This document shows positions 1 through 64,000 of a stretch of DNA of 64,000 nt, piece after piece. This stretch comes from an uncultured virus (IMG/VR IMGVR_UViG_3300037631_006629) (lineage: Duplodnaviria; Heunggongvirae; Uroviricota; Caudoviricetes), in the IMG/VR virus record IMGVR_UViG_3300037631_006629, positions 1 to 64,000 of that record. One strand, given 5' to 3'. How positions within the stretch are numbered: the stretch's first letter is position 1; the number at the start of each line of letters is the position of its first letter. The position numbers and the translations under genes are program-made. Under the pieces are notes generated by a model. That model ran no database searches, was not told where the DNA came from, and was given only the letters and a program-made list of their open reading frames with translations.

Positions 1-1475
1 CACTGAAGTATTGAACTGTGAGAATTCGCAGAAATAACGTTAATTTCCCCTTGCAGATACAAAGTTTTCATTTTAGAAAGAACTGTAAGTATTTTTACTA
101 CATCGTTTAAATTTAATGACTCGTGTTTGTATATTTCAATGGCCTCGCTCCCCCAGATCATATCTTCTAATCCTTTAGACACGTTGTTGGAAAGTATTAG
201 TTCGTCAATATACTGACTATCTTCTGTAGGGTTTTCTATAAAGTAATCTATCATTTCATCTTTAAAATTAGGCCCTATTAGATTAAAGTTTTTGTGTTCA
301 ACACAAAAAGCAATTAATATACAGAAAAAATCGTTTATATACTCTTTATTTTTATACATTTTACTTAATTCATCAATCGCGACATTAAAATCAGATTTAT
401 TAAGTATGTCATTTCTTTCAAGAAAACTAAAAGGAAGCGGAGCATCATCATATATTAAATCATTGTAAACTAGTTCTTCTTTATAACTTCTCATTATATG
501 CTCAACTACTTTTTTGTCATTTGTGTATTTTAAATAGCTTGACATTTCTTGATTTATTGTGTCGTCTCCAAGTCCTTGTGCATTCATTTGTTTTTCTATT
601 CTTAAGATTTGGCTTAAGGTAGCTTTTGAATACATCTCAGCAAATGACGTTTCTTTTCTGGTACTTACTCTATTTACAATCAAGTCTAATATGTCTTTGT
701 TAACTATATCGTTTATTGTTGTTGAGTCTATAGATTGATTTTTAGCATCAACTGTCGATCCACCTTTTTCTTCTAATATGGCTTCACCTTCATACACAGT
801 ATATGACAAACAAAGTCTTCTATTCACAGACTTGTCATTATCATAGTCTGTTCTTATAACATAAAACATGTGCAAATTACCTGCGTAATTTGGAAACATG
901 TTATTCCCTGTAGAGACTCCAGTGCACCAACCACTTCTTCTTTTCGGGTCAGTCTCTTCCGAACCGTCAGGTTTTCCATGTGTCCATGCTATTGAACCCT
1001 GTATTGTTTTAGGTTCAATCACAATCCAGTCACGACCACTATACACAACGTCAAAGTCTTGATAACTCCCAATTATAGGCTTACCACTCTGATATCTGCA
1101 TTGTTGCCTAACTTCATTTTTATTAAAACTGGACTTAGCATCTATTTGTTTTCTAAGTTCATCAATAGAAATATTGCCACTACCTATTTGATCTTTAATC
1201 TTTGGCCCTACTGATTGATAGATTTTTTTATAATGAAGCTTGCAAACATCTAATATTTCTTTAACGGGCTCTTGAGTTGTATTTATTTCATTTTGAATGA
1301 CTTGTGTATATTTTGTGATAAATCTATTACTATTCCAAAATTCTATAAAATACTTAATTTCCCTTTCAGATCTTTCTTTTTTCTGTAATGTTTGAATTAA
1401 TTCATCTCGAGAAATTATCTTGTGCTCGTTAAGAAGAAAAGTCTTCCATTCATTTAATAACTGTGTAGTTTTCAC
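1..1475 (-). CDS. Partial gene (3' end runs off window); PcfJ-like domain protein with packaging-type leader
   Basis: Not in ORF track. GTG start at 1475 gives MKTTQLLNEWKTFLLNE; same frame contains WIVIEPKTIQGSIAW...GWCTG...NMFPNY...MFYVI, typical of phage PcfJ-like domains. Only partly translated by hand. Confidence 0.7.
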   Translation of the reverse strand, partial: MKTTQLLNEWKTFLLNEHKIISRDELIQTLQKKERSEREIKYFIEFWNSNRFITKYTQVIQNEINTTQEPVKEILDVCKLHYKKIYQSVGPKIKDQIGSGNISIDELRKQIDAKSSFNKNEVRQQCRYQSGKPIIGSYQDFDVVYSGRDWIVIEPKTIQGSIAWTHGKPDGSEETDPKRRSGWCTGVSTGNNMFPNYAGNLHMFYVIRTDYDNDKSVNRRLCLSYTVYEGEAILEEKGGSTVDAKNQSIDSTTINDIVNKDILDLIVNRVSTRKETSFAEMYSKATLSQILRIEKQMNAQGLGDDTINQEMSSYLKYTNDKKVVEHIMRSYKEELVYNDLIYDDAPLPFSFLERNDILNKSDFNVAIDELSKMYKNKEYINDFFCILIAFCVEHKNFNLIGPNFKDEMIDYFIENPTEDSQYIDELILSNNVSKGLEDMIWGSEAIEIYKHESLNLNDVVKILTVLSKMKTLYLQGEINVISANSHSSILQ

Positions 1476-1540
1476 TTAAAACCCTTTTTATATCTTTTCT
1501 ATTTAGCATGCTTATTTATGATCCTTAGTAATATTAATAC

Positions 1541-1569
1541 GTGTAAATTAAATATTAATTAATTATAAT
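1541..1569 (+). promoter_or_regulatory. sigma70-type promoter upstream of dnaE
   Basis: GTGTAA-N17-TATAAT; same motif recurs at more than 10 sites. Confidence 0.7.
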
Positions 1570-1595
1570 AAATAAAAACAAGAAAGGTATATAAT

Positions 1596-4500
1596 TTGTC
1601 TATTGATTTAATAACACCACCAAATAGATTTGTATCGCTTCATTCACACTCAACTTTTAGTACTTTTGATGGTCTAGGATATCCAGCAGATCACATTGAT
1701 TTTGTTCTTTCTGAATCACAAGGAATGGATGCTTGGGCACTAACAGATCATGGTAATGGTAATGGTCTTGCACATGCTCATTCGCATGCTGTTAAAATGC
1801 AAAAAGCAGGCAGAAAGTTTAGACAAATATACGGAGTAGAATTCTATTTTGTTCCTTCACTAGATCAGTGGACTAGCGACTATGCAGATCACAAGCAATC
1901 AATTAAAGATGCAAAAACAGCTGCTGCAGCTGAAAAGAAGAGTAAAGAAAAAATCATTATTGATGCTGATGATGAGAGTGGTGGTCTTGTCATAGAGGAT
2001 GAAGATGAATCTAAAAAGATTGATATACTTAAAGATGAGTGGAAGCGACGTTATCACTTAGTAGTTACAGCAAGAAATAGAAAGGGTCTTAATAATCTAT
2101 TTACCCTTGTAAAAAAATCATACAAAGACGGCTTTTATAGATACCCGCGCATTGACTTTAAAATGCTTAAAGAGCACGGCGAAGGTTTACATGTCAATAC
2201 AGCATGCTTAGGAGGCATATACAGTAATAGAATACTTCGTGGTGTAGCTCATGACAAATCACGTGATGAAATCCAAAAAGACCTGCAAAACTTATCAGAT
2301 AGATTTACAGATGCTGTTGGTATTGAAAACTTTAAGTTAGAGCTACAATTTAACAAACTTAATAAGCAACACGTTGTTAATGACTATCTTATTGAGCATC
2401 ATAAGCTAACGGGTATTCCACTTATATCAACAGCAGACTCTCATTACCCGAGCAATGACAAATGGCAAGCAAGAGAGTTATATAAAAAGCTTGGATGGTT
2501 AGGCAAGAAAGATGGTCTAACGCTTCCAGCATTTGAAGATCTTAAGTGTGAGTTGTATCCAAAAAACGCTCAGCAGATGTGGGATGAGTTTCTTGAAGGT
2601 TACAAAGAACACGATTTTTATAAAGGTAACGAGCAGCTAGTTAAAGAGTCAATAGAAAGAACACATGACATTGTCTGGAATGATTTTGAAGATACTTGGA
2701 TAGATGTAAGTGCAAAGCTTCCAACAATATCAATTCCTAACAAAACACCTTTTAAACACCTATCAGACTTAGTCAAGAACGCTTTAATCAGCGAAGGTTT
2801 ACATACTAACAAAGAATATGTAGATAGAGCTAAATATGAATTGTCTGATATTAAGTATTTAGGACATGAAGCTTATTTCATTACAATGTATGAAATCTTT
2901 AAAAAGGCTGAAACGAAGACATTATTTGGTCCTGCTCGAGGAAGTGGTGGAGGTTCTTTGGTTAACTATCTATTAGGCATTACTCAGCTTGACCCTATTC
3001 CTTATAACTTACTTTGGAGCAGATTCTTAGGTAGGCATCGTGTTTCTTGGCCAGACATAGACACAGATGCTGGTGATCGCGATGAACTCATCAATGCAGC
3101 TAAAGAGCTATACGGTGATGATGCTGTTATTCCAGTATCAAACTTCAACACACTTAAGCTTAAGTCGCTAGTAAAAGATATTGCAAAGTTTTATGATATT
3201 CCATTTGACGAAGTAAATAAGGTAACTGGCCCTCTTCAAGATCAAGTAATGCAAAAAGCAATGGACAAGAATCAAGAAAAGTCTGTGTTCGTTCTTAAGC
3301 ATGAAGATTGCATGAAACACTCTCCTGAGTATAATTCGTTTATGACAGAATACCCAGAAGTTGCTGAGCATGTTGAAACTTTATTTATGCAGAATAGAGC
3401 TATTGGTAGACATGCAGGAGGCGTAATAATAGCAGATGCTGATTCACTAGCTGAATCTATGCCTATTGTTGGTGTTCGTGGTGAACTACAAACTCCGTGG
3501 ACAGAAGGTATGAACTTTAGAAATCTTGAAGATAACGGATTTTTAAAGTTTGACTTTTTAGGTTTAACACTGCTCAAGGACGTAGAAAACTGTATATATA
3601 GAATTCTTAAAAAACAAGGAAATCCTAACCCAACATTCTCAGATGCTCGAGCATTTTTTGATAAGTATTTAAATTGTAGGTTTGTAAAACAGGATGATAA
3701 AAAAGTTTGGGAACATGTATATAAGGACGGTCACTTTTGCGGTGTTTTCCAATTTACAGCTGTAGGTGCAAGAAACTTTGCAAAAGAGGCAGAGCCTGAT
3801 TCAATTGAGGAACTAGCAGCATTAACTGCAATTTACCGTCCGGGACCTCTTAAAGCAAATGTACATAAGAAATATGTTAAAGCAAAGAGAAACGTAGGTG
3901 ATATAAAATATGAGCATCCTATTATTGAAAAGATACTTGGCCCAACATTTAACTATGTAGTGTTTCAAGAGCAGTTTATGCTTTTAGCACAAGAGCTAAG
4001 CGGATTTGATCCTGGCGAAGCTGACAAGCTTAGAAAGACTTTGGTAAAGAAGTCTTTAGATACTCTACATTCTAAAGGCTCAGAAAAGGCAATTGCTAGA
4101 GATAAGTTTATTAAAGGTGCTAAAGAGCTAAACGATGTTCCAGAATCAGTATCATCTAAGTTATGGGCAGACATAGAAAATTTTGCTGTTTACGGCTTTA
4201 ACAAATCCCATGCTATTGCATATGCTATCGGGTCATATTATGCTGCTTGGTTGCATACTCATTATGAGACTGAGTGGCTTGCTGCGATATTGCAATCTGA
4301 AAATGGTAATCCTAAAGGCATGTCAAAAGCAATTTCAGAGATTAAATCTTTTGGTTACGAGATTGCTGCAATCGATATAAATCACTCAGGTCTAGAATGG
4401 GAATATTCTGATGTGTTGAAAGCCTTTGTGCCGCCTTTGACTTCTCTTAAAGGAGTAGGAGACAAAGCTGTTGAAGAAGTATTTGCAAATAGACCATACA

Positions 4501-5171
4501 AAAATTTAAATAATTTATTTTATGATACAGAAGGTGCATGGAAACATTCAAAGCTAAACAAAACAGCTTTTTCATCGCTAGCGAAGATGGAAGCATTTAA
4601 GTCTCTTGATGAGTTTAAAGATAATACACTTGATAATCATAAACAACTCCATGATTTGATCCTCGATAATTATGCTATTTTAAAGAAAGGTTATTGGGGA
4701 ATGACAAAAACTGCAGTAAAAAGAGCAAAAAAGAACGAAGAAACAATTGTCCCTATTGTAGATCATTTAATTACTAGATATAAAGTTATTAGTGACTGGT
4801 GCAGATCAGAAAAAATAAAGAATTATTTCAATCTCAGCAATGATGCAAGTGATGACCTCCTATTTCCACCTAAATTAATAAATCGATTAAAACAGAAACA
4901 AATTAACAGCGTATTTGATATACCACAAGGTGAAAGAGGAATTGGCTGGTTTACAGTTACTGAGGTAATACATAAGACAACAAAGAATGGTAAGGCTTTT
5001 ATGCGCTGGAAGTGCGTTGACTCAGATAATCGTAGTGGCTGGCTACGTGTGTGGGGAAGCATTGAAGAAGGAGTTGAATTTAGTACATGGCTTGTAGACG
5101 TAAAGAATGATGCTGGTTGGGGTATGTCTACTAATTTAGGCAAGCTTAAAAAGATTAATGCTTTTGATTAA
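1596..5171 (+). CDS. dnaE: DNA polymerase III alpha subunit (family C, DnaE-type)
   Basis: PHP domain (LHSHS, TDHG, GVE, YHL, ADSHY), GPARGSGGGSLV, PDIDTD, KFDFLGL, YGFNKSHA, C-terminal OB fold; TTG start with AAAGG SD. Confidence 0.96.
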   Translation: MSIDLITPPNRFVSLHSHSTFSTFDGLGYPADHIDFVLSESQGMDAWALTDHGNGNGLAHAHSHAVKMQKAGRKFRQIYGVEFYFVPSLDQWTSDYADHKQSIKDAKTAAAAEKKSKEKIIIDADDESGGLVIEDEDESKKIDILKDEWKRRYHLVVTARNRKGLNNLFTLVKKSYKDGFYRYPRIDFKMLKEHGEGLHVNTACLGGIYSNRILRGVAHDKSRDEIQKDLQNLSDRFTDAVGIENFKLELQFNKLNKQHVVNDYLIEHHKLTGIPLISTADSHYPSNDKWQARELYKKLGWLGKKDGLTLPAFEDLKCELYPKNAQQMWDEFLEGYKEHDFYKGNEQLVKESIERTHDIVWNDFEDTWIDVSAKLPTISIPNKTPFKHLSDLVKNALISEGLHTNKEYVDRAKYELSDIKYLGHEAYFITMYEIFKKAETKTLFGPARGSGGGSLVNYLLGITQLDPIPYNLLWSRFLGRHRVSWPDIDTDAGDRDELINAAKELYGDDAVIPVSNFNTLKLKSLVKDIAKFYDIPFDEVNKVTGPLQDQVMQKAMDKNQEKSVFVLKHEDCMKHSPEYNSFMTEYPEVAEHVETLFMQNRAIGRHAGGVIIADADSLAESMPIVGVRGELQTPWTEGMNFRNLEDNGFLKFDFLGLTLLKDVENCIYRILKKQGNPNPTFSDARAFFDKYLNCRFVKQDDKKVWEHVYKDGHFCGVFQFTAVGARNFAKEAEPDSIEELAALTAIYRPGPLKANVHKKYVKAKRNVGDIKYEHPIIEKILGPTFNYVVFQEQFMLLAQELSGFDPGEADKLRKTLVKKSLDTLHSKGSEKAIARDKFIKGAKELNDVPESVSSKLWADIENFAVYGFNKSHAIAYAIGSYYAAWLHTHYETEWLAAILQSENGNPKGMSKAISEIKSFGYEIAAIDINHSGLEWEYSDVLKAFVPPLTSLKGVGDKAVEEVFANRPYKNLNNLFYDTEGAWKHSKLNKTAFSSLAKMEAFKSLDEFKDNTLDNHKQLHDLILDNYAILKKGYWGMTKTAVKRAKKNEETIVPIVDHLITRYKVISDWCRSEKIKNYFNLSNDASDDLLFPPKLINRLKQKQINSVFDIPQGERGIGWFTVTEVIHKTTKNGKAFMRWKCVDSDNRSGWLRVWGSIEEGVEFSTWLVDVKNDAGWGMSTNLGKLKKINAFD

Positions 5172-5257
5172 ATAAAAGTTTATTTTAGTCTTCCAATTAT
5201 TATTTTCATATATACATTCTTCTGTCTACTGTTTTAATTATATTTTAAATGCACTTT

Positions 5258-6073
5258 TTATATATCTAAAACTAATAAATGTTTTTCTTTTAGAAGTTCA
5301 ATAATATTAGCGTTGTCTTTTCTATAAGTTTTGCTTAAAGGGCTTTCTGGCCACATATACCCCATATGGTCCATAGCAGAAAACTGTGAAGTATCATCAG
5401 ACGTCTGTGGTGTTAAAGGCATTAGCTTTCTAACGCCTTGATCTTCCCACTGATCTGGATACTCTTTTTTGTAATAAGAAATATCATCAGGATTAATATC
5501 TAGCTGTTTAGCAACGACATCATTTCTTTTAACGTAATTTTTCCAAACTTTAATTGCTTCGTCTGTGACTGATGCAGAGTCTGGCTTTATTCCTGCATTT
5601 AAATTGTTAGAAACAAATTCTATAACAACTTCATACAAAAGAGGACCCATTCCTTTTTTTGTGTCGTGTGTTTTTTTTATGTACCAAGTAGAGTTAACTT
5701 CATCTTTTGCTTTGCCTGGAGCTTCAACATCAGGGTTGTCATATTCTGAAGCTAGCTTTGCTTTAGATGACATTATTTCTATGCAGCCGTATAATTGCGG
5801 CGCTAATTCATGTTGTTTTTTTTCTTTGCTATTTAAATACAAATTAACATTAGAAAACATTGATTTTTCTTTGCTTACATAACCAATATTATATTTGTTA
5901 ATGTTTTCTTTTTGAATTTTTATTTTATACTCTAAATTGCTGTTAAAATTAATTTCTTCTAGTTTATTTATTTGTTTATATATTTTTTCAATACTAACTG
6001 GTTTATCTTCTTCACTTTCATTTAAAAAGTTTTTCCACTCTTTAATTAGCATTTTAAAGTTTTTGTTATTCAT
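5258..6073 (-). CDS. GNAT-fold protein with packaging-type leader
   Basis: KKGMGPLLYE and SVTDEAIKVWKNY resemble GNAT acetyl-CoA motifs; N-terminal LIKEWKNFLNE. Confidence 0.55.
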   Translation of the reverse strand: MNNKNFKMLIKEWKNFLNESEEDKPVSIEKIYKQINKLEEINFNSNLEYKIKIQKENINKYNIGYVSKEKSMFSNVNLYLNSKEKKQHELAPQLYGCIEIMSSKAKLASEYDNPDVEAPGKAKDEVNSTWYIKKTHDTKKGMGPLLYEVVIEFVSNNLNAGIKPDSASVTDEAIKVWKNYVKRNDVVAKQLDINPDDISYYKKEYPDQWEDQGVRKLMPLTPQTSDDTSQFSAMDHMGYMWPESPLSKTYRKDNANIIELLKEKHLLVLDI

Positions 6074-6100
6074 TATTTTCCCAACTATTTTTTCATTGTT

Positions 6101-6129
6101 TTGTAAATTTAATTATTATATTATATAAT
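6101..6129 (+). promoter_or_regulatory. sigma70-type promoter
   Basis: TTGTAA-N17-TATAAT before the kinase/TS-fold gene. Confidence 0.65.
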
Positions 6130-6148
6130 AATTTTAAAAAGGATTTAA

Positions 6149-7042
6149 ATGAGATTTTTAAATATTAATATAGAAGGTCCTGATTGTAGTGGTAAGACTA
6201 CACTTTTTAATAGAATTCATAAAGAAACAAGCTTTAAGTACAACATACAAGACAGAAGCTGTATGTCAATGTATGTTTATGCAAAATTGTATGAAAGAGA
6301 TAACGCTTCTTTTTGGTTTGATAAAGTTCTTGAAGACATTAAACGATTAGATACATTATATATTGTTCTTTTACCTTCAAACCATACTGTGTTAGAAAGA
6401 CTAAGAAAAAGAGGTGATGAGTTTCAAGATGAAGAAAGCATTATGGATGTCAAACGTTTATTTTACAACTTAGTTAAATGCGGATTTGGTAACTTTCCAA
6501 ATGTTTTAGTGCTAGAAGACATTGAAGATTTAACGCAGAAAGTTGATATGTGTTTAAGCTTTATTGAAAGTTTAAATGAATTTCCTAGTGGCGACTTAAT
6601 AAAGTCTATTGTTATTAATAGCGGCAGAAACGAATTAGTTGACGTACAATGCAAGGAAGTAGTTGACATTAGCTCTTTAGACTACACAGCATTAAATTTT
6701 CCTGAAGAAAAATCGTATTATGAAAAAATTACTACAGATATTGAAAATAAGATCTTTAAAGAATTTGCAGGTTTAAATTCACATAATACACCACAAAAAC
6801 ATGACAGTAGAAGATTTGTTTATACTGATGCAAGTTGTATATCGCTTATTCATGCTTTGTTTCGAAAGAACAGACTAAACGTTTCAGTGACACTTAGATC
6901 TTCAAATGTAATTAAAACACTCTGGGCAGATTATGAATTTTTAAAGATAATTAGTGTAAAATTAGCAGAACTTATGCAACTTGACGAAAGCATACCAGTC
7001 GATTTGACTATTAATATAAGGTCTGCACATATTGTACCTTAA
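6149..7042 (+). CDS. dNMP kinase fused to minimal thymidylate-synthase-fold domain
   Basis: N-terminal IEGPDCSGKTT and DR motif; C-terminal SRR...C230...R250-SSNV...D261...SAHI matches TS spacing. Confidence 0.75.
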   Translation: MRFLNINIEGPDCSGKTTLFNRIHKETSFKYNIQDRSCMSMYVYAKLYERDNASFWFDKVLEDIKRLDTLYIVLLPSNHTVLERLRKRGDEFQDEESIMDVKRLFYNLVKCGFGNFPNVLVLEDIEDLTQKVDMCLSFIESLNEFPSGDLIKSIVINSGRNELVDVQCKEVVDISSLDYTALNFPEEKSYYEKITTDIENKIFKEFAGLNSHNTPQKHDSRRFVYTDASCISLIHALFRKNRLNVSVTLRSSNVIKTLWADYEFLKIISVKLAELMQLDESIPVDLTINIRSAHIVP

Positions 7043-7051
7043 GGAAATTAA

Positions 7052-7621
7052 ATGAATCCGTTTTTTAAAATATATACGGGTCCAATGTTTGGATCAAAAA
7101 CAACAAGGCTAGTAGCAGAAATCGATCGTTCTTCTTATAAAGACAGAAAAATTTTTGCTTTTAAAGCAAAGAAAGATAAAAGATACGACGCTGAATCTAT
7201 ATCTACACATAGTGGTGTTACATGGCCTGCAATTTGTATCAATGATGCACTAGAAATATTTGACTATTTAAACGATGATTATAATCTTTCTAATGTGTTA
7301 ATTGCTGTAGACGAAGCTTTTATGATTAAAGGAATTGATGAAGCTTTAATTTCTTTATTTTTTAAAGGCGCTAATATTGTAGTTTCTACAATTCAATTAG
7401 ATGCAAACGAAAGACCTTTTGAAAATATAAAAAACATGTTGCCTTTTGCAACGCATATTGAAATTTGTCCGGCAGTTTGTACAAAATGCAATAACGATGC
7501 TTATTATACAGCAGCAATGTTTGACATAGATAACGCAACAGATGAAGAGCGAGTTGGTTCTAAAGACATGTATGAGCCAAGATGCTCAAAACATTACAAG
7601 GCATTTTTTAAATATGAATAG
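7052..7621 (+). CDS. tdk: Thymidine kinase
   Basis: GPMFGSKTT, VDEAF, CTKC...Y-x-PRC zinc-lasso region. Confidence 0.93.
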   Translation: MNPFFKIYTGPMFGSKTTRLVAEIDRSSYKDRKIFAFKAKKDKRYDAESISTHSGVTWPAICINDALEIFDYLNDDYNLSNVLIAVDEAFMIKGIDEALISLFFKGANIVVSTIQLDANERPFENIKNMLPFATHIEICPAVCTKCNNDAYYTAAMFDIDNATDEERVGSKDMYEPRCSKHYKAFFKYE

Positions 7622-7651
7622 AGAATATTTATTTAAAAAAGGTAGAAAAGC

Positions 7652-8548
7652 ATGTCAATAAAATTTAAATCAGCAGAAATGTACTATGGAATACGTGTAT
7701 ACATTTCTGAAAATTCAGACAAAGATTTTTATTTAACAAAATCTTTGATTAACAACTTAAAAAACGTTGAAATAAAATTTAGACAAAATAGAATAAATAC
7801 ACCGGTAGCAGACTTATTTAAACATCTTGTTATAATAAAAGGAAGTAAAGAAAGAAGTAGTATTGACAAGATACATAAATCTGGAGCTGCTAATTGGAGG
7901 GCTTTTTTTAATCCAGACACAGAGACTATAGCTTTTGACTTGCAACACTTTAAAAACGAAGAAGCATTAATTAATACTTTAGTTCATGAAATAGGTCATG
8001 CAATACATGTTAAATTTGTAACGCCAGATGCTAGCAAATACATTTCAGTAGTAGGAAAACAATATGTTAATGTTATAGTTAGTCTCAAAGACCTTAAAAG
8101 TATTGTTGAACAAAACGTACATGACGACGACTTGTGCATGAGACTTATAAAAAAAGCTGAAGATGTATTTTATGATTTTGCAGATTTACTAGATAACAGT
8201 ATTAATTCTTCAGACTACGATGAAAATCATAAAACTTCAAATATTTCTTTCCAAATATGTGAAGAATATGAACTGTATCTTAAGGAAAAAGGAATTAAAA
8301 CTTATGTTTCAAAAATTGAAAAAATGATTAGTGTAATAATGAAATTTATACCTTCTGAGTATGGTGCCACAGAAGAGAAAGAGTTTTTTGCTGAGTGTTT
8401 TAGGCAGTTTATTTTAAGCCCAGATGATCTTTCTTTGAACAATAGAAACATGATCATTAATGCATTAACATATTCTAGAGCACAAGGTAAAGAATTAATG
8501 CAGGCACATAAGCTTTTAAAAAACTATGTTAGATATATTATTGATTAA
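7652..8548 (+). CDS. Zinc metallopeptidase-like protein (HExxH)
   Basis: LVHEIGHAIH plus distal SEYGATEEKEFFAECF. Confidence 0.65.
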   Translation: MSIKFKSAEMYYGIRVYISENSDKDFYLTKSLINNLKNVEIKFRQNRINTPVADLFKHLVIIKGSKERSSIDKIHKSGAANWRAFFNPDTETIAFDLQHFKNEEALINTLVHEIGHAIHVKFVTPDASKYISVVGKQYVNVIVSLKDLKSIVEQNVHDDDLCMRLIKKAEDVFYDFADLLDNSINSSDYDENHKTSNISFQICEEYELYLKEKGIKTYVSKIEKMISVIMKFIPSEYGATEEKEFFAECFRQFILSPDDLSLNNRNMIINALTYSRAQGKELMQAHKLLKNYVRYIID

Positions 8549-8896
8549 TTATTTTAAATTATTACAGCAGGCGTCGAAGTCCTTTCGAGTCAATTTATAA
8601 ATCTTACACCAGTTTTTTATTCTTTTTTCTTTGCGCTCGTAGTATCTATCACCATCAATATTACAGATTTCTCTTGCGTCTTCTTCCTGCTCCTGAGTAA
8701 AGTGTCTTCCAGGAAAGTATGGATGATCAGGTGCATTTGAATAATAATCCATTTGAGAAACCTCGCCTCTTTCAAATGCACCTCGAAATGCAGTAGGCGA
8801 GTTATAACCTGAGTGTGCAATGTATGAGTCTCTCTGATCATCTTCTAGCAACACTTTTCTTATAATTCTTCTTAAACGGCTTTCTGTAATTTTCAT
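8549..8896 (-). CDS. Hypothetical protein with packaging-type leader
   Basis: Likely start at MKITESRLRRIIRKVLLE (ATG 8896), shorter than the tracked ORF. Confidence 0.7.
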   Translation of the reverse strand: MKITESRLRRIIRKVLLEDDQRDSYIAHSGYNSPTAFRGAFERGEVSQMDYYSNAPDHPYFPGRHFTQEQEEDAREICNIDGDRYYERKEKRIKNWCKIYKLTRKDFDACCNNLK

Positions 8897-8972
8897 ATCT
8901 CTTACTTTCTTTGTAAATTTTAAAATAATGTACACAATTAAATATTAAGTAAATATAATAAAAAGGTAAATA

Positions 8973-9398
8973 ATGGAAAATATAGCTCGTCCCTCTTGGG
9001 ACAAAATATGGATGACAATGGCAGAAACTATTGCACAAAGAAGTCATCATTCTACTTTCAAGGTAGGCGCTATTATAGTAACGTCAGATAATACACAAGT
9101 GCTTTCTTTGGGGTATAATGGTAATGCTGCAGGATTATCAAACGTACCTCAATCTGAAGAACCTGGCTGTAGTGGTTTATTACATGCTGAAATTAATGCT
9201 TTACTTAAGCTGGATTATAATAACCCAAAAGATAAAGTTATGTATTTGACGTTAAGCCCTTGCACAAACTGCGCGATCGCTGTTATTAATAGTGGAATAA
9301 AAAAAGTAGTCTATAAAACAAAGTATAGAGACGATACAGGCATTAACATGTTAACATCTGCAGGTGTGTTAGTAGAGCAATTTAATTTAAACAAATAA
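8973..9398 (+). CDS. dCMP deaminase
   Basis: RPSWD, VGAII, GYNG, HAEINA, SPCTNC. Confidence 0.92.
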   Translation: MENIARPSWDKIWMTMAETIAQRSHHSTFKVGAIIVTSDNTQVLSLGYNGNAAGLSNVPQSEEPGCSGLLHAEINALLKLDYNNPKDKVMYLTLSPCTNCAIAVINSGIKKVVYKTKYRDDTGINMLTSAGVLVEQFNLNK

Positions 9399-9470
9399 AA
9401 TAATTTATAATCGTCTTCATATTTATTACTATAATTAATCTGAAAATAACAGAAATAGGTAGTAACACAT

Positions 9471-12400
9471 ATGAGTCTAAAACTTAAAGACGCTTTATTT
9501 GAAACTAATGAAAAAAATCTATATAAGATTTTTGAAAAAGCAGATAAAAGAGAACTTGAAGGAAATGTTCAAGCGCTTAATAAGCAAAAACTACAAGCTG
9601 TGGTTAAAGCAATTGCAACTTCTTTAAATAACAAGTTACCGGATACGGAAACTGTAAAGCTAAAAGACGTAATGAAGTCTCCTTTAGGTGTTTTTGGTTT
9701 TAATGACATTAAAGCACTATCAAATGTTCCTATTGCACTAGGTCTAAAAATTGATCCTGTTAACATTAAAGGAGATCAATCACAAGGCATTGATCCTCTT
9801 TCTTTTAAAGCTGCAGATACTTTTGATATTATGCCAATACAGATTGTTAACAAATTTGGTGAGGCAATAGGTGGAAATGTTAAAGGCAACGAGATGATAG
9901 GAATTGCTTATTTTCCTGCAATAATGAAACCTTTAGATAATCCAGAATTTCATGTTAAAAGATTTGGATTGAAGCCTCCAGAAAAAGGTAATACTTTAAT
10001 GCATATGAAGGTACCTTTAGATATTCCTGTTGAGCTGGTTACTAAAGAAGAGTTTGAAGAGATTCAAAAAGCTTTTCTTACAGGTAAAGAAGCAGTTATT
10101 AATAGAATTAGTAATTTGCAAAAGTCTAGAATAAGTGGAGGAGTTCCGGAGCAAGCAGGTCAAAGTGATGTTGCTATGTCAAAGAATAAGAGAAAAACAT
10201 CTGCAGACAATAAAGATGCGAGTAGTAACGAAGATAAAGATATAGACAACAAGACAGATTCAATAGAAAAACCAGATAAAATGCCAGAAGCATTTAACTT
10301 TTCTACAGGAAAAAAACTTCATGAACATTCTTTGTCATCATTGCTTTTAGAGAGTCAAGATGAAGATCCAGTTACAGAACCTGCAGCAAAATTGGACAAA
10401 GGTGGTGCGCAAGCGGAAATCGTTCCTCAACGAGTTGAATTTATGCTTAAAGATTTTCCTGGAGTAACTATTGAGCAAATGTTTTCTGTAGGTTCTGATA
10501 TTTTTGCAGGAGATGAAAAAATAAGAAAAGCTGGTGTTGCCGGCGTTATTGACGATAATATAGAACAAAAACTAGATTCATATTTTGATAGTATGAGTAG
10601 CTTTCAATTAGCATGTTTTTATCTGTACCTTGAAGCTATAGGTGAAATGGATGAATTTAATGCTACAGCTAATCAAACGGTATGGAAAAATTATATAAAT
10701 AATAATTTTGGTGGTTCTATAGAAAATATGGTAACCGCGTTTAAAAGCAATCCTGAATCTCTTGATTTAAAACAAAATGGTATTACTAAAGATGAATTAG
10801 TAGCTTTATTTGATGATTTAAAACAACCTGAAGTTCAGGTTGCAACTCATATAGATAATTCTGTAAGTGGTGATAGTAAAGGATCGGCTACAGACCCTTT
10901 CAGTGAAGATCTTGATTCATTGTTTGACATAATAGATGTTGATGGTGTTGATGGTTGGTCGAACATGGATCCAGATGAACAAATAGATGCAGTGAGCTCA
11001 AATCTAAGTGGCAGTCAATTACAACAAGTACTTAATACAGCTGAAGAAAACACTGGTAACGAAATGACGATACAAGCATTAACAAATGCTGATGCACCTT
11101 TTTGCAATTTAGTTGTTGGAAATGAAAAAGAAAGTGACGAAAAATCTAGTATTCTATTTTTTCAAAGTATACAAATGTCCCCTAAAGGTAGACGTAAAAA
11201 AAATATTGTCTTTATAATCTTATTTAAAGATAATGGTGGCTACGAATTTTTAAGGAAAGATCATAAATTTGATACATACAAAGAAATAATAGATAATCTT
11301 GCAGACTGCGCACTATATGATATTTCAAAAAACAAAGAACCCGATGTGCTTTCTATTTTATCTAGAATAAAAGAATTAGATGCCACCGAAGGCAAACAAA
11401 CGATTACTAAAACGCTTCAAGATGAATTTAATATAGATATTGAACATCTTGAAAGTCAAGATGATGACAAAGGGCAAGAAAAACCAGACGAAATTCAACA
11501 AGCTAGTTCTAAAGTTCCTAATGCGCCAAGCGAAGAAGAGCAAAAAGCTTACGAAGGATTTCAAGATATTTTTAGTGCTAATCGATATGATAATAATTTG
11601 TCGACAGCGCAAAATAATATTTCAAAAGTACAAGACACAGAGCAAAAAATTCCAGATAAAATAAAGTCTAAAATCGATCAGATTGACAAATTATCTGGAG
11701 TCGATCAAAATGATATTAAAAATGTAGGTGCGCTTTTAAATGCAAAGAGCGATTTATGTCGAACTATGTCAACTGTAATGGATGACGTAGAAGATTGTGC
11801 AAAAAATTTATCAAAACTTGTAAAATTTAAACCAAAAATAAGTGAAGAAGGCGAAGAACGAAAATTTGTGCCTAAGTATAGGACTAAATCTTTTGTTGCG
11901 GGTCTTGATTATGTTAAAAAAGTTGCTAATTTAGTAGAAGAAACTTTTAATGCTATGGGAATTAGTGAATTTCTTTCTCAAGAAAGTGAATCTCAAAATA
12001 CTGTTGCTATGCTTAATAACAGTGCTCGTCCAATTGTAAAAAGTATATTAGACTTTAAATATAAAGATAATAAAAGATCATATTCTCAATTTAGTCAATG
12101 GAGCAAAACTTATAAAATAAGTACTCGAGTAAATGATCAGTGGGAAAAAAAGACTGGCGATGATGTTAAAAATTCTATTCAATATTTAATTGAAGAGTTA
12201 GTAAAAGCATTTAAAAAAGGCTCAGCACAAATAGAAAAAGAGCTTAATAATGCTATTGAAGATTTTAGTAAAGAAAACGCTGAAGCTTTAAGTAAAGTTG
12301 AACAAGGTGCCTTTAATTGGCGTGAAGGTTTAAAATATGATATTGATAAAATATACAAGCCTTTTAGTAAAATAAGTGGTATTGATATAACATACGAGAC

Positions 12401-15400
12401 GTTTGAATCTTATTTCGACTCATTTGTTGAGCAGGCACAAGAAAGAGTAGAAACTTCAAAAAAAGAGTTTGACCCAAGCATTTTAGAAAAGCCTTTAGTA
12501 TTAGACTTAGATGCTGTAATTGGTGAATTAGAAAAAGTTAATATTAAAGACGAATCTATTAATGACTTGGCAATTATATTGGCTAGAAACTTTATTGAGA
12601 TAGATGATAAAAAACGTCAGCAATTAACTGCTGTTGAAGCACAAAGATATTTTGTAGAATCTTTTTATGAAGCATTAGATATTCAAGGAAAGAGCGGAAG
12701 ATTTTTAGAAAATGCTAACAAAAAAGGTGAGCCTTTAAATGAAATTGTAGGAGTCGCAGCTGGTGCAGTAGCAAGTGCAGCTTTGTTTTGTGGCGTTACT
12801 CTAGGCACTTCTATTGTAATTATTGCTCTTGCAGGTTATGGAATAGGTCAGATTACTGGTTTTGATGACTGGATTAAACGAAAATTATCAAAAAAAGTGC
12901 TTAAAAAGCAAGACGTTGTTGAAGCTATAATGGATAATGACGAAATGGTAGCAGCATATAAAAAGCTAATAAAAGTTAGTTTGTTAAAAGCTGCGCAAGA
13001 ATACTTTATATCTCTTGAAAGTAGTTTAGAAGAAAAATTTAATATTAAGCTAAAATATAGTAATCAAAAAGAATATAGGGCAGTAAAGACTAGACAGCAA
13101 GAAGAGAAAAAGTCTGCTAAAGCTATTGAAAACATGTCTGACTTTGGTAAAGAGCTTATGACAAAAATAGAAGATGTTGGACATGATGTTCTTCCTTCTA
13201 TGCCGGGATCACAACACTTTTCTGATGTCACAGTGACACGTGTTAATAGTGCGCTTAGAGAAAGCAAGCATATTAACATGATAATTAATCATTTAAGTGA
13301 TGGCAATACTGCAGGTCAAGAAAATGCTGGGTTTGTGTATCAAAAAGGCTTGGGTCAGCTTATTCTTAAAGAATCAGAAGAAAATTCTGTGTCAAGCAAA
13401 AAAGAGCAAATAAACATTCCAGTAAATAAAATGTTTGGAGAGCTCAAGAGACTTATTGGTCAGTCTATTTCTAAAACAAATTACAATGAAAAAATCCTCA
13501 GAGACTTAGAAAAAGACTTTATAAAGTACGGTAATGAAAATTCTTCAAAAATAAGCATAACAAAAGCAGAGAACAAAACAATCCCAGTTAGTTTTGTAGT
13601 ACAAAAAATATCTGCTTACACTGGTATACCTCAAGCTAAAATTAAAAAGCAGCTTTTTGAAAGCAAAAATAGAAATTCAAACTTAATAAATTACAATAAT
13701 AAAAAGAACATTGAAAACTTAATAAACGAAAACATTCTAAGTGGTTCTCTTGCTAATCTTTTACTTGAAGAAAGTTCAGTTGTATCACATGTAAGCTCTG
13801 CAGGTCAATATTCAAGAGATGGTCGATTCTATTTTGAGAACTTGCAAAGCAAGGGCAGCGATGGAGTGGAGAAATATGATTACTATGTTACTGACTTTGC
13901 TAAAAGTATTAAAAGGCCTACAATAAAATTTGATCTTAATGATGTTGGTATTGTACCGTCAAAGGGCAGTCAGTTTACCATTAGTTCTGAAGATGGGGCT
14001 GATCCTACACCTTTTGTTAGATTTAGTGTTGAACACAATGGTGTTAAAAAAGTTTTAAGATTTAGAGCAGATGGAATTGCTAGTGATTTTGACAAGGATG
14101 TAAAAATATTCTTGAAATTGAAAAATATGGATGCTGCGGAAAGGATGAGATACTCTGATCAAATTAGTAAAATATCTAATCGACTTGGTAATCTAAAAGG
14201 AAAAATTGATCCTAATGGTAAGATTACAATAACATCAGACGGTGAGAATGTAGGTATAATAAAGAATGTTAAAGAATTTAAAACGCCTCCAATTAGTAGA
14301 ACTAATAAATTAACTGAAGATAGATTTAATGATATGATTGAAAGTACGTCAGCTAAGGGTGAAATTTATCTATCTGCTTCAGAAAATTTACAAGCGAAAC
14401 ATGATCAATTTCTACTACATAAATTAGGTGGTGAACGTAGTGATTACGTAGTAAAAAAAGGTTTAGCTATTCCTAAAGAACACATGCTAGAAGGAGAAAT
14501 ACAGTGGGGAGATTCAGACGTTATTGAAGGTGTAAAAGCTTTTAAAACTAATGGGGAATTTGTTGAAATAAAAATTGCTGCTGGATCAACTAGCGGTGAA
14601 ATTGTTACAATTTCACCTGATGGTGTAGAGCTAGCTTCTAGATCACGAGTTATAGAGCTTAGAGACAAACTTGTCGGAAATCCAGTAAAGTTTAAAACTA
14701 CAGGTGATACAATTTCAGATAATGGTTTAGTTTCTTCAAAACTAGAAATGTCTGCGAAGGCAAAGGAAACTCTAGGTAGTGCTGGTACTGAGGTTGGTGA
14801 ACAGGCTGGTGCTGAGGCTGGTGCTGAGGCTGGTGCTGAGGCTGGTGCTGAGGCTGGTTCAGAGGCTGGTTCAGAGGCTGGTTCAGAGGCTGGTTCAGAG
14901 GCTGGAGAGCAAGCAGCTGGTGAACAAGCTGGAGAGCAAGTAGATACAGAAATTAAGGACGTCAAGTCTAATGATTCTAATATAGACATTTTTAAAGATG
15001 ATAAAGTAGATTCAATTGATCAAGATGCTTTAGATGAAATATATAAAGATCATATGAGAACAGACTCAGGCGGTAATATTAGACTAGACGCTCAACATTT
15101 AGATGATGATTTTGAAAAGTTAGGTTATAAAGTAGATACTTCTAATAGTGTTGGTGAAATAAAACTATATAGGATTGACTCAGATGGCAATGCATCTTCG
15201 GAAGTAATAGAAACTTTTGAAAACAGTCCGGATGGTGTTAAAGATCTTTGTCAAAAAATAAACGATTTGAAAGGTCAAAGTAATATTTCTTTAGAAGTTA
15301 AAGAAATTAATATGGAAACTAAAACTTTAACAAAAATCGATCCAGAGTCTGAAGGTTTTTTTGCAGGTGCTAAGAAATTCTATAACGACTTGTTTGATTC

Positions 15401-17705
15401 ATCTTCTAGTGTGACAGACAAGACTCTTTCTAATATTGCTATATCTAAAGGCCCACCTATGACTGGTCCTGATGCTGAAGCATTTCAAAACTTATTTAAT
15501 GCTGACGGTTTTGAGTCTGCTAAAGTTTTTGAGCTCAAAGGCGGAGGTGGAATAATTGACTTTGGTAATGGTAAAGTAATTGCTTCACCTACAATTGAAA
15601 ATCTAAAAGAGCAATATGGTATAATAGCACAAAATAACTTTGATTTTAAAGTTGCAATGGCTAAAGAGTTTGGAAAGGAATATGCAACTGTTTCAAGCGG
15701 TGCTGAAGTTGTAGAACCTACGCTTGGTGAGGCTTTAGTGGGGAAAATAGGTGCATGGTTGCCAATAATTCCTTTAGCACTTTATGGTTATAAAACTTTT
15801 AAGAGCATACAGTCAGCTAAAAAAGACGTTATAATAAAAGCTATGTTAGATAGCATTAAAGCTGAGTCTGATATAGGTTTCTTTAACATTTCAGCATCTG
15901 TGCCTTTAGCTTATAAAATATGTAAGTTACTAGAAGAAAACAAACAAACATTAAAGGAAAATGGTATTAATATTGTTGGTTCTCTAGGTCAAGAAAAAGC
16001 AGGAACTACTGGAATGGGTAGCCAAAAGTTAGCTTCAAGCAAACTTGTATCTTCTCTTAAGCAGCAACTTAGAACTAGTACTAGTGGTCCGTTTAAGAAG
16101 TGGAGAGGACAATCAAAGGCAAGTGGCGTAAATGCAGATAGTATTACAGATGATCAAATTGCGCAAGCAATAAACGGAGGTTTAACACAGATCTGTGTTG
16201 GTCTTCTTAAGATTTATGATAAAGAAAGATATAAAGAAACAGTTAAGACTGCAGATAAGGAAAGCTACAGTAAAGAAGCTTCTAAGTGGTTTAAAAGCAA
16301 AAATTATGACAATGTCATTAATAGAATTGGTGGTGAAGAAGTTTCCAGTAATAGAGAAAAAATGCTGCAAAAAAATGTTTCAAAAGAAGTAGAGCTATTA
16401 TCAAACTTTATTATTGGACTAAATAGAGACTCAAAAGGTTTAGGTGAAAGCTTTTACAAAAACAAACTAAAAAACCTTTTGTTTGAAACAGGATTTTTGA
16501 CTGAAGTTTCAAATAAAACAATTATTGACGTTAAAGAACTTAAAAGTGGATTAAGATCTTCTGGTGTAGCAGTATACTCTTCAGGATTAAAACCTGATAG
16601 CAAAGATTTCGTTGAAGGTGAAAACTATTTAGTTGGTACACTTGCAGACTTTTTATACACTAACTTTGACATTGAAGTTAAAGGAGTAGAAGAATATCAA
16701 AAGCTCAACTTAACAAAGGTTGCTGTAGAAGCTGATGTTGATCAAGATGCAAAAGTTGGTGAATCTGCTTCTAAAGAGCTTGAAGCTGTTGTTGGTAATG
16801 GACCGGTTGCACAAAACATGAATGCACCTATGGACTTAAATCAGCTAGCTGGTTTAATTAATATGAGCGGCGGCAATAATGCACTTTTGCTTATACTACT
16901 CCTTTCACAACAACCTCAACTTCTTCAAGCACTTGTTGCACTTCAAGGTAAAGGTGGTGCTTCTTTATTAGACGGACTTAACTTAATAAAGCAAGAAGCA
17001 CCTGAAGATGCTAAAGAAAAGCTTGAAGGGATTGATAGAGACATAGAACAAGCTTTGGAGTATCAAAACAACTCTAAACCAAATATGTCAAAGAAAGATG
17101 TTAAAAGGCTTTATAAACTACTAAATGCTGATCCTTTGAGCAAGCTAAGCAATCAAAATATAATATCAGGATCAAAAATTAACATAAAAGATTCAAGCAT
17201 GTTTGTTGCAAACTTAAGACGCTATTTTAATATAACAGATGGAAATGTAGGTTATAGTGATGATGATGTCTTTAAATTATTTAATTTTATGCTTGGTGTT
17301 AATGGATTTTATGATACAGAAAATCTTAAAGCATCTAATGATGAAGGTTATTATAAACATGATAGCAACAAAGTAATTGATAATAGTGAACAAGAAATTA
17401 TGTATATAACAACCTGCGCAGGCCTTTATTTAGCTGCAAAGTTTCTTAGACTTGATCATGATAGTATTATTAAAACCTACATAATGAAAGCAATTGCAGG
17501 AACTGACGATGATAAAAATACTTTTTATAGTAAATTAAATCAAGGAAACAATGTTATATTTACTTCGCTTGATATACCAGAGTTAACTGCAGAGAATAAA
17601 TTTAGAAAATCAAAGGTAATTACAAGAAAGCCTAAAAAACTAAAAGTGATAGAAGAGGCTAAGTTTTTGGAGCAAGAGTTTAAACGATTATGGAATTTAA
17701 GATAA
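9471..17705 (+). CDS. Giant 2744-aa protein, probable virion/ejection polyprotein
   Basis: Long ORF with many internal LxE motifs, two hydrophobic segments and a G/A/E repeat linker; function inferred. Confidence 0.6.
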   Translation: MSLKLKDALFETNEKNLYKIFEKADKRELEGNVQALNKQKLQAVVKAIATSLNNKLPDTETVKLKDVMKSPLGVFGFNDIKALSNVPIALGLKIDPVNIKGDQSQGIDPLSFKAADTFDIMPIQIVNKFGEAIGGNVKGNEMIGIAYFPAIMKPLDNPEFHVKRFGLKPPEKGNTLMHMKVPLDIPVELVTKEEFEEIQKAFLTGKEAVINRISNLQKSRISGGVPEQAGQSDVAMSKNKRKTSADNKDASSNEDKDIDNKTDSIEKPDKMPEAFNFSTGKKLHEHSLSSLLLESQDEDPVTEPAAKLDKGGAQAEIVPQRVEFMLKDFPGVTIEQMFSVGSDIFAGDEKIRKAGVAGVIDDNIEQKLDSYFDSMSSFQLACFYLYLEAIGEMDEFNATANQTVWKNYINNNFGGSIENMVTAFKSNPESLDLKQNGITKDELVALFDDLKQPEVQVATHIDNSVSGDSKGSATDPFSEDLDSLFDIIDVDGVDGWSNMDPDEQIDAVSSNLSGSQLQQVLNTAEENTGNEMTIQALTNADAPFCNLVVGNEKESDEKSSILFFQSIQMSPKGRRKKNIVFIILFKDNGGYEFLRKDHKFDTYKEIIDNLADCALYDISKNKEPDVLSILSRIKELDATEGKQTITKTLQDEFNIDIEHLESQDDDKGQEKPDEIQQASSKVPNAPSEEEQKAYEGFQDIFSANRYDNNLSTAQNNISKVQDTEQKIPDKIKSKIDQIDKLSGVDQNDIKNVGALLNAKSDLCRTMSTVMDDVEDCAKNLSKLVKFKPKISEEGEERKFVPKYRTKSFVAGLDYVKKVANLVEETFNAMGISEFLSQESESQNTVAMLNNSARPIVKSILDFKYKDNKRSYSQFSQWSKTYKISTRVNDQWEKKTGDDVKNSIQYLIEELVKAFKKGSAQIEKELNNAIEDFSKENAEALSKVEQGAFNWREGLKYDIDKIYKPFSKISGIDITYETFESYFDSFVEQAQERVETSKKEFDPSILEKPLVLDLDAVIGELEKVNIKDESINDLAIILARNFIEIDDKKRQQLTAVEAQRYFVESFYEALDIQGKSGRFLENANKKGEPLNEIVGVAAGAVASAALFCGVTLGTSIVIIALAGYGIGQITGFDDWIKRKLSKKVLKKQDVVEAIMDNDEMVAAYKKLIKVSLLKAAQEYFISLESSLEEKFNIKLKYSNQKEYRAVKTRQQEEKKSAKAIENMSDFGKELMTKIEDVGHDVLPSMPGSQHFSDVTVTRVNSALRESKHINMIINHLSDGNTAGQENAGFVYQKGLGQLILKESEENSVSSKKEQINIPVNKMFGELKRLIGQSISKTNYNEKILRDLEKDFIKYGNENSSKISITKAENKTIPVSFVVQKISAYTGIPQAKIKKQLFESKNRNSNLINYNNKKNIENLINENILSGSLANLLLEESSVVSHVSSAGQYSRDGRFYFENLQSKGSDGVEKYDYYVTDFAKSIKRPTIKFDLNDVGIVPSKGSQFTISSEDGADPTPFVRFSVEHNGVKKVLRFRADGIASDFDKDVKIFLKLKNMDAAERMRYSDQISKISNRLGNLKGKIDPNGKITITSDGENVGIIKNVKEFKTPPISRTNKLTEDRFNDMIESTSAKGEIYLSASENLQAKHDQFLLHKLGGERSDYVVKKGLAIPKEHMLEGEIQWGDSDVIEGVKAFKTNGEFVEIKIAAGSTSGEIVTISPDGVELASRSRVIELRDKLVGNPVKFKTTGDTISDNGLVSSKLEMSAKAKETLGSAGTEVGEQAGAEAGAEAGAEAGAEAGSEAGSEAGSEAGSEAGEQAAGEQAGEQVDTEIKDVKSNDSNIDIFKDDKVDSIDQDALDEIYKDHMRTDSGGNIRLDAQHLDDDFEKLGYKVDTSNSVGEIKLYRIDSDGNASSEVIETFENSPDGVKDLCQKINDLKGQSNISLEVKEINMETKTLTKIDPESEGFFAGAKKFYNDLFDSSSSVTDKTLSNIAISKGPPMTGPDAEAFQNLFNADGFESAKVFELKGGGGIIDFGNGKVIASPTIENLKEQYGIIAQNNFDFKVAMAKEFGKEYATVSSGAEVVEPTLGEALVGKIGAWLPIIPLALYGYKTFKSIQSAKKDVIIKAMLDSIKAESDIGFFNISASVPLAYKICKLLEENKQTLKENGINIVGSLGQEKAGTTGMGSQKLASSKLVSSLKQQLRTSTSGPFKKWRGQSKASGVNADSITDDQIAQAINGGLTQICVGLLKIYDKERYKETVKTADKESYSKEASKWFKSKNYDNVINRIGGEEVSSNREKMLQKNVSKEVELLSNFIIGLNRDSKGLGESFYKNKLKNLLFETGFLTEVSNKTIIDVKELKSGLRSSGVAVYSSGLKPDSKDFVEGENYLVGTLADFLYTNFDIEVKGVEEYQKLNLTKVAVEADVDQDAKVGESASKELEAVVGNGPVAQNMNAPMDLNQLAGLINMSGGNNALLLILLLSQQPQLLQALVALQGKGGASLLDGLNLIKQEAPEDAKEKLEGIDRDIEQALEYQNNSKPNMSKKDVKRLYKLLNADPLSKLSNQNIISGSKINIKDSSMFVANLRRYFNITDGNVGYSDDDVFKLFNFMLGVNGFYDTENLKASNDEGYYKHDSNKVIDNSEQEIMYITTCAGLYLAAKFLRLDHDSIIKTYIMKAIAGTDDDKNTFYSKLNQGNNVIFTSLDIPELTAENKFRKSKVITRKPKKLKVIEEAKFLEQEFKRLWNLR
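14805..14939 (+). repeat. In-frame 12-bp tandem repeat (AGAE x4, AGSE x4, then degenerate AGEQ)
   Basis: gctggtgctgag x4 then gctggttcagag x4. Confidence 0.95.
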
Positions 17706-17715
17706 GGTTTTAAAA

Positions 17716-18177
17716 ATGAAGCTTAACGAGAATATGATGAAAAAAGTTTTAAAAGAAGAGTATGACAAGAGAATAAAATATTTTCTTACAGAAAAGATAA
17801 CTGTTAAAGATAAACGTGGTGTAAATGTTTTGCAATATGCTAATGGTCTTAAAGTTTTAGATAGTGCAGGAAATCAATACTCTTTTGATGGAGTAGTTAA
17901 AAAAGGAAATGAAGAATTTGCTAAACTTTACTTACCTGATGAGCCTCGTAAAGATGCTTATGGAGTAAGTGGAGGATCAACTTTGCATGAAGATGAAAGA
18001 GGCGAAATTGGATTTTACAGTAGATCTAATGGAAACATGAGAGACGTTTCGGCTGTTGATGACGTTGAAATGCCAGAAGAAAGACCTTCCTCACCTAAAC
18101 TTCCAGATAGAAAATTTATACTAGTTCCTATGGGTGAATTTGAGCAAAGATTTAAACTTAAAACTGAAGAAGAGTAA
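17716..18177 (+). CDS. Hypothetical protein with packaging-type leader
   Basis: MKLNENMMKKVLKEE...FLTE. Confidence 0.7.
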   Translation: MKLNENMMKKVLKEEYDKRIKYFLTEKITVKDKRGVNVLQYANGLKVLDSAGNQYSFDGVVKKGNEEFAKLYLPDEPRKDAYGVSGGSTLHEDERGEIGFYSRSNGNMRDVSAVDDVEMPEERPSSPKLPDRKFILVPMGEFEQRFKLKTEEE

Positions 18178-18185
18178 AACTTATT

Positions 18186-18923
18186 ATGCATATAAATAAT
18201 TTAATTAAAAAAGCGATCGCTGAAACATTAGAAGAAAAAGGATTATCAACCAATGCTAGTCAAGAAAGATTAACAGAGAACAATCTTGTTTCATCTGGAG
18301 TTATGTCTGAGGCTTATGTCGCTGAAGCTGGAAAGTTTAATTTAAAAACAGAACTTTTATCAGATAAAACTAAGAAAGCACATCAAGAACTTTTAGAAGG
18401 ATACGTTGAAAATCTTAACAAAGTTTCTGCAAAGTTAGACGGAGTAGACAAATCTTCAGCTAATTTAAACCACTCTGACTTTCGAAACTTAAAGGTAGAC
18501 GAAACTTACAATCATAATGCTGCATTTTTACATGGCATGTATTTTGAAAACATAAGTGACTTAAATAGTCAGATTACAGTTGATTCATTGACTTATATGA
18601 AGTTAGCAAGAGACTTTGGCACGTTTGATAAGTGGCAAGAAGATTTTGTTGCTTGTTGTCTTTCAGCAAGAAATGGTTGGGCTGTTACTTTTTATAATCC
18701 AAATCTTAAAAGATATATGAATACTGTTATTGACTTACATAGCCAAAACGTAATGATTAGCATGCTTCCAGTTGTTGTAATGGATTGTTGGGAACATAGT
18801 TATTATAGAGATTATCTTAAAGACAGAAAAACATATGTCTATGGAATGATGAAAGAGATAGATTGGTCTATTGTTGAGAATAGAGTTAAATTATCTGAAA
18901 AAATTGCGAAAGTGTTAGGTTAA
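18186..18923 (+). CDS. sod: Fe/Mn superoxide dismutase with N-terminal extension
   Basis: Ligand motifs AH..L..GYV..LN, FLHGMYFEN, DCWEHSYY; GWAV. Confidence 0.88.
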   Translation: MHINNLIKKAIAETLEEKGLSTNASQERLTENNLVSSGVMSEAYVAEAGKFNLKTELLSDKTKKAHQELLEGYVENLNKVSAKLDGVDKSSANLNHSDFRNLKVDETYNHNAAFLHGMYFENISDLNSQITVDSLTYMKLARDFGTFDKWQEDFVACCLSARNGWAVTFYNPNLKRYMNTVIDLHSQNVMISMLPVVVMDCWEHSYYRDYLKDRKTYVYGMMKEIDWSIVENRVKLSEKIAKVLG

Positions 18924-18925
18924 TC

Positions 18926-19756
18926 ATGTCTGATAGATTTTTAAACAATATGAAGTATATGCTAGAAAATACTAGAGGTTTGTCATTAAAAGTTTTACTT
19001 GAAGACAAAGAAGATAAAGAAGACAAAGAAGATAAAGAAGACCCCTTTGCAGATGCGTTCGACAGTAATGACGAAGATGAAAAGGACACAGACAAAGAAG
19101 ATAAAAAGAGCGCAGAAGAAGGTGAAGATGAAGAAGGTGAAGATGACGTAACTGAGCCTGAAGAAAGCACTGATAGTTCTGCTGGTGTATATGATGATTT
19201 ACATAGCTTGTCTGATTTTACAAAAACAGTTTCTGACGCTAATGATGAAAAAGAAAGAGTTAAAAATAAATTTAAGTTTAAACCTGAAGCTATAATTTCT
19301 TCTTCGTTTGATCCTATAATAAGTCATAAAAACAAGTCTTCTTTAATTTTAAAGAATTTACTCTTAATGAAAGAAGAAAGTAAATTTGACAAAACTTTAG
19401 ATAAAGTAGAAAAGTCAATAGAAGATGAGCAAAAAAGAATAGAAAAATTAGGAGATGATGCACATTCTATTTCTTCAAAGATAGTAAAAGGATTTAATAT
19501 AAATCATGAAAAAGAATCAGCAGAAGCTTTAAATAATTTTAAAAACTTTGATGCTAAATTTAGCAAAGCTGAGCTTGTTGCAAACATGTATATTGATAAA
19601 ATATCTGATTTAAGTTCGCCTCAAGACTTAGAAAGAAACATAAAAGATTTTTTATCTAGATTTAACCAGCTTTTACCAGACAGCGATAAGATTGATATAC
19701 AGGAAAAGCCGACTTCATATAATACAGGCACAGGCGGCAAAACACCGTCAGGATAA
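18926..19756 (+). CDS. Acidic hypothetical protein, probable virion/scaffold-like
   Basis: LSLKVLLE followed by EDK repeats; LKNLLLMKEE. Confidence 0.6.
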   Translation: MSDRFLNNMKYMLENTRGLSLKVLLEDKEDKEDKEDKEDPFADAFDSNDEDEKDTDKEDKKSAEEGEDEEGEDDVTEPEESTDSSAGVYDDLHSLSDFTKTVSDANDEKERVKNKFKFKPEAIISSSFDPIISHKNKSSLILKNLLLMKEESKFDKTLDKVEKSIEDEQKRIEKLGDDAHSISSKIVKGFNINHEKESAEALNNFKNFDAKFSKAELVANMYIDKISDLSSPQDLERNIKDFLSRFNQLLPDSDKIDIQEKPTSYNTGTGGKTPSG

Positions 19757-19767
19757 GGCTTTTAAAA

Positions 19768-20064
19768 ATGAATGAAAAACAATTGGCAAACAAAATAGTG
19801 AATAACAAAACAATTCACTTTGAGTTGCAAGGAAACATTCATAGAAAACTTAGAGCACTTTTATTCTTAAAAGAAATGTCAATGCAAAAATTTTTTAGAC
19901 TCATGTCAGAAAAGTTTGTTGACGGAGATGACTATATAATTAGTCTTATAGAACAAAGAGTTAAAGAAGAAAAGACAAACAAGATTTCAAAGTTAAAAAA
20001 TATAAATACGAAAGATTTGTACGATGCTATCGAAGAAAATTCTCCTCTTAAAGAAAAAGATTAA
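19768..20064 (+). CDS. Ribbon-helix-helix DNA-binding protein
   Basis: KTIHFEL...HRKLRALLFLKEMSMQKFFRLMSEKFV strand-helix-helix pattern. Confidence 0.6.
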   Translation: MNEKQLANKIVNNKTIHFELQGNIHRKLRALLFLKEMSMQKFFRLMSEKFVDGDDYIISLIEQRVKEEKTNKISKLKNINTKDLYDAIEENSPLKEKD

Positions 20065-20077
20065 AAAAGCAGAACAG

Positions 20078-20470
20078 ATGTATTTAGGCAATTTGCTTGA
20101 TCAAAAGTTGTCTTTGCTAAGTGATAGAATTGAAAATCAAGAGCAGAAAATAAAAAATCTAGAATGTAAAATAATTGAGCTTAAAAAAACAAATAATAAA
20201 GAATTATTAAAAGTTAAAAGTGGAATTGATTTAATTCTAGACAGCGTAACTGATCTAGAAGACTATAGAGAAACTTGCTCTTTAGACTTGTCTACATTGG
20301 CATCAGCAATAACAGAACTTTATAATGTTTTAAATTACATGTTAGGTGGAAAGCTTTTAGTAAAAAAGGAGCCTACAAATGAAGACGAAGACTTTTTTGA
20401 AGAAGATTTACACCTTGAAGAGTACATAGATGAATGTGGTAAAAAGAAAAAGAAAAAGGTATATCATTAA
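20078..20470 (+). CDS. Coiled-coil hypothetical protein
   Basis: Likely start MYLG after the upstream stop; heptad pattern, acidic then basic tail. Confidence 0.6.
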   Translation: MYLGNLLDQKLSLLSDRIENQEQKIKNLECKIIELKKTNNKELLKVKSGIDLILDSVTDLEDYRETCSLDLSTLASAITELYNVLNYMLGGKLLVKKEPTNEDEDFFEEDLHLEEYIDECGKKKKKKVYH

Positions 20471-20518
20471 TCGAAACAATTAATATAATTATACCTATAT
20501 GATATTAGGAAACGTTAT

Positions 20519-20929
20519 ATGAAAATAGATTTAGCAAATATAAAAGATTTAGCAAAAAACCTTTTGTTTGAAAATAATATAAATGAGCTCAGGCTTCCTC
20601 TAGACCATGACATGGATGCGGGTAAAAATAATAGAACTTCTGCTAAGGATCAACCTGGGCCTCAAATAGATGGTGAAGGTAATTATGAAAAGTCATACGA
20701 AGACTTAGAAGATGAGTTACCATTAGTACCATCAGATATTATGCCTGTCTTCTATGATGAAAAACTATCAGTTAATGCATTAGATGACGAAGAATATATA
20801 CCACAAAACACTTCAGAGCTCATGCGAGCATCTAATACGCTTATAGATAGAAATAAAGAAGAATTAAGTAGCAAAGAAATAGAGCTAGCATGGAAAACTT
20901 TAGTTAAAATTATTAAGAAAGCGAACTAG
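20519..20929 (+). CDS. Hypothetical protein with packaging-type leader
   Basis: IKDLAKNLLFENNINE. Confidence 0.65.
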   Translation: MKIDLANIKDLAKNLLFENNINELRLPLDHDMDAGKNNRTSAKDQPGPQIDGEGNYEKSYEDLEDELPLVPSDIMPVFYDEKLSVNALDDEEYIPQNTSELMRASNTLIDRNKEELSSKEIELAWKTLVKIIKKAN

Positions 20930-20934
20930 CAAAA

Positions 20935-23900
20935 ATGTCAAATAAAAAACTAACGAAAAGGGTTATGACCCTTATTGAAAACAAAAACAAAGACTTTAAA
21001 GAAAAATTTTATCTTTTGTCTTATTTAGCGAATACTGATATAAAATCAGATGAAAGATTAATGTCTGAGGCAGATTGTTACATTAATACTCTAGTCAATA
21101 CAGACGGAGTCAAGCCAGATATCAAACATGTACATAACTTATTAAAAGAGTCTATTAAGATAAAAGAAGGAGCTAAGTACAAAAAAGAATTTGAATGTGT
21201 TAAAGATCTTTGTCGTTTAATTAACATAGAAAAGCTTTCTTCGGAAGAAAGCTTTATTTTTGAAGAATTAAATAGTATTAGTAACTTAACTGACTTTAAG
21301 TTAAACAACAAATTAAAAAATATATTTTTAAAGTCTGTTAATAACAATACGCCTCTTTTAATCAGTGAAGCAATTAAAACAGTAGATGCAGACGATTTAT
21401 TAGACAATTTTTATGGTGATAAAAAAGTTTCAAAGCCCAATACAGGAAGATATGCTGACTTGGACTTAGACGTCTTAGATGACAATGAAGCTTATAGCGA
21501 CGAAGCTGTTCAAGATGATGATGAAGCTGTTCAAGATGATGATGACTTTGACAAAAAAGTTAATGCTAGAGAATTAAATCGAAGACAAAAAGAAGTCTTG
21601 TTAAGATATGACTGGCTGCTTAAAAGAAAAAATATTCCTTTTATTGCAAGTAAACTAAACATATATCTTCCTAAGCAAATTAAAAAGAAAGGTGTTAGTA
21701 TTCCTCCTCCAGAAAATTTAGAAAATATTCCTGCAATTGACAAGCTTGCAATTGTTGCAAAATACAAGTTGATTGTTGAACAAAGTGCTACAGTTAAAGC
21801 ATTAAGAAAATTTGAAATTATAAATCAGATATACTACTATCTTAATATTCAAAAAAGATTTTTAGATAGTGACATGGCACAAATAATGTCTGTAGGAGAG
21901 AAAGACTTAACAAAAAATAGAAAATCAAGATTTTCTTCTTCACCATCGAGGCTTACTGATGATGAAAAAAGAGAAGTTAAAGCAGAGCTTGATAAATTAA
22001 TTTCAAAAATAAACTTAGATAATGCGTCTACTTTAGACTCTGATACTGTATCTGAAAGCGAGCTTATTTCTATACTTAAAAAGTCTGTAGGAGTACAGAA
22101 AGATGCTGCTGTTAGCTTTTTGTCTTATTTAAATAATGCATATCCGCTATCAGGCAATAAACAAAACAGTCAAGAAGTAATGTCAGATGAAGAGTATGAA
22201 GAATATCTAAGAGGAAACAGAGAATTAGACGCAAAAGAAGCACTAGAAGATGATGAAGAGTTTAGAAATGATTTAGTTGATGCTGAGTCTGGCGAACCTC
22301 TTTATGCAAGTGTAGAAACTGCAGCTAAAATTGCAAGCTCTTATAAGAAAGAAAATGATTTTGAAGAAGTAGAAGTTGAAGCAGCTGATGCTATACAACT
22401 TATGTCGCAAAAGTCACAAAGCTTAATGAAAATACAGGAGCTTGAAACTAAAGCTAAAGCAAGAAAAAAGCTTGTAAGATCTTCTAACGAAGAAAAGCAG
22501 AAGTTTATTGCAGAACTTTCAGCTTCAATGACTCGTAGCCAAGTAGAAGCTGAAAAGCAGAAGCCAGGATGGCAAACAAGAATGTACTTATCTGAGTTAG
22601 ATAGAGCTGAATTTGATGATGCAATTGAAAAATATTCAGTTCTTGTTGGGACTAAATTAATTGTTATTCCAGATCGATCAAAAAAAGAAGTACATGATGA
22701 AATATTACATGCAATAGATAAACCTCAAGGCGCAAACAAATTAAATCCTACAACAGGAAAGATTGAATCTTCTACTTGGAACGAATTTTTTGACAAGTAC
22801 TTAGACTATGATCCAGAAAATCCAACTAGTAATGCAGACATTGCTAGATTAAGTCAAGGTCAGTGGAGAGATACAGGTGGTGTTAGACAAAGTGTAGGGA
22901 AATCTTTTGCTAAATCTTTATTTTATACTTCAAACATCAAAGTTAAATCAGAAATATACGCTGAACTTGGTAAGAAGTATATTGATATTGCTAGAAAATT
23001 AGGTCTAGTTGAATTTGATATATCTTCTGTAGGTGAAGATACTTCGAGCATAGAAACTAAAGGTGACATTGTATCTTTTAAAAGATTAGAAGAACTAATT
23101 ACTCGAGAAGATGTTTTTGAAGAGTATTTTACTAGTGGATTATCAAATGAAGAAGATGAAGAAACGCTAGATTATCTTACAACAAAAATTTCTTCTTTTA
23201 GAATATTTTGTAATGAATATCTAGATTACTTTTATTCTAACTTTATATGGAATAAATGTGAAGTTAAAATTGCCTTAGCAATAAAAAAATATTTTTCTAC
23301 AAAGTATCCTGGCTCAAATATTGGTAAAAGCTTAGATGATAATACAAAAACTTGGCGTGGAAGCAAAGTAGATCAAGAGCACGGTAGGATGTTATTTGAT
23401 ACAATCATTAACTGGACAATGGGAAGATCAGGAATAAAAGATTCAGGCAACGTGATCTCTAATCCTAAAATGGAGCTTGATCAAAGAAAAAATGCTTTTA
23501 TAAATGGCCAAGGAAAATTTAAGTCTCTTGCAGAAAAAGTATCTTCATTTAACTCAATGTCTTATGCAAACAAGATACAAAACTTTGATCCAGAACATTT
23601 AATGTATGATTGTTTAAATGATACTTCTAAAGTATCAGCTCCATATCCTATTATAGGAGCAGCATTTAAAAACTGCAGCGAGTTAAATGCTGATGATAGG
23701 TCTTTGTTTTTAAATTATATATCTAAGCAAAAGTCTTCTAGCCTCGAGACAACTTTTATTGAGTCACTTATGAAACAAGAATATTATGATGCTGCTCTTA
23801 ATAATCCAAATAGTCCGTTAGGAAATCCAGCTGAAATTCAAGGAATAGAGACAGGCTCTGGCTCTGAATCTCCTGCTGACTCAGGCATGCCTTTAAGCAC

Positions 23901-24234
23901 AAAAGGTGCACCATATTTTAGAAAACATTGGCGTGAAGCAATTAAAAGCAGCTTAAAAGATTTAGCAGCTCGTGCAGATAAAGAAGCTAAAGAAAGAGAA
24001 GTAAAAATTAGTCAGTCTAGAAATTATGATTTCTTAGAAGACGAAGAGCTAATGCTTACAGACTATCAAGTTATTTATGACGGAAAGTTAGCTGAAATAA
24101 GTACTATTGACATTGAAAATCAAAAAGCAAAGGTTATTATTGATGTTCTAGACTCAAAAGGAAATGTTATAGATGTTAAAACAGTAACAGCAGATTTTTC
24201 TGAATTGCGTCATGCTGATTTAATGAGAAAGTAA
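20935..24234 (+). CDS. 1099-aa protein with LxE motifs, possible HTH and C-terminal KOW/NusG-like domain
   Basis: Long ORF; LIEN, LLKES, LLISE; see findings. Confidence 0.6.
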   Translation: MSNKKLTKRVMTLIENKNKDFKEKFYLLSYLANTDIKSDERLMSEADCYINTLVNTDGVKPDIKHVHNLLKESIKIKEGAKYKKEFECVKDLCRLINIEKLSSEESFIFEELNSISNLTDFKLNNKLKNIFLKSVNNNTPLLISEAIKTVDADDLLDNFYGDKKVSKPNTGRYADLDLDVLDDNEAYSDEAVQDDDEAVQDDDDFDKKVNARELNRRQKEVLLRYDWLLKRKNIPFIASKLNIYLPKQIKKKGVSIPPPENLENIPAIDKLAIVAKYKLIVEQSATVKALRKFEIINQIYYYLNIQKRFLDSDMAQIMSVGEKDLTKNRKSRFSSSPSRLTDDEKREVKAELDKLISKINLDNASTLDSDTVSESELISILKKSVGVQKDAAVSFLSYLNNAYPLSGNKQNSQEVMSDEEYEEYLRGNRELDAKEALEDDEEFRNDLVDAESGEPLYASVETAAKIASSYKKENDFEEVEVEAADAIQLMSQKSQSLMKIQELETKAKARKKLVRSSNEEKQKFIAELSASMTRSQVEAEKQKPGWQTRMYLSELDRAEFDDAIEKYSVLVGTKLIVIPDRSKKEVHDEILHAIDKPQGANKLNPTTGKIESSTWNEFFDKYLDYDPENPTSNADIARLSQGQWRDTGGVRQSVGKSFAKSLFYTSNIKVKSEIYAELGKKYIDIARKLGLVEFDISSVGEDTSSIETKGDIVSFKRLEELITREDVFEEYFTSGLSNEEDEETLDYLTTKISSFRIFCNEYLDYFYSNFIWNKCEVKIALAIKKYFSTKYPGSNIGKSLDDNTKTWRGSKVDQEHGRMLFDTIINWTMGRSGIKDSGNVISNPKMELDQRKNAFINGQGKFKSLAEKVSSFNSMSYANKIQNFDPEHLMYDCLNDTSKVSAPYPIIGAAFKNCSELNADDRSLFLNYISKQKSSSLETTFIESLMKQEYYDAALNNPNSPLGNPAEIQGIETGSGSESPADSGMPLSTKGAPYFRKHWREAIKSSLKDLAARADKEAKEREVKISQSRNYDFLEDEELMLTDYQVIYDGKLAEISTIDIENQKAKVIIDVLDSKGNVIDVKTVTADFSELRHADLMRK

Positions 24235-24236
24235 AA

Positions 24237-24599
24237 ATGATGTTGCAAAACTTAATGGAAAACTACTTAAATAGCAGTACTAAATCAGTAATGCCAGTTT
24301 CAGACATTGAAACCAGTATGCCAGTCATACCTAAAAATCCACAGTGGATTATAGGAAAAAACAAAATCCAGAAAGCTTATAAGTTCGACACTAGAAAGCA
24401 AAAAGAAGCTTTTGTTTTAGAGCTTGTCAAGTATTGTAGAGAAACTGAAGCTGATGTTGAGTTTAGAATTAGAAAAAACAAAGTAGGTGTAATATTACAT
24501 GCTACTTCACCACAAGTTTCTGAAATTGAATTTGAAGCAAAAGTTGAAATTGACAAGATAAGAAAAGACGTAGTATACTACTTTGCAAAGAAAGATTAA
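24237..24599 (+). CDS. Pterin-4a-carbinolamine dehydratase (PhhB/DCoH)-fold protein, degenerate
   Basis: W...IQKAYKF...AFV..L...C....V.F.I...KV.V.LH...VSE.E..A..ID; HHP motif absent. Confidence 0.6.
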   Translation: MMLQNLMENYLNSSTKSVMPVSDIETSMPVIPKNPQWIIGKNKIQKAYKFDTRKQKEAFVLELVKYCRETEADVEFRIRKNKVGVILHATSPQVSEIEFEAKVEIDKIRKDVVYYFAKKD

Positions 24600-24601
24600 A
24601 A

Positions 24602-25000
24602 ATGAAAGAAGAGTTAGACGAGATTTTGTCAAATCAGCTTAAAAAAGAAAATGTATTTATTTCAAAAGAGTTAGATCAATTACTTTCTTCAAACAAACAA
24701 AATCAGTTTAATTCTTCATTTTGGTTTAACGCTGTTTTTAATGAATTTGAAGTTTCATTTGAATATATTAGCTATAAAAAAAGCAAAAACAGAGAAACAA
24801 TAAAAGGTCTTTGCAGCTGTGAAGGTGTTTATAAAATCTTAGACAATAAAAATACAAAAAATATATTTCTTATGTTTAAGGATAAAGTCATAAAAAAAAT
24901 AAGTGCAGAAAACATTAGTGACATGTCAGTTAAATATAAAAGTGAAAATAGTTATATTATTAAGTATAAAATAAAAAAAGGAGATAAAAATGGAATTTAA
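24602..25000 (+). CDS. Hypothetical protein
   Basis: ORF tightly packed in operon. Confidence 0.6.
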   Translation: MKEELDEILSNQLKKENVFISKELDQLLSSNKQNQFNSSFWFNAVFNEFEVSFEYISYKKSKNRETIKGLCSCEGVYKILDNKNTKNIFLMFKDKVIKKISAENISDMSVKYKSENSYIIKYKIKKGDKNGI

Positions 25001-25157
25001 GTTTGATAAATTTGTCGATGATCTAGAGAGAAGAGAGTTAAACAACAAAAAGTCTAGAGAAATAAACAGAGAAATTGCAAATCTAGATGAGTTAAGAAGA
25101 AAAAGGTCTGAGCTTTATCATGAAAAATGGCAAAATAGAATAAAGTGGGAGAAATAA
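24990..25157 (+). CDS. Small hypothetical protein (55 aa)
   Basis: Not in track; AAGGAG SD, MEFKFDKFVDDLERRE...WQNRIKWEK, fills gap exactly. Confidence 0.7.
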   Translation: MEFKFDKFVDDLERRELNNKKSREINREIANLDELRRKRSELYHEKWQNRIKWEK

Positions 25158-25158
25158 C

Positions 25159-25857
25159 ATGAAGTCTAACAAAGAAAAAGCTAGTAGTTTTGATTTGTTT
25201 TCACTTTTAGAAAGTACAATATATGAAGATACTGAAGTTTCTTGGGAGAAAGAAAGAAGCAATGCTGAAAAGTTTGTAAAAAAAGCTTCTATCGATGGTT
25301 TCGAAGCATCAAAGCCTAAAAAAAAGAAAAAGAAGAAAAGCTTAAACCAAAACAATAAAAAAGAAGAATTCGATATTATTGATGACGAAGAAGAAGAAAA
25401 TGACGAAGATCAAAGTAATGAAAAAGAAGAGCCTACAACAATAAACCTTTCTGATGCAGTTAGTTACGAAAAGTTAGTAGATGAACTTAACATGTTTAGA
25501 GCAGCTCATTCTTTTTCTGACAAGGAAATTGCTATAGAACTTAAAGATTACTTTAATAGCCTAACAAAAGAAGAAAAACAAGTTTTACATGTATTAATTA
25601 AAGGGTTAATACATGTTACATTGATGGATGTAAAAGGAAAATCTGCAAAAACACCTTCAGACTTTAGTTTTAACATAACGAAGTCTGGTGCAACTAGTAA
25701 AGAAAAGAAAAAGTCTTTAGACAATAAAATTTCTTCAGAAAAGCAAGGTAAAAAAGTAGACAATAATACTCCTATTACAATTAAAAACCCAATTAAAATT
25801 GGTGAAAGTGCTCAAAACAAAAATGATGTTTTAAAAGTTTTATATAGCAACAAATGA
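25159..25857 (+). CDS. Hypothetical protein with LxE motifs
   Basis: LFSLLES; C-terminal IKIGES. Confidence 0.65.
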   Translation: MKSNKEKASSFDLFSLLESTIYEDTEVSWEKERSNAEKFVKKASIDGFEASKPKKKKKKKSLNQNNKKEEFDIIDDEEEENDEDQSNEKEEPTTINLSDAVSYEKLVDELNMFRAAHSFSDKEIAIELKDYFNSLTKEEKQVLHVLIKGLIHVTLMDVKGKSAKTPSDFSFNITKSGATSKEKKKSLDNKISSEKQGKKVDNNTPITIKNPIKIGESAQNKNDVLKVLYSNK

Positions 25858-26675
25858 ATTCGTACTATAGCTACTCTTTTGATTTAAAAAGCATAAACTC
25901 TATTAATGAATACTTGTTTATATTAAAAAACTGCTTAAGACTAGCTTCTAAAAACAAGCTTTACAACAATACTTTCAATAAAAGAATACATATAAGCTAC
26001 TGCAATGTCACAAATAAATATTATTATAAAGTTAATAATAGCAATATAAAAACAGATATTTCTTGTGATTTAAGTATTGTCTATAGCTTTAATTTAAAAA
26101 AGCAATTAGACGTTTTAAAGTTGAACAAATACTCAAATAGAACTATAGAATTTGAAATAGACAAAGACAACAAACTATACCCAATAACGCTGTATAATAG
26201 TAATACTAAAAAAATAATATTAGCATACTCAGACTTATTTTCTTATTTTGTTAATGTAAATAATAGTATAAGAAAATTGAATTTACAAATAAATATTGAA
26301 AATTACCAAAAATTATATTACAAATTTATAGAGTATATAGAAAATATAAAAATTCTAAAAGACATCAACTCAATTAAATATACTAACTTGACAAAAAAAA
26401 GTTCTGATGTGAGAATGGATTATCTAGATTTTGATAAAGCATACAAGATGAAACTGTTTCCTTTAAAAAAGCACAGATTTTATTACACTGTTTTTTTAAT
26501 ATCTATTGAATTTAATAATTTTTTAAGAGACAATCTTGATATTCCTGTTAGCAACTTTTGTATATTTGACAACAGTATAGGGAAAATTATTAAGTTTCCT
26601 TGCTCTTTTTATAACAATGTTTATAAAGAAAATACAAAAAAACATTTGCCACCTTTGCTACCTGTGAGATTTTAA
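25854..26675 (+). CDS. Hypothetical protein
   Basis: ORF overlapping both neighbours; extremely AT-rich. Confidence 0.6.
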   Translation: MNSYYSYSFDLKSINSINEYLFILKNCLRLASKNKLYNNTFNKRIHISYCNVTNKYYYKVNNSNIKTDISCDLSIVYSFNLKKQLDVLKLNKYSNRTIEFEIDKDNKLYPITLYNSNTKKIILAYSDLFSYFVNVNNSIRKLNLQINIENYQKLYYKFIEYIENIKILKDINSIKYTNLTKKSSDVRMDYLDFDKAYKMKLFPLKKHRFYYTVFLISIEFNNFLRDNLDIPVSNFCIFDNSIGKIIKFPCSFYNNVYKENTKKHLPPLLPVRF

Positions 26676-26926
26676 TGACAAAAGAAGAATTTTTTAAAGT
26701 AAAAGAGCTTCTCGATGAAATCGGAGAGTATTATAAAGACAATGACTGGTTAATAGTTAAGAAATATATTTTAAGATATTTAAATCCGACAATAAGAAAA
26801 TATTTTTCTACTAGAGACTTAAAGTCTAAAAAGCATAAAATTAATAGCTTTGATCAAAAAGCTATAGACTATTATTACCAAAAATTCAATGTAAAGTTGG
26901 TGTTAGATGATTCAAAAAAATTATAA
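26675..26926 (+). CDS. Hypothetical protein
   Basis: TAATG coupling to upstream gene. Confidence 0.6.
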   Translation: MTKEEFFKVKELLDEIGEYYKDNDWLIVKKYILRYLNPTIRKYFSTRDLKSKKHKINSFDQKAIDYYYQKFNVKLVLDDSKKL

Positions 26927-28766
26927 ACTTCAAATTTCAGATAATAAAACAATTATTAAAGAAGTCCAAGGTGGAAGTCCCTATGCGCAAACAGCAATGA
27001 AAGGAGCAGGCCAATTAACTATAAGTGCAGGTGAAGCTTTAAAAATGACGGGTGCTTTTCTTAAAAGGTCTTGGGGCGCAACTTTTGGTTATATGTTTAC
27101 AGTATATCAAAGTGTTAGAAGCCATGGAGTTATAAGAGGCTTGGCTGTTGCAAATAAACAATTTACTTCTAAAGATAAACAGATAAAAAACGAAATGAAA
27201 AGTTTAATAAAAGCTCAACCTGGAGCAAAAGATGCTGAGCTTTTTATAGGAATGACATGTCCTGCCGCAAGAGCTTTTGATGTTTTTGTAGATAAAGATT
27301 TTAAACAAATCAATCTTCCCGGAAATACTGGCAAAGGTTCACGTGAAAGAGATAGAGAAAAATATAAAGCTTTTTACAACTTTGTTATGATAGTATCACA
27401 TATTTCACATGGTACTAAATTGAAAGATTTCGAAGAAAACAATAAAAGACTGACTAGAAAACAAAGAGAAAAAAGTATAAAGAAAAAATATAAAGTTGAC
27501 AAAGAAGCTCTGAAAAATTTACAAACAGAAAAGTTTGTTGATGTTTGTAAAGCAATAACTTTTTTACATAAGCCTAATAGAAATTTAAGAAAAATTTTTA
27601 AAAAAAATGATGTTAGCTACCCAACTTTAAATACTTTACAAAATGGTTTTGTAAAATTTATGTTAAGCAATCAAGATAAAAACAAGTGTTTAAAATTCAT
27701 ATCAGAAGGAGAATTAGAAAGCACAGTTGTGTCTTTGTCTAATTTACTATCTCTTGATGACTCAATAAAATGTGTTAAATACATACTAAAAAACGAAAAT
27801 CTATCAGATAGTGCTGATGATGAAGGGGAAGAGGAAGAGAGACTTAACTCAGGTTTTAGTCTTTTATTGAAAAAAAATAAAACTATAATCAAAGAAGCTG
27901 AAGAGGAAGAGGAAGAGGACGTAAGTAGTGAAAAAGTTAAAGATTTAAAGTCAGGAATGGCACTTTCTTTTGCAACTTTTTATATAATGAGATCATCAAT
28001 ACTTTCTATATTATCTGACATTACTGTTTCTGTGTCTATAGCAATTAATACAGCAACTGATGTTGTTTTTAATAGTATACTTAGCGAAAAAAATGACATA
28101 AACATTTCAGAAAGTAAAAATATTCTATTAGAAAACAAAGAAAACTCAGCTGAGTTAAGTGGTAAAATTGAAAAAGTTAACAAGCAAATTGATTTATTTA
28201 ATAGACAATTTGAGTACTCAATTGAAAAAATTGATATAGGTATACTGAAGGATCTTCAAGGTTTTGCATCAAAAATAACAAAAGAAGTTGAAAAATCAGA
28301 GGCTGAGTTAGATTCTAAATTAAAAGATGATAAAGAAAAAAAAGTTGCTAGATCAACTGGGATAATTGAAATTTTAGAAAAAATAAAATCTTCTGCTTCA
28401 GAGATAAATTTGTCTTCTGAGATATCTGTATCAATAAACAATGCAAAAAAAATAATAGAAGAAGACATGATGGACTTAGATGAAATTTTAATTTTAGTTG
28501 GAAAAAACAAAAACAAACTATCAGACGTAGGTCTAAGCGAGAATTCAATAGCTAAAATAAAAAATACAATTGACAAAGCAACAAAAGACATTAATGACTT
28601 AAATGACATTGAAAATAAAATAACTAGTTATACAGATAGAATAGAACAGTTAAAATCTAGTTTAGATGAAGATATAAATAGTTTAGATGAAGAAAAAAGC
28701 AAAGAAACAGACACAGAAACTATAGAAATACCCAAGGAAAAACTAGACATTGAAAAGGAGAAATGA
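26907..28766 (+). CDS. Hypothetical helical protein with duplicated NKTIIKE motif
   Basis: DNKTIIKEV at N-terminus and KNKTIIKEA mid-protein; coiled-coil C-terminal half. Confidence 0.65.
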   Translation: MIQKNYKLQISDNKTIIKEVQGGSPYAQTAMKGAGQLTISAGEALKMTGAFLKRSWGATFGYMFTVYQSVRSHGVIRGLAVANKQFTSKDKQIKNEMKSLIKAQPGAKDAELFIGMTCPAARAFDVFVDKDFKQINLPGNTGKGSRERDREKYKAFYNFVMIVSHISHGTKLKDFEENNKRLTRKQREKSIKKKYKVDKEALKNLQTEKFVDVCKAITFLHKPNRNLRKIFKKNDVSYPTLNTLQNGFVKFMLSNQDKNKCLKFISEGELESTVVSLSNLLSLDDSIKCVKYILKNENLSDSADDEGEEEERLNSGFSLLLKKNKTIIKEAEEEEEEDVSSEKVKDLKSGMALSFATFYIMRSSILSILSDITVSVSIAINTATDVVFNSILSEKNDINISESKNILLENKENSAELSGKIEKVNKQIDLFNRQFEYSIEKIDIGILKDLQGFASKITKEVEKSEAELDSKLKDDKEKKVARSTGIIEILEKIKSSASEINLSSEISVSINNAKKIIEEDMMDLDEILILVGKNKNKLSDVGLSENSIAKIKNTIDKATKDINDLNDIENKITSYTDRIEQLKSSLDEDINSLDEEKSKETDTETIEIPKEKLDIEKEK

Positions 28767-29035
28767 AATTGGACAAGTGGATTCCAGAGATATTTTACGA
28801 AGAAGACAATAAAGGTTTAACAGGCGGACTTCCTTTTATTAACGTGCCAAAAGATAGATCAATGCCCTCATGCATGTTTATATGTGAAGTCAGACCTGTT
28901 TATGAAGAAGACAATGAAATAGAAAAAGAAGTTATCGCTCATTCTTTAGCTAATATGTCTGTATTAAAACAAAAGCTAGACCAAGAAACTTACAACAAAG
29001 TAAGAACTGCAATAGGTTTACAGCCTATAAAATAA
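28763..29035 (+). CDS. Hypothetical protein
   Basis: ATGA overlap, AAGGAG SD. Confidence 0.7.
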   Translation: MKLDKWIPEIFYEEDNKGLTGGLPFINVPKDRSMPSCMFICEVRPVYEEDNEIEKEVIAHSLANMSVLKQKLDQETYNKVRTAIGLQPIK

Positions 29036-29037
29036 AA

Positions 29038-29065
29038 TTGTACAAATAAAATATTTTAATATAAT
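29038..29065 (+). promoter_or_regulatory. Probable sigma70-type promoter
   Basis: TTGTAC-N16-TATAAT at the transition from the leader-bearing block to enzyme genes. Confidence 0.45.
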
Positions 29066-29085
29066 AATATTAAAAGAGAGATTTT

Positions 29086-29538
29086 ATGTACGAAGTAGGC
29101 CAGTTAATATATACAATAATAGAAGAGAGACATAAAGTAATGCCTCTCAAAATATCAGAGCAAGTTACAACAAAAACGTTGGAAGGCGAAAAAACTGTAT
29201 ACAAAGCAGAACTGCCAGGAAATAAAAAAAAAGTTATATTAAGTAAACTGACAAATGTTTGGACAGATTTAGAAGATGTTAAAAAGCATATGCTAAAAAA
29301 CGCTAGTATTGCAATTGACAACATGCTTATTGAAACTGACGACATTAGAAAAAAATATTTTTTGGATCAAGAGTTAGTTGATGCGTGTAAAGAAGATTTA
29401 AGTCATGATATAATTGATAGTGACGTTGATGATGATTTAACTCTTAAAGTTGATCTAGGCGATGGACAAATTGGAAACTTAACAATCAACAACCAAGAAT
29501 TGGATCAAAAAAAAAATGAAGAAAATATTACTTCTTGA
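29086..29538 (+). CDS. Hypothetical protein (SH3-like N-terminus)
   Basis: MYEVGQLIY start pattern. Confidence 0.65.
   Translation: MYEVGQLIYTIIEERHKVMPLKISEQVTTKTLEGEKTVYKAELPGNKKKVILSKLTNVWTDLEDVKKHMLKNASIAIDNMLIETDDIRKKYFLDQELVDACKEDLSHDIIDSDVDDDLTLKVDLGDGQIGNLTINNQELDQKKNEENITS
29385..29414 (+). promoter_or_regulatory. Intragenic promoter upstream of 5'-3' exonuclease
   Basis: GC-GTGTAA-N18-TATAAT. Confidence 0.55.
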
Positions 29539-30331
29539 TGGTTATAACTTAATCTACAGAGCTAGATATAGCGGTATGAACAAAGGTGATCATTCTACAA
29601 TATTTAATTTTTTTAGAGGTCTAAGACCTTTAATAGAGAAGTTTGATCCTGACATGGCCTATTTGGTTCTAGAAGGTGCGCCTAAGAAGAGACTTGAAGT
29701 TCAACCTGACTACAAAGGACAGAGAACTTACAATGACAAAGATAATTTTTCTTTGCAAAGAAAAACAATTATTTCTTTGCTTACAAATTACTTTCCAATA
29801 CAATTAGTAAAGCATGACGATTATGAATGTGATGATATAATTGGACACATTGCTGATGTTAACGATAAAAAAAATAATGAAGTAACAATCATATCATCAG
29901 ACACAGACTTTATGCAATGTATAAGTAAAAACGTATCTCTTTATAATCCTGTTAGAAAAAAGTACATAGAAAAACCTGATTATGACTATGTTCTTTGGAA
30001 ATCTTTAAAAGGTGACGCTTCTGATAACATTATAGGCTTTAAAGGCATAGGTGATAAAAGAGCAAGAAAGCTATGTGAAAACAAAGATGAATTAGAAAAT
30101 TTTCTTCTAACTGAAGGTTATAAAGACAAGTTAGAAGAAAATGTTTTTATGATTAAACTCCATACATTAGAAAGTGATGCAGAAAATATTAAATATTTTG
30201 ACATGCCAAAATCACATATGTGGGAAGAATTAAAAAGTGTATTTGAGCAATATGACTTTAAGTCAATGATTTCAAAAGAAAAAACTTGGCAAAAATACAC
30301 AAACACATTTGATAAATTATTCGAGAGGTAG
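29516..30331 (+). CDS. 5'-3' exonuclease / flap endonuclease (PolA N-terminal-like)
   Basis: LLDGYNLIYRA, YKGQR, YECDDII, SSDTDF, GDASDNIIG. Confidence 0.92.
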   Translation: MKKILLLDGYNLIYRARYSGMNKGDHSTIFNFFRGLRPLIEKFDPDMAYLVLEGAPKKRLEVQPDYKGQRTYNDKDNFSLQRKTIISLLTNYFPIQLVKHDDYECDDIIGHIADVNDKKNNEVTIISSDTDFMQCISKNVSLYNPVRKKYIEKPDYDYVLWKSLKGDASDNIIGFKGIGDKRARKLCENKDELENFLLTEGYKDKLEENVFMIKLHTLESDAENIKYFDMPKSHMWEELKSVFEQYDFKSMISKEKTWQKYTNTFDKLFER

Positions 30332-30334
30332 AAA

Positions 30335-30544
30335 ATGATATATTCAGATACAACACAAAAAGTGTTAAGAGAAAACAATTTAATTACTGAAGCTGAGATT
30401 GCACTACAATCAGGCGACTTAATTTTAGCAGAAAACGTTTTAACAAAAGAGAGAAGAATGCTAAACAAAGAAACTGTTTCAAGGTTTATTAGTACAACAA
30501 ACATTTCAGAATCAACAACAAAAACACAGTTGCTAAAGGGGTAA
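30335..30544 (+). CDS. Small hypothetical protein
   Basis: GAGG SD; fills gap before groEL; no GroES signature. Confidence 0.65.
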   Translation: MIYSDTTQKVLRENNLITEAEIALQSGDLILAENVLTKERRMLNKETVSRFISTTNISESTTKTQLLKG

Positions 30545-30545
30545 A

Positions 30546-32204
30546 ATGTCTGATTTAATTTATTTTAATGCTGAAGCACAATACATGCTAAAAGAGGGTG
30601 TAAGAAAACTTTGTGCAGCTGTTAGCTCAACAATGGGGCCTCGAGGGAGATTAGTCCTTATTGAAAAAAATAATGAGCCTCCTCATCTTACAAAAGATGG
30701 CGCAACTGTTGCAAAAAACATTATACTTTCTGACAGGGTAGAGTCTTTAGGCGCAAGGCTTTTAAGACAAGCTTCAGAAAATACTGCTACAGTAGCAGGT
30801 GACGGAAGTACAACTGCGACAGTTTTGGCTAAAGAAATATACTTTAGATCTTCACAGGCATTGCAAACAGGAGTAGGATCGCCATCAGAGATTACTAGTC
30901 TTTTATCGAAAAAGTCTGAAGTAATTAAAGAATTTTTAAAAGAAAAGTCTAAAACTGTTTCTTCTAATGAAGAGATAAAGCAAGTTGCAACTATTAGCGC
31001 AAATGGCGATGATTATATTGGTGGTCTTATTTCTAACGCAATGGAAGAAGTAGGTACAAGTGGTTTAGTCACAGTTGAAAAAAGTAAAACAACAAGTACA
31101 GAGCTTAAGCTAGTTAGAGGAGTAAAGATAGATCGAGGATATATTTCTCCTTATTTTGTGACAGATACAGTAAAGTCCAGATGTATTTTAGAAGATCCTC
31201 TTGTTTTGATTACTAGCGCAAAATTGACTTCTTTGACACAAATATTACCAATATTAGAAAAAGCGCATCAAACAAAAAAGCCTTTGTTTATTATTGCAAA
31301 TGATTATGATCAAGAAGCAATTCAAGCTTTAATAGCAAACGTTTCTAAGGGCTTGCTTCAAATATGTGCTGTTAGGTCACCTTTCTATGGAGAAAAAAGA
31401 AATCAAGTTCTTAATGATCTTGCAGCAGCATTAGATACAAAAGTTTATTTTGATTTAGAAGAAAACGAAGTAAACAATATTCTACTTTCAGACTTAGGAA
31501 ATTGCAAAAAGATTGAAACTAGTCATAATGAAACATTGTTTGTTGAATGTGCAGGATCAGCTGACAAGTCTAAAGAAAGCATTGAAACTCTTGAGAGTAT
31601 AGAAAATCTTCTTAAAGATAAGAATATTTCCAAAGAAGAAGAAGCTTATTTAAAACAAAGACTTGTTATTAACAAAGGAGTTGTAGCAGTACTTTCTATT
31701 GGAGCACACACTGAGTCTGAATTATTGGAGCTAGTTGACAGAATTGACGATGCACTTCATGCTACTAAAGCTGCAATGGAAAGTGGATTTCTTCCGGGAG
31801 GTGGCATTGCCTTAGCAAAAGCTGGTCTAAAGCTATTAAGAGACTCAGAAGCTTTAGATGCAGAAAACAGTTTATTAGAAAGCACTGTAATAAAAATTCT
31901 TGCTGACGCATGTATTACACCACTTAGACAAATATTAAAAAACGCAGACTTATCTGTTGACTATATAATAGAGATGATTAAAAAAGTTCCTGACTTTAAT
32001 CACGGATTTGATGTAAGAACTGAGACTTACATTGATATGATTGACAAAGGTATTATTGATCCACAGAAAGTAACAGCAACAGCACTAGAAAACGCAGTAA
32101 GCGTTGCAAACTCATTAATGAGTGTAGGTTGTGTTGTTTTAAATGAAGGTAATGCTTACGGTAATGACGTGCAACTAGTTCAGTTATCTAATGATATGTA
32201 TTAA
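30546..32204 (+). CDS. groEL: Chaperonin GroEL-like
   Basis: TMGPRGR, TKDGATVAK, AGDGSTTATVLA, DRGYISPYF, PGGG, GIIDP. Confidence 0.95.
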   Translation: MSDLIYFNAEAQYMLKEGVRKLCAAVSSTMGPRGRLVLIEKNNEPPHLTKDGATVAKNIILSDRVESLGARLLRQASENTATVAGDGSTTATVLAKEIYFRSSQALQTGVGSPSEITSLLSKKSEVIKEFLKEKSKTVSSNEEIKQVATISANGDDYIGGLISNAMEEVGTSGLVTVEKSKTTSTELKLVRGVKIDRGYISPYFVTDTVKSRCILEDPLVLITSAKLTSLTQILPILEKAHQTKKPLFIIANDYDQEAIQALIANVSKGLLQICAVRSPFYGEKRNQVLNDLAAALDTKVYFDLEENEVNNILLSDLGNCKKIETSHNETLFVECAGSADKSKESIETLESIENLLKDKNISKEEEAYLKQRLVINKGVVAVLSIGAHTESELLELVDRIDDALHATKAAMESGFLPGGGIALAKAGLKLLRDSEALDAENSLLESTVIKILADACITPLRQILKNADLSVDYIIEMIKKVPDFNHGFDVRTETYIDMIDKGIIDPQKVTATALENAVSVANSLMSVGCVVLNEGNAYGNDVQLVQLSNDMY

Positions 32205-32216
32205 TATACAATACAT

Positions 32217-32402
32217 ATGGAGTTTATCATGGAAAACTTTGAAATTGACTTGATGGTTATAGAAGAACTTTTAGAAAAGAAAAAGTTAGAGTTAGAAAAT
32301 GAAAGACCTTTTTTGCAGCTAGAAATAGAAAATTATCCTCCAATAAAAGAAAATACAAAAACAAAAAGTGAACCTAGACGTGTAATAATTATTGACATTT
32401 AA
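32217..32402 (+). CDS. Small hypothetical protein
   Basis: ERPFLQLEI...RRVIIIDI. Confidence 0.6.
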   Translation: MEFIMENFEIDLMVIEELLEKKKLELENERPFLQLEIENYPPIKENTKTKSEPRRVIIIDI

Positions 32403-32409
32403 TTATTAT
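32380..32409 (+). promoter_or_regulatory. Probable promoter upstream of sigma gene
   Basis: AC-GTGTAA-N18-TATTAT. Confidence 0.45.
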
Positions 32410-32433
32410 ATACAAAAAAAGGAATAAAAATTT

Positions 32434-33180
32434 ATGTTAAATAATGCATTTAGTGAAATTATAAAGAAAAACCCACTACTTACTAAAAGGCAAGAGTTTG
32501 AACTTTCTAAGAAAGCAAAGAGCGGTGATCTAGAAGCTAGAAGAAAACTAATTGAATCAAATTATCGACTAGTTATTTCTATTGCAAAAAAATATCACAG
32601 AAAAAACGTTGACTTTGATGATCTTATTCAAGAAAGTACTACTGGTCTTCTAAAAGCAGTTGATAGATTTAATCCTGATTTAGGTCATAAGTTTTCCACA
32701 TACGCTTGCTGGTGGATTAAACAAGCTGCATTATCATATATTAACGAGCAAAGTGGGAGTATTAAAGTTCCTACACACTCGAGAATGCTTAATGCAAAAA
32801 TTAGAAATAAAGTTGCTGAGCTTGAAAAAATTAAAGGTAAAAAACCTCATATCGAAGAAGTTGCAATTGCTTTAGGCGAGTCTGTTAATAAGATTAATTA
32901 CACAATAAAAGCAAACAAACCTTCAGTATCTTATGACAACGAAGACAACGAAAAAGCAACTTCAATAAAAAATAAGCTTCCAGACAATAGCGCTTTTTCA
33001 GATCCTGCTGATGCGCTAGAAAGAAAAGAGTTAATGCAAATCATTAAAAACAATCTTCTTCTTTTATCACCTAAAGAAGAAAAGATTATTCGACTAAGAT
33101 TTGGCATCGAAGAAGATATTAATGATTTAGAAAATTTTCCAGTTACTGAAGAAATGAAAGGCTATCTTAATGAAAAATAA
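32434..33180 (+). CDS. RNA polymerase sigma70-family factor lacking region 4.2
   Basis: PLLT..QE..L, LIESNYRLVISIAKKY, DLIQE...GLLKAVDRF, KFSTYACWWIKQA, LSPKEEKIIRLRFGI then stop. Confidence 0.9.
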   Translation: MLNNAFSEIIKKNPLLTKRQEFELSKKAKSGDLEARRKLIESNYRLVISIAKKYHRKNVDFDDLIQESTTGLLKAVDRFNPDLGHKFSTYACWWIKQAALSYINEQSGSIKVPTHSRMLNAKIRNKVAELEKIKGKKPHIEEVAIALGESVNKINYTIKANKPSVSYDNEDNEKATSIKNKLPDNSAFSDPADALERKELMQIIKNNLLLLSPKEEKIIRLRFGIEEDINDLENFPVTEEMKGYLNEK

Positions 33181-33424
33181 AAAATACGTTACAACAAATG
33201 ACTATGACGGCTTAGACTATAGATCTATAGCAGAAATAATGACAAAAGATGGACACAAGATGAATCACTCATCTGTCAGAAACTATATTACACGAGGATT
33301 TTGTAAAGTTGTAAAAGGTATAACTAAAGATTTCTCTATTAGCTATTCTGACGAAAAAATAAAAAAGATAGCTCAATCCCCAGACTTTCAAAGCTCTATA
33401 ATTGAAATAATGAAAGGCAGATAA
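33170..33424 (+). CDS. HTH protein resembling sigma region 4.2
   Basis: GLDYRSIAEIM...MNHSSVRNYITRGFCKV; overlaps sigma stop by 11 nt. Confidence 0.65.
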   Translation: MKNKKYVTTNDYDGLDYRSIAEIMTKDGHKMNHSSVRNYITRGFCKVVKGITKDFSISYSDEKIKKIAQSPDFQSSIIEIMKGR

Positions 33425-33804
33425 TGAAAAGTATAAAGTATAAAGTTTTTGCAAACCGTAAGAAATTTAATATTATTAATTGGATTAAAAATTCTTCAAG
33501 CAAAACATATGAAAGTTTTTCTGAGTTTTTAATAAAAAGAAATGTTTTCCCGCCAGATAATCAATACTGGAATAGTGCATTAGAGTTTTATCTTAAAAGT
33601 ATTGAGACTAAAGAACCGGTTCAAGTAGAAGAGCCTGTTCAAGTAGAAGAACCTGTTCAAGTAGAAGAGCCTGTTCAAGTAGAAGAACCTGTTCAAGTAG
33701 AAGAACCTGTTCAAGTAGAAGAACCTGTTCAAGTAGAAGAGCCTGTCGAAAAGCCTAAAAGGCGACGTCGCAAAAAAAACAGCTTTAAAGACATTCCAGA
33801 ATAA
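33424..33804 (+). CDS. Hypothetical protein with EPVQVE repeats and basic tail
   Basis: TAATG coupling; 7 hexapeptide repeats; KRRRRKK. Confidence 0.7.
   Translation: MKSIKYKVFANRKKFNIINWIKNSSSKTYESFSEFLIKRNVFPPDNQYWNSALEFYLKSIETKEPVQVEEPVQVEEPVQVEEPVQVEEPVQVEEPVQVEEPVQVEEPVEKPKRRRRKKNSFKDIPE
33613..33750 (+). repeat. In-frame 18-bp tandem repeat x7
   Basis: ga[ag]cc[gt]gttcaagtagaa. Confidence 0.95.
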
Positions 33805-33814
33805 TGTTGTTTTT

Positions 33815-33973
33815 ATGAAAACAAATTGGTTTGGTTTATTTCCTATTCATCAATTGCTTCATATATATAAAAAACAGAAGAAAATTGAAGAAATCAATAA
33901 GACTTCTACTCTTGACAAAGATAATGAAAAAGATACGTACGAAATTAGGAGAAATAATGAAAAAGGAAGATAA
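33815..33973 (+). CDS. Possible small protein (52 aa)
   Basis: Hand-translated MKTNWFGLFPIHQLL...; fills gap. Confidence 0.35.
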   Translation: MKTNWFGLFPIHQLLHIYKKQKKIEEINKTSTLDKDNEKDTYEIRRNNEKGR

Positions 33974-34217
33974 ACTTAACCTTGCATTTGGCAAGTGTTT
34001 TGCAAAATCAAATCTTACTGAAGCTGAATGCGAAATGTTAAGGTCTCTAAGTTTATTAGAGCTTGTTTCAAAGTATGGTTTAAACGAAGTTCAGTCTAGA
34101 GAAATAATGTTATGGTGTCAAAGAGAATGTCAAAGAACAGGCTCTTCTGCGTTTGTTCCTAGTGAAGAACATGCTATAGAACAAATTAATTTAAATAAAA
34201 GACATTATAGGACATAA
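33957..34217 (+). CDS. Hypothetical protein
   Basis: Likely start MKKEDK with AGGAG SD. Confidence 0.6.
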   Translation: MKKEDKLNLAFGKCFAKSNLTEAECEMLRSLSLLELVSKYGLNEVQSREIMLWCQRECQRTGSSAFVPSEEHAIEQINLNKRHYRT

Positions 34218-34220
34218 ATC

Positions 34221-35144
34221 ATGGAAGGTAGAAATTTTGACTATGGCCATCAAGCTTCTGATTCAAAAGAAGGACAGATGGCAAAGCGCGCATTGTTAAC
34301 TATGGCAAAAGACTTGTATAATCTTTATATAACACTTAATGATCATGACGATTTACCTGAGTGGTGCCACTATAAGCTAGCAACAAGTAGAAAAGATCTT
34401 TCAGATATTACGGACTATTTAACTTCAAAAGTTATGAAGCATTGTCTAGATAAAGAAATGGGTTACGAAGATTTAAGGCTAGAAATAAAAAAGTCAATGG
34501 TAAATGATTTGCTAGCAGAAAGTAATCTTAACGAATTTTTCTTTGGCAAAAAAGGAAAGAAGAAACCAGATAATTCTTTTTCAAAAGAATATTTACCAAA
34601 GTCTGCAGCACATAGTGACTTTAGAAAAGATTACCAAAATCAAACAGTTCACTTTATAACTACTGCAAGAGAAATTGCTAGAAGAATTAAGAGCTACGAG
34701 AGATCAAATTTAGATTTAGATATAATCGAATTGTTTAAAGGCGACGTAAGACTAAAAGTAAACCTGCAAGTAATAAACACAGAAATACTGACATTAAAAA
34801 GAAGTATTGAAGAAATGCAAAATAATAAGTCGTTTAAACCAAAAGTAACTTCTGCTAGGATTAGTCCTAAAAAGAAAAGCTTTTTTTCTAGACTTTTTAA
34901 TAGCAATGAATCAGTTTACAAAGAAGAAAAATCAAATATTGAACAGCTGATTAAAAGATGCTACGAATATATGTTAGATGTAGAGCAATATGCTAATAGA
35001 GACTTAAAACAAATTATAGCTTTTAAAGATGAAAAAACTTTAGAACTTTTAAAAACACAACTAAACGAGATCTATAAAACTATTTTTAATTTTTTAAATA
35101 AAGTTGAAAAAGATTACAGTATTACGAGAAATAAAGAAAGATAA
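34221..35144 (+). CDS. Hypothetical protein with helical module seen in large phages and LxE motifs
   Basis: EGQMAK...DDLPEW...KL....DL..I.DYL; LLAESNLNEFF. Confidence 0.65.
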   Translation: MEGRNFDYGHQASDSKEGQMAKRALLTMAKDLYNLYITLNDHDDLPEWCHYKLATSRKDLSDITDYLTSKVMKHCLDKEMGYEDLRLEIKKSMVNDLLAESNLNEFFFGKKGKKKPDNSFSKEYLPKSAAHSDFRKDYQNQTVHFITTAREIARRIKSYERSNLDLDIIELFKGDVRLKVNLQVINTEILTLKRSIEEMQNNKSFKPKVTSARISPKKKSFFSRLFNSNESVYKEEKSNIEQLIKRCYEYMLDVEQYANRDLKQIIAFKDEKTLELLKTQLNEIYKTIFNFLNKVEKDYSITRNKER

Positions 35145-35153
35145 AAAGCAAAC

Positions 35154-36895
35154 ATGATCAATTTAATTAAAAATTTTTTTTTGTTTTATTAATAACATAT
35201 GGATGTGCACAAGACTATTCTGTAGCATTACCTGACATAGAAGTAAATGACAGGCTTTACTCGGGAAGTCAAGTAAAAATAAAATATTCTAACAACTTAG
35301 AATATGATAATGTAAGTGTAAAGCTAGTTGATAGCAGTAAACATTTAGTTGAAAATTACGGTACACAGTTTTATGACAAAATATTCTACATAAATAGATT
35401 TGTTAATTCAAGGATAATGTTTTATGAGAATTACTTTTTTAAAATAGAATTCTTAAGAAAAGATGAAACCTATGTAGTTTATCATCCTGTAGAAATAGAG
35501 CCTTCAATTATTGTAAAAAGTTTTTGTGTAACCAAAGACTGTCAATCTTTAACAGGGAACGTTGTTCAAAATACTTTTTCAAAAATTAGTATAAGTACTT
35601 ATAAGATTGCTGCAAATAGTATTACATATAATTTTATTACACCTTATGAAAACTTTTCTATTGAACATAAATTTAATGATGCAGTCAGTGAAGATTGGAT
35701 AGAAAACATATCGTTTAAAAGTGTTCCTAAAGAATATTCTTCTTATATAGGAACATTAATGATAGAAGCAAAAGATACTGAAGGAAACATTGTTGAAACT
35801 GCTTTGCCTTTTAAAGTAGTAAGACCTATAGAAATTAAGCATTATGGAAAGCATGAGTTAGCTGAAGTCTATGAACCTGTTCCTGTTACAGGTTGTATAC
35901 CCGGTTCAATAGGCAACAACGTTCAATATTCAGAATCTGTGTCAGAAACAAGACAAAATAGTGTTTCTATAACTATAGACAATAGTTGGACAAACAGTAA
36001 CATTTTTAGCACATCATCAGGCCAAACAGAAGGTATATCTATTGGCGAGACAGAAAGTACTATACTTTCATCTTCTTTATCTGAGGCTGAAACTTTTGGT
36101 CAAACAGAGGCTAATGAATACATTGATAGTGAAACATCAAACATATCTTATAGTACTAATGATGGAGAAAATTGGACTTGGTCGTTAGGTGAATCTGAAA
36201 CTAATGGTACATCTAATACTACTACAGACAGCTCGAGCACAGGTGTAGATGGAAGGGTAACAACCGGATTTTCAGGAGAAGGATCTTTACCTTTTTTAGC
36301 AAAAGCTAGCGGAAAAGTAGAAGTAAGTGCAGGAGTAAATGCAGGATGGGGAAATTCTAATTCTGACACAAATTCTGAAACTGACACTACTTCAAGAGGA
36401 TATTCTACGGGAGGAAGCTCACAATCAGGCAGGTCTTACGGCAGTGCCCAGAATAGCGCCAGAAGTCATTCTTTAAGTGGTACATATGTTTTATCAAGTT
36501 CTACGTCAAATACAATAACAGAGACATCTGCTTTATCTTCAAATAGAATATGGAACATGTCAGAAAGTGTAACTAGCGGCAAAACAGTATCAGAGGCAAA
36601 TTCAGAAAGTCTTGCTAAGACAGTTGTTGATTCTTCTACAAGCAGCACTACTTTTAGCTATAGTGCATATATTCCTAGAGGAAGATACGGAGTTTTTTTT
36701 AGACAGACTAGCAGGTATGTCAAGCTATCTGAAATCGTTGTATATGATTTAAACGGATATCCTTCTCACAGCGGATTTGTTGCTATGAATACGTGGTCGT
36801 GGGCACCAGAACTATCAGTAGCAAATAGTTGCGAAGAAGCAATGGAAAACAGGCTACCTGATTCTGAGTGTATAATTCAGCCTTGTGGAGAATAA
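35154..36895 (+). CDS. Aerolysin/ETX-like beta-pore-forming lipoprotein, frameshifted at T9 (tracked ORF 35417-36895)
   Basis: Main frame open from 35171 (KFFFVLLITYGC); ATG 35154 in adjacent frame; Ser/Thr-rich arms around GEGSLPFLAKASGKVEVSAG. Confidence 0.6.
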
Positions 36896-36924
36896 TTAGT
36901 TTGCAAATTAAAAACGAGGAACAT

Positions 36925-39348
36925 ATGAAAAATAATATTACATATTATATTAAAAAATTATTTGATAATAAAAGAAAAAACAGACATTCTATTATTGATA
37001 TCATGCTTGAAGGTGGCGCAGGCGGCCACATGCAACATCCTTATGACGACAATGAACTTACCCTACAAGAGATAAAGGAAATAATAATTGATGCATCAAG
37101 TGGAATGATAGATGACAAAGGAAAGTCTAAAGCAGTAGAAAAAATTGATGGCTTTAACATGCACTTTGCATTGTTTGTTGATGCAGAACACGGTAACGTT
37201 GATTTTAACAACGATGTTTATTTTCTTAGATCTAAAACTAAAGTAGGAGATAGATCTTTAAATTTAAACGGAATAAAAAAAGAATACGAATCACATCCAG
37301 CAAGTGAAGTTTTTATACTAGGATGTGAAGTTATTGCAAGAGCTTGTGCTAGAATTCCTACTGATACTTTAAGAGCAGTTTTTTCTGAGCCCTCAGCAGA
37401 AGACTCAGCAGAAATACCTGATGGTGCAACATTCGCAGGTACATATGTAAATACTGAAATTGTTTTTCCTAAAAGACCAATACAAATAAAATATGACAGC
37501 CCTACAATATCTTTTCACGAATTAAAAGATTATTATACAAAACCTTCTGGAAAAAGAGTATCAGTTACAGAATTCAATTACAATGATGAAAGATATAGCA
37601 AATTCATCAGATCTTTTAATTCACAAAACTTAAATAATATTATTCGAATTTCTAGCTCAGCTGTAAAAGGAGTAGAACACGATCCTAATCAACACGAAGA
37701 GTTTGATTTTAATTTAATAGGTTCAACTGAAAACAAAATTATGTTAAATCAATTAGAAGATTTACAAGTTCAAGAATTATTAGGAATTATTGACAATGTT
37801 AAAAGAAAATCAGGTTTAACAGATGAAGCTACATTAAGAGACGTAAAAGTTTCATACATACAAGCAGTATGTCAAGATCAAGCAGAGTCTGTGAAAAATC
37901 TATTGATTGCAGATTTTTCAGACAAAGGAATGACCGAAGAAAACGCAAAACTACTATCAGGGTTTATTGTCTATAATATAGCAATGAAAGTAGGAAGACT
38001 TCCAGCAACGAATCAGGACTTTAAAGATCTTAAGAGCACAGCAATAAAAAAAGCTTTTACCGATAAAGATTTGAAAAAAGCAGTAGAGTCAACTGGTGCA
38101 TTTAGGCAAAAAGATAACAAGTATTTATCGTCTGCTATGCCATCTATAATGAGTACATTTAACAATTCTTTTAAAGAAATAACAGAGCTATTTTTTATTT
38201 TAGGAGTAGAAATGCTTCAAGGTAGAAAGTCTAACTTGATGTCAAAAGAAACTGCTAAAGCGCAGTCTGAAAAAATGACTGCTGATTTGGTTTTAGCTCT
38301 ACAAGACTTTTATGATCTCAGAGATGATGATCCTATGAAGTTAAAGCTAAACAGACATGTTAGTAAAATTGAATCACTTATTGTTAGACAAAACACAAAA
38401 CTAGGAATTCAAGTTGACAGATCAAATAAAAGTGATATCGTGCAAAAAGCATCTAACATTTCTATAGAAGCAATAGAAGGTATTGTATATAATTTTAAAA
38501 ACAAAAGATTTAAATTTACAGGAACTTATGCGCCTATTAATCAGTTGATGGGTTTTAATACTGTCGGACTTTTTCCGTCAAGGTTTCCTAGAGTTTATAG
38601 TCAAAGAATAAACTGGGACATAAAAGAAGATACAAAAACAGTTTTAATACTACCAGGTTCATTCAAACCTCCTCATGTTGGACATTTACAATTGCTTAAA
38701 CATTATATGGACCAAGGTGTTGATCAAGCTCTTATATTGGTCACAGACCCAAGAAATGAGCAGTCTGTTAGAAGAATTGGTAATAAGTCAATTGACGGTA
38801 ATGTTGCGACTGTTTTATGGAAAATATTAGCAAAAGACTTGGTTGACTCTGGTAAAGTTAGTGTTATAGTTAGTCCTGCTTCTAATCCTATAGAAGTTGC
38901 TGTATCGATGTTAGTAGAAGGCTCTGACAAACTTAAACAAGGCACTAAAGTTTATCTAGGCTCTTCTTCAAAATTAACTTACGATAAAATTAAAGGAACA
39001 TCAGAAAAAATTATAGGAACAGAACAAGTACAATCTGATGACTCTGATAGATATGATAGACTTTTAGAGTACGCAAACATAGCTGATTACTTGGACATAC
39101 AAGATCCTAGACAGAATGCATGTCCACCTGTGACATTACCTGCTGAGTACGTACAAAAATGTCAAGATCTAGGAATATACGAAAGCTTACCTTCACAAAT
39201 AGATGGAAAAGATTCATCACAATATCACGCTTCTGATCTAAGATACTTACTAGCAGCTTCACAAGAAAGTGAAGAATTAAAAGAATTGCTTGTTTATTTC
39301 TTAGGAAGCAAACAAATTATAAATCAATATATTTCTTATATTTTTTAG
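36925..39348 (+). CDS. Ligase-like nucleotidyltransferase fused to HIGH-family nucleotidyltransferase
   Basis: EKIDG, NTEIV, FHE, IEGIVY, KFTG; then PGSFKPPHVGH; likely start MKNN with GAGG SD. Confidence 0.65.
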   Translation: MKNNITYYIKKLFDNKRKNRHSIIDIMLEGGAGGHMQHPYDDNELTLQEIKEIIIDASSGMIDDKGKSKAVEKIDGFNMHFALFVDAEHGNVDFNNDVYFLRSKTKVGDRSLNLNGIKKEYESHPASEVFILGCEVIARACARIPTDTLRAVFSEPSAEDSAEIPDGATFAGTYVNTEIVFPKRPIQIKYDSPTISFHELKDYYTKPSGKRVSVTEFNYNDERYSKFIRSFNSQNLNNIIRISSSAVKGVEHDPNQHEEFDFNLIGSTENKIMLNQLEDLQVQELLGIIDNVKRKSGLTDEATLRDVKVSYIQAVCQDQAESVKNLLIADFSDKGMTEENAKLLSGFIVYNIAMKVGRLPATNQDFKDLKSTAIKKAFTDKDLKKAVESTGAFRQKDNKYLSSAMPSIMSTFNNSFKEITELFFILGVEMLQGRKSNLMSKETAKAQSEKMTADLVLALQDFYDLRDDDPMKLKLNRHVSKIESLIVRQNTKLGIQVDRSNKSDIVQKASNISIEAIEGIVYNFKNKRFKFTGTYAPINQLMGFNTVGLFPSRFPRVYSQRINWDIKEDTKTVLILPGSFKPPHVGHLQLLKHYMDQGVDQALILVTDPRNEQSVRRIGNKSIDGNVATVLWKILAKDLVDSGKVSVIVSPASNPIEVAVSMLVEGSDKLKQGTKVYLGSSSKLTYDKIKGTSEKIIGTEQVQSDDSDRYDRLLEYANIADYLDIQDPRQNACPPVTLPAEYVQKCQDLGIYESLPSQIDGKDSSQYHASDLRYLLAASQESEELKELLVYFLGSKQIINQYISYIF

Positions 39349-39360
39349 TCATGCTTTGAA

Positions 39361-41232
39361 TTAAACATCAAAATTTATTTGACTTAGTATGTCTTTTATG
39401 CTTTTTTGAAAATAAGGAGCACTTTCTTCTCCACTTATATTTAGTCTTCTACTTTGTGTATTTGCTTTTGCATTTATGTCATTAGCTATACTTAGAATTT
39501 CTTGAAAGCGTTTGTCTTTTTTATTCTGCAAGCTTAGATTATTCATTATTGTTATAACTAAAGTAGAATTATAAAAATAACGCTTGTCTGTTGTTGTTTT
39601 TTTATTCTTCTCCGCCTCAGTAGGCACAGTTCCTCCTTTCTTTTGAGTGGGAGGATCAGGATTATACTTGATTATTTTTTTTCCTTCTATTACAAAAGCG
39701 TCTATTATTCTAATTTTGTTTTCGTCACTGAATATTTGTGTTTGCGGGTAATTATTAATTACTGAAGAGCTGACGATTGCTTTTACAGCATTGACAAATT
39801 TCTTTTTTTCATTTTCGCCATTCAATATAATTTCTGCAGGAATAACAATTTTATTGTCAATAAAATCAAAATAATCTTCTGCATTTTTAGACCAAGCATT
39901 AAACATATCATTATAAGAACTTTGTACATCAATGTTGCGATAGCTTTGTGTTACTATTTCATTATTGTTTATTTCTTTCATGCTAATAGTTTTTTTACTG
40001 TCTGTTAGCTTCAAGCTTGAATTTGTATCTGCTTTTATACTACTTACAAAATCTTCTACACTATCATACCTTATTTCAAATCTATTAATTTTTATATTTT
40101 TGTTAGAAATTTCCCAACTAACTTTAAACAAACCAATGCTATTAAATTGTAGATTTTCATATTCATCGTTGTTATTTATTACTTTTAATATAGAATTTAA
40201 AAAGTGTATGGTGTTAGTTGAAATAGAATTAGTATCAAAACCTGATATAGAGCTTTCATGGTGTGTTTTTAAATCAATTATACTACCACGGTTATTAGAT
40301 CCTAACATTAAAAAGTCAAAACCGCAATTGTGTTGTATTGAATTAGCGTCAATTATTTCAATGTTATTTTCGTCATCAAATAATGTTTTTCCAATCTTTT
40401 CTTTTCTAGGTAAGCCTATAACTTTTGCCTTGTGCATCTTTAACATATTTTCATAATTAATAGCATCAAAATTATATCCAGAAATTTTATTAAAAGATTC
40501 TGAAAAATTCATTTTACTATAATTACGTCTTCCGTCATATTTTAATAATATTGTAATAATTGAAGCAATTTTTTCTTTTGAAGAGCTTGATCTTAAATTT
40601 ATTTCATCATTGTCTGAGTATATACTCATTAGCAAATCTTCAAAATAAAATCCTGCATTTCGTTTAATAAATGCAGAACGACTAACTAATTGTTCAAAGT
40701 CACGACTTATACTTACATTAACTTCAGGTGGATCTCTATCTTCTTTTTTACCAGTATAATTTCCTGGTGTTGTCATTTCAAAGAAGTCACATTCAAATTT
40801 ACTTATGTTGCGTTCTTCTTGAAATTGCCAGACTGGTTTTTTTATTTCCATACCAGAAATTTTATGCACTAAACTTCTTATAAAAGAAGAAAATTTATTA
40901 ATAGAAAATTCTTCTGTTCTAGTAATCTGTTCAAACAAAAAAGAAAATTCTTTCTTAATTGAATTTTTTAATGTAACTGTCTCGTTTAATTTGTCATTTT
41001 TTAACTCTTCTAATAGACAACAAATTAATAAAATTTCTTTAAAACTTAAGTAATTATAGCTGCTGTTGTTTTCCATATTAAATATTATTTCATTGTTTTC
41101 AATACTTCTAAAAAACAAATCAATATCATTTAAACTAACTGTAGCATTACTTAAACTTATTGGGGTACTTGACATTTGAAATTCATTTAGTAGATTTAAA
41201 GAATTTTTTAAACTATAAGATTTTTTATTCAT
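39361..41232 (-). CDS. Leader-bearing protein with possible PD-(D/E)xK nuclease motif
   Basis: GFYFEDLL...GFDFL...IIDLKT; LLNE, KLNE, LFEQ near N-terminus. Confidence 0.45.
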   Translation of the reverse strand: MNKKSYSLKNSLNLLNEFQMSSTPISLSNATVSLNDIDLFFRSIENNEIIFNMENNSSYNYLSFKEILLICCLLEELKNDKLNETVTLKNSIKKEFSFLFEQITRTEEFSINKFSSFIRSLVHKISGMEIKKPVWQFQEERNISKFECDFFEMTTPGNYTGKKEDRDPPEVNVSISRDFEQLVSRSAFIKRNAGFYFEDLLMSIYSDNDEINLRSSSSKEKIASIITILLKYDGRRNYSKMNFSESFNKISGYNFDAINYENMLKMHKAKVIGLPRKEKIGKTLFDDENNIEIIDANSIQHNCGFDFLMLGSNNRGSIIDLKTHHESSISGFDTNSISTNTIHFLNSILKVINNNDEYENLQFNSIGLFKVSWEISNKNIKINRFEIRYDSVEDFVSSIKADTNSSLKLTDSKKTISMKEINNNEIVTQSYRNIDVQSSYNDMFNAWSKNAEDYFDFIDNKIVIPAEIILNGENEKKKFVNAVKAIVSSSVINNYPQTQIFSDENKIRIIDAFVIEGKKIIKYNPDPPTQKKGGTVPTEAEKNKKTTTDKRYFYNSTLVITIMNNLSLQNKKDKRFQEILSIANDINAKANTQSRRLNISGEESAPYFQKSIKDILSQINFDV

Positions 41233-41594
41233 CTTTTACCACCACTATACACTTTTGCAAAGCCTTCAGATATTAATTTGCCATTATAGCTATTTTCGAA
41301 CTCAAGTTTATCTTCTTCAATTTCCCATATTGTACCTAGCCATCTTCCGAATTTACCTTTTTTTGCAGTATGAAGCATAACTTTTTTACCAAGAATTTTT
41401 TCTCTTAGCCAATCACGTGTTTCATATCCTTTTTTCTTTTCTTCTAAGTCTTTAGTTCTAATTTCAGGTGTGTCAATACCTACGAGTCTGACTTTGATTC
41501 TTGCTGATAGCTTAAAACCTAAGTCTACAACGCATGTACATGTATCACCATCGTAAACTTTAACAACTTCAGCAATATAATAATATGGTTTCAT
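41229..41594 (-). CDS. Thermonuclease (SNase-like)
   Basis: VYDGDT, VRLVGIDTPE, GKFGRWLG, LISEGFA. Confidence 0.92.
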   Translation of the reverse strand: MKPYYYIAEVVKVYDGDTCTCVVDLGFKLSARIKVRLVGIDTPEIRTKDLEEKKKGYETRDWLREKILGKKVMLHTAKKGKFGRWLGTIWEIEEDKLEFENSYNGKLISEGFAKVYSGGKR

Positions 41595-41607
41595 TTTACC
41601 TCTCTAG

Positions 41608-41629
41608 ATTCATATTTATAAATATGAAT
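41608..41629. promoter_or_regulatory. Perfect 22-bp palindrome between divergent genes
   Basis: ATTCATATTTA|TAAATATGAAT. Confidence 0.55.
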
Positions 41630-41648
41630 TATAAAAGGTATTATATAA

Positions 41649-42209
41649 ATGTCTAGTCTAATAAAAGCTTATATTAAAGTATACTTAAATGAAAATAATT
41701 TACAGACAGCTGTAAAAAGTATGACAGAAGATATTAAAGTGCAAGATGTTATTGACACTTTAAAAGGAGATATTTCAAAAAAAAGATTTAAAAAAATAGG
41801 CTTAGGAATATTTAAATTTTGTTCTTTAGGCACCTTAGATGTATTTGATGCTATAAGTGATGTAGGTGAGATAGTTGATCCATCTGGTGCAATAAAAGAT
41901 ACTGTTCTTGATGCTTTAGTTCAAAAAGCAGGAAGTATGGGTCTTGCTAAAACAATAGACAGTCTAAGGCCTAAAAAGCAAACACAAAAAAATGAGCCTT
42001 TAAATATCGACCCATACTACTCAAATATAATAGACGACAAAATAGAAAAAAAGTTCATCGTCTATTATATTGGTGAACTAGAAAAATCAAAAAACATGAA
42101 ATTAAAAGATTTTATTTTACAACGTGGTGATATTTCAAGTATACTTGAAATATGGTTAAAAGATAATTTTGGAGGAAGAAGTTTAAATACACAAGAAAAA
42201 AAAGATTAG
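41649..42209 (+). CDS. Hypothetical protein with packaging-type leader
   Basis: MSSLIKAYIKVYLNE. Confidence 0.7.
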   Translation: MSSLIKAYIKVYLNENNLQTAVKSMTEDIKVQDVIDTLKGDISKKRFKKIGLGIFKFCSLGTLDVFDAISDVGEIVDPSGAIKDTVLDALVQKAGSMGLAKTIDSLRPKKQTQKNEPLNIDPYYSNIIDDKIEKKFIVYYIGELEKSKNMKLKDFILQRGDISSILEIWLKDNFGGRSLNTQEKKD

Positions 42210-42225
42210 TCTTTAATTTTTTTTA

Positions 42226-42564
42226 TTATTTTTTCTTTTTAGCTTTTGATTTTTTAACTACAGCCCATGCCTTAGAAGGATTTGCTGAATTAACTCTTGC
42301 GTGTGCCCATTGATGTTGTGACATGCCTTTTCTACTACCACTAGTTGCCCAAGCAGCCAAACCTTTTCTATACTCAGCATAAACAGAGCCAGGAGTTAAT
42401 CCACGTTTTTCAGCTTTCTTTTTTAAAGTAGCTTTAGTAGTATCTGATAATTTTCCTGATGAAGAGCTCTTTTTCTTTTTACTGGATTTTCTTTTCTTTT
42501 TTTTACGTGCTTCGTCAATTAATGCTTCTCTAATAAATTCTTCTAATAAAAATAAATCATTCAT
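42226..42564 (-). CDS. Small basic protein with packaging-type leader
   Basis: MNDLFLLEEFIREALIDE; LKKKAEK...YRKGLAAW...QWAHARVNS module. Confidence 0.75.
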   Translation of the reverse strand: MNDLFLLEEFIREALIDEARKKKKRKSSKKKKSSSSGKLSDTTKATLKKKAEKRGLTPGSVYAEYRKGLAAWATSGSRKGMSQHQWAHARVNSANPSKAWAVVKKSKAKKKK

Positions 42565-42573
42565 GTTACTACT

Positions 42574-42861
42574 CTACTTTTTTGAATCATGTCTTGGGAC
42601 GTTTTTAAATCCTTTTTTCTTACGTTCAGACTTTTCCATTCTGTCACGCATCTTGTAAGCTCTTTGCCGATCAGCTTCGCTGTCACTCTTAGCAAGTCTA
42701 GTTGCTGTGTCTAGTTTCTTTCTTCTTTTACCTTTTGCCTTATACTGGCTTGGATATTTAGTACTTTTCTTTTTAGACTTTCGCTTTTTGCGCTTTTTCT
42801 TACGAGCTTCGTCTATCAAAGCTTCTTTTATAAATTCTTCTAATAAAAACAAATCGTTCAT
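42574..42861 (-). CDS. Small highly basic protein with the same leader
   Basis: MNDLFLLEEFIKEALIDE; K/R-rich. Confidence 0.75.
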   Translation of the reverse strand: MNDLFLLEEFIKEALIDEARKKKRKKRKSKKKSTKYPSQYKAKGKRRKKLDTATRLAKSDSEADRQRAYKMRDRMEKSERKKKGFKNVPRHDSKK

Positions 42862-42886
42862 AATAACCTCTTGTCTATAATAATTA

Positions 42887-43279
42887 TTACTTATTTTTAG
42901 TTTTATTCATTCTTTGCGTTTTTCTTTTAGACGCTTCTTTTCTTTTTTTTGCATAATCATATGCTTTTTTAAGTCTAGCTTTTACTTTTGTGTCTTTTGC
43001 ATTTTTATAAGCAGCTCTTACTCTTTGATGAATTAAGTTAATTATTTGCGATTGTCTTGCATGAGATTTAGATTTAAAAGTCTTTTTAGATAAAGTATCT
43101 CTAATATCAGTCACAGTTCTAAATTTAACGCTAACAGTGTCTTTAGGATTTTCGTCTGTGTATAATCTTCTGTCACTTCCTTTTGGCTTTTTTCCAGTTC
43201 CAACTTTAGGGTCTGCTTTTTTCTTTTTTTTAGCTTCTTGAATTAAAATTTCAAGAATATAATTTTCTAAACTATTCAC
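42887..43279 (-). CDS. Small basic protein with leader
   Basis: ILEILIQE; GTGKKPKGSDRRLYTDENPKDTV module. Confidence 0.75.
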   Translation of the reverse strand: MNSLENYILEILIQEAKKKKKADPKVGTGKKPKGSDRRLYTDENPKDTVSVKFRTVTDIRDTLSKKTFKSKSHARQSQIINLIHQRVRAAYKNAKDTKVKARLKKAYDYAKKRKEASKRKTQRMNKTKNK

Positions 43280-43601
43280 TTTCTTTCATTCCAAAATCAA
43301 TACAACACTGTGGAAAACTTTGTTCTACTTTTTTACCTATGTCAACCATTACAAAATTAACTTTAGTATCTTTTTTATCACCATCGAATCTAACGTTTCT
43401 ATTGTTTAAATCAGCTGAAACAACATTGCCTTGAAAGATTTCATTTTTTTTAGCATTAAATTTTTTAGTACTTGCTGCTTTAGCACAACCTCCGCAACAA
43501 ATTTTTATTTTTACTTTTTGCCCAGCTTTATACTTGACATCTGTAAATTTGTTTTCATTTAAAAATATTCGCCACTCGTTTAAAATTTCTTTTGTTTTCA
43601 T
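43272..43601 (-). CDS. Leader-bearing SH3-like protein
   Basis: MKTKEILNEWRIFLNE; YKAGQKVKI; Cys pairs. Confidence 0.65.
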   Translation of the reverse strand: MKTKEILNEWRIFLNENKFTDVKYKAGQKVKIKICCGGCAKAASTKKFNAKKNEIFQGNVVSADLNNRNVRFDGDKKDTKVNFVMVDIGKKVEQSFPQCCIDFGMKESE

Positions 43602-43909
43602 TTGTATTTTCTCACATTTATTATTAGATTTGTTCCGTTTTTATTAACTATACGGTGCCATGTTTCTTTAGGTATTTTAAAAATAGAACCTTTCTGCATT
43701 AACTGGGGCAGCTCATTGTCTCTCTGTACGTACCAGCCGTCACCTTCAACTAAAAAAATGTCACGATCTTCTTTATCCCTATGCCAAATAAGCTCTTCTT
43801 CACACAAGTCTTTACAAAAACTTCTTTGTACAATAAAATAAGTAGGAGTTTCTTCTATGATAGTCTCCTTAAATACTTGTTTGTAATCATAAACAGTTTT
43901 TTCTCTCAT
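43598..43909 (-). CDS. Cupin-like protein
   Basis: WHRDKEDR...EG.GW...IPKETWHRIV; TAATG coupling. Confidence 0.7.
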   Translation of the reverse strand: MREKTVYDYKQVFKETIIEETPTYFIVQRSFCKDLCEEELIWHRDKEDRDIFLVEGDGWYVQRDNELPQLMQKGSIFKIPKETWHRIVNKNGTNLIINVRKYK

Positions 43910-44538
43910 TACCACCACCCAGGAATGTTTCTTCCAAATAACTTTGTAGCTCTACACGACCAATATCCAGCTTTAGTCTTGTCTTTTTTCTCGCTGCATT
44001 TGTGTCTATCACCAAAAGACTTCCTCCTTTTTTTATGGGCTTCGCTTTTTCCCATAGCCATAGACATTGAAGATCCAAAAGTAACTTTTTTAACTTTAAT
44101 TCTTCCTTTTTTATCTTTTTTTCCAGAATTAACAAAAACAACAGCCTTGCCGTTTCCTGCTCTTTTAACACCGGCTTTTCCTAGTTTAACTTTTTTACCT
44201 TGATACTCAGCTTCAGCGATTATGTCATCTTCTAAATAATAGTCTTCTAATAAAAATGGGTAATCTAGTGGAACCATTTGACCTTCGTAGCTAGCCCATT
44301 GTCCTACTTCAAGCTCTTTTATGTACATTTTATCAATTTCATGTAGTAAGTTTATTTTACCACTTTCATATAATTTTCTAGCTTCATTAAATAAGTTAAA
44401 ATATTCTTTTGAGCCTCTTCTGTATACATTAGTGCTAATAGGTATATTTTCTTTAATATGAAACTTAAGTCCTTCTGATAGTAAATTCTCCTCTGACTTT
44501 ACTATTTCAACAACATAATCTTTTAAATTTATAGTCAT
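43909..44538 (-). CDS. Two-module protein with basic C-terminal domain after an IAE site
   Basis: LLSEG; IIAEAEYQGKKVKL...KKVTFG...RRKSF..RHKC...AGYWSC. Confidence 0.7.
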   Translation of the reverse strand: MTINLKDYVVEIVKSEENLLSEGLKFHIKENIPISTNVYRRGSKEYFNLFNEARKLYESGKINLLHEIDKMYIKELEVGQWASYEGQMVPLDYPFLLEDYYLEDDIIAEAEYQGKKVKLGKAGVKRAGNGKAVVFVNSGKKDKKGRIKVKKVTFGSSMSMAMGKSEAHKKRRKSFGDRHKCSEKKDKTKAGYWSCRATKLFGRNIPGWW

Positions 44539-44560
44539 GTTTTTCCTTGTTAATTTGTGC

Positions 44561-44589
44561 GTGTATTTTTTAATAATAAATATTATAAT
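44561..44589 (+). promoter_or_regulatory. sigma70-type promoter upstream of uvsE
   Basis: GC-GTGTAT-N17-TATAAT. Confidence 0.65.
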
Positions 44590-44613
44590 AATATAAAAAA
44601 AAGGTTTATTATA

Positions 44614-45525
44614 ATGAATAGATTTGGATATGCATGCATTAATATGAAATTGAGAGAAAAAGGTATTTTTAATTCTAGAACAATGCGCAAAAAAACATTT
44701 CTAACAAAAGGTTTACCTTATGCTTCACAGCTAGTCTTGCAAAATGTAAAAGACCTTTTACCTATATATAACTGGAATTATAAGAATAATGTCAAAGTTT
44801 TTCGAATGTCTTCTGAAATTACTCCATGGGCTTCTGAATATGAATTGCATGATTTACCCGACTACGAAGAAATTTGTCATTACCTGAAAATTGCAGGTGA
44901 TTATACAAAAGTTATTGGTCAACGTGTTTCATTTCACCCCGGACAATTTAACTGTCTAGCTTCAGAAAAAGATTATGTTGTTGATAACTGTATTAAAGAT
45001 TTAGAAATTCACGGCAAGCTGTTTGATCTTATGGGTCTAGACCAAAACCACTGGTCTAAAATTAATATACACTTAGGGTCGACTTGTGGTGGGGATCTTC
45101 AAAAAGCAGCAGACAACTTCAATAAAAACTTTATGCGCTTGTCTGACTCTGTAAAGTCTAGACTTACTGTAGAGAATGATGATAAACCTGCTATGTTTAG
45201 CACAAAGTTTCTATATGACAATATCTACAAGGTATCTGGTGTGCCTATTGTGTTTGATTCACATCACTTCGAAATTGGCCCGCAAGATGTAGACTATGTC
45301 TCTAGTTTCCAGATGGCATATGACTCATGGCCAAAAGGTATACGCCCAACTTGTCATCATTCAAACGGCAAAAAAGTGTATGAAGATAAAACTATTAGTT
45401 CAAAAGCTGCACACTCTAATTACTACTATAAAAAATTTAATAGCTGTGGCAAATCAGTTGACGTCATGTTAGAAGCAAAAGCTAAAGAAAGAGCTCTTAA
45501 GAAATACTTAAAAGATTTTTGTTAA
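44614..45525 (+). CDS. uvsE: UV DNA damage endonuclease
   Basis: GYACIN, FRMSS, RVSFHPGQF, INIH, RLTVENDD, VFDSHH, MLEAKAKE; likely start MNRFG. Confidence 0.93.
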   Translation: MNRFGYACINMKLREKGIFNSRTMRKKTFLTKGLPYASQLVLQNVKDLLPIYNWNYKNNVKVFRMSSEITPWASEYELHDLPDYEEICHYLKIAGDYTKVIGQRVSFHPGQFNCLASEKDYVVDNCIKDLEIHGKLFDLMGLDQNHWSKINIHLGSTCGGDLQKAADNFNKNFMRLSDSVKSRLTVENDDKPAMFSTKFLYDNIYKVSGVPIVFDSHHFEIGPQDVDYVSSFQMAYDSWPKGIRPTCHHSNGKKVYEDKTISSKAAHSNYYYKKFNSCGKSVDVMLEAKAKERALKKYLKDFC

Positions 45526-45585
45526 AATATAATTTATAAATTGTATCTAATTATAATATAATAATACTAACTTAATGAGGATATA

Positions 45586-46656
45586 ATGAAAATATTAAAT
45601 AACAAGGCAATAAGTTTTGATGATATTGTTTTAATACCACAACATTCTGACATAAATTCTAGAAGCGAAATTAATACTACCGTAAAAATAGCTCATGAAA
45701 ACAATACTGAGACATCTTTTAAGATACCTATAATTAGCAGTCCAATGTCAACAGTTACAGAAGCACACATGTGTAACGCAATTAGAAGTCAAGGAGGCTT
45801 AGGGATTATTCACAGATACAATACGATTGAATATCAGACTAGACTTTTAAGTTTTGTAAGCGACAATGAAACAAAGGCAGCTGCAATTGGAGTTTCTGGT
45901 GACTTTAAAGAAAGACTTTCATCTCTAGTGGAAAAAGGATTAAAGATTGTATGTATTGATATTGCTCATGGTGATCACAAATTAATGGAAAACGCTATCG
46001 AATTTGTAAGATCAGAGTATAATGATTTATTTGTGATTGCTGGAAATGTTGCAACTGGTTCAGGATACAAAAGATTAGCTTATGCAGGAGCTCATGGAAT
46101 ACGAACTTCTGTAGGCAGCGGAAGCATATGTACTACAAGAATTCAAACGGGACATGGCATGCCAACTCTGAGTGCAATTATTGAAATTTCCAAAGCAAAA
46201 AAAGAGTTAATAACAGAGCTAAATTATACTTCAAAAAGCTTGCCTTTTGTAATAGCTGATGGTGGCATTAAGAATAGCGGTGACATAGTAAAGTCTCTTG
46301 CAGCAGGAGCTGACTTTGTAATGTTAGGATCAATGTTAAGCGGGACAAAAGAAACGCCTGGAAAGATTATTTTAAATAGTGAAGGAAATAAAATAAAAAG
46401 ATACAATGGAATGGCTTCAAAGTTAGCTCAAAAAAACTGGAAAGGATCTTACTCTTCTATAGAAGGTGTAAGCTCTTATGTAAATTACAAAGGAACTGTT
46501 TCGAAAGTAATAAACGAAATAATGTCAAACGTAAGAAGTGGCATGTCTTATACAGGAGCTAGATCACTAAAAGAGTTAAGAGAAGAAGCTATTGCTATTA
46601 TTCAAACTAATTCTTCACATTCAGAAGGTAACCCACATATTTTTAATAGAAGGTAA
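45586..46656 (+). CDS. IMPDH/GMP reductase family, probably GMP reductase
   Basis: FDDIVLIP, SSPMSTVTE, DIAHG, AGNVAT, GSGSICTTR, ADGGI, GMAS, EGV; no CBS domains, no flap Arg-Tyr. Confidence 0.85.
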   Translation: MKILNNKAISFDDIVLIPQHSDINSRSEINTTVKIAHENNTETSFKIPIISSPMSTVTEAHMCNAIRSQGGLGIIHRYNTIEYQTRLLSFVSDNETKAAAIGVSGDFKERLSSLVEKGLKIVCIDIAHGDHKLMENAIEFVRSEYNDLFVIAGNVATGSGYKRLAYAGAHGIRTSVGSGSICTTRIQTGHGMPTLSAIIEISKAKKELITELNYTSKSLPFVIADGGIKNSGDIVKSLAAGADFVMLGSMLSGTKETPGKIILNSEGNKIKRYNGMASKLAQKNWKGSYSSIEGVSSYVNYKGTVSKVINEIMSNVRSGMSYTGARSLKELREEAIAIIQTNSSHSEGNPHIFNRR

Positions 46657-46659
46657 AAC

Positions 46660-47859
46660 ATGCCAACAAAAATAGTTTTAGGTCTTCAACATGGAGACGA
46701 AGGTAAAGGAAGAGTTGTAGATGACTTAGTTCAGACTTGGGCTGACGTAGTTGTAAGGTTTCAAGGAGGAGGAAATGCAGGTCATACAGTTTATGATAAA
46801 GAAGGAAATAAGTTTGTAACACATATTTTACCGGTAGGCGTTTTAAATAAAAGTAAATTTAATTTCATAGCTAAAGGTTGTGTAATCAACATTATCGATT
46901 TATTTAAAGAAATAAAAGAATTAAACGTATTGCCTGAAAATCTATTAATTTCAGGCAACTGTCCTTTAATAGAACCTACTCATTTAATCAAAGATAAGAT
47001 TAAGTATCAAGGCAAGTTAGGTACTACAGGAAGAGGAATTGGCCCAGCTTACTCTGAGTTTTATGCAAGAGATTCTATACTTTTTAAAGATTTTATTAAA
47101 AGTCCAAAAGAAGTAGCTATTAAAATACAAGACAAATTTTTTGACTATCAAACATTTTTAGCTGAATTAGGTATTGAAGGAAATTCTGATGTAATAGAAG
47201 AAAACTTTAGATTATTTAATAAATGGTTTAATGAATATAACAAAGCACATAAATTATTAGAAGCTTACCTTTGTAGCAACGAAAATATTATACAAGAAAT
47301 ATACAGTAGAAATTCTAATATTCTTTTAGAAGGAGCTCAAGGAAGTGGTCTAAGTATATATTCAAACAACTACCCAGATGTTACATCTTCATCACCTTCA
47401 GTCGGTGAAGCTTTAAACTCTACTGGTCTTAATCATAAACAAATTGACGAAGTAATCGGCGTAATAAAGTCTTATAAAACAAAAGTAGGAAGTGGATCTT
47501 TTCCTAGCAGATGTGATCCTGTTTCTGAAGATGTTTTGTCAAAAATTGGTAAAGAATTTGGAGCAACAACCGGTCGACCTAGAAAGTGCGGCTGGCTAGA
47601 TCTAGATGAAGTTATAGATGCAGTCAACATAAACGGTGTAGATCATATATGTGTTATAAAATCAGATGTTTTTTGCAACATAAAAGAACCTTACGTTTAC
47701 CATGAAAAAGAGCTTAAATCTATATCTAAAATAAACTCTGTTTCTCTTGAAGACAGCGCTTTTGTAGATTTATTAAATATTATTAAAACAAAAACAGGCG
47801 TCAACAAAGTGTCATTTACAACAGGACCAAAAAGAGGAGAAATAGTTTGGAATGTTTAA
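46660..47859 (+). CDS. purA: Adenylosuccinate synthetase
   Basis: GLQHGDEGKG, GGGNAGHT, GTTGRGIGPAY, EGAQG, EFGATTGRPRKCGWLD. Confidence 0.95.
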   Translation: MPTKIVLGLQHGDEGKGRVVDDLVQTWADVVVRFQGGGNAGHTVYDKEGNKFVTHILPVGVLNKSKFNFIAKGCVINIIDLFKEIKELNVLPENLLISGNCPLIEPTHLIKDKIKYQGKLGTTGRGIGPAYSEFYARDSILFKDFIKSPKEVAIKIQDKFFDYQTFLAELGIEGNSDVIEENFRLFNKWFNEYNKAHKLLEAYLCSNENIIQEIYSRNSNILLEGAQGSGLSIYSNNYPDVTSSSPSVGEALNSTGLNHKQIDEVIGVIKSYKTKVGSGSFPSRCDPVSEDVLSKIGKEFGATTGRPRKCGWLDLDEVIDAVNINGVDHICVIKSDVFCNIKEPYVYHEKELKSISKINSVSLEDSAFVDLLNIIKTKTGVNKVSFTTGPKRGEIVWNV

Positions 47860-48079
47860 TTTTAAAAAAGGAGACTTAATACAGTTTAAAATTTCTAAAG
47901 AACTCTGTATTATAATTGACGATTTTGATCAAGAAAAATTTGAAGCTTTAAATACAACTGTAGTTTCTAATATGTCTAGAAAAATATTAACGTTTACAGA
48001 AAGAGGTCCTGAAATTAATTTTACACCAAACTTTAATATAGCTTTAATTAAAAGTGAAAAGGAAGAAAATGATACCTAG
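47852..48079 (+). CDS. Small SH3-like hypothetical protein
   Basis: FKKGDLI; overlaps purA and purB. Confidence 0.55.
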   Translation: MFNFKKGDLIQFKISKELCIIIDDFDQEKFEALNTTVVSNMSRKILTFTERGPEINFTPNFNIALIKSEKEENDT

Positions 48080-49220
48080 ATATAAAGTACAAGAAATTCA
48101 TGATATATGGAAAACAGATAATAAGCTAAAAACATGGCTAGCTGTAGAAATTGCTCATTTAGAATCATTAGCTAATAGCATTACTGATAAGACTATTAGT
48201 AATGAAAGCTTTGAAATTATTAAAGAAAACGCAAAGATTGATATTGATAGATGGAAAGAAATAGAAAAAGAAACTAGACACGATCTTCAAGCTTTTGTGC
48301 AAATGCTTGAAGAAAGTATACCTAAAAACGAAGGAAGATGGATTCATTACGGACTAACGTCTTCTGACATTTTAGATACTTCTCTTTCAATAATGTCAAA
48401 GAAAAGTCTGAACGTGATCATAAATTATACTGCAAAAGTTTTATATACACTTAACAAACTTTTAAAATCAGACGTTTATAAAAAAAATATCTTAGCAAGA
48501 ACTCATGGAAAATCTGCAGAAATACAAACGTACTATGATGTTTTTTATAGATGGATTAGCTTTGTAAGAAAAGGCCATGATTCACTAGTTGAAGCAAAAA
48601 ACAAGATAAGCGTTGGAAAATTAAGTGGTGCAACAGGAAATTATAAATTTAACACTAAACAATGTGAATATAATGCATTAGATTCTTTAGGACTTAAACC
48701 AGTTGTATCTTCTCAGATTATATCGAGGCAGTATTATCTAGACTATTTTTATGGAATATTGCAAGTTATTTTAGCTGTAGAAAAAATTGCATATGACATC
48801 AGGATTTACAGTTTAGATGGCATTAATGAAATGTCTGAACCCTTTAGAAAAGGACAAAAAGGTTCAAGCGCAATGCCACACAAGAAAAACCCTATATTAA
48901 CAGAAAATATATGCGGATTGACACGTTTATACAAAGCTTATTTTTCAACAGCTGTTGAAAATTGTACGACTTTGTTAGAGAGAGATATCTCTCACTCTTC
49001 TTCAGAAAGAATTATTTTCAAAGACTCAGCACATATTGCATGCTTTACATTAGATAGGCTAGACAAAGTATTAAAAGGCTTAAACATAGATACAGTTAAC
49101 GCAAAAAATAATTGCAAAAAAATGGAATCTGCTACAAACTCACAAAAATCAATGAACGATTTAATAGAACAAGGTTATAGCAGAAAAGAAGCACATGATA
49201 TTACACAGTCAAACATATAA
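48069..49220 (+). CDS. purB: Adenylosuccinate lyase (C-terminally short)
   Basis: MIPRY, TRHD, HYGLTSSD, RTHG, GSSAMPHKKNP, ERDISHSS. Confidence 0.93.
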   Translation: MIPRYKVQEIHDIWKTDNKLKTWLAVEIAHLESLANSITDKTISNESFEIIKENAKIDIDRWKEIEKETRHDLQAFVQMLEESIPKNEGRWIHYGLTSSDILDTSLSIMSKKSLNVIINYTAKVLYTLNKLLKSDVYKKNILARTHGKSAEIQTYYDVFYRWISFVRKGHDSLVEAKNKISVGKLSGATGNYKFNTKQCEYNALDSLGLKPVVSSQIISRQYYLDYFYGILQVILAVEKIAYDIRIYSLDGINEMSEPFRKGQKGSSAMPHKKNPILTENICGLTRLYKAYFSTAVENCTTLLERDISHSSSERIIFKDSAHIACFTLDRLDKVLKGLNIDTVNAKNNCKKMESATNSQKSMNDLIEQGYSRKEAHDITQSNI

Positions 49221-49253
49221 TTATATAATATAAAAACTATAGAAAGTAATAAA

Positions 49254-49694
49254 ATGAAAAGATTTAGTGAAAGAAGCATTGCAAGAAATTTTCTAAATGA
49301 GATAGCTGATTCTAAAATATCATTAGGTACAGCATTCATTTCTGACGACGATACTGTTAAAGGCCAATCACATTCAGAGCTCGATCCAGACAACGACGGA
49401 TATATAACACATGAGGATTTGTTTGGTCATTTCGATGTTGATAACGATGGTTTCGTTACAACAGATGAGTATGTCGACCATATTCAATACCATGCTGATA
49501 ATCCTGAGACACTTGATCATTACAGAGACGATGTACCTTGCAATACTTCTTATAACACATGTAGAACACATTATGACAATGATGATGAAGTCTTAAGGCG
49601 TTGTATTTCAAATACAGGTGCAACGTGTATGCAATCAGGAATTCAAGCTCTCATCGATGTGTTAACTGCAATGAAAAAATCAGGTATGATTTAA
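49254..49694 (+). CDS. EF-hand pair protein with leader
   Basis: DPDNDGYITHEDL and DVDNDGFVTTDEY; RNFLNE. Confidence 0.75.
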   Translation: MKRFSERSIARNFLNEIADSKISLGTAFISDDDTVKGQSHSELDPDNDGYITHEDLFGHFDVDNDGFVTTDEYVDHIQYHADNPETLDHYRDDVPCNTSYNTCRTHYDNDDEVLRRCISNTGATCMQSGIQALIDVLTAMKKSGMI

Positions 49695-49714
49695 TTTTAA
49701 GGAGAAATCAATAC

Positions 49715-49912
49715 ATGTTTAAAATAGGACAAAAAGTTTCGCATTTTATGACGACGCATAAGGTTGGAACTATAGTTAACATTGAATATACTAGAAATAA
49801 TTTTATGACAACAGGTGGTACAACACAACATAAAGTTTATATAGTTGTAAAATATACAGAAGAAGACATTCAAAAATATGATTCAGGAGACTTAATAAAG
49901 ATATATGATTAA
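49715..49912 (+). CDS. Small SH3-like protein
   Basis: MFKIGQKV...GTIV; AAGGAG SD. Confidence 0.65.
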   Translation: MFKIGQKVSHFMTTHKVGTIVNIEYTRNNFMTTGGTTQHKVYIVVKYTEEDIQKYDSGDLIKIYD

Positions 49913-50456
49913 AGAAATGTTTATTTGCTTGGCGCTGTTTGACATGAATGGTGTTGTTAATGAAAAAAATATTTGTGAAAACATAGAAACACTTTCACAT
50001 ATCTCTAAAGAATACAACATTGATACATATACATACGTCTCAATGTTATGGATTGAAAGTAATTTTAACAAAGAAATTGTAAGTTACACAGGTAAAGCTT
50101 GCGGTATATCACAAGTTGTACCAAAGTGGACAAGACCTAAAAAGTCATGCAAAGATTTAAATTCAGATATAAAATCAGCTATGATTCAAGGAGCAAGAAT
50201 ATTTAAAGGCTTTAAAAGATATGGTGGTAAAAGTTTAGACATTAGTTTATGTGGATATAACCAAGGATATCGATGCAAAGGTGAAAAAGAAGTCAAAAAA
50301 GGCGGTTATGACTACAGAAAAGAAGGTCTAATATACGCAAAAAAAGTTAAGTCATTTAGAAAAAAGTTGAAGTATAATGTTAGGAAGCAAAAGAGAAAAG
50401 TAAATTTATACAAAAAGAAATTAGAGCGTGCATTAAGATTATTTTATAGACTATAA
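49905..50456 (+). CDS. Lytic transglycosylase (SLT-like)
   Basis: IESNFN, ACGISQV, GYNQG; hydrophobic N-terminus. Confidence 0.8.
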   Translation: MIKEMFICLALFDMNGVVNEKNICENIETLSHISKEYNIDTYTYVSMLWIESNFNKEIVSYTGKACGISQVVPKWTRPKKSCKDLNSDIKSAMIQGARIFKGFKRYGGKSLDISLCGYNQGYRCKGEKEVKKGGYDYRKEGLIYAKKVKSFRKKLKYNVRKQKRKVNLYKKKLERALRLFYRL

Positions 50457-50457
50457 T
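50428..50457 (+). promoter_or_regulatory. sigma70-type promoter
   Basis: GC-GTGCAT-N18-TATAAT. Confidence 0.6.
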
Positions 50458-50478
50458 ACTTTAAAAAAGGAGTGTTTA

Positions 50479-50949
50479 ATGTCAAAATTATTATATGAAC
50501 CCGGTTTTTATCACTTAACTTCACATCTAAACTTATACTATGATATAGATGTAATTCTAAAACAGTTTGAAGAAGATGCATATTATCCTAACTTAAACAA
50601 GATTTACATAGACAGAAATAATCATTGGAGAGATCGTCTTATTGCTTTAATACACGAAGCAGGTCATGTATTAATCGATTTTAACAACCTCCAGACTAAA
50701 AGTATGAAAGCAAATTTATCAACATATGAAGAGCATATTAGATCTAAGAGACAGTTAGTTTCACTTTTAAATGAAGAGATTTCTGCTTGGAATGTTGGAA
50801 AAAAGCTAGCTATTGATTTAAATATTAAATTTGATCATGCTAGAATGGATGAAGTATCTACAAATTGCATTATGTCTTATGTTAAAAAAGGTTTGTTAAA
50901 TGTATACGGTTCGACAATTGATATATCATGTATTGACAGTAGGACATAG
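50479..50949 (+). CDS. HExxH metallopeptidase-like protein
   Basis: LIHEAGH...EEISAW. Confidence 0.65.
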   Translation: MSKLLYEPGFYHLTSHLNLYYDIDVILKQFEEDAYYPNLNKIYIDRNNHWRDRLIALIHEAGHVLIDFNNLQTKSMKANLSTYEEHIRSKRQLVSLLNEEISAWNVGKKLAIDLNIKFDHARMDEVSTNCIMSYVKKGLLNVYGSTIDISCIDSRT

Positions 50950-50967
50950 AAAGTTAGATCTTTTTGC

Positions 50968-50996
50968 GTGTACACTTTGTAAATATTGTTTATAAT
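50968..50996 (+). promoter_or_regulatory. sigma70-type promoter
   Basis: GC-GTGTAC-N17-TATAAT. Confidence 0.7.
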
Positions 50997-51018
50997 AATA
51001 ATATAAGGAGAATATATA

Positions 51019-51327
51019 ATGTCCTACTCAAAAAAAGACTTAAAAGATATAAAAAACAAATTAAAAAAAGAAAATCCTAGCTTTTTTAATAATTCTTCTA
51101 TAAAAAAACAAAAAAAATCAATAGTAAAAAGTCAACCTAGTAGAAAAAAAATAGTAAAGTGGAATTATAAAGTAAATGATGTTGTTACATGTATACATTC
51201 ACAAAGAATAGGTCTGATTGTATCAGACAATACGTATTTTGGCCGTAAACTAGAAAAAAACTATTATTTTGTATTGTTTGGATGTAGAGTACAGAAATAT
51301 GATGGTTCTTATTTAAGGGCTTTATAG
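51019..51327 (+). CDS. Basic protein with C-terminal SH3-like domain
   Basis: YKVNDVV...IGLIV. Confidence 0.65.
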   Translation: MSYSKKDLKDIKNKLKKENPSFFNNSSIKKQKKSIVKSQPSRKKIVKWNYKVNDVVTCIHSQRIGLIVSDNTYFGRKLEKNYYFVLFGCRVQKYDGSYLRAL

Positions 51328-51330
51328 TGC

Positions 51331-51360
51331 GTGCAAATATTGTTTTACTTGTATTATAAT
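51331..51360 (+). promoter_or_regulatory. sigma70-type promoter
   Basis: GC-GTGCAA-N18-TATAAT. Confidence 0.7.
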
Positions 51361-51408
51361 TAACAAAAAACATTTAAACATTTAAACATTTAAGGAAAAT
51401 ACAAAAAT

Positions 51409-52158
51409 ATGAAGCTTAACGTTAAAAACGACAAAATTGTTTTTGGAACAAACATACTTGACATTAACATACCAAACAAATTACGAGAAAGAAACAAGTG
51501 TGGCGTAGATTATATTGATGATGCTTTTGGAGGAGAAGGATTTACACCTTCTACTATTTCTTTGTTTACTGGTGAGCCAGGAGCAGGAAAAACAACTCTA
51601 ATGTTGTCGCTAGCTGATTCTTTAACTAGCCAAGGTTACGTTTGTCTTTTTAATACAGCTGAAGAAAGCTTGTACCAAATTAAGCTCACATGCGAAAGGC
51701 TTGATCTAAGGAACGGATTTGTTGCAGGGCAAGAAAGCTACGTTCCAAGGCTTATTAAACAATGTGACTCTTTAAGACATAAGTACAAAGGAAAACCTTT
51801 CTTTCTTATTGTAGACTCTTTGCAAACTCTTAATGACGGAAAATACGGAGAAGAGCACACTAACACACAATCAGCTGTTAGATCTTTACAGATTCTAACT
51901 GACTATGCTAAAGAACATTACATAAATGTTATTTGCATTGGGCAGGTAAATAAAAGCGGAAACATGGCAGGTAGTCAAAAGCTTAAGCACATGGTTGATG
52001 CTATGCTTCATCTTTCTATTGAAAGAAAAGACGAAGATTTCAAGGGCTTACGAGTTCTAGAAACTGTAAAGAATAGATTTGGTGGAGCAGGATGGACTTT
52101 CTTTTTAGACTTGAAAAATAACGGCTTTAATGAAGTTGCTAGAATTGGAGTGAGATAA
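51409..52158 (+). CDS. radA: RadA/Sms-like ATPase core
   Basis: GEPGAGKTT, AEES, IVDSLQT, HMVDA, KNRFG; no Zn finger or Lon-like domain. Confidence 0.8.
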   Translation: MKLNVKNDKIVFGTNILDINIPNKLRERNKCGVDYIDDAFGGEGFTPSTISLFTGEPGAGKTTLMLSLADSLTSQGYVCLFNTAEESLYQIKLTCERLDLRNGFVAGQESYVPRLIKQCDSLRHKYKGKPFFLIVDSLQTLNDGKYGEEHTNTQSAVRSLQILTDYAKEHYINVICIGQVNKSGNMAGSQKLKHMVDAMLHLSIERKDEDFKGLRVLETVKNRFGGAGWTFFLDLKNNGFNEVARIGVR

Positions 52159-52159
52159 C

Positions 52160-52492
52160 TTGTTTGTAGCTTTAATATGCTATCTGCTAGGATCAGCAGG
52201 TGTTTTCTTTCAACATAACTTACAATTCATAGATGATTGGTGGAAAGATAAAACTGTATTAAATGTTTTTTTATTTTCAATACCTATAGGCTTCTTATAT
52301 TTGAAGTCTTGGACTTATTTTGTACAACAGCTAGGATCTGTATGGTCTGCAAGATTTTTGTTTTTTGGTTTTTCTTATCTTGTTTTCCCTTTGTTAGCTT
52401 ACATATTTTTAAACGAAACACCCTGGTCACTAAAAACTGTTCTTTGCACACTTCTTAGTATAGTAATAATATTAATCCAATATAAGCTATAA
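52160..52492 (+). CDS. Small 4-TM membrane protein (DMT/SMR-like)
   Basis: Four hydrophobic segments; FLNE before last helix. Confidence 0.6.
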   Translation: MFVALICYLLGSAGVFFQHNLQFIDDWWKDKTVLNVFLFSIPIGFLYLKSWTYFVQQLGSVWSARFLFFGFSYLVFPLLAYIFLNETPWSLKTVLCTLLSIVIILIQYKL

Positions 52493-52494
52493 GC

Positions 52495-52524
52495 GTGCAA
52501 AATAGATCTATATTAAATTATAAT
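52495..52524 (+). promoter_or_regulatory. sigma70-type promoter
   Basis: GC-GTGCAA-N18-TATAAT. Confidence 0.7.
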
Positions 52525-52555
52525 AATCAAAACAACATATAATAAGGACTTTAAA

Positions 52556-53650
52556 TTGAACATTGATACTTTTATTAATATTGCTAAAGATCTTCCTCCA
52601 CATATTGCTGTTCTTATAAGAGGTGGAACAGGAATTGGCAAGTCTGCTATTACAGGACAGATTTCAAAAAGCTTGAAAAAACCTCTTCCACTTATCGATG
52701 TACGTGGTTCTACAATGTCTGAAGGTGATACTGGAGGTTACCCAGATATTGAGGGTATGAAGAAAAACGGAGTTATGACTTTTTGCATGCCCGCTTGGTT
52801 CATTAGGGCTTGCAACGAGCCTGTTGTTTTATTTTTAGACGAACTTAATAGATCTTTACCCGCAGTCCAACAATCCTTCTTTCAGATTGTTTTAGATAGA
52901 CAGTTAGGAAATGATGAAAACGGCAATCCATATAATTTACACCCAGAGACTCGCGTCTTTGCAGCTGTAAACCACGGATCAGAATATGATGTAAACGAAA
53001 TGGATCCTGCTTTATTAAGACGATTTTGGACTGTTGACCTTAAGCCCGATATTGATAGCTGGATTTCTTGGGCAACAAAAAACAATATTGACAATATGAT
53101 TATTGAGTTTCTAAAAACTAGATCAATAAATTTTGCTCCTGATGCTAGTTCCATTGAGCCAGGAAACGTATTTCCTACTCCAGCTTCTTGGACTAGGTTA
53201 GATGAAGCTATAAAGTTTATGGCAATTGACTTAGAAAAAGAAGGAAAGCTAGATAAACCTCTGATATATAACATTGCTTCAGGTTTCGTTGGCACACCCG
53301 TAGCAATTGAGTTTTCTGACTACGTAGAAAAATACGAGGCTAATGTAACTCCTCAAGATATTTTAGACAGATATGATGATCTAACTAATAAAATTAATAG
53401 ATTAAGTAATGATAGACTCAATCTGCTAATTGAACGTCTAGGTGAACATGGAAGACAAAATAACTGGACTGTAACACAAGCAGAAAATGCAGCAAAGTTT
53501 GGAAAAAGTATATCAGAAGAAATGCTTATTCATATGTGGAGCAAAATTTCTGAAACTAAAAACATTAAAACAATTCAAAACTTTCACAAATTTATTGGCC
53601 AATACTTAGTGAAAGTTGTTAACTCAAACAAAGATTTACTAAGTAATTAA
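52556..53650 (+). CDS. MoxR-like AAA+ ATPase
   Basis: GGTGIGKS, LFLDELNR, AAVN, MDPALLRRF, PTPASW. Confidence 0.88.
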   Translation: MNIDTFINIAKDLPPHIAVLIRGGTGIGKSAITGQISKSLKKPLPLIDVRGSTMSEGDTGGYPDIEGMKKNGVMTFCMPAWFIRACNEPVVLFLDELNRSLPAVQQSFFQIVLDRQLGNDENGNPYNLHPETRVFAAVNHGSEYDVNEMDPALLRRFWTVDLKPDIDSWISWATKNNIDNMIIEFLKTRSINFAPDASSIEPGNVFPTPASWTRLDEAIKFMAIDLEKEGKLDKPLIYNIASGFVGTPVAIEFSDYVEKYEANVTPQDILDRYDDLTNKINRLSNDRLNLLIERLGEHGRQNNWTVTQAENAAKFGKSISEEMLIHMWSKISETKNIKTIQNFHKFIGQYLVKVVNSNKDLLSN

Positions 53651-53675
53651 TAATAAAGTTTATAGTTTTGTATGC

Positions 53676-53705
53676 GTGCAAATGACTATAAAATTAGTGT
53701 ATAAT
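53676..53705 (+). promoter_or_regulatory. sigma70-type promoter
   Basis: GC-GTGCAA-N18-TATAAT, followed by AAGGAGG SD. Confidence 0.72.
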
Positions 53706-53722
53706 ATCATTAAGGAGGATAA

Positions 53723-55027
53723 ATGAAAAAAGAAACAACTTCTAATGGAATTAGTAGATCAATAAATGTTTCCCAATCAGATATTGATAACTTTAAACTA
53801 CAAAGTCATCTAGTAGACCTACTTTGGGACGAACCTTTTTATAGTAGAATTTTAAGAAGCTTAAATAAAATTGAAACTGAAGAGATACCAACTGCAGGAG
53901 TTCTTTGTAAAGACGGCGAAATTACAATGTGGTGGAATAGAAGATTTCTTGCTTCACTTCCAAAAAACAAAGTTAAAGGTTTAATTAAACATGAGTGTCT
54001 TCATCTAGCTTTTAAGCATACAACTGATAGAAGAAATTCTCCTCATATTATTTGGAACTATGCAACTGATTTAGCTATTAATTCAATTATACCCTATGAT
54101 GAGTTACCTAAAGGTGGTTTAGTTCCTGGATATCATTTAGAGCCTTTAACAAATGATGATATGGAAAATATGACAAAAGAAAACATTGACATGTTTAATG
54201 TTCTTTCAAGTCTTATTGCATCTTTTCCTCAAAACAAAACTTCTGAATATTACTTTGAAAAACTCATGCAAAATGAAACAATCAAAGAACATGCAGAAAA
54301 ATCAAGTAGTTTCTTATCAGATGGCTTTCCTGATGTTGGCTTTGATGACCATGAAGGTTGGGATGAGATGAGTGCTGAAGCACGAGAAATGATGAAAGAA
54401 AAGTTAGGAGAAATATTAAAGTCTGCCGTAGAAGAATCAAATCAAAAAGGATGGGGTTCAATATCTTCTCAAGTCGCAATTACTCTAAACAAAATGATAT
54501 CAAAGACAATTAAATGGGAAGATGTTTTAAAAAGATTTTGTGGTTTTACGAGAAGAGACGATAGACAATCATCGACTAAGAGGCTTAACAGAAAATATCC
54601 TGCAATACATCCAGGATCAAAAAAAATATACAAACCTAGAATTGCTGTATATGTTGATGAAAGTGGTTCAATGCCAGCATCAATACTTGAAAATTTCTAT
54701 GGAGAGCTAAATAGTTTAAGCTCTAGAACAGACTTTTATATGTATAAGTTTGATGCTGTAGTAGATGACAAGTCAGGTTTTCTTTGGAAAAAAGGTAAAA
54801 GACTTAAGATAGAAAGGACAATGCACGGAGGCACAAGCTTTCAATCTGTAACTAAACATGCAATCAAAAACAAAAAGAACTTTGACGGCTATATAATCTT
54901 TACAGATGGTTGTGCACCTAAACCTTCACCTTCCCATGGCTTAAAGAGATGTTGGCTCTTGATGCCTAATTGTGAACTAAGTTTTAAAAAAAATAATTCA
55001 GATATTTTAATTCAAATGAAAAGTTAA
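53723..55027 (+). CDS. Metallopeptidase-vWA domain protein (MoxR partner)
   Basis: HECLH, WNYATDLAIN, DDHEGW, VDESGSM, GGTSF, FTDG. Confidence 0.88.
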   Translation: MKKETTSNGISRSINVSQSDIDNFKLQSHLVDLLWDEPFYSRILRSLNKIETEEIPTAGVLCKDGEITMWWNRRFLASLPKNKVKGLIKHECLHLAFKHTTDRRNSPHIIWNYATDLAINSIIPYDELPKGGLVPGYHLEPLTNDDMENMTKENIDMFNVLSSLIASFPQNKTSEYYFEKLMQNETIKEHAEKSSSFLSDGFPDVGFDDHEGWDEMSAEAREMMKEKLGEILKSAVEESNQKGWGSISSQVAITLNKMISKTIKWEDVLKRFCGFTRRDDRQSSTKRLNRKYPAIHPGSKKIYKPRIAVYVDESGSMPASILENFYGELNSLSSRTDFYMYKFDAVVDDKSGFLWKKGKRLKIERTMHGGTSFQSVTKHAIKNKKNFDGYIIFTDGCAPKPSPSHGLKRCWLLMPNCELSFKKNNSDILIQMKS

Positions 55028-55039
55028 CAAAGGATAGAT

Positions 55040-55204
55040 ATGTTATACCATTATAACGGCGAAACTTTTAAAATTAAACAGGAAAACAATAAGAATAAAT
55101 TATATCATAAAGCTGTTAATAAATGGTCGTCTGGTTGGACGTACATTGGCAACTTTAAATCACATGATCTGGCTCAAGCTGCAGCTAGAAAATATACTTT
55201 CTAA
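55040..55204 (+). CDS. Small hypothetical protein (54 aa)
   Basis: Not in track; AAGGA SD; MLYHYNGETF...AQAAARKYTF. Confidence 0.65.
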   Translation: MLYHYNGETFKIKQENNKNKLYHKAVNKWSSGWTYIGNFKSHDLAQAAARKYTF

Positions 55205-55212
55205 GAGGAAAA

Positions 55213-55440
55213 ATGAGAAAAGAAAGATTTAAGATTACAATTAGATATCACGGACTAAGAGACTACGATGTGGAAAAAGTAAACTATGTTTTTGATGCGT
55301 CTTCACCTAAAGACGCTATTAGAAGAGTAAGCAAAGTGTATAAAAGAATTGAAGACTCTGGCGGAAGGCTTTCATATTATGCAAAGCAATTTCTAGAAGC
55401 TGTAGCAATTTCAGCAGAAACTGACCTACTTAACCCTTAA
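55213..55440 (+). CDS. Hypothetical protein
   Basis: GAGG SD. Confidence 0.65.
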   Translation: MRKERFKITIRYHGLRDYDVEKVNYVFDASSPKDAIRRVSKVYKRIEDSGGRLSYYAKQFLEAVAISAETDLLNP

Positions 55441-55454
55441 AAAAAAGCAGATTA

Positions 55455-56765
55455 ATGTATAGAAAAATTATTTATGAATTTCTAAACAATATGAAACAGA
55501 CAACTTCTACAAACGATAAAGTAGAAGTTATGATGCATTCTGAAAAGTCTGTTTTAAAAACTCTATATTATACTTACAACACATTCATACAATTCGGTAT
55601 TACAGAAAAGGTTCTAGAAAAAAGAAAAGATCTATGCAATATAAATTCTGAATTTAAAGAAGACAAAGGAATGTTTAGTTTACTTGATTCTTTAAATCAC
55701 AGAATGTTAACAGGTCATAATGCAATAAAAGAAGCGAACGGATTTCTCTACAACAATCCAGACTTAAAGGAAATATTTTATCTTATATTAGGTAGAAATC
55801 TAAAATTGCGAGTTTCTGTAAAACTTATTAACAAAGCATGTCCTAACTTAATACCTACGTTTAATGTAGCACTTGCTAACAAGTACGATGAAAAAACAAA
55901 AAAGAAAGTAGACTTGCAGAAAGATGTTTGGTATGTATCAAGAAAACTCGATGGTGTTCGCTGCCTTGTTGTGGTGGACGAAAAAGGAAAAGCTAAATCA
56001 TTCTCCAGAGCAGGAAAACAATTTCATACGTTATCCTTGGTAGAAAAAGAAATAGAAAGTTTAGGCTTTAAAAATGTAGTATACGACGGAGAAATGTGCA
56101 TTGTAGACAATGATGATAACGAAGATTTTCAAAGTGTAATGAAAGAAATAAAAAGAAAAAACCACACAATTAAAAACGGTTTGTTTCAAGTATTTGACTA
56201 TATACCCTACAGAATATTTAGCAAAGGCCACGGTGAAGTTGGTACTTTTTCTCAAAGAATAAACACTCTTAACAATATTATTTATAATACAGACGTAGAG
56301 TTAAAGCACGTTAAACTTTTACAACAAACGCCAATAAACAATTGGAGCGAATTTAATGTATTAAACAGCAAGGCATCTGATTTTGGCTGGGAAGGTCTCA
56401 TGTTAAGAAAAAACAGCTTCTATAAAGGAAAAAGATCTAATGACATTTTAAAAGTTAAAACTTTTTTTGATAGCGAGTATAAGGTTGAAGGATTGAATTT
56501 TGGACCTTTTAGATACATTAAAGAAGGAAAAGAAGTTGAAGAGGAAATGCTTACTGCAGTAACAATAAAGCATAAAGAAAATACTGTTAATGTAGGAAGC
56601 GGATTTACTATAGAGCAAAGACAAAGATTTTATAGTAATCCTGCAGAGATAAAAGGAAAAGTTATAACTGTACAATATTTTGAAGAATCTCAAAATCAAA
56701 ACGGCGAGTACTCACTAAGATTTCCTGTCATAAAGGCTATACATGGAGATAAAAGAGAAATTTAG
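55455..56765 (+). CDS. ATP-dependent DNA ligase
   Basis: KLDGVR, YDGE, VFD, WEGLMLR, LKVK, VGSGF, LRFP. Confidence 0.94.
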   Translation: MYRKIIYEFLNNMKQTTSTNDKVEVMMHSEKSVLKTLYYTYNTFIQFGITEKVLEKRKDLCNINSEFKEDKGMFSLLDSLNHRMLTGHNAIKEANGFLYNNPDLKEIFYLILGRNLKLRVSVKLINKACPNLIPTFNVALANKYDEKTKKKVDLQKDVWYVSRKLDGVRCLVVVDEKGKAKSFSRAGKQFHTLSLVEKEIESLGFKNVVYDGEMCIVDNDDNEDFQSVMKEIKRKNHTIKNGLFQVFDYIPYRIFSKGHGEVGTFSQRINTLNNIIYNTDVELKHVKLLQQTPINNWSEFNVLNSKASDFGWEGLMLRKNSFYKGKRSNDILKVKTFFDSEYKVEGLNFGPFRYIKEGKEVEEEMLTAVTIKHKENTVNVGSGFTIEQRQRFYSNPAEIKGKVITVQYFEESQNQNGEYSLRFPVIKAIHGDKREI

Positions 56766-56931
56766 CATAGGTGACTTAATAAAGTTTCCTTACGGCTTTG
56801 ACATTAGAAAGAAAACTTACTACTTAGGAATAATAGTAGGAAAAAAAGTTACCAACAATATAGTTACTTATAAGTGTTTTACTAATAATAGCTTTGAATA
56901 TGTTCAAGAAGCTGTTATTATAAACGTATAA
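56743..56931 (+). CDS. Small SH3-like protein
   Basis: FSIGDLI...LGIIV. Confidence 0.6.
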   Translation: MEIKEKFSIGDLIKFPYGFDIRKKTYYLGIIVGKKVTNNIVTYKCFTNNSFEYVQEAVIINV

Positions 56932-56963
56932 AACACTAGAAATAAAGCATATTGTTATATTAT

Positions 56964-56990
56964 AAAAACCAGCTAAAAGCTGGTTTTTTT
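56964..56990 (+). terminator. Rho-independent terminator
   Basis: AAAAACCAGC-TAAAA-GCTGGTTTTTTT. Confidence 0.8.
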
Positions 56991-57102
56991 GTGTTTGAAA
57001 AAAGTATTGTAGTTTTGACGAAGCAGCGTATGTACACCGCAAGTCACAATTAGATTTATAAAAAATAGAATATATTTATAGTATAGATACATAGGAGATA
57101 TC

Positions 57103-57930
57103 ATGAAACTTATATTATTATTAATTTTTTCGTCTTTACTTTTAAATTGTTCTGACGAATTGTCAAATTATCAAGGTTACGAAAATGACTTTAGGAGTAA
57201 GTCATACTTCGAAGTTAAATATGTTGGTGCTACTTGTGATTCGCAATGTATCTATTCAAGTTACGCTGTAACTTATAATTTGCAAGAAAAACAGTTTGAC
57301 TGTGTTGAAGGACCTTGTGCTTGTGTAAAAGAAGGTGATGCACATACTTTATGTAGTGATAAGCCGTTAGCTGAAGATTTGTGGTCGCAACAAGAAAGCA
57401 TACAACCACATAATAATCAAGTAATAGAAATACCTTATTATAATCAATATGACAACGCTAACTACCCGCATTCAACATGTCAAAATACTAGTATTGCAAT
57501 GGTATTAAGCTACTTTCAATATAACATTCAACCAGATGAGATATTTTATAGGTGGGGTAAAGATATTGCACAGTCGCCTTCCGGATTAAATCAAGTATAT
57601 ACAAGCTATTCTGCAAACAGTGAAATTAATACTTATACTAATGCTACTCCTGAAGACTTGCGATCTGCGTTAGATAAAGGTTACATTGCAATTGTTCACG
57701 GATATTTTACATCATCAGGACATGTAATTGTCGTTAGGGGCTATGATAAGCAGCATTACTACGTTAATGATCCTGCAGGCAAATGGGATGGTTGCTTTAA
57801 ATGTGGATACACTACAGGCAATTACAATGGTATTACTAAATACTCAAAAATATCATTTGAAAACGCAGTATTCACTTCAAATGGCAGCTCTTATTTACCC
57901 GGTTGGATCCATCTTATAAAAGGTAGTTAA
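57103..57930 (+). CDS. Lipoprotein with C39-like cysteine peptidase domain
   Basis: Lipobox LLNC; PYYNQ, TCQNTSIAM, GHVIVVRGYD, VNDP. Confidence 0.85.
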   Translation: MKLILLLIFSSLLLNCSDELSNYQGYENDFRSKSYFEVKYVGATCDSQCIYSSYAVTYNLQEKQFDCVEGPCACVKEGDAHTLCSDKPLAEDLWSQQESIQPHNNQVIEIPYYNQYDNANYPHSTCQNTSIAMVLSYFQYNIQPDEIFYRWGKDIAQSPSGLNQVYTSYSANSEINTYTNATPEDLRSALDKGYIAIVHGYFTSSGHVIVVRGYDKQHYYVNDPAGKWDGCFKCGYTTGNYNGITKYSKISFENAVFTSNGSSYLPGWIHLIKGS

Positions 57931-57931
57931 A

Positions 57932-58606
57932 ATGAAGATTTTATTTAATGTCTGTTTAATTTTTATTATGTTCATGATTAATTTATCATACGGTCAAAGT
58001 TATGAATGCGACAATAATTTTGGTGATTGTGGAACACCAAATCAAAGTGGTGGAGGAGGTGGAGGTGGATCGATACTAATTGCAAATACTGATTTAGGCG
58101 ACACCTACCAGCATGCTGACGACTATGATGATGACGGTATTGAAGATCCTTCTGACAATTGTCCTAGGATTATGAATCCTGATCAGCTTGATCGAGACGG
58201 TGATGGAGTAGGTGATAGCTGTGATAATTGTCTTTCTATATGGAATAAAAAGCAAGAAAACACAGATGGCGATGACAAAGGAGACTTTTGCGACGAAGAC
58301 ATTGATAACGACAGCATATTAAACTATTATGACGAATGTCCTTATCACTGGGGTAACGATACATGTTTCGCATTAAATGTTTTAGAAAATTTTAATAACA
58401 ATAGTGATTACGAAGATGAACACGCTGAAATAGGAAATACAAAAAGTTTTAAAGAAAATGACATGTTTATCAAAGCAAGTGATAAACATGTCAAATTAAA
58501 TCAAAGCTGTAATTCATCGAGATATCCAGATTTTTTCAATGTTTTTGCTTTAATCTCTATAATAATGCTAGTTATTAAAAAGAAATGTAATGAACGAAAA
58601 ATTTAA
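57932..58606 (+). CDS. Secreted thrombospondin type-3 repeat protein with C-terminal Cys/TM/basic anchor
   Basis: Signal peptide; DDDGIEDPSDNCP, DRDGDGVGDSCDNC, DGDDKGDFCD; QSCNS...FALISIIMLVIKKK. Confidence 0.85.
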   Translation: MKILFNVCLIFIMFMINLSYGQSYECDNNFGDCGTPNQSGGGGGGGSILIANTDLGDTYQHADDYDDDGIEDPSDNCPRIMNPDQLDRDGDGVGDSCDNCLSIWNKKQENTDGDDKGDFCDEDIDNDSILNYYDECPYHWGNDTCFALNVLENFNNNSDYEDEHAEIGNTKSFKENDMFIKASDKHVKLNQSCNSSRYPDFFNVFALISIIMLVIKKKCNERKI

Positions 58607-58940
58607 TGTAGGTGACTTTGTCTATGTTAAGTCTTACTATATTAAAAACAATTTTAGTAAGCATGAGATACTTTATCTTAATAAAAGTTATGCGCTGATA
58701 AAAAACAAAAAAAATGGTGAACTTTATAAAAAAGTTGCAATAAAGGATATCACAAAAAGTAAAGAAACAGCAGTAATAACTGAAGATATTGTAAAAGGTG
58801 ATCTTGTAAAATGCATTGTTGACAACAGCAGAATAGAACAAGGTATCGTAATTGATGCATATGAAAACTTTGTTCTTGTACTTATATCAACTAAAAAAAA
58901 GAAAGTTTCTAAAAACAGAGTTATTGTTGTTAATAATTAA
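58590..58940 (+). CDS. Tandem SH3-like protein
   Basis: FNVGDFV and VKGDLV...GIVI. Confidence 0.6.
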   Translation: MNEKFNVGDFVYVKSYYIKNNFSKHEILYLNKSYALIKNKKNGELYKKVAIKDITKSKETAVITEDIVKGDLVKCIVDNSRIEQGIVIDAYENFVLVLISTKKKKVSKNRVIVVNN

Positions 58941-59016
58941 CCCAATTCTAAGTACTTAATCTGTATAGTAAAATATACATGCAATAGCTGCGGCTTGACG
59001 AAGCAGAAGGTATACT

Positions 59017-59226
59017 GTGAAAGTAAGAAACAAGTTAACAGGTAAAATTGGTATAATAAAAGACTGGAATAAAAGTTTAAACGGTAAAGTCTGTATTGTT
59101 GTTTATGAAATAAACATATCATACAACAAAAAGTATGACATATGTAAAGTATTAATTGACAATAAAATACACACGGTTCCAAAACACTTTATAAAAATTT
59201 GTACAAGTTTGAGCGCTGACTTATAA
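59017..59226 (+). CDS. Small SH3-like protein
   Basis: VRNKLTGKIGII; GTG start with AAGG SD. Confidence 0.5.
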   Translation: MKVRNKLTGKIGIIKDWNKSLNGKVCIVVYEINISYNKKYDICKVLIDNKIHTVPKHFIKICTSLSADL

Positions 59227-59227
59227 T
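59199..59227 (+). promoter_or_regulatory. Probable sigma70-type promoter
   Basis: TTGTAC-N17-TATAAT. Confidence 0.5.
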
Positions 59228-59264
59228 TACACATTAATATTTAAAAAGAAAGAGTGAACGAGCA

Positions 59265-59369
59265 ATGAAAAATAAAAAAGAAGATAAAGATTTAAAAACA
59301 GTACTAATAATATCGTTTTCATATTTTGCATGTTTTTTAATACCTGCAATTACAAATTGTATCCAGTAA
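59265..59369 (+). CDS. Possible 34-aa membrane peptide
   Basis: MKNKKEDKDLKTVLIISFSYFACFLIPAITNCIQ between promoter and terminator. Confidence 0.45.
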   Translation: MKNKKEDKDLKTVLIISFSYFACFLIPAITNCIQ

Positions 59370-59398
59370 TAAGAAAAGTTTCTATCAAACCATACTAA

Positions 59399-59421
59399 AA
59401 AACCAGCTTAAAGCTGGTTTT
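59399..59421. terminator. Bidirectional terminator at convergence of + and - blocks
   Basis: AAAACCAGC-TTAAA-GCTGGTTTT with A/T tails on both sides. Confidence 0.8.
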
Positions 59422-59468
59422 GTTTTATAGATTATTTGTTAATGTTACTGCGGAATACTTATACTGAA

Positions 59469-59843
59469 TTAAAAGTTAATATCAAATCCTGACTTACTTT
59501 TTTGCAAAGGAAGAATTATAGTCAATACTCCCTTTTCTAATGAAGCTTTAACTTCTTTTTTTTCTATGTTTTCACCTACGTAAATTTTATGATTTAAGTT
59601 TGAAACAAATTGAGAATTACTTTCCTTGCTTTTACTTGTCACACTAAGATGTTTGTCTTTAAAAGTCATTTGAATTTCGTTTTGAGAAAGTCCCATAGCT
59701 TCAGCAGCAAATACAACTTTATCTTTTTCGTTTTTAATACTATAGCTAGAACTTGATGCTAACCCATGCTTTAACATAACTACGTCTCTTTTTAATAGCG
59801 GCGAGCTCGCTTCAAGTATTTCTTCGATAAAAGATCTGTTCAT
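59469..59843 (-). CDS. Small heat shock protein (Hsp20)
   Basis: G....I...F....L.V; VKASLEKGVLTIILP. Confidence 0.85.
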   Translation of the reverse strand: MNRSFIEEILEASSPLLKRDVVMLKHGLASSSSYSIKNEKDKVVFAAEAMGLSQNEIQMTFKDKHLSVTSKSKESNSQFVSNLNHKIYVGENIEKKEVKASLEKGVLTIILPLQKSKSGFDINF

Positions 59844-59919
59844 TTATAAATTACCTTTCTAGTTTGTTTTTGTTAGTGTGTATAATATAAACACCAAAAT
59901 TTAAATTGTAACCCTTTTA

Positions 59920-60159
59920 CTAAAATAAAATATTTTTATAGTAACTTTCAATTAATGTTTTAACTGGTATCGATCTAATTTTACCTCCCCAGCTATTTAC
60001 TAAAGTTTCTAGTTCTCTCATAGGCATCGTGTTTTTTTCAAGTAAAGAATAAACTTCTTCTTCATAGCTAGATATGTTTTCAAATATATAAATTATACTT
60101 GAATTTCCAATGTCTGTAATCTCTTTGTTTTCGTTAATAGTAATAATAAACTTTTTCAT
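59920..60159 (-). CDS. Hypothetical protein
   Basis: GGAGG SD. Confidence 0.65.
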   Translation of the reverse strand: MKKFIITINENKEITDIGNSSIIYIFENISSYEEEVYSLLEKNTMPMRELETLVNSWGGKIRSIPVKTLIESYYKNILF

Positions 60160-60189
60160 AACATAACCTCCTATATTAATAGGTAGGCA

Positions 60190-60444
60190 TTAATTTAAAA
60201 ATTCTATACTGTTGTAACTTTTTAACCTCAATAAAACAATTTTGTCTTGAACAAGTATGTCCATAAAAATATTGTTACTACTTTCGTCAATAAAATAGTC
60301 TGTGACAAGATAAAAACCTTTGCTTACTTCAACATTTATTGCTGTTACATCTGAAGGTGTAATTACTCCTATAAAGTTTTTATGTAAACAAAGAAGCTTG
60401 CCTATATATTTCAATTTAATAGTTCTTTGTATATACGTCTGCAA
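60190..60444 (-). CDS. Hypothetical protein
   Basis: ORF fills gap; start uncertain. Confidence 0.45.
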   Translation of the reverse strand: MQTYIQRTIKLKYIGKLLCLHKNFIGVITPSDVTAINVEVSKGFYLVTDYFIDESSNNIFMDILVQDKIVLLRLKSYNSIEFLN

Positions 60445-60889
60445 TACCTGAAGCTACAAAAGAATCTGGTTTTACTTTGCACACAAATCCACAACCTGTA
60501 ATGTAACCTTTTATCATGCTTTCGTATCTAGAAGAATTGTGCTGTTTATTAGTATTAATATCAGCATGTATTTCTATGTTTGCACAATTAATTTTTTTTC
60601 TGATTTTAAAAGCAATGTCTATAGAATCAGTTGTTTCTTTAAGTAGTCTTTTTGATAAATCATAATACGAATCGTCAGAAACTTTTCTCTTAGTATAAAA
60701 AAATCTTCTATCATAAAAGCTGTTGTCATTTATTACGCATATTGCGTTTGCAAAAACAAATTTTCCTCCGAGCTTAACACTATCAGTACCTACAATAATT
60801 TTATGATTTTTGTTTTTTACAACTTTTTTTAATATTTGTATTACTTCTGTTTGAGTAAATATTTGTTTTTTGCTGTTTTTCCATTTCAT
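60416..60889 (-). CDS. RNase H-like YkuK family protein
   Basis: IVGTDS, RLLKE, EIHADIN, KPDSFVAS..AD. Confidence 0.85.
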   Translation of the reverse strand: MKWKNSKKQIFTQTEVIQILKKVVKNKNHKIIVGTDSVKLGGKFVFANAICVINDNSFYDRRFFYTKRKVSDDSYYDLSKRLLKETTDSIDIAFKIRKKINCANIEIHADINTNKQHNSSRYESMIKGYITGCGFVCKVKPDSFVASGIADVYTKNY

Positions 60890-61016
60890 TTTATCACCTA
60901 TATGATTGATAATTGACTTCGTTTGTTTTTAAACTAAACTTTAAACAAGTATTACAGCTCGAGCTTTTTGTTTTTATTGATTTCATACGTTATATATAAC
61001 GCTAACATATATGATT

Positions 61017-61175
61017 TTAATTGTAAAAGCTTATTGTTAAATAAACTGTAATGAAAACAAGCAATATTGAAGCTAAGTATTTACCTAAAAAAACATAAAA
61101 AGGTTCTTTATGATAGTAGTAGTAAAAAAAAGAAAAACATATTGTTAGAAAAAAAGAGTATATTAAATTTACCAA
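61017..61175 (-). CDS. Possible small 2-TM protein (52 aa)
   Basis: Hand-translated from TTG: MVNLIYSFFLTICFSFFYYYYHKEPFYVFLGKYLASILLVFITVYLTISFYN. Confidence 0.4.
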   Translation of the reverse strand: MVNLIYSFFLTICFSFFYYYYHKEPFYVFLGKYLASILLVFITVYLTISFYN

Positions 61176-61735
61176 TTATCTTTAACCTTTACTACTGTAT
61201 AGCCGTGTGGAAATAAAACTTTTCTTTTGTACTCTTCATGAGTAAGACCTGAGCTTTTTATTTCTTCATGCCATTCTTTATACATTTGATAACCCAACTC
61301 AGTCAGCTCTTCTTCAATTGGAATATCTGAGTTTGAAGGATCTACGAAACCATCATTAGGTTTAACCCATTTACCTTTATTACTTTTATTCTCGTTCTTG
61401 AAAAGCTTTAAGCTTTTTGGTGTTCCTTCTAATAAGGAAGCATTTAAAATAAATTCGCAGCTTACTTCTGTTTTTATTTTTGAGTTTTTTCTTGTAATAA
61501 CTTCACATAAACAAAAAAGGTTTTTTCTGCCTTTAACTGATATTAATTTGATCCATGCTTTTTTGTTTCTCTTAAAAGCTTTTATAAGATCAATTGCGTC
61601 TGCTGAAGAAGTTTCACCTTTCTGTATAGAAGTTGTTATGTTGTCCAGAATGTCTGAAAATACTTTTGACTTTAAAGAAACATACATCCACTTTTGTTTT
61701 ACGTCAAAAAACTTTAATTTAATTTTTTCTCTCAT
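61169..61735 (-). CDS. Hypothetical protein
   Basis: ORF with AAGGA SD and upstream promoter. Confidence 0.7.
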   Translation of the reverse strand: MREKIKLKFFDVKQKWMYVSLKSKVFSDILDNITTSIQKGETSSADAIDLIKAFKRNKKAWIKLISVKGRKNLFCLCEVITRKNSKIKTEVSCEFILNASLLEGTPKSLKLFKNENKSNKGKWVKPNDGFVDPSNSDIPIEEELTELGYQMYKEWHEEIKSSGLTHEEYKRKVLFPHGYTVVKVKDNW

Positions 61736-61754
61736 GATATTTCCTTTTTTTATT

Positions 61755-61783
61755 ATTATACATTTAAAAAGAAAATATTACAC
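61755..61783 (-). promoter_or_regulatory. sigma70-type promoter
   Basis: GC-GTGTAA-N17-TATAAT on minus strand. Confidence 0.7.
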
Positions 61784-61784
61784 G

Positions 61785-62009
61785 CTAGTCAACATACTCC
61801 CATTTAGCTGCTTCAAATCCAAAGTTTTCAAATAAATAGCTTTCGATTTCATCTTCATCTTCATCAAAAAGCTCTATTGATAAAGTCTTAGGCAAGCCAG
61901 CATTTACTCTAGCTTCTTCGTATTGCAAGTAATCAAACTCTGTGTCTTTAAAACACCAAGTAACTTTAATTGTATTTGTTTCTGTATTACTTTCTTGAGA
62001 CATTTTCAA
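61785..62009 (-). CDS. Acidic hypothetical protein
   Basis: ORF with AAAGG SD. Confidence 0.6.
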   Translation of the reverse strand: MKMSQESNTETNTIKVTWCFKDTEFDYLQYEEARVNAGLPKTLSIELFDEDEDEIESYLFENFGFEAAKWEYVD

Positions 62010-62036
62010 ACCTTTCTGTTTTTTGTCTATATATGT

Positions 62037-62261
62037 CTATGATTTTTGTTTTTTTGCTTTTTTGTCTATTTCGAATTGAATAAACCATAAAGCCTTACTC
62101 AAATCTTCTTCTGTTTTTTCTTTGTTTTTTTTGCCTGCTCGAGCAATATATTTTATAGCACTTCCTAACTCAAAATTTAAAGACCATGCATTTATAACAT
62201 CAATTACTTCGTGACCAGTATCTTTTAAATAATGTGTAGGATGATCCACGTTTTCTTTCAT
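62037..62261 (-). CDS. DUF3310-like phage protein
   Basis: VDHPTHY...EVIDVI...F.LG.AIKYI.RAGKK...EDL.KA.W. Confidence 0.85.
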   Translation of the reverse strand: MKENVDHPTHYLKDTGHEVIDVINAWSLNFELGSAIKYIARAGKKNKEKTEEDLSKALWFIQFEIDKKAKKQKS

Positions 62262-62298
62262 CTTTTTCCTTTTTAATTTATTATATGTAAATCTTAAA

Positions 62299-62913
62299 TT
62301 AAATTAAGTCTTCTATCTTTTGTATGCCAAAACTTCTTAACTCTTCCGGTTGAACTTCAATATCAATAAACTCTTTTTTAGCTTTATGCTCTTTAAAGTC
62401 ACCACTTTCTAGACCTAACTTATGAGGTACACCTTCTAAATTAGCAATATTTCCGTTAAGTAAATCAGATTGATCAATATAGATTTTTACATGATGATCG
62501 AGTTTAGAACCTTTTGTTCTCAAATGAAATCTTACTTTGTCTTTAGAAGCAGAGCCAAATCTCATCCATGCAATACCTGTGCTGTTAAAAGTATCTAAAA
62601 GATTTGAACATTCCATAAAATTTTCTGAATTTGTATCAGAAGATAATATTTCTTCGTTTAAAGTATTGAGTATGTTAAGCCACACTATATTATCTTCTGA
62701 CACTTTTGTTTTTGCCCATGCTCTTCCTCTGCCTGAAAACATTGCTTTTATACTTGCATTGCTTGTATGACTAATGTTTAGATGACAATTGATTGCTTCG
62801 TTAAATATTTCGCGAAGTAATGTAAGTTTAATTTCGTGCTGATCTTCTTCAAGCTTAGAAATAATATTATGTACACCAGGAAAAATAATTTCTTTGATTA
62901 ATTGAATGTCCAT
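62299..62913 (-). CDS. Hypothetical protein
   Basis: GGAGG SD, upstream promoter. Confidence 0.7.
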   Translation of the reverse strand: MDIQLIKEIIFPGVHNIISKLEEDQHEIKLTLLREIFNEAINCHLNISHTSNASIKAMFSGRGRAWAKTKVSEDNIVWLNILNTLNEEILSSDTNSENFMECSNLLDTFNSTGIAWMRFGSASKDKVRFHLRTKGSKLDHHVKIYIDQSDLLNGNIANLEGVPHKLGLESGDFKEHKAKKEFIDIEVQPEELRSFGIQKIEDLI

Positions 62914-62936
62914 TTGTTAATCACCTCCATAGAAAT

Positions 62937-62965
62937 ATTATATTTAAAAATTAAACTTTTTACAT
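62937..62965 (-). promoter_or_regulatory. sigma70-type promoter
   Basis: GC-ATGTAA-N17-TATAAT on minus strand. Confidence 0.6.
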
Positions 62966-62979
62966 GCATAAACAACTAA

Positions 62980-63162
62980 TTAATTTTTTCCAGAAATTAA
63001 ATTTTCTGCATATTCTTTGTTGCATTTCATACATAGATTATCGCAATTATTACAACCGTAATACTCATGAAAAGCATATTTGCATTCATGAAAATAAAAG
63101 TCATATTCCTTTTTACACTTATCACACTTAAGATTGTTTTTCATTTTTCTTAACACTTTCAA
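62980..63162 (-). CDS. Small Cys-rich (zinc-binding) protein
   Basis: CDKC...C...CNNC...CMKC. Confidence 0.6.
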   Translation of the reverse strand: MKVLRKMKNNLKCDKCKKEYDFYFHECKYAFHEYYGCNNCDNLCMKCNKEYAENLISGKN

Positions 63163-63319
63163 TTATGTTTTCTTCTAAATCTAAAATTTGAACTTCATCA
63201 ATGTAAGTTACTATTTCATAGTCGTTGTTTTTAGTTCTAAACAAAGAAGTTATTTGAATGTCTAGGTCTAAGACTAGTTGTGCAAATTTTTTTAACTTTA
63301 AACTTTCTTTTTCAATCAT
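63128..63319 (-). CDS. Hypothetical protein
   Basis: ATGA overlap. Confidence 0.55.
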   Translation of the reverse strand: MIEKESLKLKKFAQLVLDLDIQITSLFRTKNNDYEIVTYIDEVQILDLEENIIESVKKNEKQS

Positions 63320-63582
63320 CTTTTATTTCTCAATAGCTCTCTAACTTCTTTTTGTGTCTGTGACATTTTGCCAACCATTCTTGCACCCGGCTTTTCTATT
63401 ACATTTGATACTTGGCCAGATCTTAAACCACCATTAACTAAACAATAAAAATCAAAATAATCTATCTTAGTCTCTTCATCTCTCCATAGATTTACAACCT
63501 CACCAAATCCATAGTTTTGATCTGCCCCTTTTAGTGAAACCCATAACATATCGCCTAGTTTAATTTCAGTAGTTTTCGACAT
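63316..63582 (-). CDS. Small SH3-like protein
   Basis: IKLGDMLWV...GEVV. Confidence 0.6.
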   Translation of the reverse strand: MSKTTEIKLGDMLWVSLKGADQNYGFGEVVNLWRDEETKIDYFDFYCLVNGGLRSGQVSNVIEKPGARMVGKMSQTQKEVRELLRNKR

Positions 63583-63898
63583 AAGGCAAATGATTTTCTG
63601 GTTTTGAAAAATATTTATGCAAGTGATATTCGTTTACAATACAAGCTTGATTTGTCTTAAGTCTTGTCAAGCTAATCCTGACCATCCTTGTCGCACCTTT
63701 AGTTTCTAGTACTTCGCTTCCTAGATAAACAAAAGGTTCGTTTAACTTAATAGGTAACTTTTGCCCGTCTAATCTTAGCTCTCTTTTTGCCGGCATAAAA
63801 TAATTACCTTTGTTCCTAAGATAAACAAAGGATCCAGAGCCTGATTTGCTATTAAAAATAATAATGTCGCCTTTTCTTATTTCAACGTATTTAACCAT
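63566..63898 (-). CDS. Hypothetical protein
   Basis: AAGGAG SD, upstream promoter; IRKGDII. Confidence 0.65.
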   Translation of the reverse strand: MVKYVEIRKGDIIIFNSKSGSGSFVYLRNKGNYFMPAKRELRLDGQKLPIKLNEPFVYLGSEVLETKGATRMVRISLTRLKTNQACIVNEYHLHKYFSKPENHLPYVENY

Positions 63899-63917
63899 TA
63901 TTGTCTCCTTTTTATAT

Positions 63918-63946
63918 ATTATAACAAAAATTTTTACTATTTACAC
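63918..63946 (-). promoter_or_regulatory. sigma70-type promoter
   Basis: AC-GTGTAA-N17-TATAAT on minus strand. Confidence 0.7.
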
Positions 63947-64000
63947 GTATTAACTAACTCATTCGTTGCCCAATCAACATTTCTATATTTATTTGAAAAA

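Follow-up and report, generated by a model that had tools for sequence, protein, structure and literature searches.

A nucleotide kinase fused to a minimal thymidylate-synthase fold in ocean phages: a candidate dCMP-modifying enzyme

Introduction

The 5-hydroxy-dCMP (5hodCMP) synthases are flavin- and O2-dependent enzymes of the thymidylate synthase (TS) superfamily, 217-238 residues long, and include RB69 gp48, DLP3 gp80, RL38J1 gp216 and HY126 AfhB (PDB 9iqu/9iqc). PMC13326640 reports RB69 gp48 as an experimentally verified 5hodCMP synthase, proposes an Asn at the position of E. coli D169 as diagnostic of these enzymes, and gives an acidic residue at the position of E. coli L143 as one of their features. 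The same paper treats MilA as a cytosine-nucleotide-specific TS homologue with Asp, and places TMP-kinase/YorR-like genes named 'nucleotide kinase' (DLP3_078, with YorR 3kb2 as its top match, RB69p045 and RL38J1_214) two to three genes from a verified 5hodCMP synthase (PMC13326640). RB69p045 and p048 were confirmed in the RB69 record.

In phage T4, a modifying enzyme is likewise accompanied by a kinase. The dCMP hydroxymethylase (dCH) gp42 is a folate-dependent protein of 246 aa (PDB 1b49/6a9a) that carries the specificity Asp and the Cys nucleophile as well as D171 at the D169 position and Tyr218, and it is complemented by the dNMP kinase gp1 and the dCTPase gp56. T4 also carries a zinc dCMP deaminase. 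MilA, a bacterial, folate-dependent CMP 5-hydroxymethylase of 318 aa from mildiomycin biosynthesis, shares the TS fold and acts on a ribonucleotide.

Here, we analyzed an open reading frame of an uncultured phage, contained in a stretch of 64,000 nucleotides of the IMG/VR record IMGVR_UViG_3300037631_006629 (in the following, the window). A sequence-only reading had proposed that it encodes a dNMP kinase fused to a stripped-down TS fold with the Asp typical of dCMP enzymes. A kinase joined to a minimal TS domain was not described in any paper found by full-text search. The words 'fused', 'fusion' and 'kinase domain' are absent from the main text of PMC13326640; conceivably, such a fusion is among its nine IMG/VR homologues. 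New in the present analysis are a predicted TS-type dimer, a sub-clade with a dead TS-like site, the loss of an epimerase gene from that sub-clade, and the parallel with the kinase-synthase gene pairs of other phages.

Results

The ORF encodes a two-domain protein

The coordinates of the ORF and its functional residues are compiled in Table 1. An AAGGA motif resembling a Shine-Dalgarno sequence is located 7 nt upstream of its ATG, and the AlphaFold2 model of the full 297-aa protein had a pLDDT of 97.1 and a pTM of 0.90. The ORF encodes a genuine two-domain protein, with a kinase at the N-terminus and a TS fold of about 150 residues at the C-terminus.

Table 1. Features of the fusion gene and its surroundings in the window
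Feature	Position	Strand	Basis
DnaE-type DNA polymerase III alpha gene, a short way upstream	1596..5171	+	Pfam
Whole ORF, fusion of kinase and mini-TS domain, 297 aa	6149..7042	+	ORF list
P-loop nucleotide kinase domain, YorR/thymidylate-kinase-like, aa 1-145	6149..6583	+	Structure and profile matches
P-loop, E9-G-P-D-C-S-G-K-T-T18	6173..6202	+	Conservation in 72 members
Minimal TS-fold domain, C-terminal, aa 146-297	6584..7039	+	Model and structure matches
S220-R221-R222, matching R126/R127 of E. coli ThyA, which reach over from the partner subunit to bind phosphate	6806..6814	+	hhalign
C230, counterpart of C146 (E. coli) / C148 (T4 dCH), the catalytic nucleophile	6836..6838	+	hhalign
R250-S251-S252-N253, matching R166-S167-C168-D169, with Asn in place of D169	6896..6907	+	hhalign
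D261, at the specificity position N177 (E. coli) / D179 (T4 dCH)	6929..6931	+	hhalign
H294, matching H207 (E. coli) / H216 (T4), with three residues left to the C-terminus	7028..7030	+	hhalign
Thymidine kinase (tdk), downstream neighbour	7052..7621	+	Pfam PF00265, E 1.2e-29; 64/81 loci
dCMP deaminase, downstream neighbour	8973..9398	+	Pfam PF00383, E 2.6e-23; 62/81 loci
826-aa protein, faint cytidylyltransferase-like signal, co-absent in the dead-site sub-clade	36868..39348	+	Pfam PF01467, E 0.0054

The kinase assignment of the sequence-only reading was borne out by structure. The N-terminal domain aligned with YorR of the B. subtilis phage SPbeta (2axp/3kb2; for 2axp, Z 13.5, rmsd 2.7, 141 aligned residues; VIA-align), and deoxyadenosine kinase and TMP kinases followed with Z values of about 12 (VIA-align). 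The family profile matched 2axp with an E value of 3.4e-15 and the TMP kinase 5xbh with 2e-6, and the domain matched phrog_761, 'thymidylate kinase', with an E value of 5.4e-15. Some family members also carry the name 'thymidylate kinase' at JGI. In contrast to YorR and the TMP kinases, the domain is fused to a second domain and no Pfam or NCBIfam model reached its cut-off, the scores being 21.5 bits for PF02223 (cut-off 27) and 23.7 bits for TIGR00041 (cut-off 83.25). The P-loop, a D-R-x motif and a basic LID of the NMP-kinase fold are all present. Among 72 full-length family members with identities down to 24%, the P-loop residues G10 (71/72), D12 (70/72), G15 and K16 (both 72/72) and the residues D35 (68/72), R36 (72/72), R84 (72/72) and R88 (67/72) are conserved, including the D-R-S and R-x-x-x-R-G-D motifs that are shared with YorR and the TMP kinases.

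The family is large. At E <= 0.001, 292 homologues were found, those listed having almost all 295-297 aa. With clustering at 50% identity, the family comprises 115 clusters, and its members come from hundreds of marine viral contigs, all of them from uncultured viruses. Searches with tblastn using the query and the members P0134 and P0212 yielded no full-length match in 50,697 phage records from cultured phages, a set from which near relatives were possibly left out; for P0212, matches confined to the N-terminal kinase occurred in three of these records.

The C-terminal domain has a TS fold and is predicted to dimerize

The model of residues 141-297 (pLDDT 95.9) was compared with 48,161 PDB representatives, using an alignment independent of Foldseek. 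All seven chains with a Z of at least 8, and thus the seven best of the whole set, belonged to the TS superfamily (Z 8.9-11.3, 135-142 of 157 residues aligned), and the next chain had a Z of 6.0. The TS fold proposed for this domain was thereby confirmed. The best matches were 9iqc (Z 11.3, rmsd 2.7, 136 aligned) and the ThyA structure 3ix6 (Z 11.2, rmsd 3.1, 142 aligned), so that structure gives the hydroxylases no edge over ThyA. MilA was also among the seven (PDB 5jnh, Z 9.1, rmsd 3.3, 140 aligned). With Foldseek, the top PDB matches were the HY126 dCMP hydroxylase 9iqu (E 2.2e-5), 9iqc, T4 dCH and E. coli TS, and the best match in BFVD was a phage dCMP hydroxymethylase.

The 157 modelled residues cover about 215 residues of ThyA, and the domain is far smaller than any characterized TS-family enzyme. 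The Pfam model of ThyA, PF00303, was not listed for the protein even at E <= 10. Together with the missing C-terminal tail and the ThyX gene described below, these observations bear out the claim that the protein is not a normal ThyA.

Modelling predicts a TS-type dimer, with the Arg pair of each subunit reaching the site of its partner. The homodimer of the TS-like domain had an ipSAE of 0.78 (0.78, 0.79 and 0.78 in the individual runs), compared with 0.00 for the best of three controls, and the runs agreed in at least 94% of the contacts, with a partner pLDDT of at least 89. Of 30 proteins whose solved structures are pairs of one chain, 20 reached the ipSAE mark used, as did 1 of 23 solved as single chains, although the pass may reflect likeness to known structures because solved TS dimers exist. 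In the predicted dimer, R221 touches R250 and S251 of the partner, as is the case in TS.

The catalytic core is conserved and the folate-contacting elements are missing

Translation of the ORF and of the K-12 thyA record reproduced the residues and spacings of the sequence-only reading, namely S220-R221-R222, C230, R250-S251-S252-N253, D261 and, at the end, H294-I295-V296-P297-stop. The distances of 20 residues from C230 to R250 and of 11 residues from R250 to D261 equal those from C146 to R166 and from R166 to N177 in ThyA. In profile alignments (hhalign), T4 dCH was the best single-sequence match (probability 93.1, E 3.1e-7, 82 columns), with C230 on C148, D261 on D179, H294 on H216 and V296 at Tyr218, which corresponds to Tyr209 of E. 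coli. RB69 gp48 followed with a probability of 89.7; its SRR, Cys, R-S-x-N (R-S-Q-N in gp48), specificity Asp and S-A-H motif all align. For E. coli ThyA (probability 62.7, E 7.2e-5, 61 columns), SRR fell on R126/R127, C230 on C146 and D261 on N177, with a gap of 11 residues ahead of the Cys. The shortening of the loop between the Arg pair and the Cys by about 11 residues, and the Val in place of Y209, which in ThyA contacts the 3'-OH of the deoxyribose, had thus been read correctly.

Loss of the Cys or the Asp from homologues had been named beforehand as an observation that would speak against the proposal. C230 is present in 69 and D261 in 71 of the 72 full-length members, and the claim stands. 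Similar counts were obtained for R221 (69/72), R222 (67/72), R250 (69/72), S251 (70/72) and H294 (69/72). Because the motifs are kept in 67-71 of 72 members at identities down to 24%, they are not a product of chance. In a second set of 78 viral loci, C230 is kept in 76, and the two exceptions form the dead-site sub-clade described below.

The Asn at the D169 position is real in the window protein (N253), but it is not family-wide: the 72 members have N in 45, D in 21, H in three, E in two and K in one case, and the 78 viral loci have N in 37, D in 29 and E in 12. The other folate-contacting elements are absent as well. Only 13 residues separate the helix ending at residue 207 from S220 (about 60 in E. 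coli), and neither the W80/W83/Y94 region nor the last 57 residues of ThyA have a counterpart. After the His, RB69 gp48 continues for 15 residues and E. coli ThyA for 57, whereas the window protein ends after three; family-wide, this tail has 1-18 residues, and exactly three in 32 of the 72 members. Compared with the 5hodCMP synthases, the domain lacks about 55 residues from the segment linking the Glu helix to SRR, and another 11 ahead of the Cys. E205 (65/72), in a stretch that the tools left unaligned, is surrounded by K-x-x-x-E-x-x-G-x-N, reminiscent of the E. coli helix that carries the general acid/base Glu, E58. The region equivalent to L143 is at the edge of the deletion preceding the Cys, and D227 or A228 may correspond to this residue, the alignment being ambiguous here.

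Replication and pyrimidine genes surround the fusion gene

The predicted neighbours dnaE, tdk and dCMP deaminase were all verified with Pfam. An upstream dnaE gene on the same strand is found in 81 of 81 loci, at a median offset of -2.9 kb. In addition, 55 of 81 loci have a gene for an NDP-sugar epimerase/dehydratase (PF01370, E 2.7e-49), and in 39 of 78 it is one of the next two genes. Among 19 large records it is present in 16, missing only from the window's own fragment and from two dead-site records, and the longer record of the same phage, which extends beyond this fragment, does carry it. RB69 likewise has NDP-sugar genes and a DNA polymerase gene nearby.

A search for separate thyA or thyX genes had been suggested, and its outcome was clear. 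ThyX was present in all 18 related records, including one of the same phage, and canonical ThyA (PF00303) in none of the 18 and not in the phage's own record. Because ThyX covers dTMP synthesis, the TS-like domain is free for another task. A complete relative of 239,550 bp encodes a thymidine kinase, dCMP deaminase, ThyX, dUTPase and ribonucleotide reductase. The idea of a C-to-T pathway gained no specific support, since the zinc dCMP deaminase and ThyX already cover this route.

The search for glycosyltransferases, also suggested beforehand, yielded none recognized by Pfam in about 132 kb of the same phage, i.e. among the 48 ORFs of the window (E <= 0.001) and 79 further ORFs (E <= 1e-4). None was found among the 282 ORFs of the complete relative G004 either (E <= 1e-5), which is not a fair test of a glycosylation pathway because G004 carries a dead site. 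Four of the 19 records encode a GT2 enzyme; where its gene could be placed, its distance from the fusion gene exceeds 100 kb. All-alpha NTP pyrophosphatases of the family of the T4 dCTPase gp56 (PF08761) occur in the same phage; Pfam MazG was found in 1 of 19 records, and small pyrophosphatases were detected by PHROGs only. The same phage also has a nucleoside 2-deoxyribosyltransferase-like gene (PF05014), which is retained where the TS-like site is dead and is therefore not coupled to the activity of that domain.

Enzymes of the Fpg/Nei family excise 5-hydroxycytosine. A glycosylase gene of this family was present in 13 of 19 records, and in 11 of these the TS-like site is intact. This speaks against the occurrence of bare 5-hydroxycytosine in the DNA. 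Since Fpg occurs alongside intact sites, it was rejected as a marker for their absence. A PurA-like gene was considered as a PurZ involved in aminoadenine synthesis and was assigned to PurA (304 bits, compared with 128 bits for PurZ at a cut-off of 300).

In one sub-clade the TS-like site is dead and the kinase is retained

Two of the 78 viral loci, L013 and L014, form one clade (support 100/100) that is nested within the window's own clade. In both, E187, R221 or R222, C230, R250, S251 and H294 have changed together, while each of the 16 kinase positions with a conservation of 93% or more is kept. The two proteins are 76.4% identical in the kinase and 54.0% in the C-terminal domain, a ratio of 0.71, compared with 0.94-1.43 for pairs with intact sites. 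The joint loss of the residues and the lower identity of the domain indicate that these residues act as one selected site. Because all conserved kinase residues survive beside a dead TS-like site, the kinase works also on its own and is not dedicated to the product of the neighbouring domain. The proposal that the TS-like domain channels its product to its own kinase thus does not hold as the only role of the kinase.

The two dead-site records are 84% and 100% complete, and both lack the epimerase. Of 77 ORFs common to two intact phages, 70 were found in both dead-site genomes, four in one and three in neither; the epimerase and the 826-aa protein of Table 1 are among these three. A fusion of an NTP pyrophosphatase and a 5'-nucleotidase was discarded as a further co-lost gene because it is also missing from the intact genomes G002 and G011.

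Discussion

We assign a probability of roughly 0.5 to the reading that the fusion protein is a folate-independent enzyme modifying C5 of dCMP, closest to the 5hodCMP synthases, that is joined to a dNMP kinase. The fusion probably makes an altered cytosine building block for phage DNA. The C-terminal domain would be a miniaturized dimeric TS-fold enzyme that binds dCMP, holding the phosphate with R250/S251 and the R221/R222 of the partner subunit and reading the cytosine with D261. Attack of C230 on C6 would activate C5 for a substituent not derived from folate. Substrate, chemistry and cofactor are inferred; the likeliest product would carry a 5-hydroxy group, formed by flavin/O2 chemistry, or another group that could serve as a handle for a sugar. 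The YorR/TMP-kinase-like domain may phosphorylate dNMPs, probably modified dCMP and also dTMP, and its product would be used by the DnaE polymerase encoded next door. The NDP-sugar epimerase/dehydratase would be part of the same module in most lineages, which suggests a later decoration with sugar.

The arrangement resembles known systems in several respects. A YorR-like kinase and a TS-like domain are joined here that, according to PMC13326640, correspond to separate genes two to three genes apart in 5hodCMP-synthase phages. The domain differs from the 5hodCMP synthases in its size of about 150 residues, in the Asn at the D169 position, which is not universal in the family, and in that no glycosyltransferase was found. 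T4 shares the combination of modifying enzyme and kinase and the gp56-family pyrophosphatases, but gp1 is a separate protein of another kinase family, and the folate-contacting segments of gp42 are absent from the window protein. With ThyA, the domain shares the fold, the C-20-R-11-(N/D) spacing and the predicted dimer with a shared Arg pair; it differs by the Asp at N177, the Asn at Asp169, the lack of a PF00303 match and the use of ThyX by the phage. Further points against the preferred reading are that the neighbouring zinc dCMP deaminase competes for dCMP, even though T4 has such an enzyme too, and that the joint loss of epimerase and active site represents a single evolutionary event.

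Three other explanations were weighed. The protein could simply be the phage's thymidylate (dNMP) kinase, with the TS-derived domain as a non-catalytic module for nucleotide binding, regulation or scaffolding that could act as a sensor of dCMP/dUMP or anchor the kinase to ThyX or the replisome. The complete relative contains no other recognizable dNMP-kinase candidate, some members bear the JGI name mentioned above, and in 62-64 of 81 loci the gene forms a block for dTMP supply together with tdk and dCMP deaminase. The kinase is moreover fully conserved beside the dead site, where the inactivated domain nevertheless persists in folded form. Yet binding needs no nucleophilic Cys, which is retained almost throughout both sets (69/72 and 76/78) and lost only together with the phosphate-binding residues, and the intact C-terminal domain is conserved as much as the kinase or more, as the ratios of 0.94-1.43 show. 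Another divergent kinase of the relative could also have escaped detection, because Pfam at E <= 1e-5 misses even the family's own kinase. We therefore regard this explanation as unlikely.

Cys-driven chemistry on a cytosine nucleotide could also proceed without any cofactor and feed or clean the pyrimidine pool, candidate reactions being the hydrolytic conversion of dCMP or 5-substituted dCMP into the uracil form by deamination via a 5,6-dihydro adduct and the reversible addition or removal of formaldehyde at C5. C5-cytosine methyltransferases lacking their cofactor show such side reactions. The folate-contacting parts are gone (the 11-residue deletion, the 13-residue stretch between helix and SRR and the absent tail), no cofactor site is evident at the sequence level, and tdk and dCMP deaminase are close by in an AT-rich genome (about 30% G+C). 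We nevertheless judge such a reaction improbable as the function, since 62 of 81 loci already encode a zinc enzyme dedicated to dCMP deamination, cells contain little free formaldehyde, and neither the linkage to the NDP-sugar enzyme nor the joint loss would be explained. An action like that of MilA on a cytosine ribonucleotide or nucleotide-sugar, for a small-molecule or surface-glycan pathway and not for DNA, appears very unlikely. It would involve the short-chain dehydrogenase/reductase (SDR), the 2-deoxyribosyltransferase-like protein and a possible cytidylyltransferase as partners. MilA is among the fold matches, the same phage carries the PF05014 gene, the NDP-sugar SDR and a faint signal of a cytidylyltransferase, and the deoxyribose-contacting Tyr of ThyA is Val in the window protein; but the gene is invariably located beside the replicative polymerase and deoxynucleotide genes, and the nearest matches of the fused kinase are dNMP and deoxynucleoside kinases.

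If it is active, the mini-TS domain would be the smallest known catalytic TS fold and would show which parts of TS suffice for the activation of a pyrimidine. Because the family is found on hundreds of marine viral contigs, a modified cytosine could be common in the DNA of ocean phages, which would affect the evasion of restriction and CRISPR, the sequencing bias of viromes, and the nucleotide economy of infected cells. In its most far-reaching form, which we hold to be doubtful, the proposal is that jumbo phages of a very abundant oceanic group replace or decorate their cytosine by an undescribed route, by means of a TS fold reduced to a core of 150 residues and stripped of all folate contacts. 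This core would perform new C5 chemistry on dCMP, using a loosely held flavin or assisted by the co-inherited NAD(P)-dependent SDR, and pass its product to the fused kinase, and a glycosyltransferase of an unrecognized type would add a sugar made by the linked NDP-sugar enzymes. The fusion also ties the synthase to the small YorR-like kinase of the 5-hydroxycytosine gene clusters, whose role there lacks assignment. Lacking both an intact site and the epimerase, the sub-clade of L013 and L014 represents a natural experimental control.

The 826-aa protein (Table 1), considered as a candidate for the missing transferase, is a lead only. Its absence from the dead-site sub-clade may reflect divergence, because it is just 25% identical between two intact phages, and the gene that occupies the corresponding location in G004 is not significantly similar to it. 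No PDB sequence matched it at E <= 1. It matched phrog_395 with an E value of 0.0013, and Atlas clusters scored 0.96-0.97, with PF01467 in 27-35% of their members.

Sequence and family of the fusion protein

The fusion gene lies on a record of 73,967 bases that is 29% complete by CheckV and of which the window, with a G+C content of about 30%, is the first 64 kb. All residues named in the sequence-only reading (S220-R221-R222, C230, R250-S251-S252-N253, D261, and H294) were found in the translation, and the protein indeed ends directly after the His, with I295-V296-P297 following H294. A Pfam search of the fusion yielded no family at cut-off; the kinase scores were weak (dNK 22.7 bits and Thymidylate_kin 21.5 bits, versus cut-offs of 27), and PF00303 was not listed in Pfam even at E <= 10. 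In PHROGs, aa 33-119 matched phrog_761 'thymidylate kinase' (E 5.4e-15) and aa 227-295 matched phrog_160 'thymidylate synthase' (E 7.7e-4). A single-sequence search of the PDB returned YorR (2axp, E 0.0016) and T4 dCMP hydroxymethylase (1b49, E 0.85).

Homologues numbered 292 proteins at E <= 0.001 and were of marine origin, Tara included; among the 120 listed, identities were 66-95% and lengths were 295-297 aa in all but two. A search with the C-terminal domain only gave 115 clusters at the 50% identity level, 58 of them at E <= 1e-10, and in 66 of the 115 the domain formed the extreme C-terminus of a protein of 280-330 aa. Across 72 aligned full-length members, which share 24-87% identity with the query, the proposed catalytic Cys and Asp proved to be conserved (C230 69/72, D261 71/72), as were R221 (69/72), R222 (67/72), R250 (69/72), S251 (70/72), and H294 (69/72). 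E162, E187, Y191, E205, and R239 were likewise present in at least 90% of the members, and the kinase residues G10, D12, G15, K16, D35, R36, R84, R88, G89, and D90 were also conserved. The number of residues after the His varied from 1 to 18 and was 3 in 32 of the 72 members.

Coordinates of the fusion gene and of further genes of the window's phage (G001, its 115-kb record; L096, a segment of that record; L100, a segment of the window's own record; all other positions are those of the window)
Feature	Position	Strand	Remarks
Fusion ORF	6149..7042	+	297 aa; AAGGA motif 7 nt upstream of ATG
298-aa ORF	7652-8548		between tdk and dCMP deaminase; H-E-x-x-H motif
Giant ORF	9471-17705		2744 aa
Stress/repair genes	within 18186-18923, 24237-24599, 30546-33180, 44557-45525		
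Large protein	36868-39348		not found in dead-site genomes
95-aa ORF	42574-42861	-	no dead-site homologue
Purine trio	45586-49220		three adjacent genes
Second, divergent ThyX paralogue	G001:C1:62432-63004 (L096:6153-7136)	-	about 330 aa; PF02511 E 1.9e-20; upstream of window
All-alpha NTP pyrophosphatase + 5'-deoxynucleotidase/HAD fusion	L096:7232-8155 (G001:C1:63232-64155)	-	308 aa; PF08761
D12-class N6-adenine DNA methyltransferase	L100:7716-8549	-	PF02086 E 4.8e-38; beyond window

Structure of the mini-TS domain

The AF2 model of the full-length protein had a pLDDT of 97.1 and a pTM of 0.90, and a model of residues 141-297 had a pLDDT of 95.9. With the full model, Foldseek retrieved from the PDB, in this order, 9iqu (the phage HY126 dCMP hydroxylase AfhB, E 2.2e-5), 9iqc, entries of T4 dCMP hydroxymethylase (dCH), and E. 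coli thymidylate synthase (TS), while the VIA-align list was taken up by kinases (YorR 2axp, Z 13.5, rmsd 2.7, 141 aligned; deoxyadenosine kinase 2jaq, Z 13.1; TMP kinases at about 12). The domain model was then aligned to all 48,161 PDB representatives without Foldseek. Only seven chains reached Z >= 8, and every one belonged to the TS superfamily, so that the proposed fold held: the dCMP hydroxylase 9iqc (Z 11.3, rmsd 2.7, 136 aligned), ThyA 3ix6 (Z 11.2, rmsd 3.1, 142 aligned), 3v8h (10.3), 6auj (10.2), 8dae (9.2), MilA 5jnh (9.1), and T4 dCH 6l18 (8.9); the next chain had a Z of 6.0. Because the 157 model residues cover residues -4 to 210 of the 3ix6 chain, about 60 ThyA residues are without counterpart in the domain. 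Language-model features placed 23 of 30 Atlas matches within the PF00303 set (best score 0.92), and the top BFVD entries were phage dCMP hydroxymethylases and TS. One BFVD entry, the 151-aa protein A0A3G1L3Q7 of the cultured cyanophage Synechococcus phage S-CBWM1, matched the mini-TS model over its full length (TMt 0.61, rmsd 4.5, 158 columns) and may represent the domain as a free-standing protein; the cultured phage would be open to bench tests.

In hhalign, the family profile aligned with T4 gp42 (probability 93.1, E 3.1e-7, 82 columns), RB69 gp48 (89.7, E 1.9e-6, 81 columns), and E. coli ThyA (62.7, E 7.2e-5, 61 columns). In the last alignment, for which the ThyA numbering was verified by translating thyA, SRR corresponded to R126/R127, C230 to C146, R250-S251-S252-N253 to R166-S167-C168-D169, and D261 to N177, and an 11-residue gap ahead of the Cys bore out the shorter RR-to-Cys loop. 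The claimed Asn at the D169 position is present in this protein as N253 but is not a family-wide trait, as this position held N in 45, D in 21, H in 3, E in 2, and K in 1 of the 72 members. From the local motif, in a stretch aligned by no tool, we read E205 as a putative equivalent of E. coli E58.

Prediction with two copies of the domain and the alignment gave an ipSAE of 0.78 (runs 0.78, 0.79, and 0.78), while the best of three controls reached 0.00; contact agreement between runs was at least 94% and the partner pLDDT at least 89. In calibration, 20 of 30 proteins with one-chain pair structures passed this mark, compared to 1 of 23 with single-chain structures. The predicted interface runs via the sheet, and across it R221 and R222 (81 and 82 in domain numbering) face R250 and S251 (110 and 111) of the partner, so the predicted geometry is the TS arrangement; the pass may, however, stem from likeness to TS dimers that have already been solved.

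Gene neighborhood and dTMP supply

The neighborhood was analyzed in 81 loci, i.e., 80 IMG/VR loci and the window. Throughout on the same strand, dnaE was found upstream in 81/81, the fusion gene was called in 78/81, tdk in 64/81, and dCMP deaminase in 62/81. A cluster of SDR proteins of the NDP-sugar epimerase/dehydratase type (PF01370, E 2.7e-49; PHROG 540 'nucleotide-sugar epimerase', E 5.4e-68; no NCBIfam equivalog at cut-off) occurred in 55/81 loci, and in 39 of 78 the SDR was among the first two genes downstream of the fusion. The usual order in distant clades was Fpg, two MazG-like pyrophosphatases, a ThyX-like paralogue, a PF05014 protein, epimerase, DnaE, fusion, epimerase, TK, DHH phosphoesterase, and dCMP deaminase. 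The window's phage is also represented by a 115-kb record with an identical fusion gene, which carries upstream of the window genes for ThyX, a MazG-like protein, the 308-aa NTP-pyrophosphatase/5'-nucleotidase fusion, a 328-aa ThyX-like paralogue, a PF05014 protein, and one epimerase.

A separate thymidylate synthase gene was sought in 18 related large records; ThyA was found in none and ThyX in all 18, in agreement with the claim that the fusion is not a normal ThyA. In 15 of the 18, ThyX was present in two copies, the divergent paralogue adjoining the canonical one (about 240 aa). This paralogue is kept where the mini-TS site is dead, and it could itself be the maker of a modified pyrimidine. 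The 308-aa fusion is full-length in 14/19 records, its family PF08761 is also matched by the T4 dCTPase gp56, and it could strip a canonical dNTP to its nucleoside. The 298-aa ORF has only faint, zincin-like matches (SprT-like and MPTase-PolyVal, E about 0.02) and no homologue in the complete genome G004, where the slot is occupied by a different 293-aa ORF and a HAD gene. In many relatives (L008, L013, L014, L016, L020, L025, and others) dnaE was called as two or three ORFs; ORFs of 316-339 aa lay between the pieces, and a 302-aa endonuclease-like ORF (phrog_29037, E 2.7e-14) recurred near dnaE. The split calls and the endonuclease-like ORF suggest that the polymerase gene harbors inteins or homing endonucleases; intein domains are present in the G004 RNR.

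Joint loss of the active site and a sugar gene

Among 78 loci, the Cys was missing only in L013 and L014, the records of which are 84% complete (G003) and complete with terminal repeats (G004). Both form one clade (100/100) within the 12-member clade of the window, with the intact L008/L009/L012 as sister. When positions conserved in at least 93% of the 76 intact sequences were compared, both had kept 16/16 kinase positions; in the C-domain E187, R221 or R222, C230, R250, S251, and H294 had changed, while D261, E205, Y190, Y191, and R239 remained. The identity between L013 and L014 was 76.4% in the kinase and 54.0% in the C-domain, a ratio of 0.71 compared to 0.94-1.43 in thirteen intact pairs. 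This ratio and the joint change indicate that the altered residues act as a single site under selection. The C-domain evolved faster after site loss, and the kinase is useful by itself.

PF01370 was present in 16/19 records and missing from G003, G004, and the window's own fragment, although it does occur in the longer record of the window's phage. G002, the nearest intact relative with a large record, was compared with the window's phage and both dead-site genomes. Its 109 ORFs included 77 common to the window's phage. Both dead-site genomes had 70 of these, a further 4 were found in one of them, and neither had the remaining 3, namely the epimerase, the 95-aa ORF, and the large protein. The latter (826 aa) had a faint cytidylyltransferase-like signal at about aa 586-632, with an E of 0.0054 in Pfam and of 0.0013 for phrog_395; its Atlas clusters scored 0.96-0.97, and 27-35% of their members carry PF01467. 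As the versions of this protein in the two intact phages share only 25% identity, its dead-site 'absence' may be divergence. Because the joint loss is a single evolutionary event, it is suggestive, not statistical. The 282 ORFs inventoried in G004 were without sugar genes, which fits a sugar-modification model but is no test of it, the site being dead.

Predicted activity

According to the main text of Lee et al. (NAR 2026; PMC13326640), the TS homologues RB69 gp48 and DLP3 gp80 convert dCMP to 5-hydroxy-dCMP with O2 and loosely bound flavin. An Asn in place of D169 was proposed as diagnostic, and nine more D169N homologues were active. In their Table 1, the 'nucleotide kinase' entries DLP3_078, RB69p045, and RL38J1_214 have YorR or TMP kinase as top match, and each lies 2-3 genes from the synthase and beside NDP-sugar genes and glycosyltransferases (PMC13326640). 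The RB69 record confirmed p045 ('thymidylate kinase') and p048, with the DNA polymerase gene closing the cluster. Thus, the fusion unites two parts that co-occur as separate neighbors in three unrelated 5-hydroxycytosine phages. The family profile matched RB69 gp45 at the P-loop only (probability 90.3, 24 columns). R-S-x-N, the Asp, and the S-A-H motif are common to the fusion and RB69 gp48, an experimentally verified 5-hydroxy-dCMP synthase. RB69 gp48 also has a shorter end, with 15 residues after the His compared to 30 in T4 gp42 and 57 in ThyA; the fusion has 3. No published account of the fusion was found by full-text literature searches or by terms in the main text of PMC13326640.

The fusion is a new, miniaturised variant of the TS superfamily. 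The sequence-only reading was confirmed in its observations and only partly supported in its interpretation, a cytosine-nucleotide enzyme feeding its own kinase. Most likely, at about even odds, the TS-like domain modifies dCMP at C5 without folate, and the kinase joined to it acts on dNMPs in general. Several results argue against this reading: the Asn signature is not shared by the whole family, the domain structure ties ThyA with the hydroxylase, no glycosyltransferase was recognized in about 132 kb of the window's phage, and GT2 occurred in just 4/19 records, distant from the fusion gene. Furthermore, Fpg/Nei-type glycosylases excise 5-hydroxycytosine, and a member of this family was present in 13/19 records, 11 of these intact, an argument against the presence of unprotected 5-hydroxycytosine in phage DNA.

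Other genes of the phage

The purine trio encodes a GMP reductase/IMPDH-like protein, adenylosuccinate synthetase, and adenylosuccinate lyase, is also found in G004, and could convert GMP to AMP for the AT-rich genome. The synthetase as PurZ, a sign of aminoadenine DNA, was rejected (PurA 304 bits versus PurZ 128 bits, cut-off 300). The D12-class methyltransferase had no homologue in G004. The giant ORF contains a low-complexity run of G-A-E-A / G-S-E-A repeats, matched no Pfam family, and had no tblastn homologue in G004; several relatives have similar, very long ORFs in this position. The stress/repair genes, unusual in a phage, comprise a protein with only the C-terminal domain of Fe/Mn superoxide dismutase, a pterin-4a-carbinolamine dehydratase-like protein, GroEL, a sigma-70 factor, and the UV endonuclease UvdE. 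Synteny across the family was seen for several of these genes.
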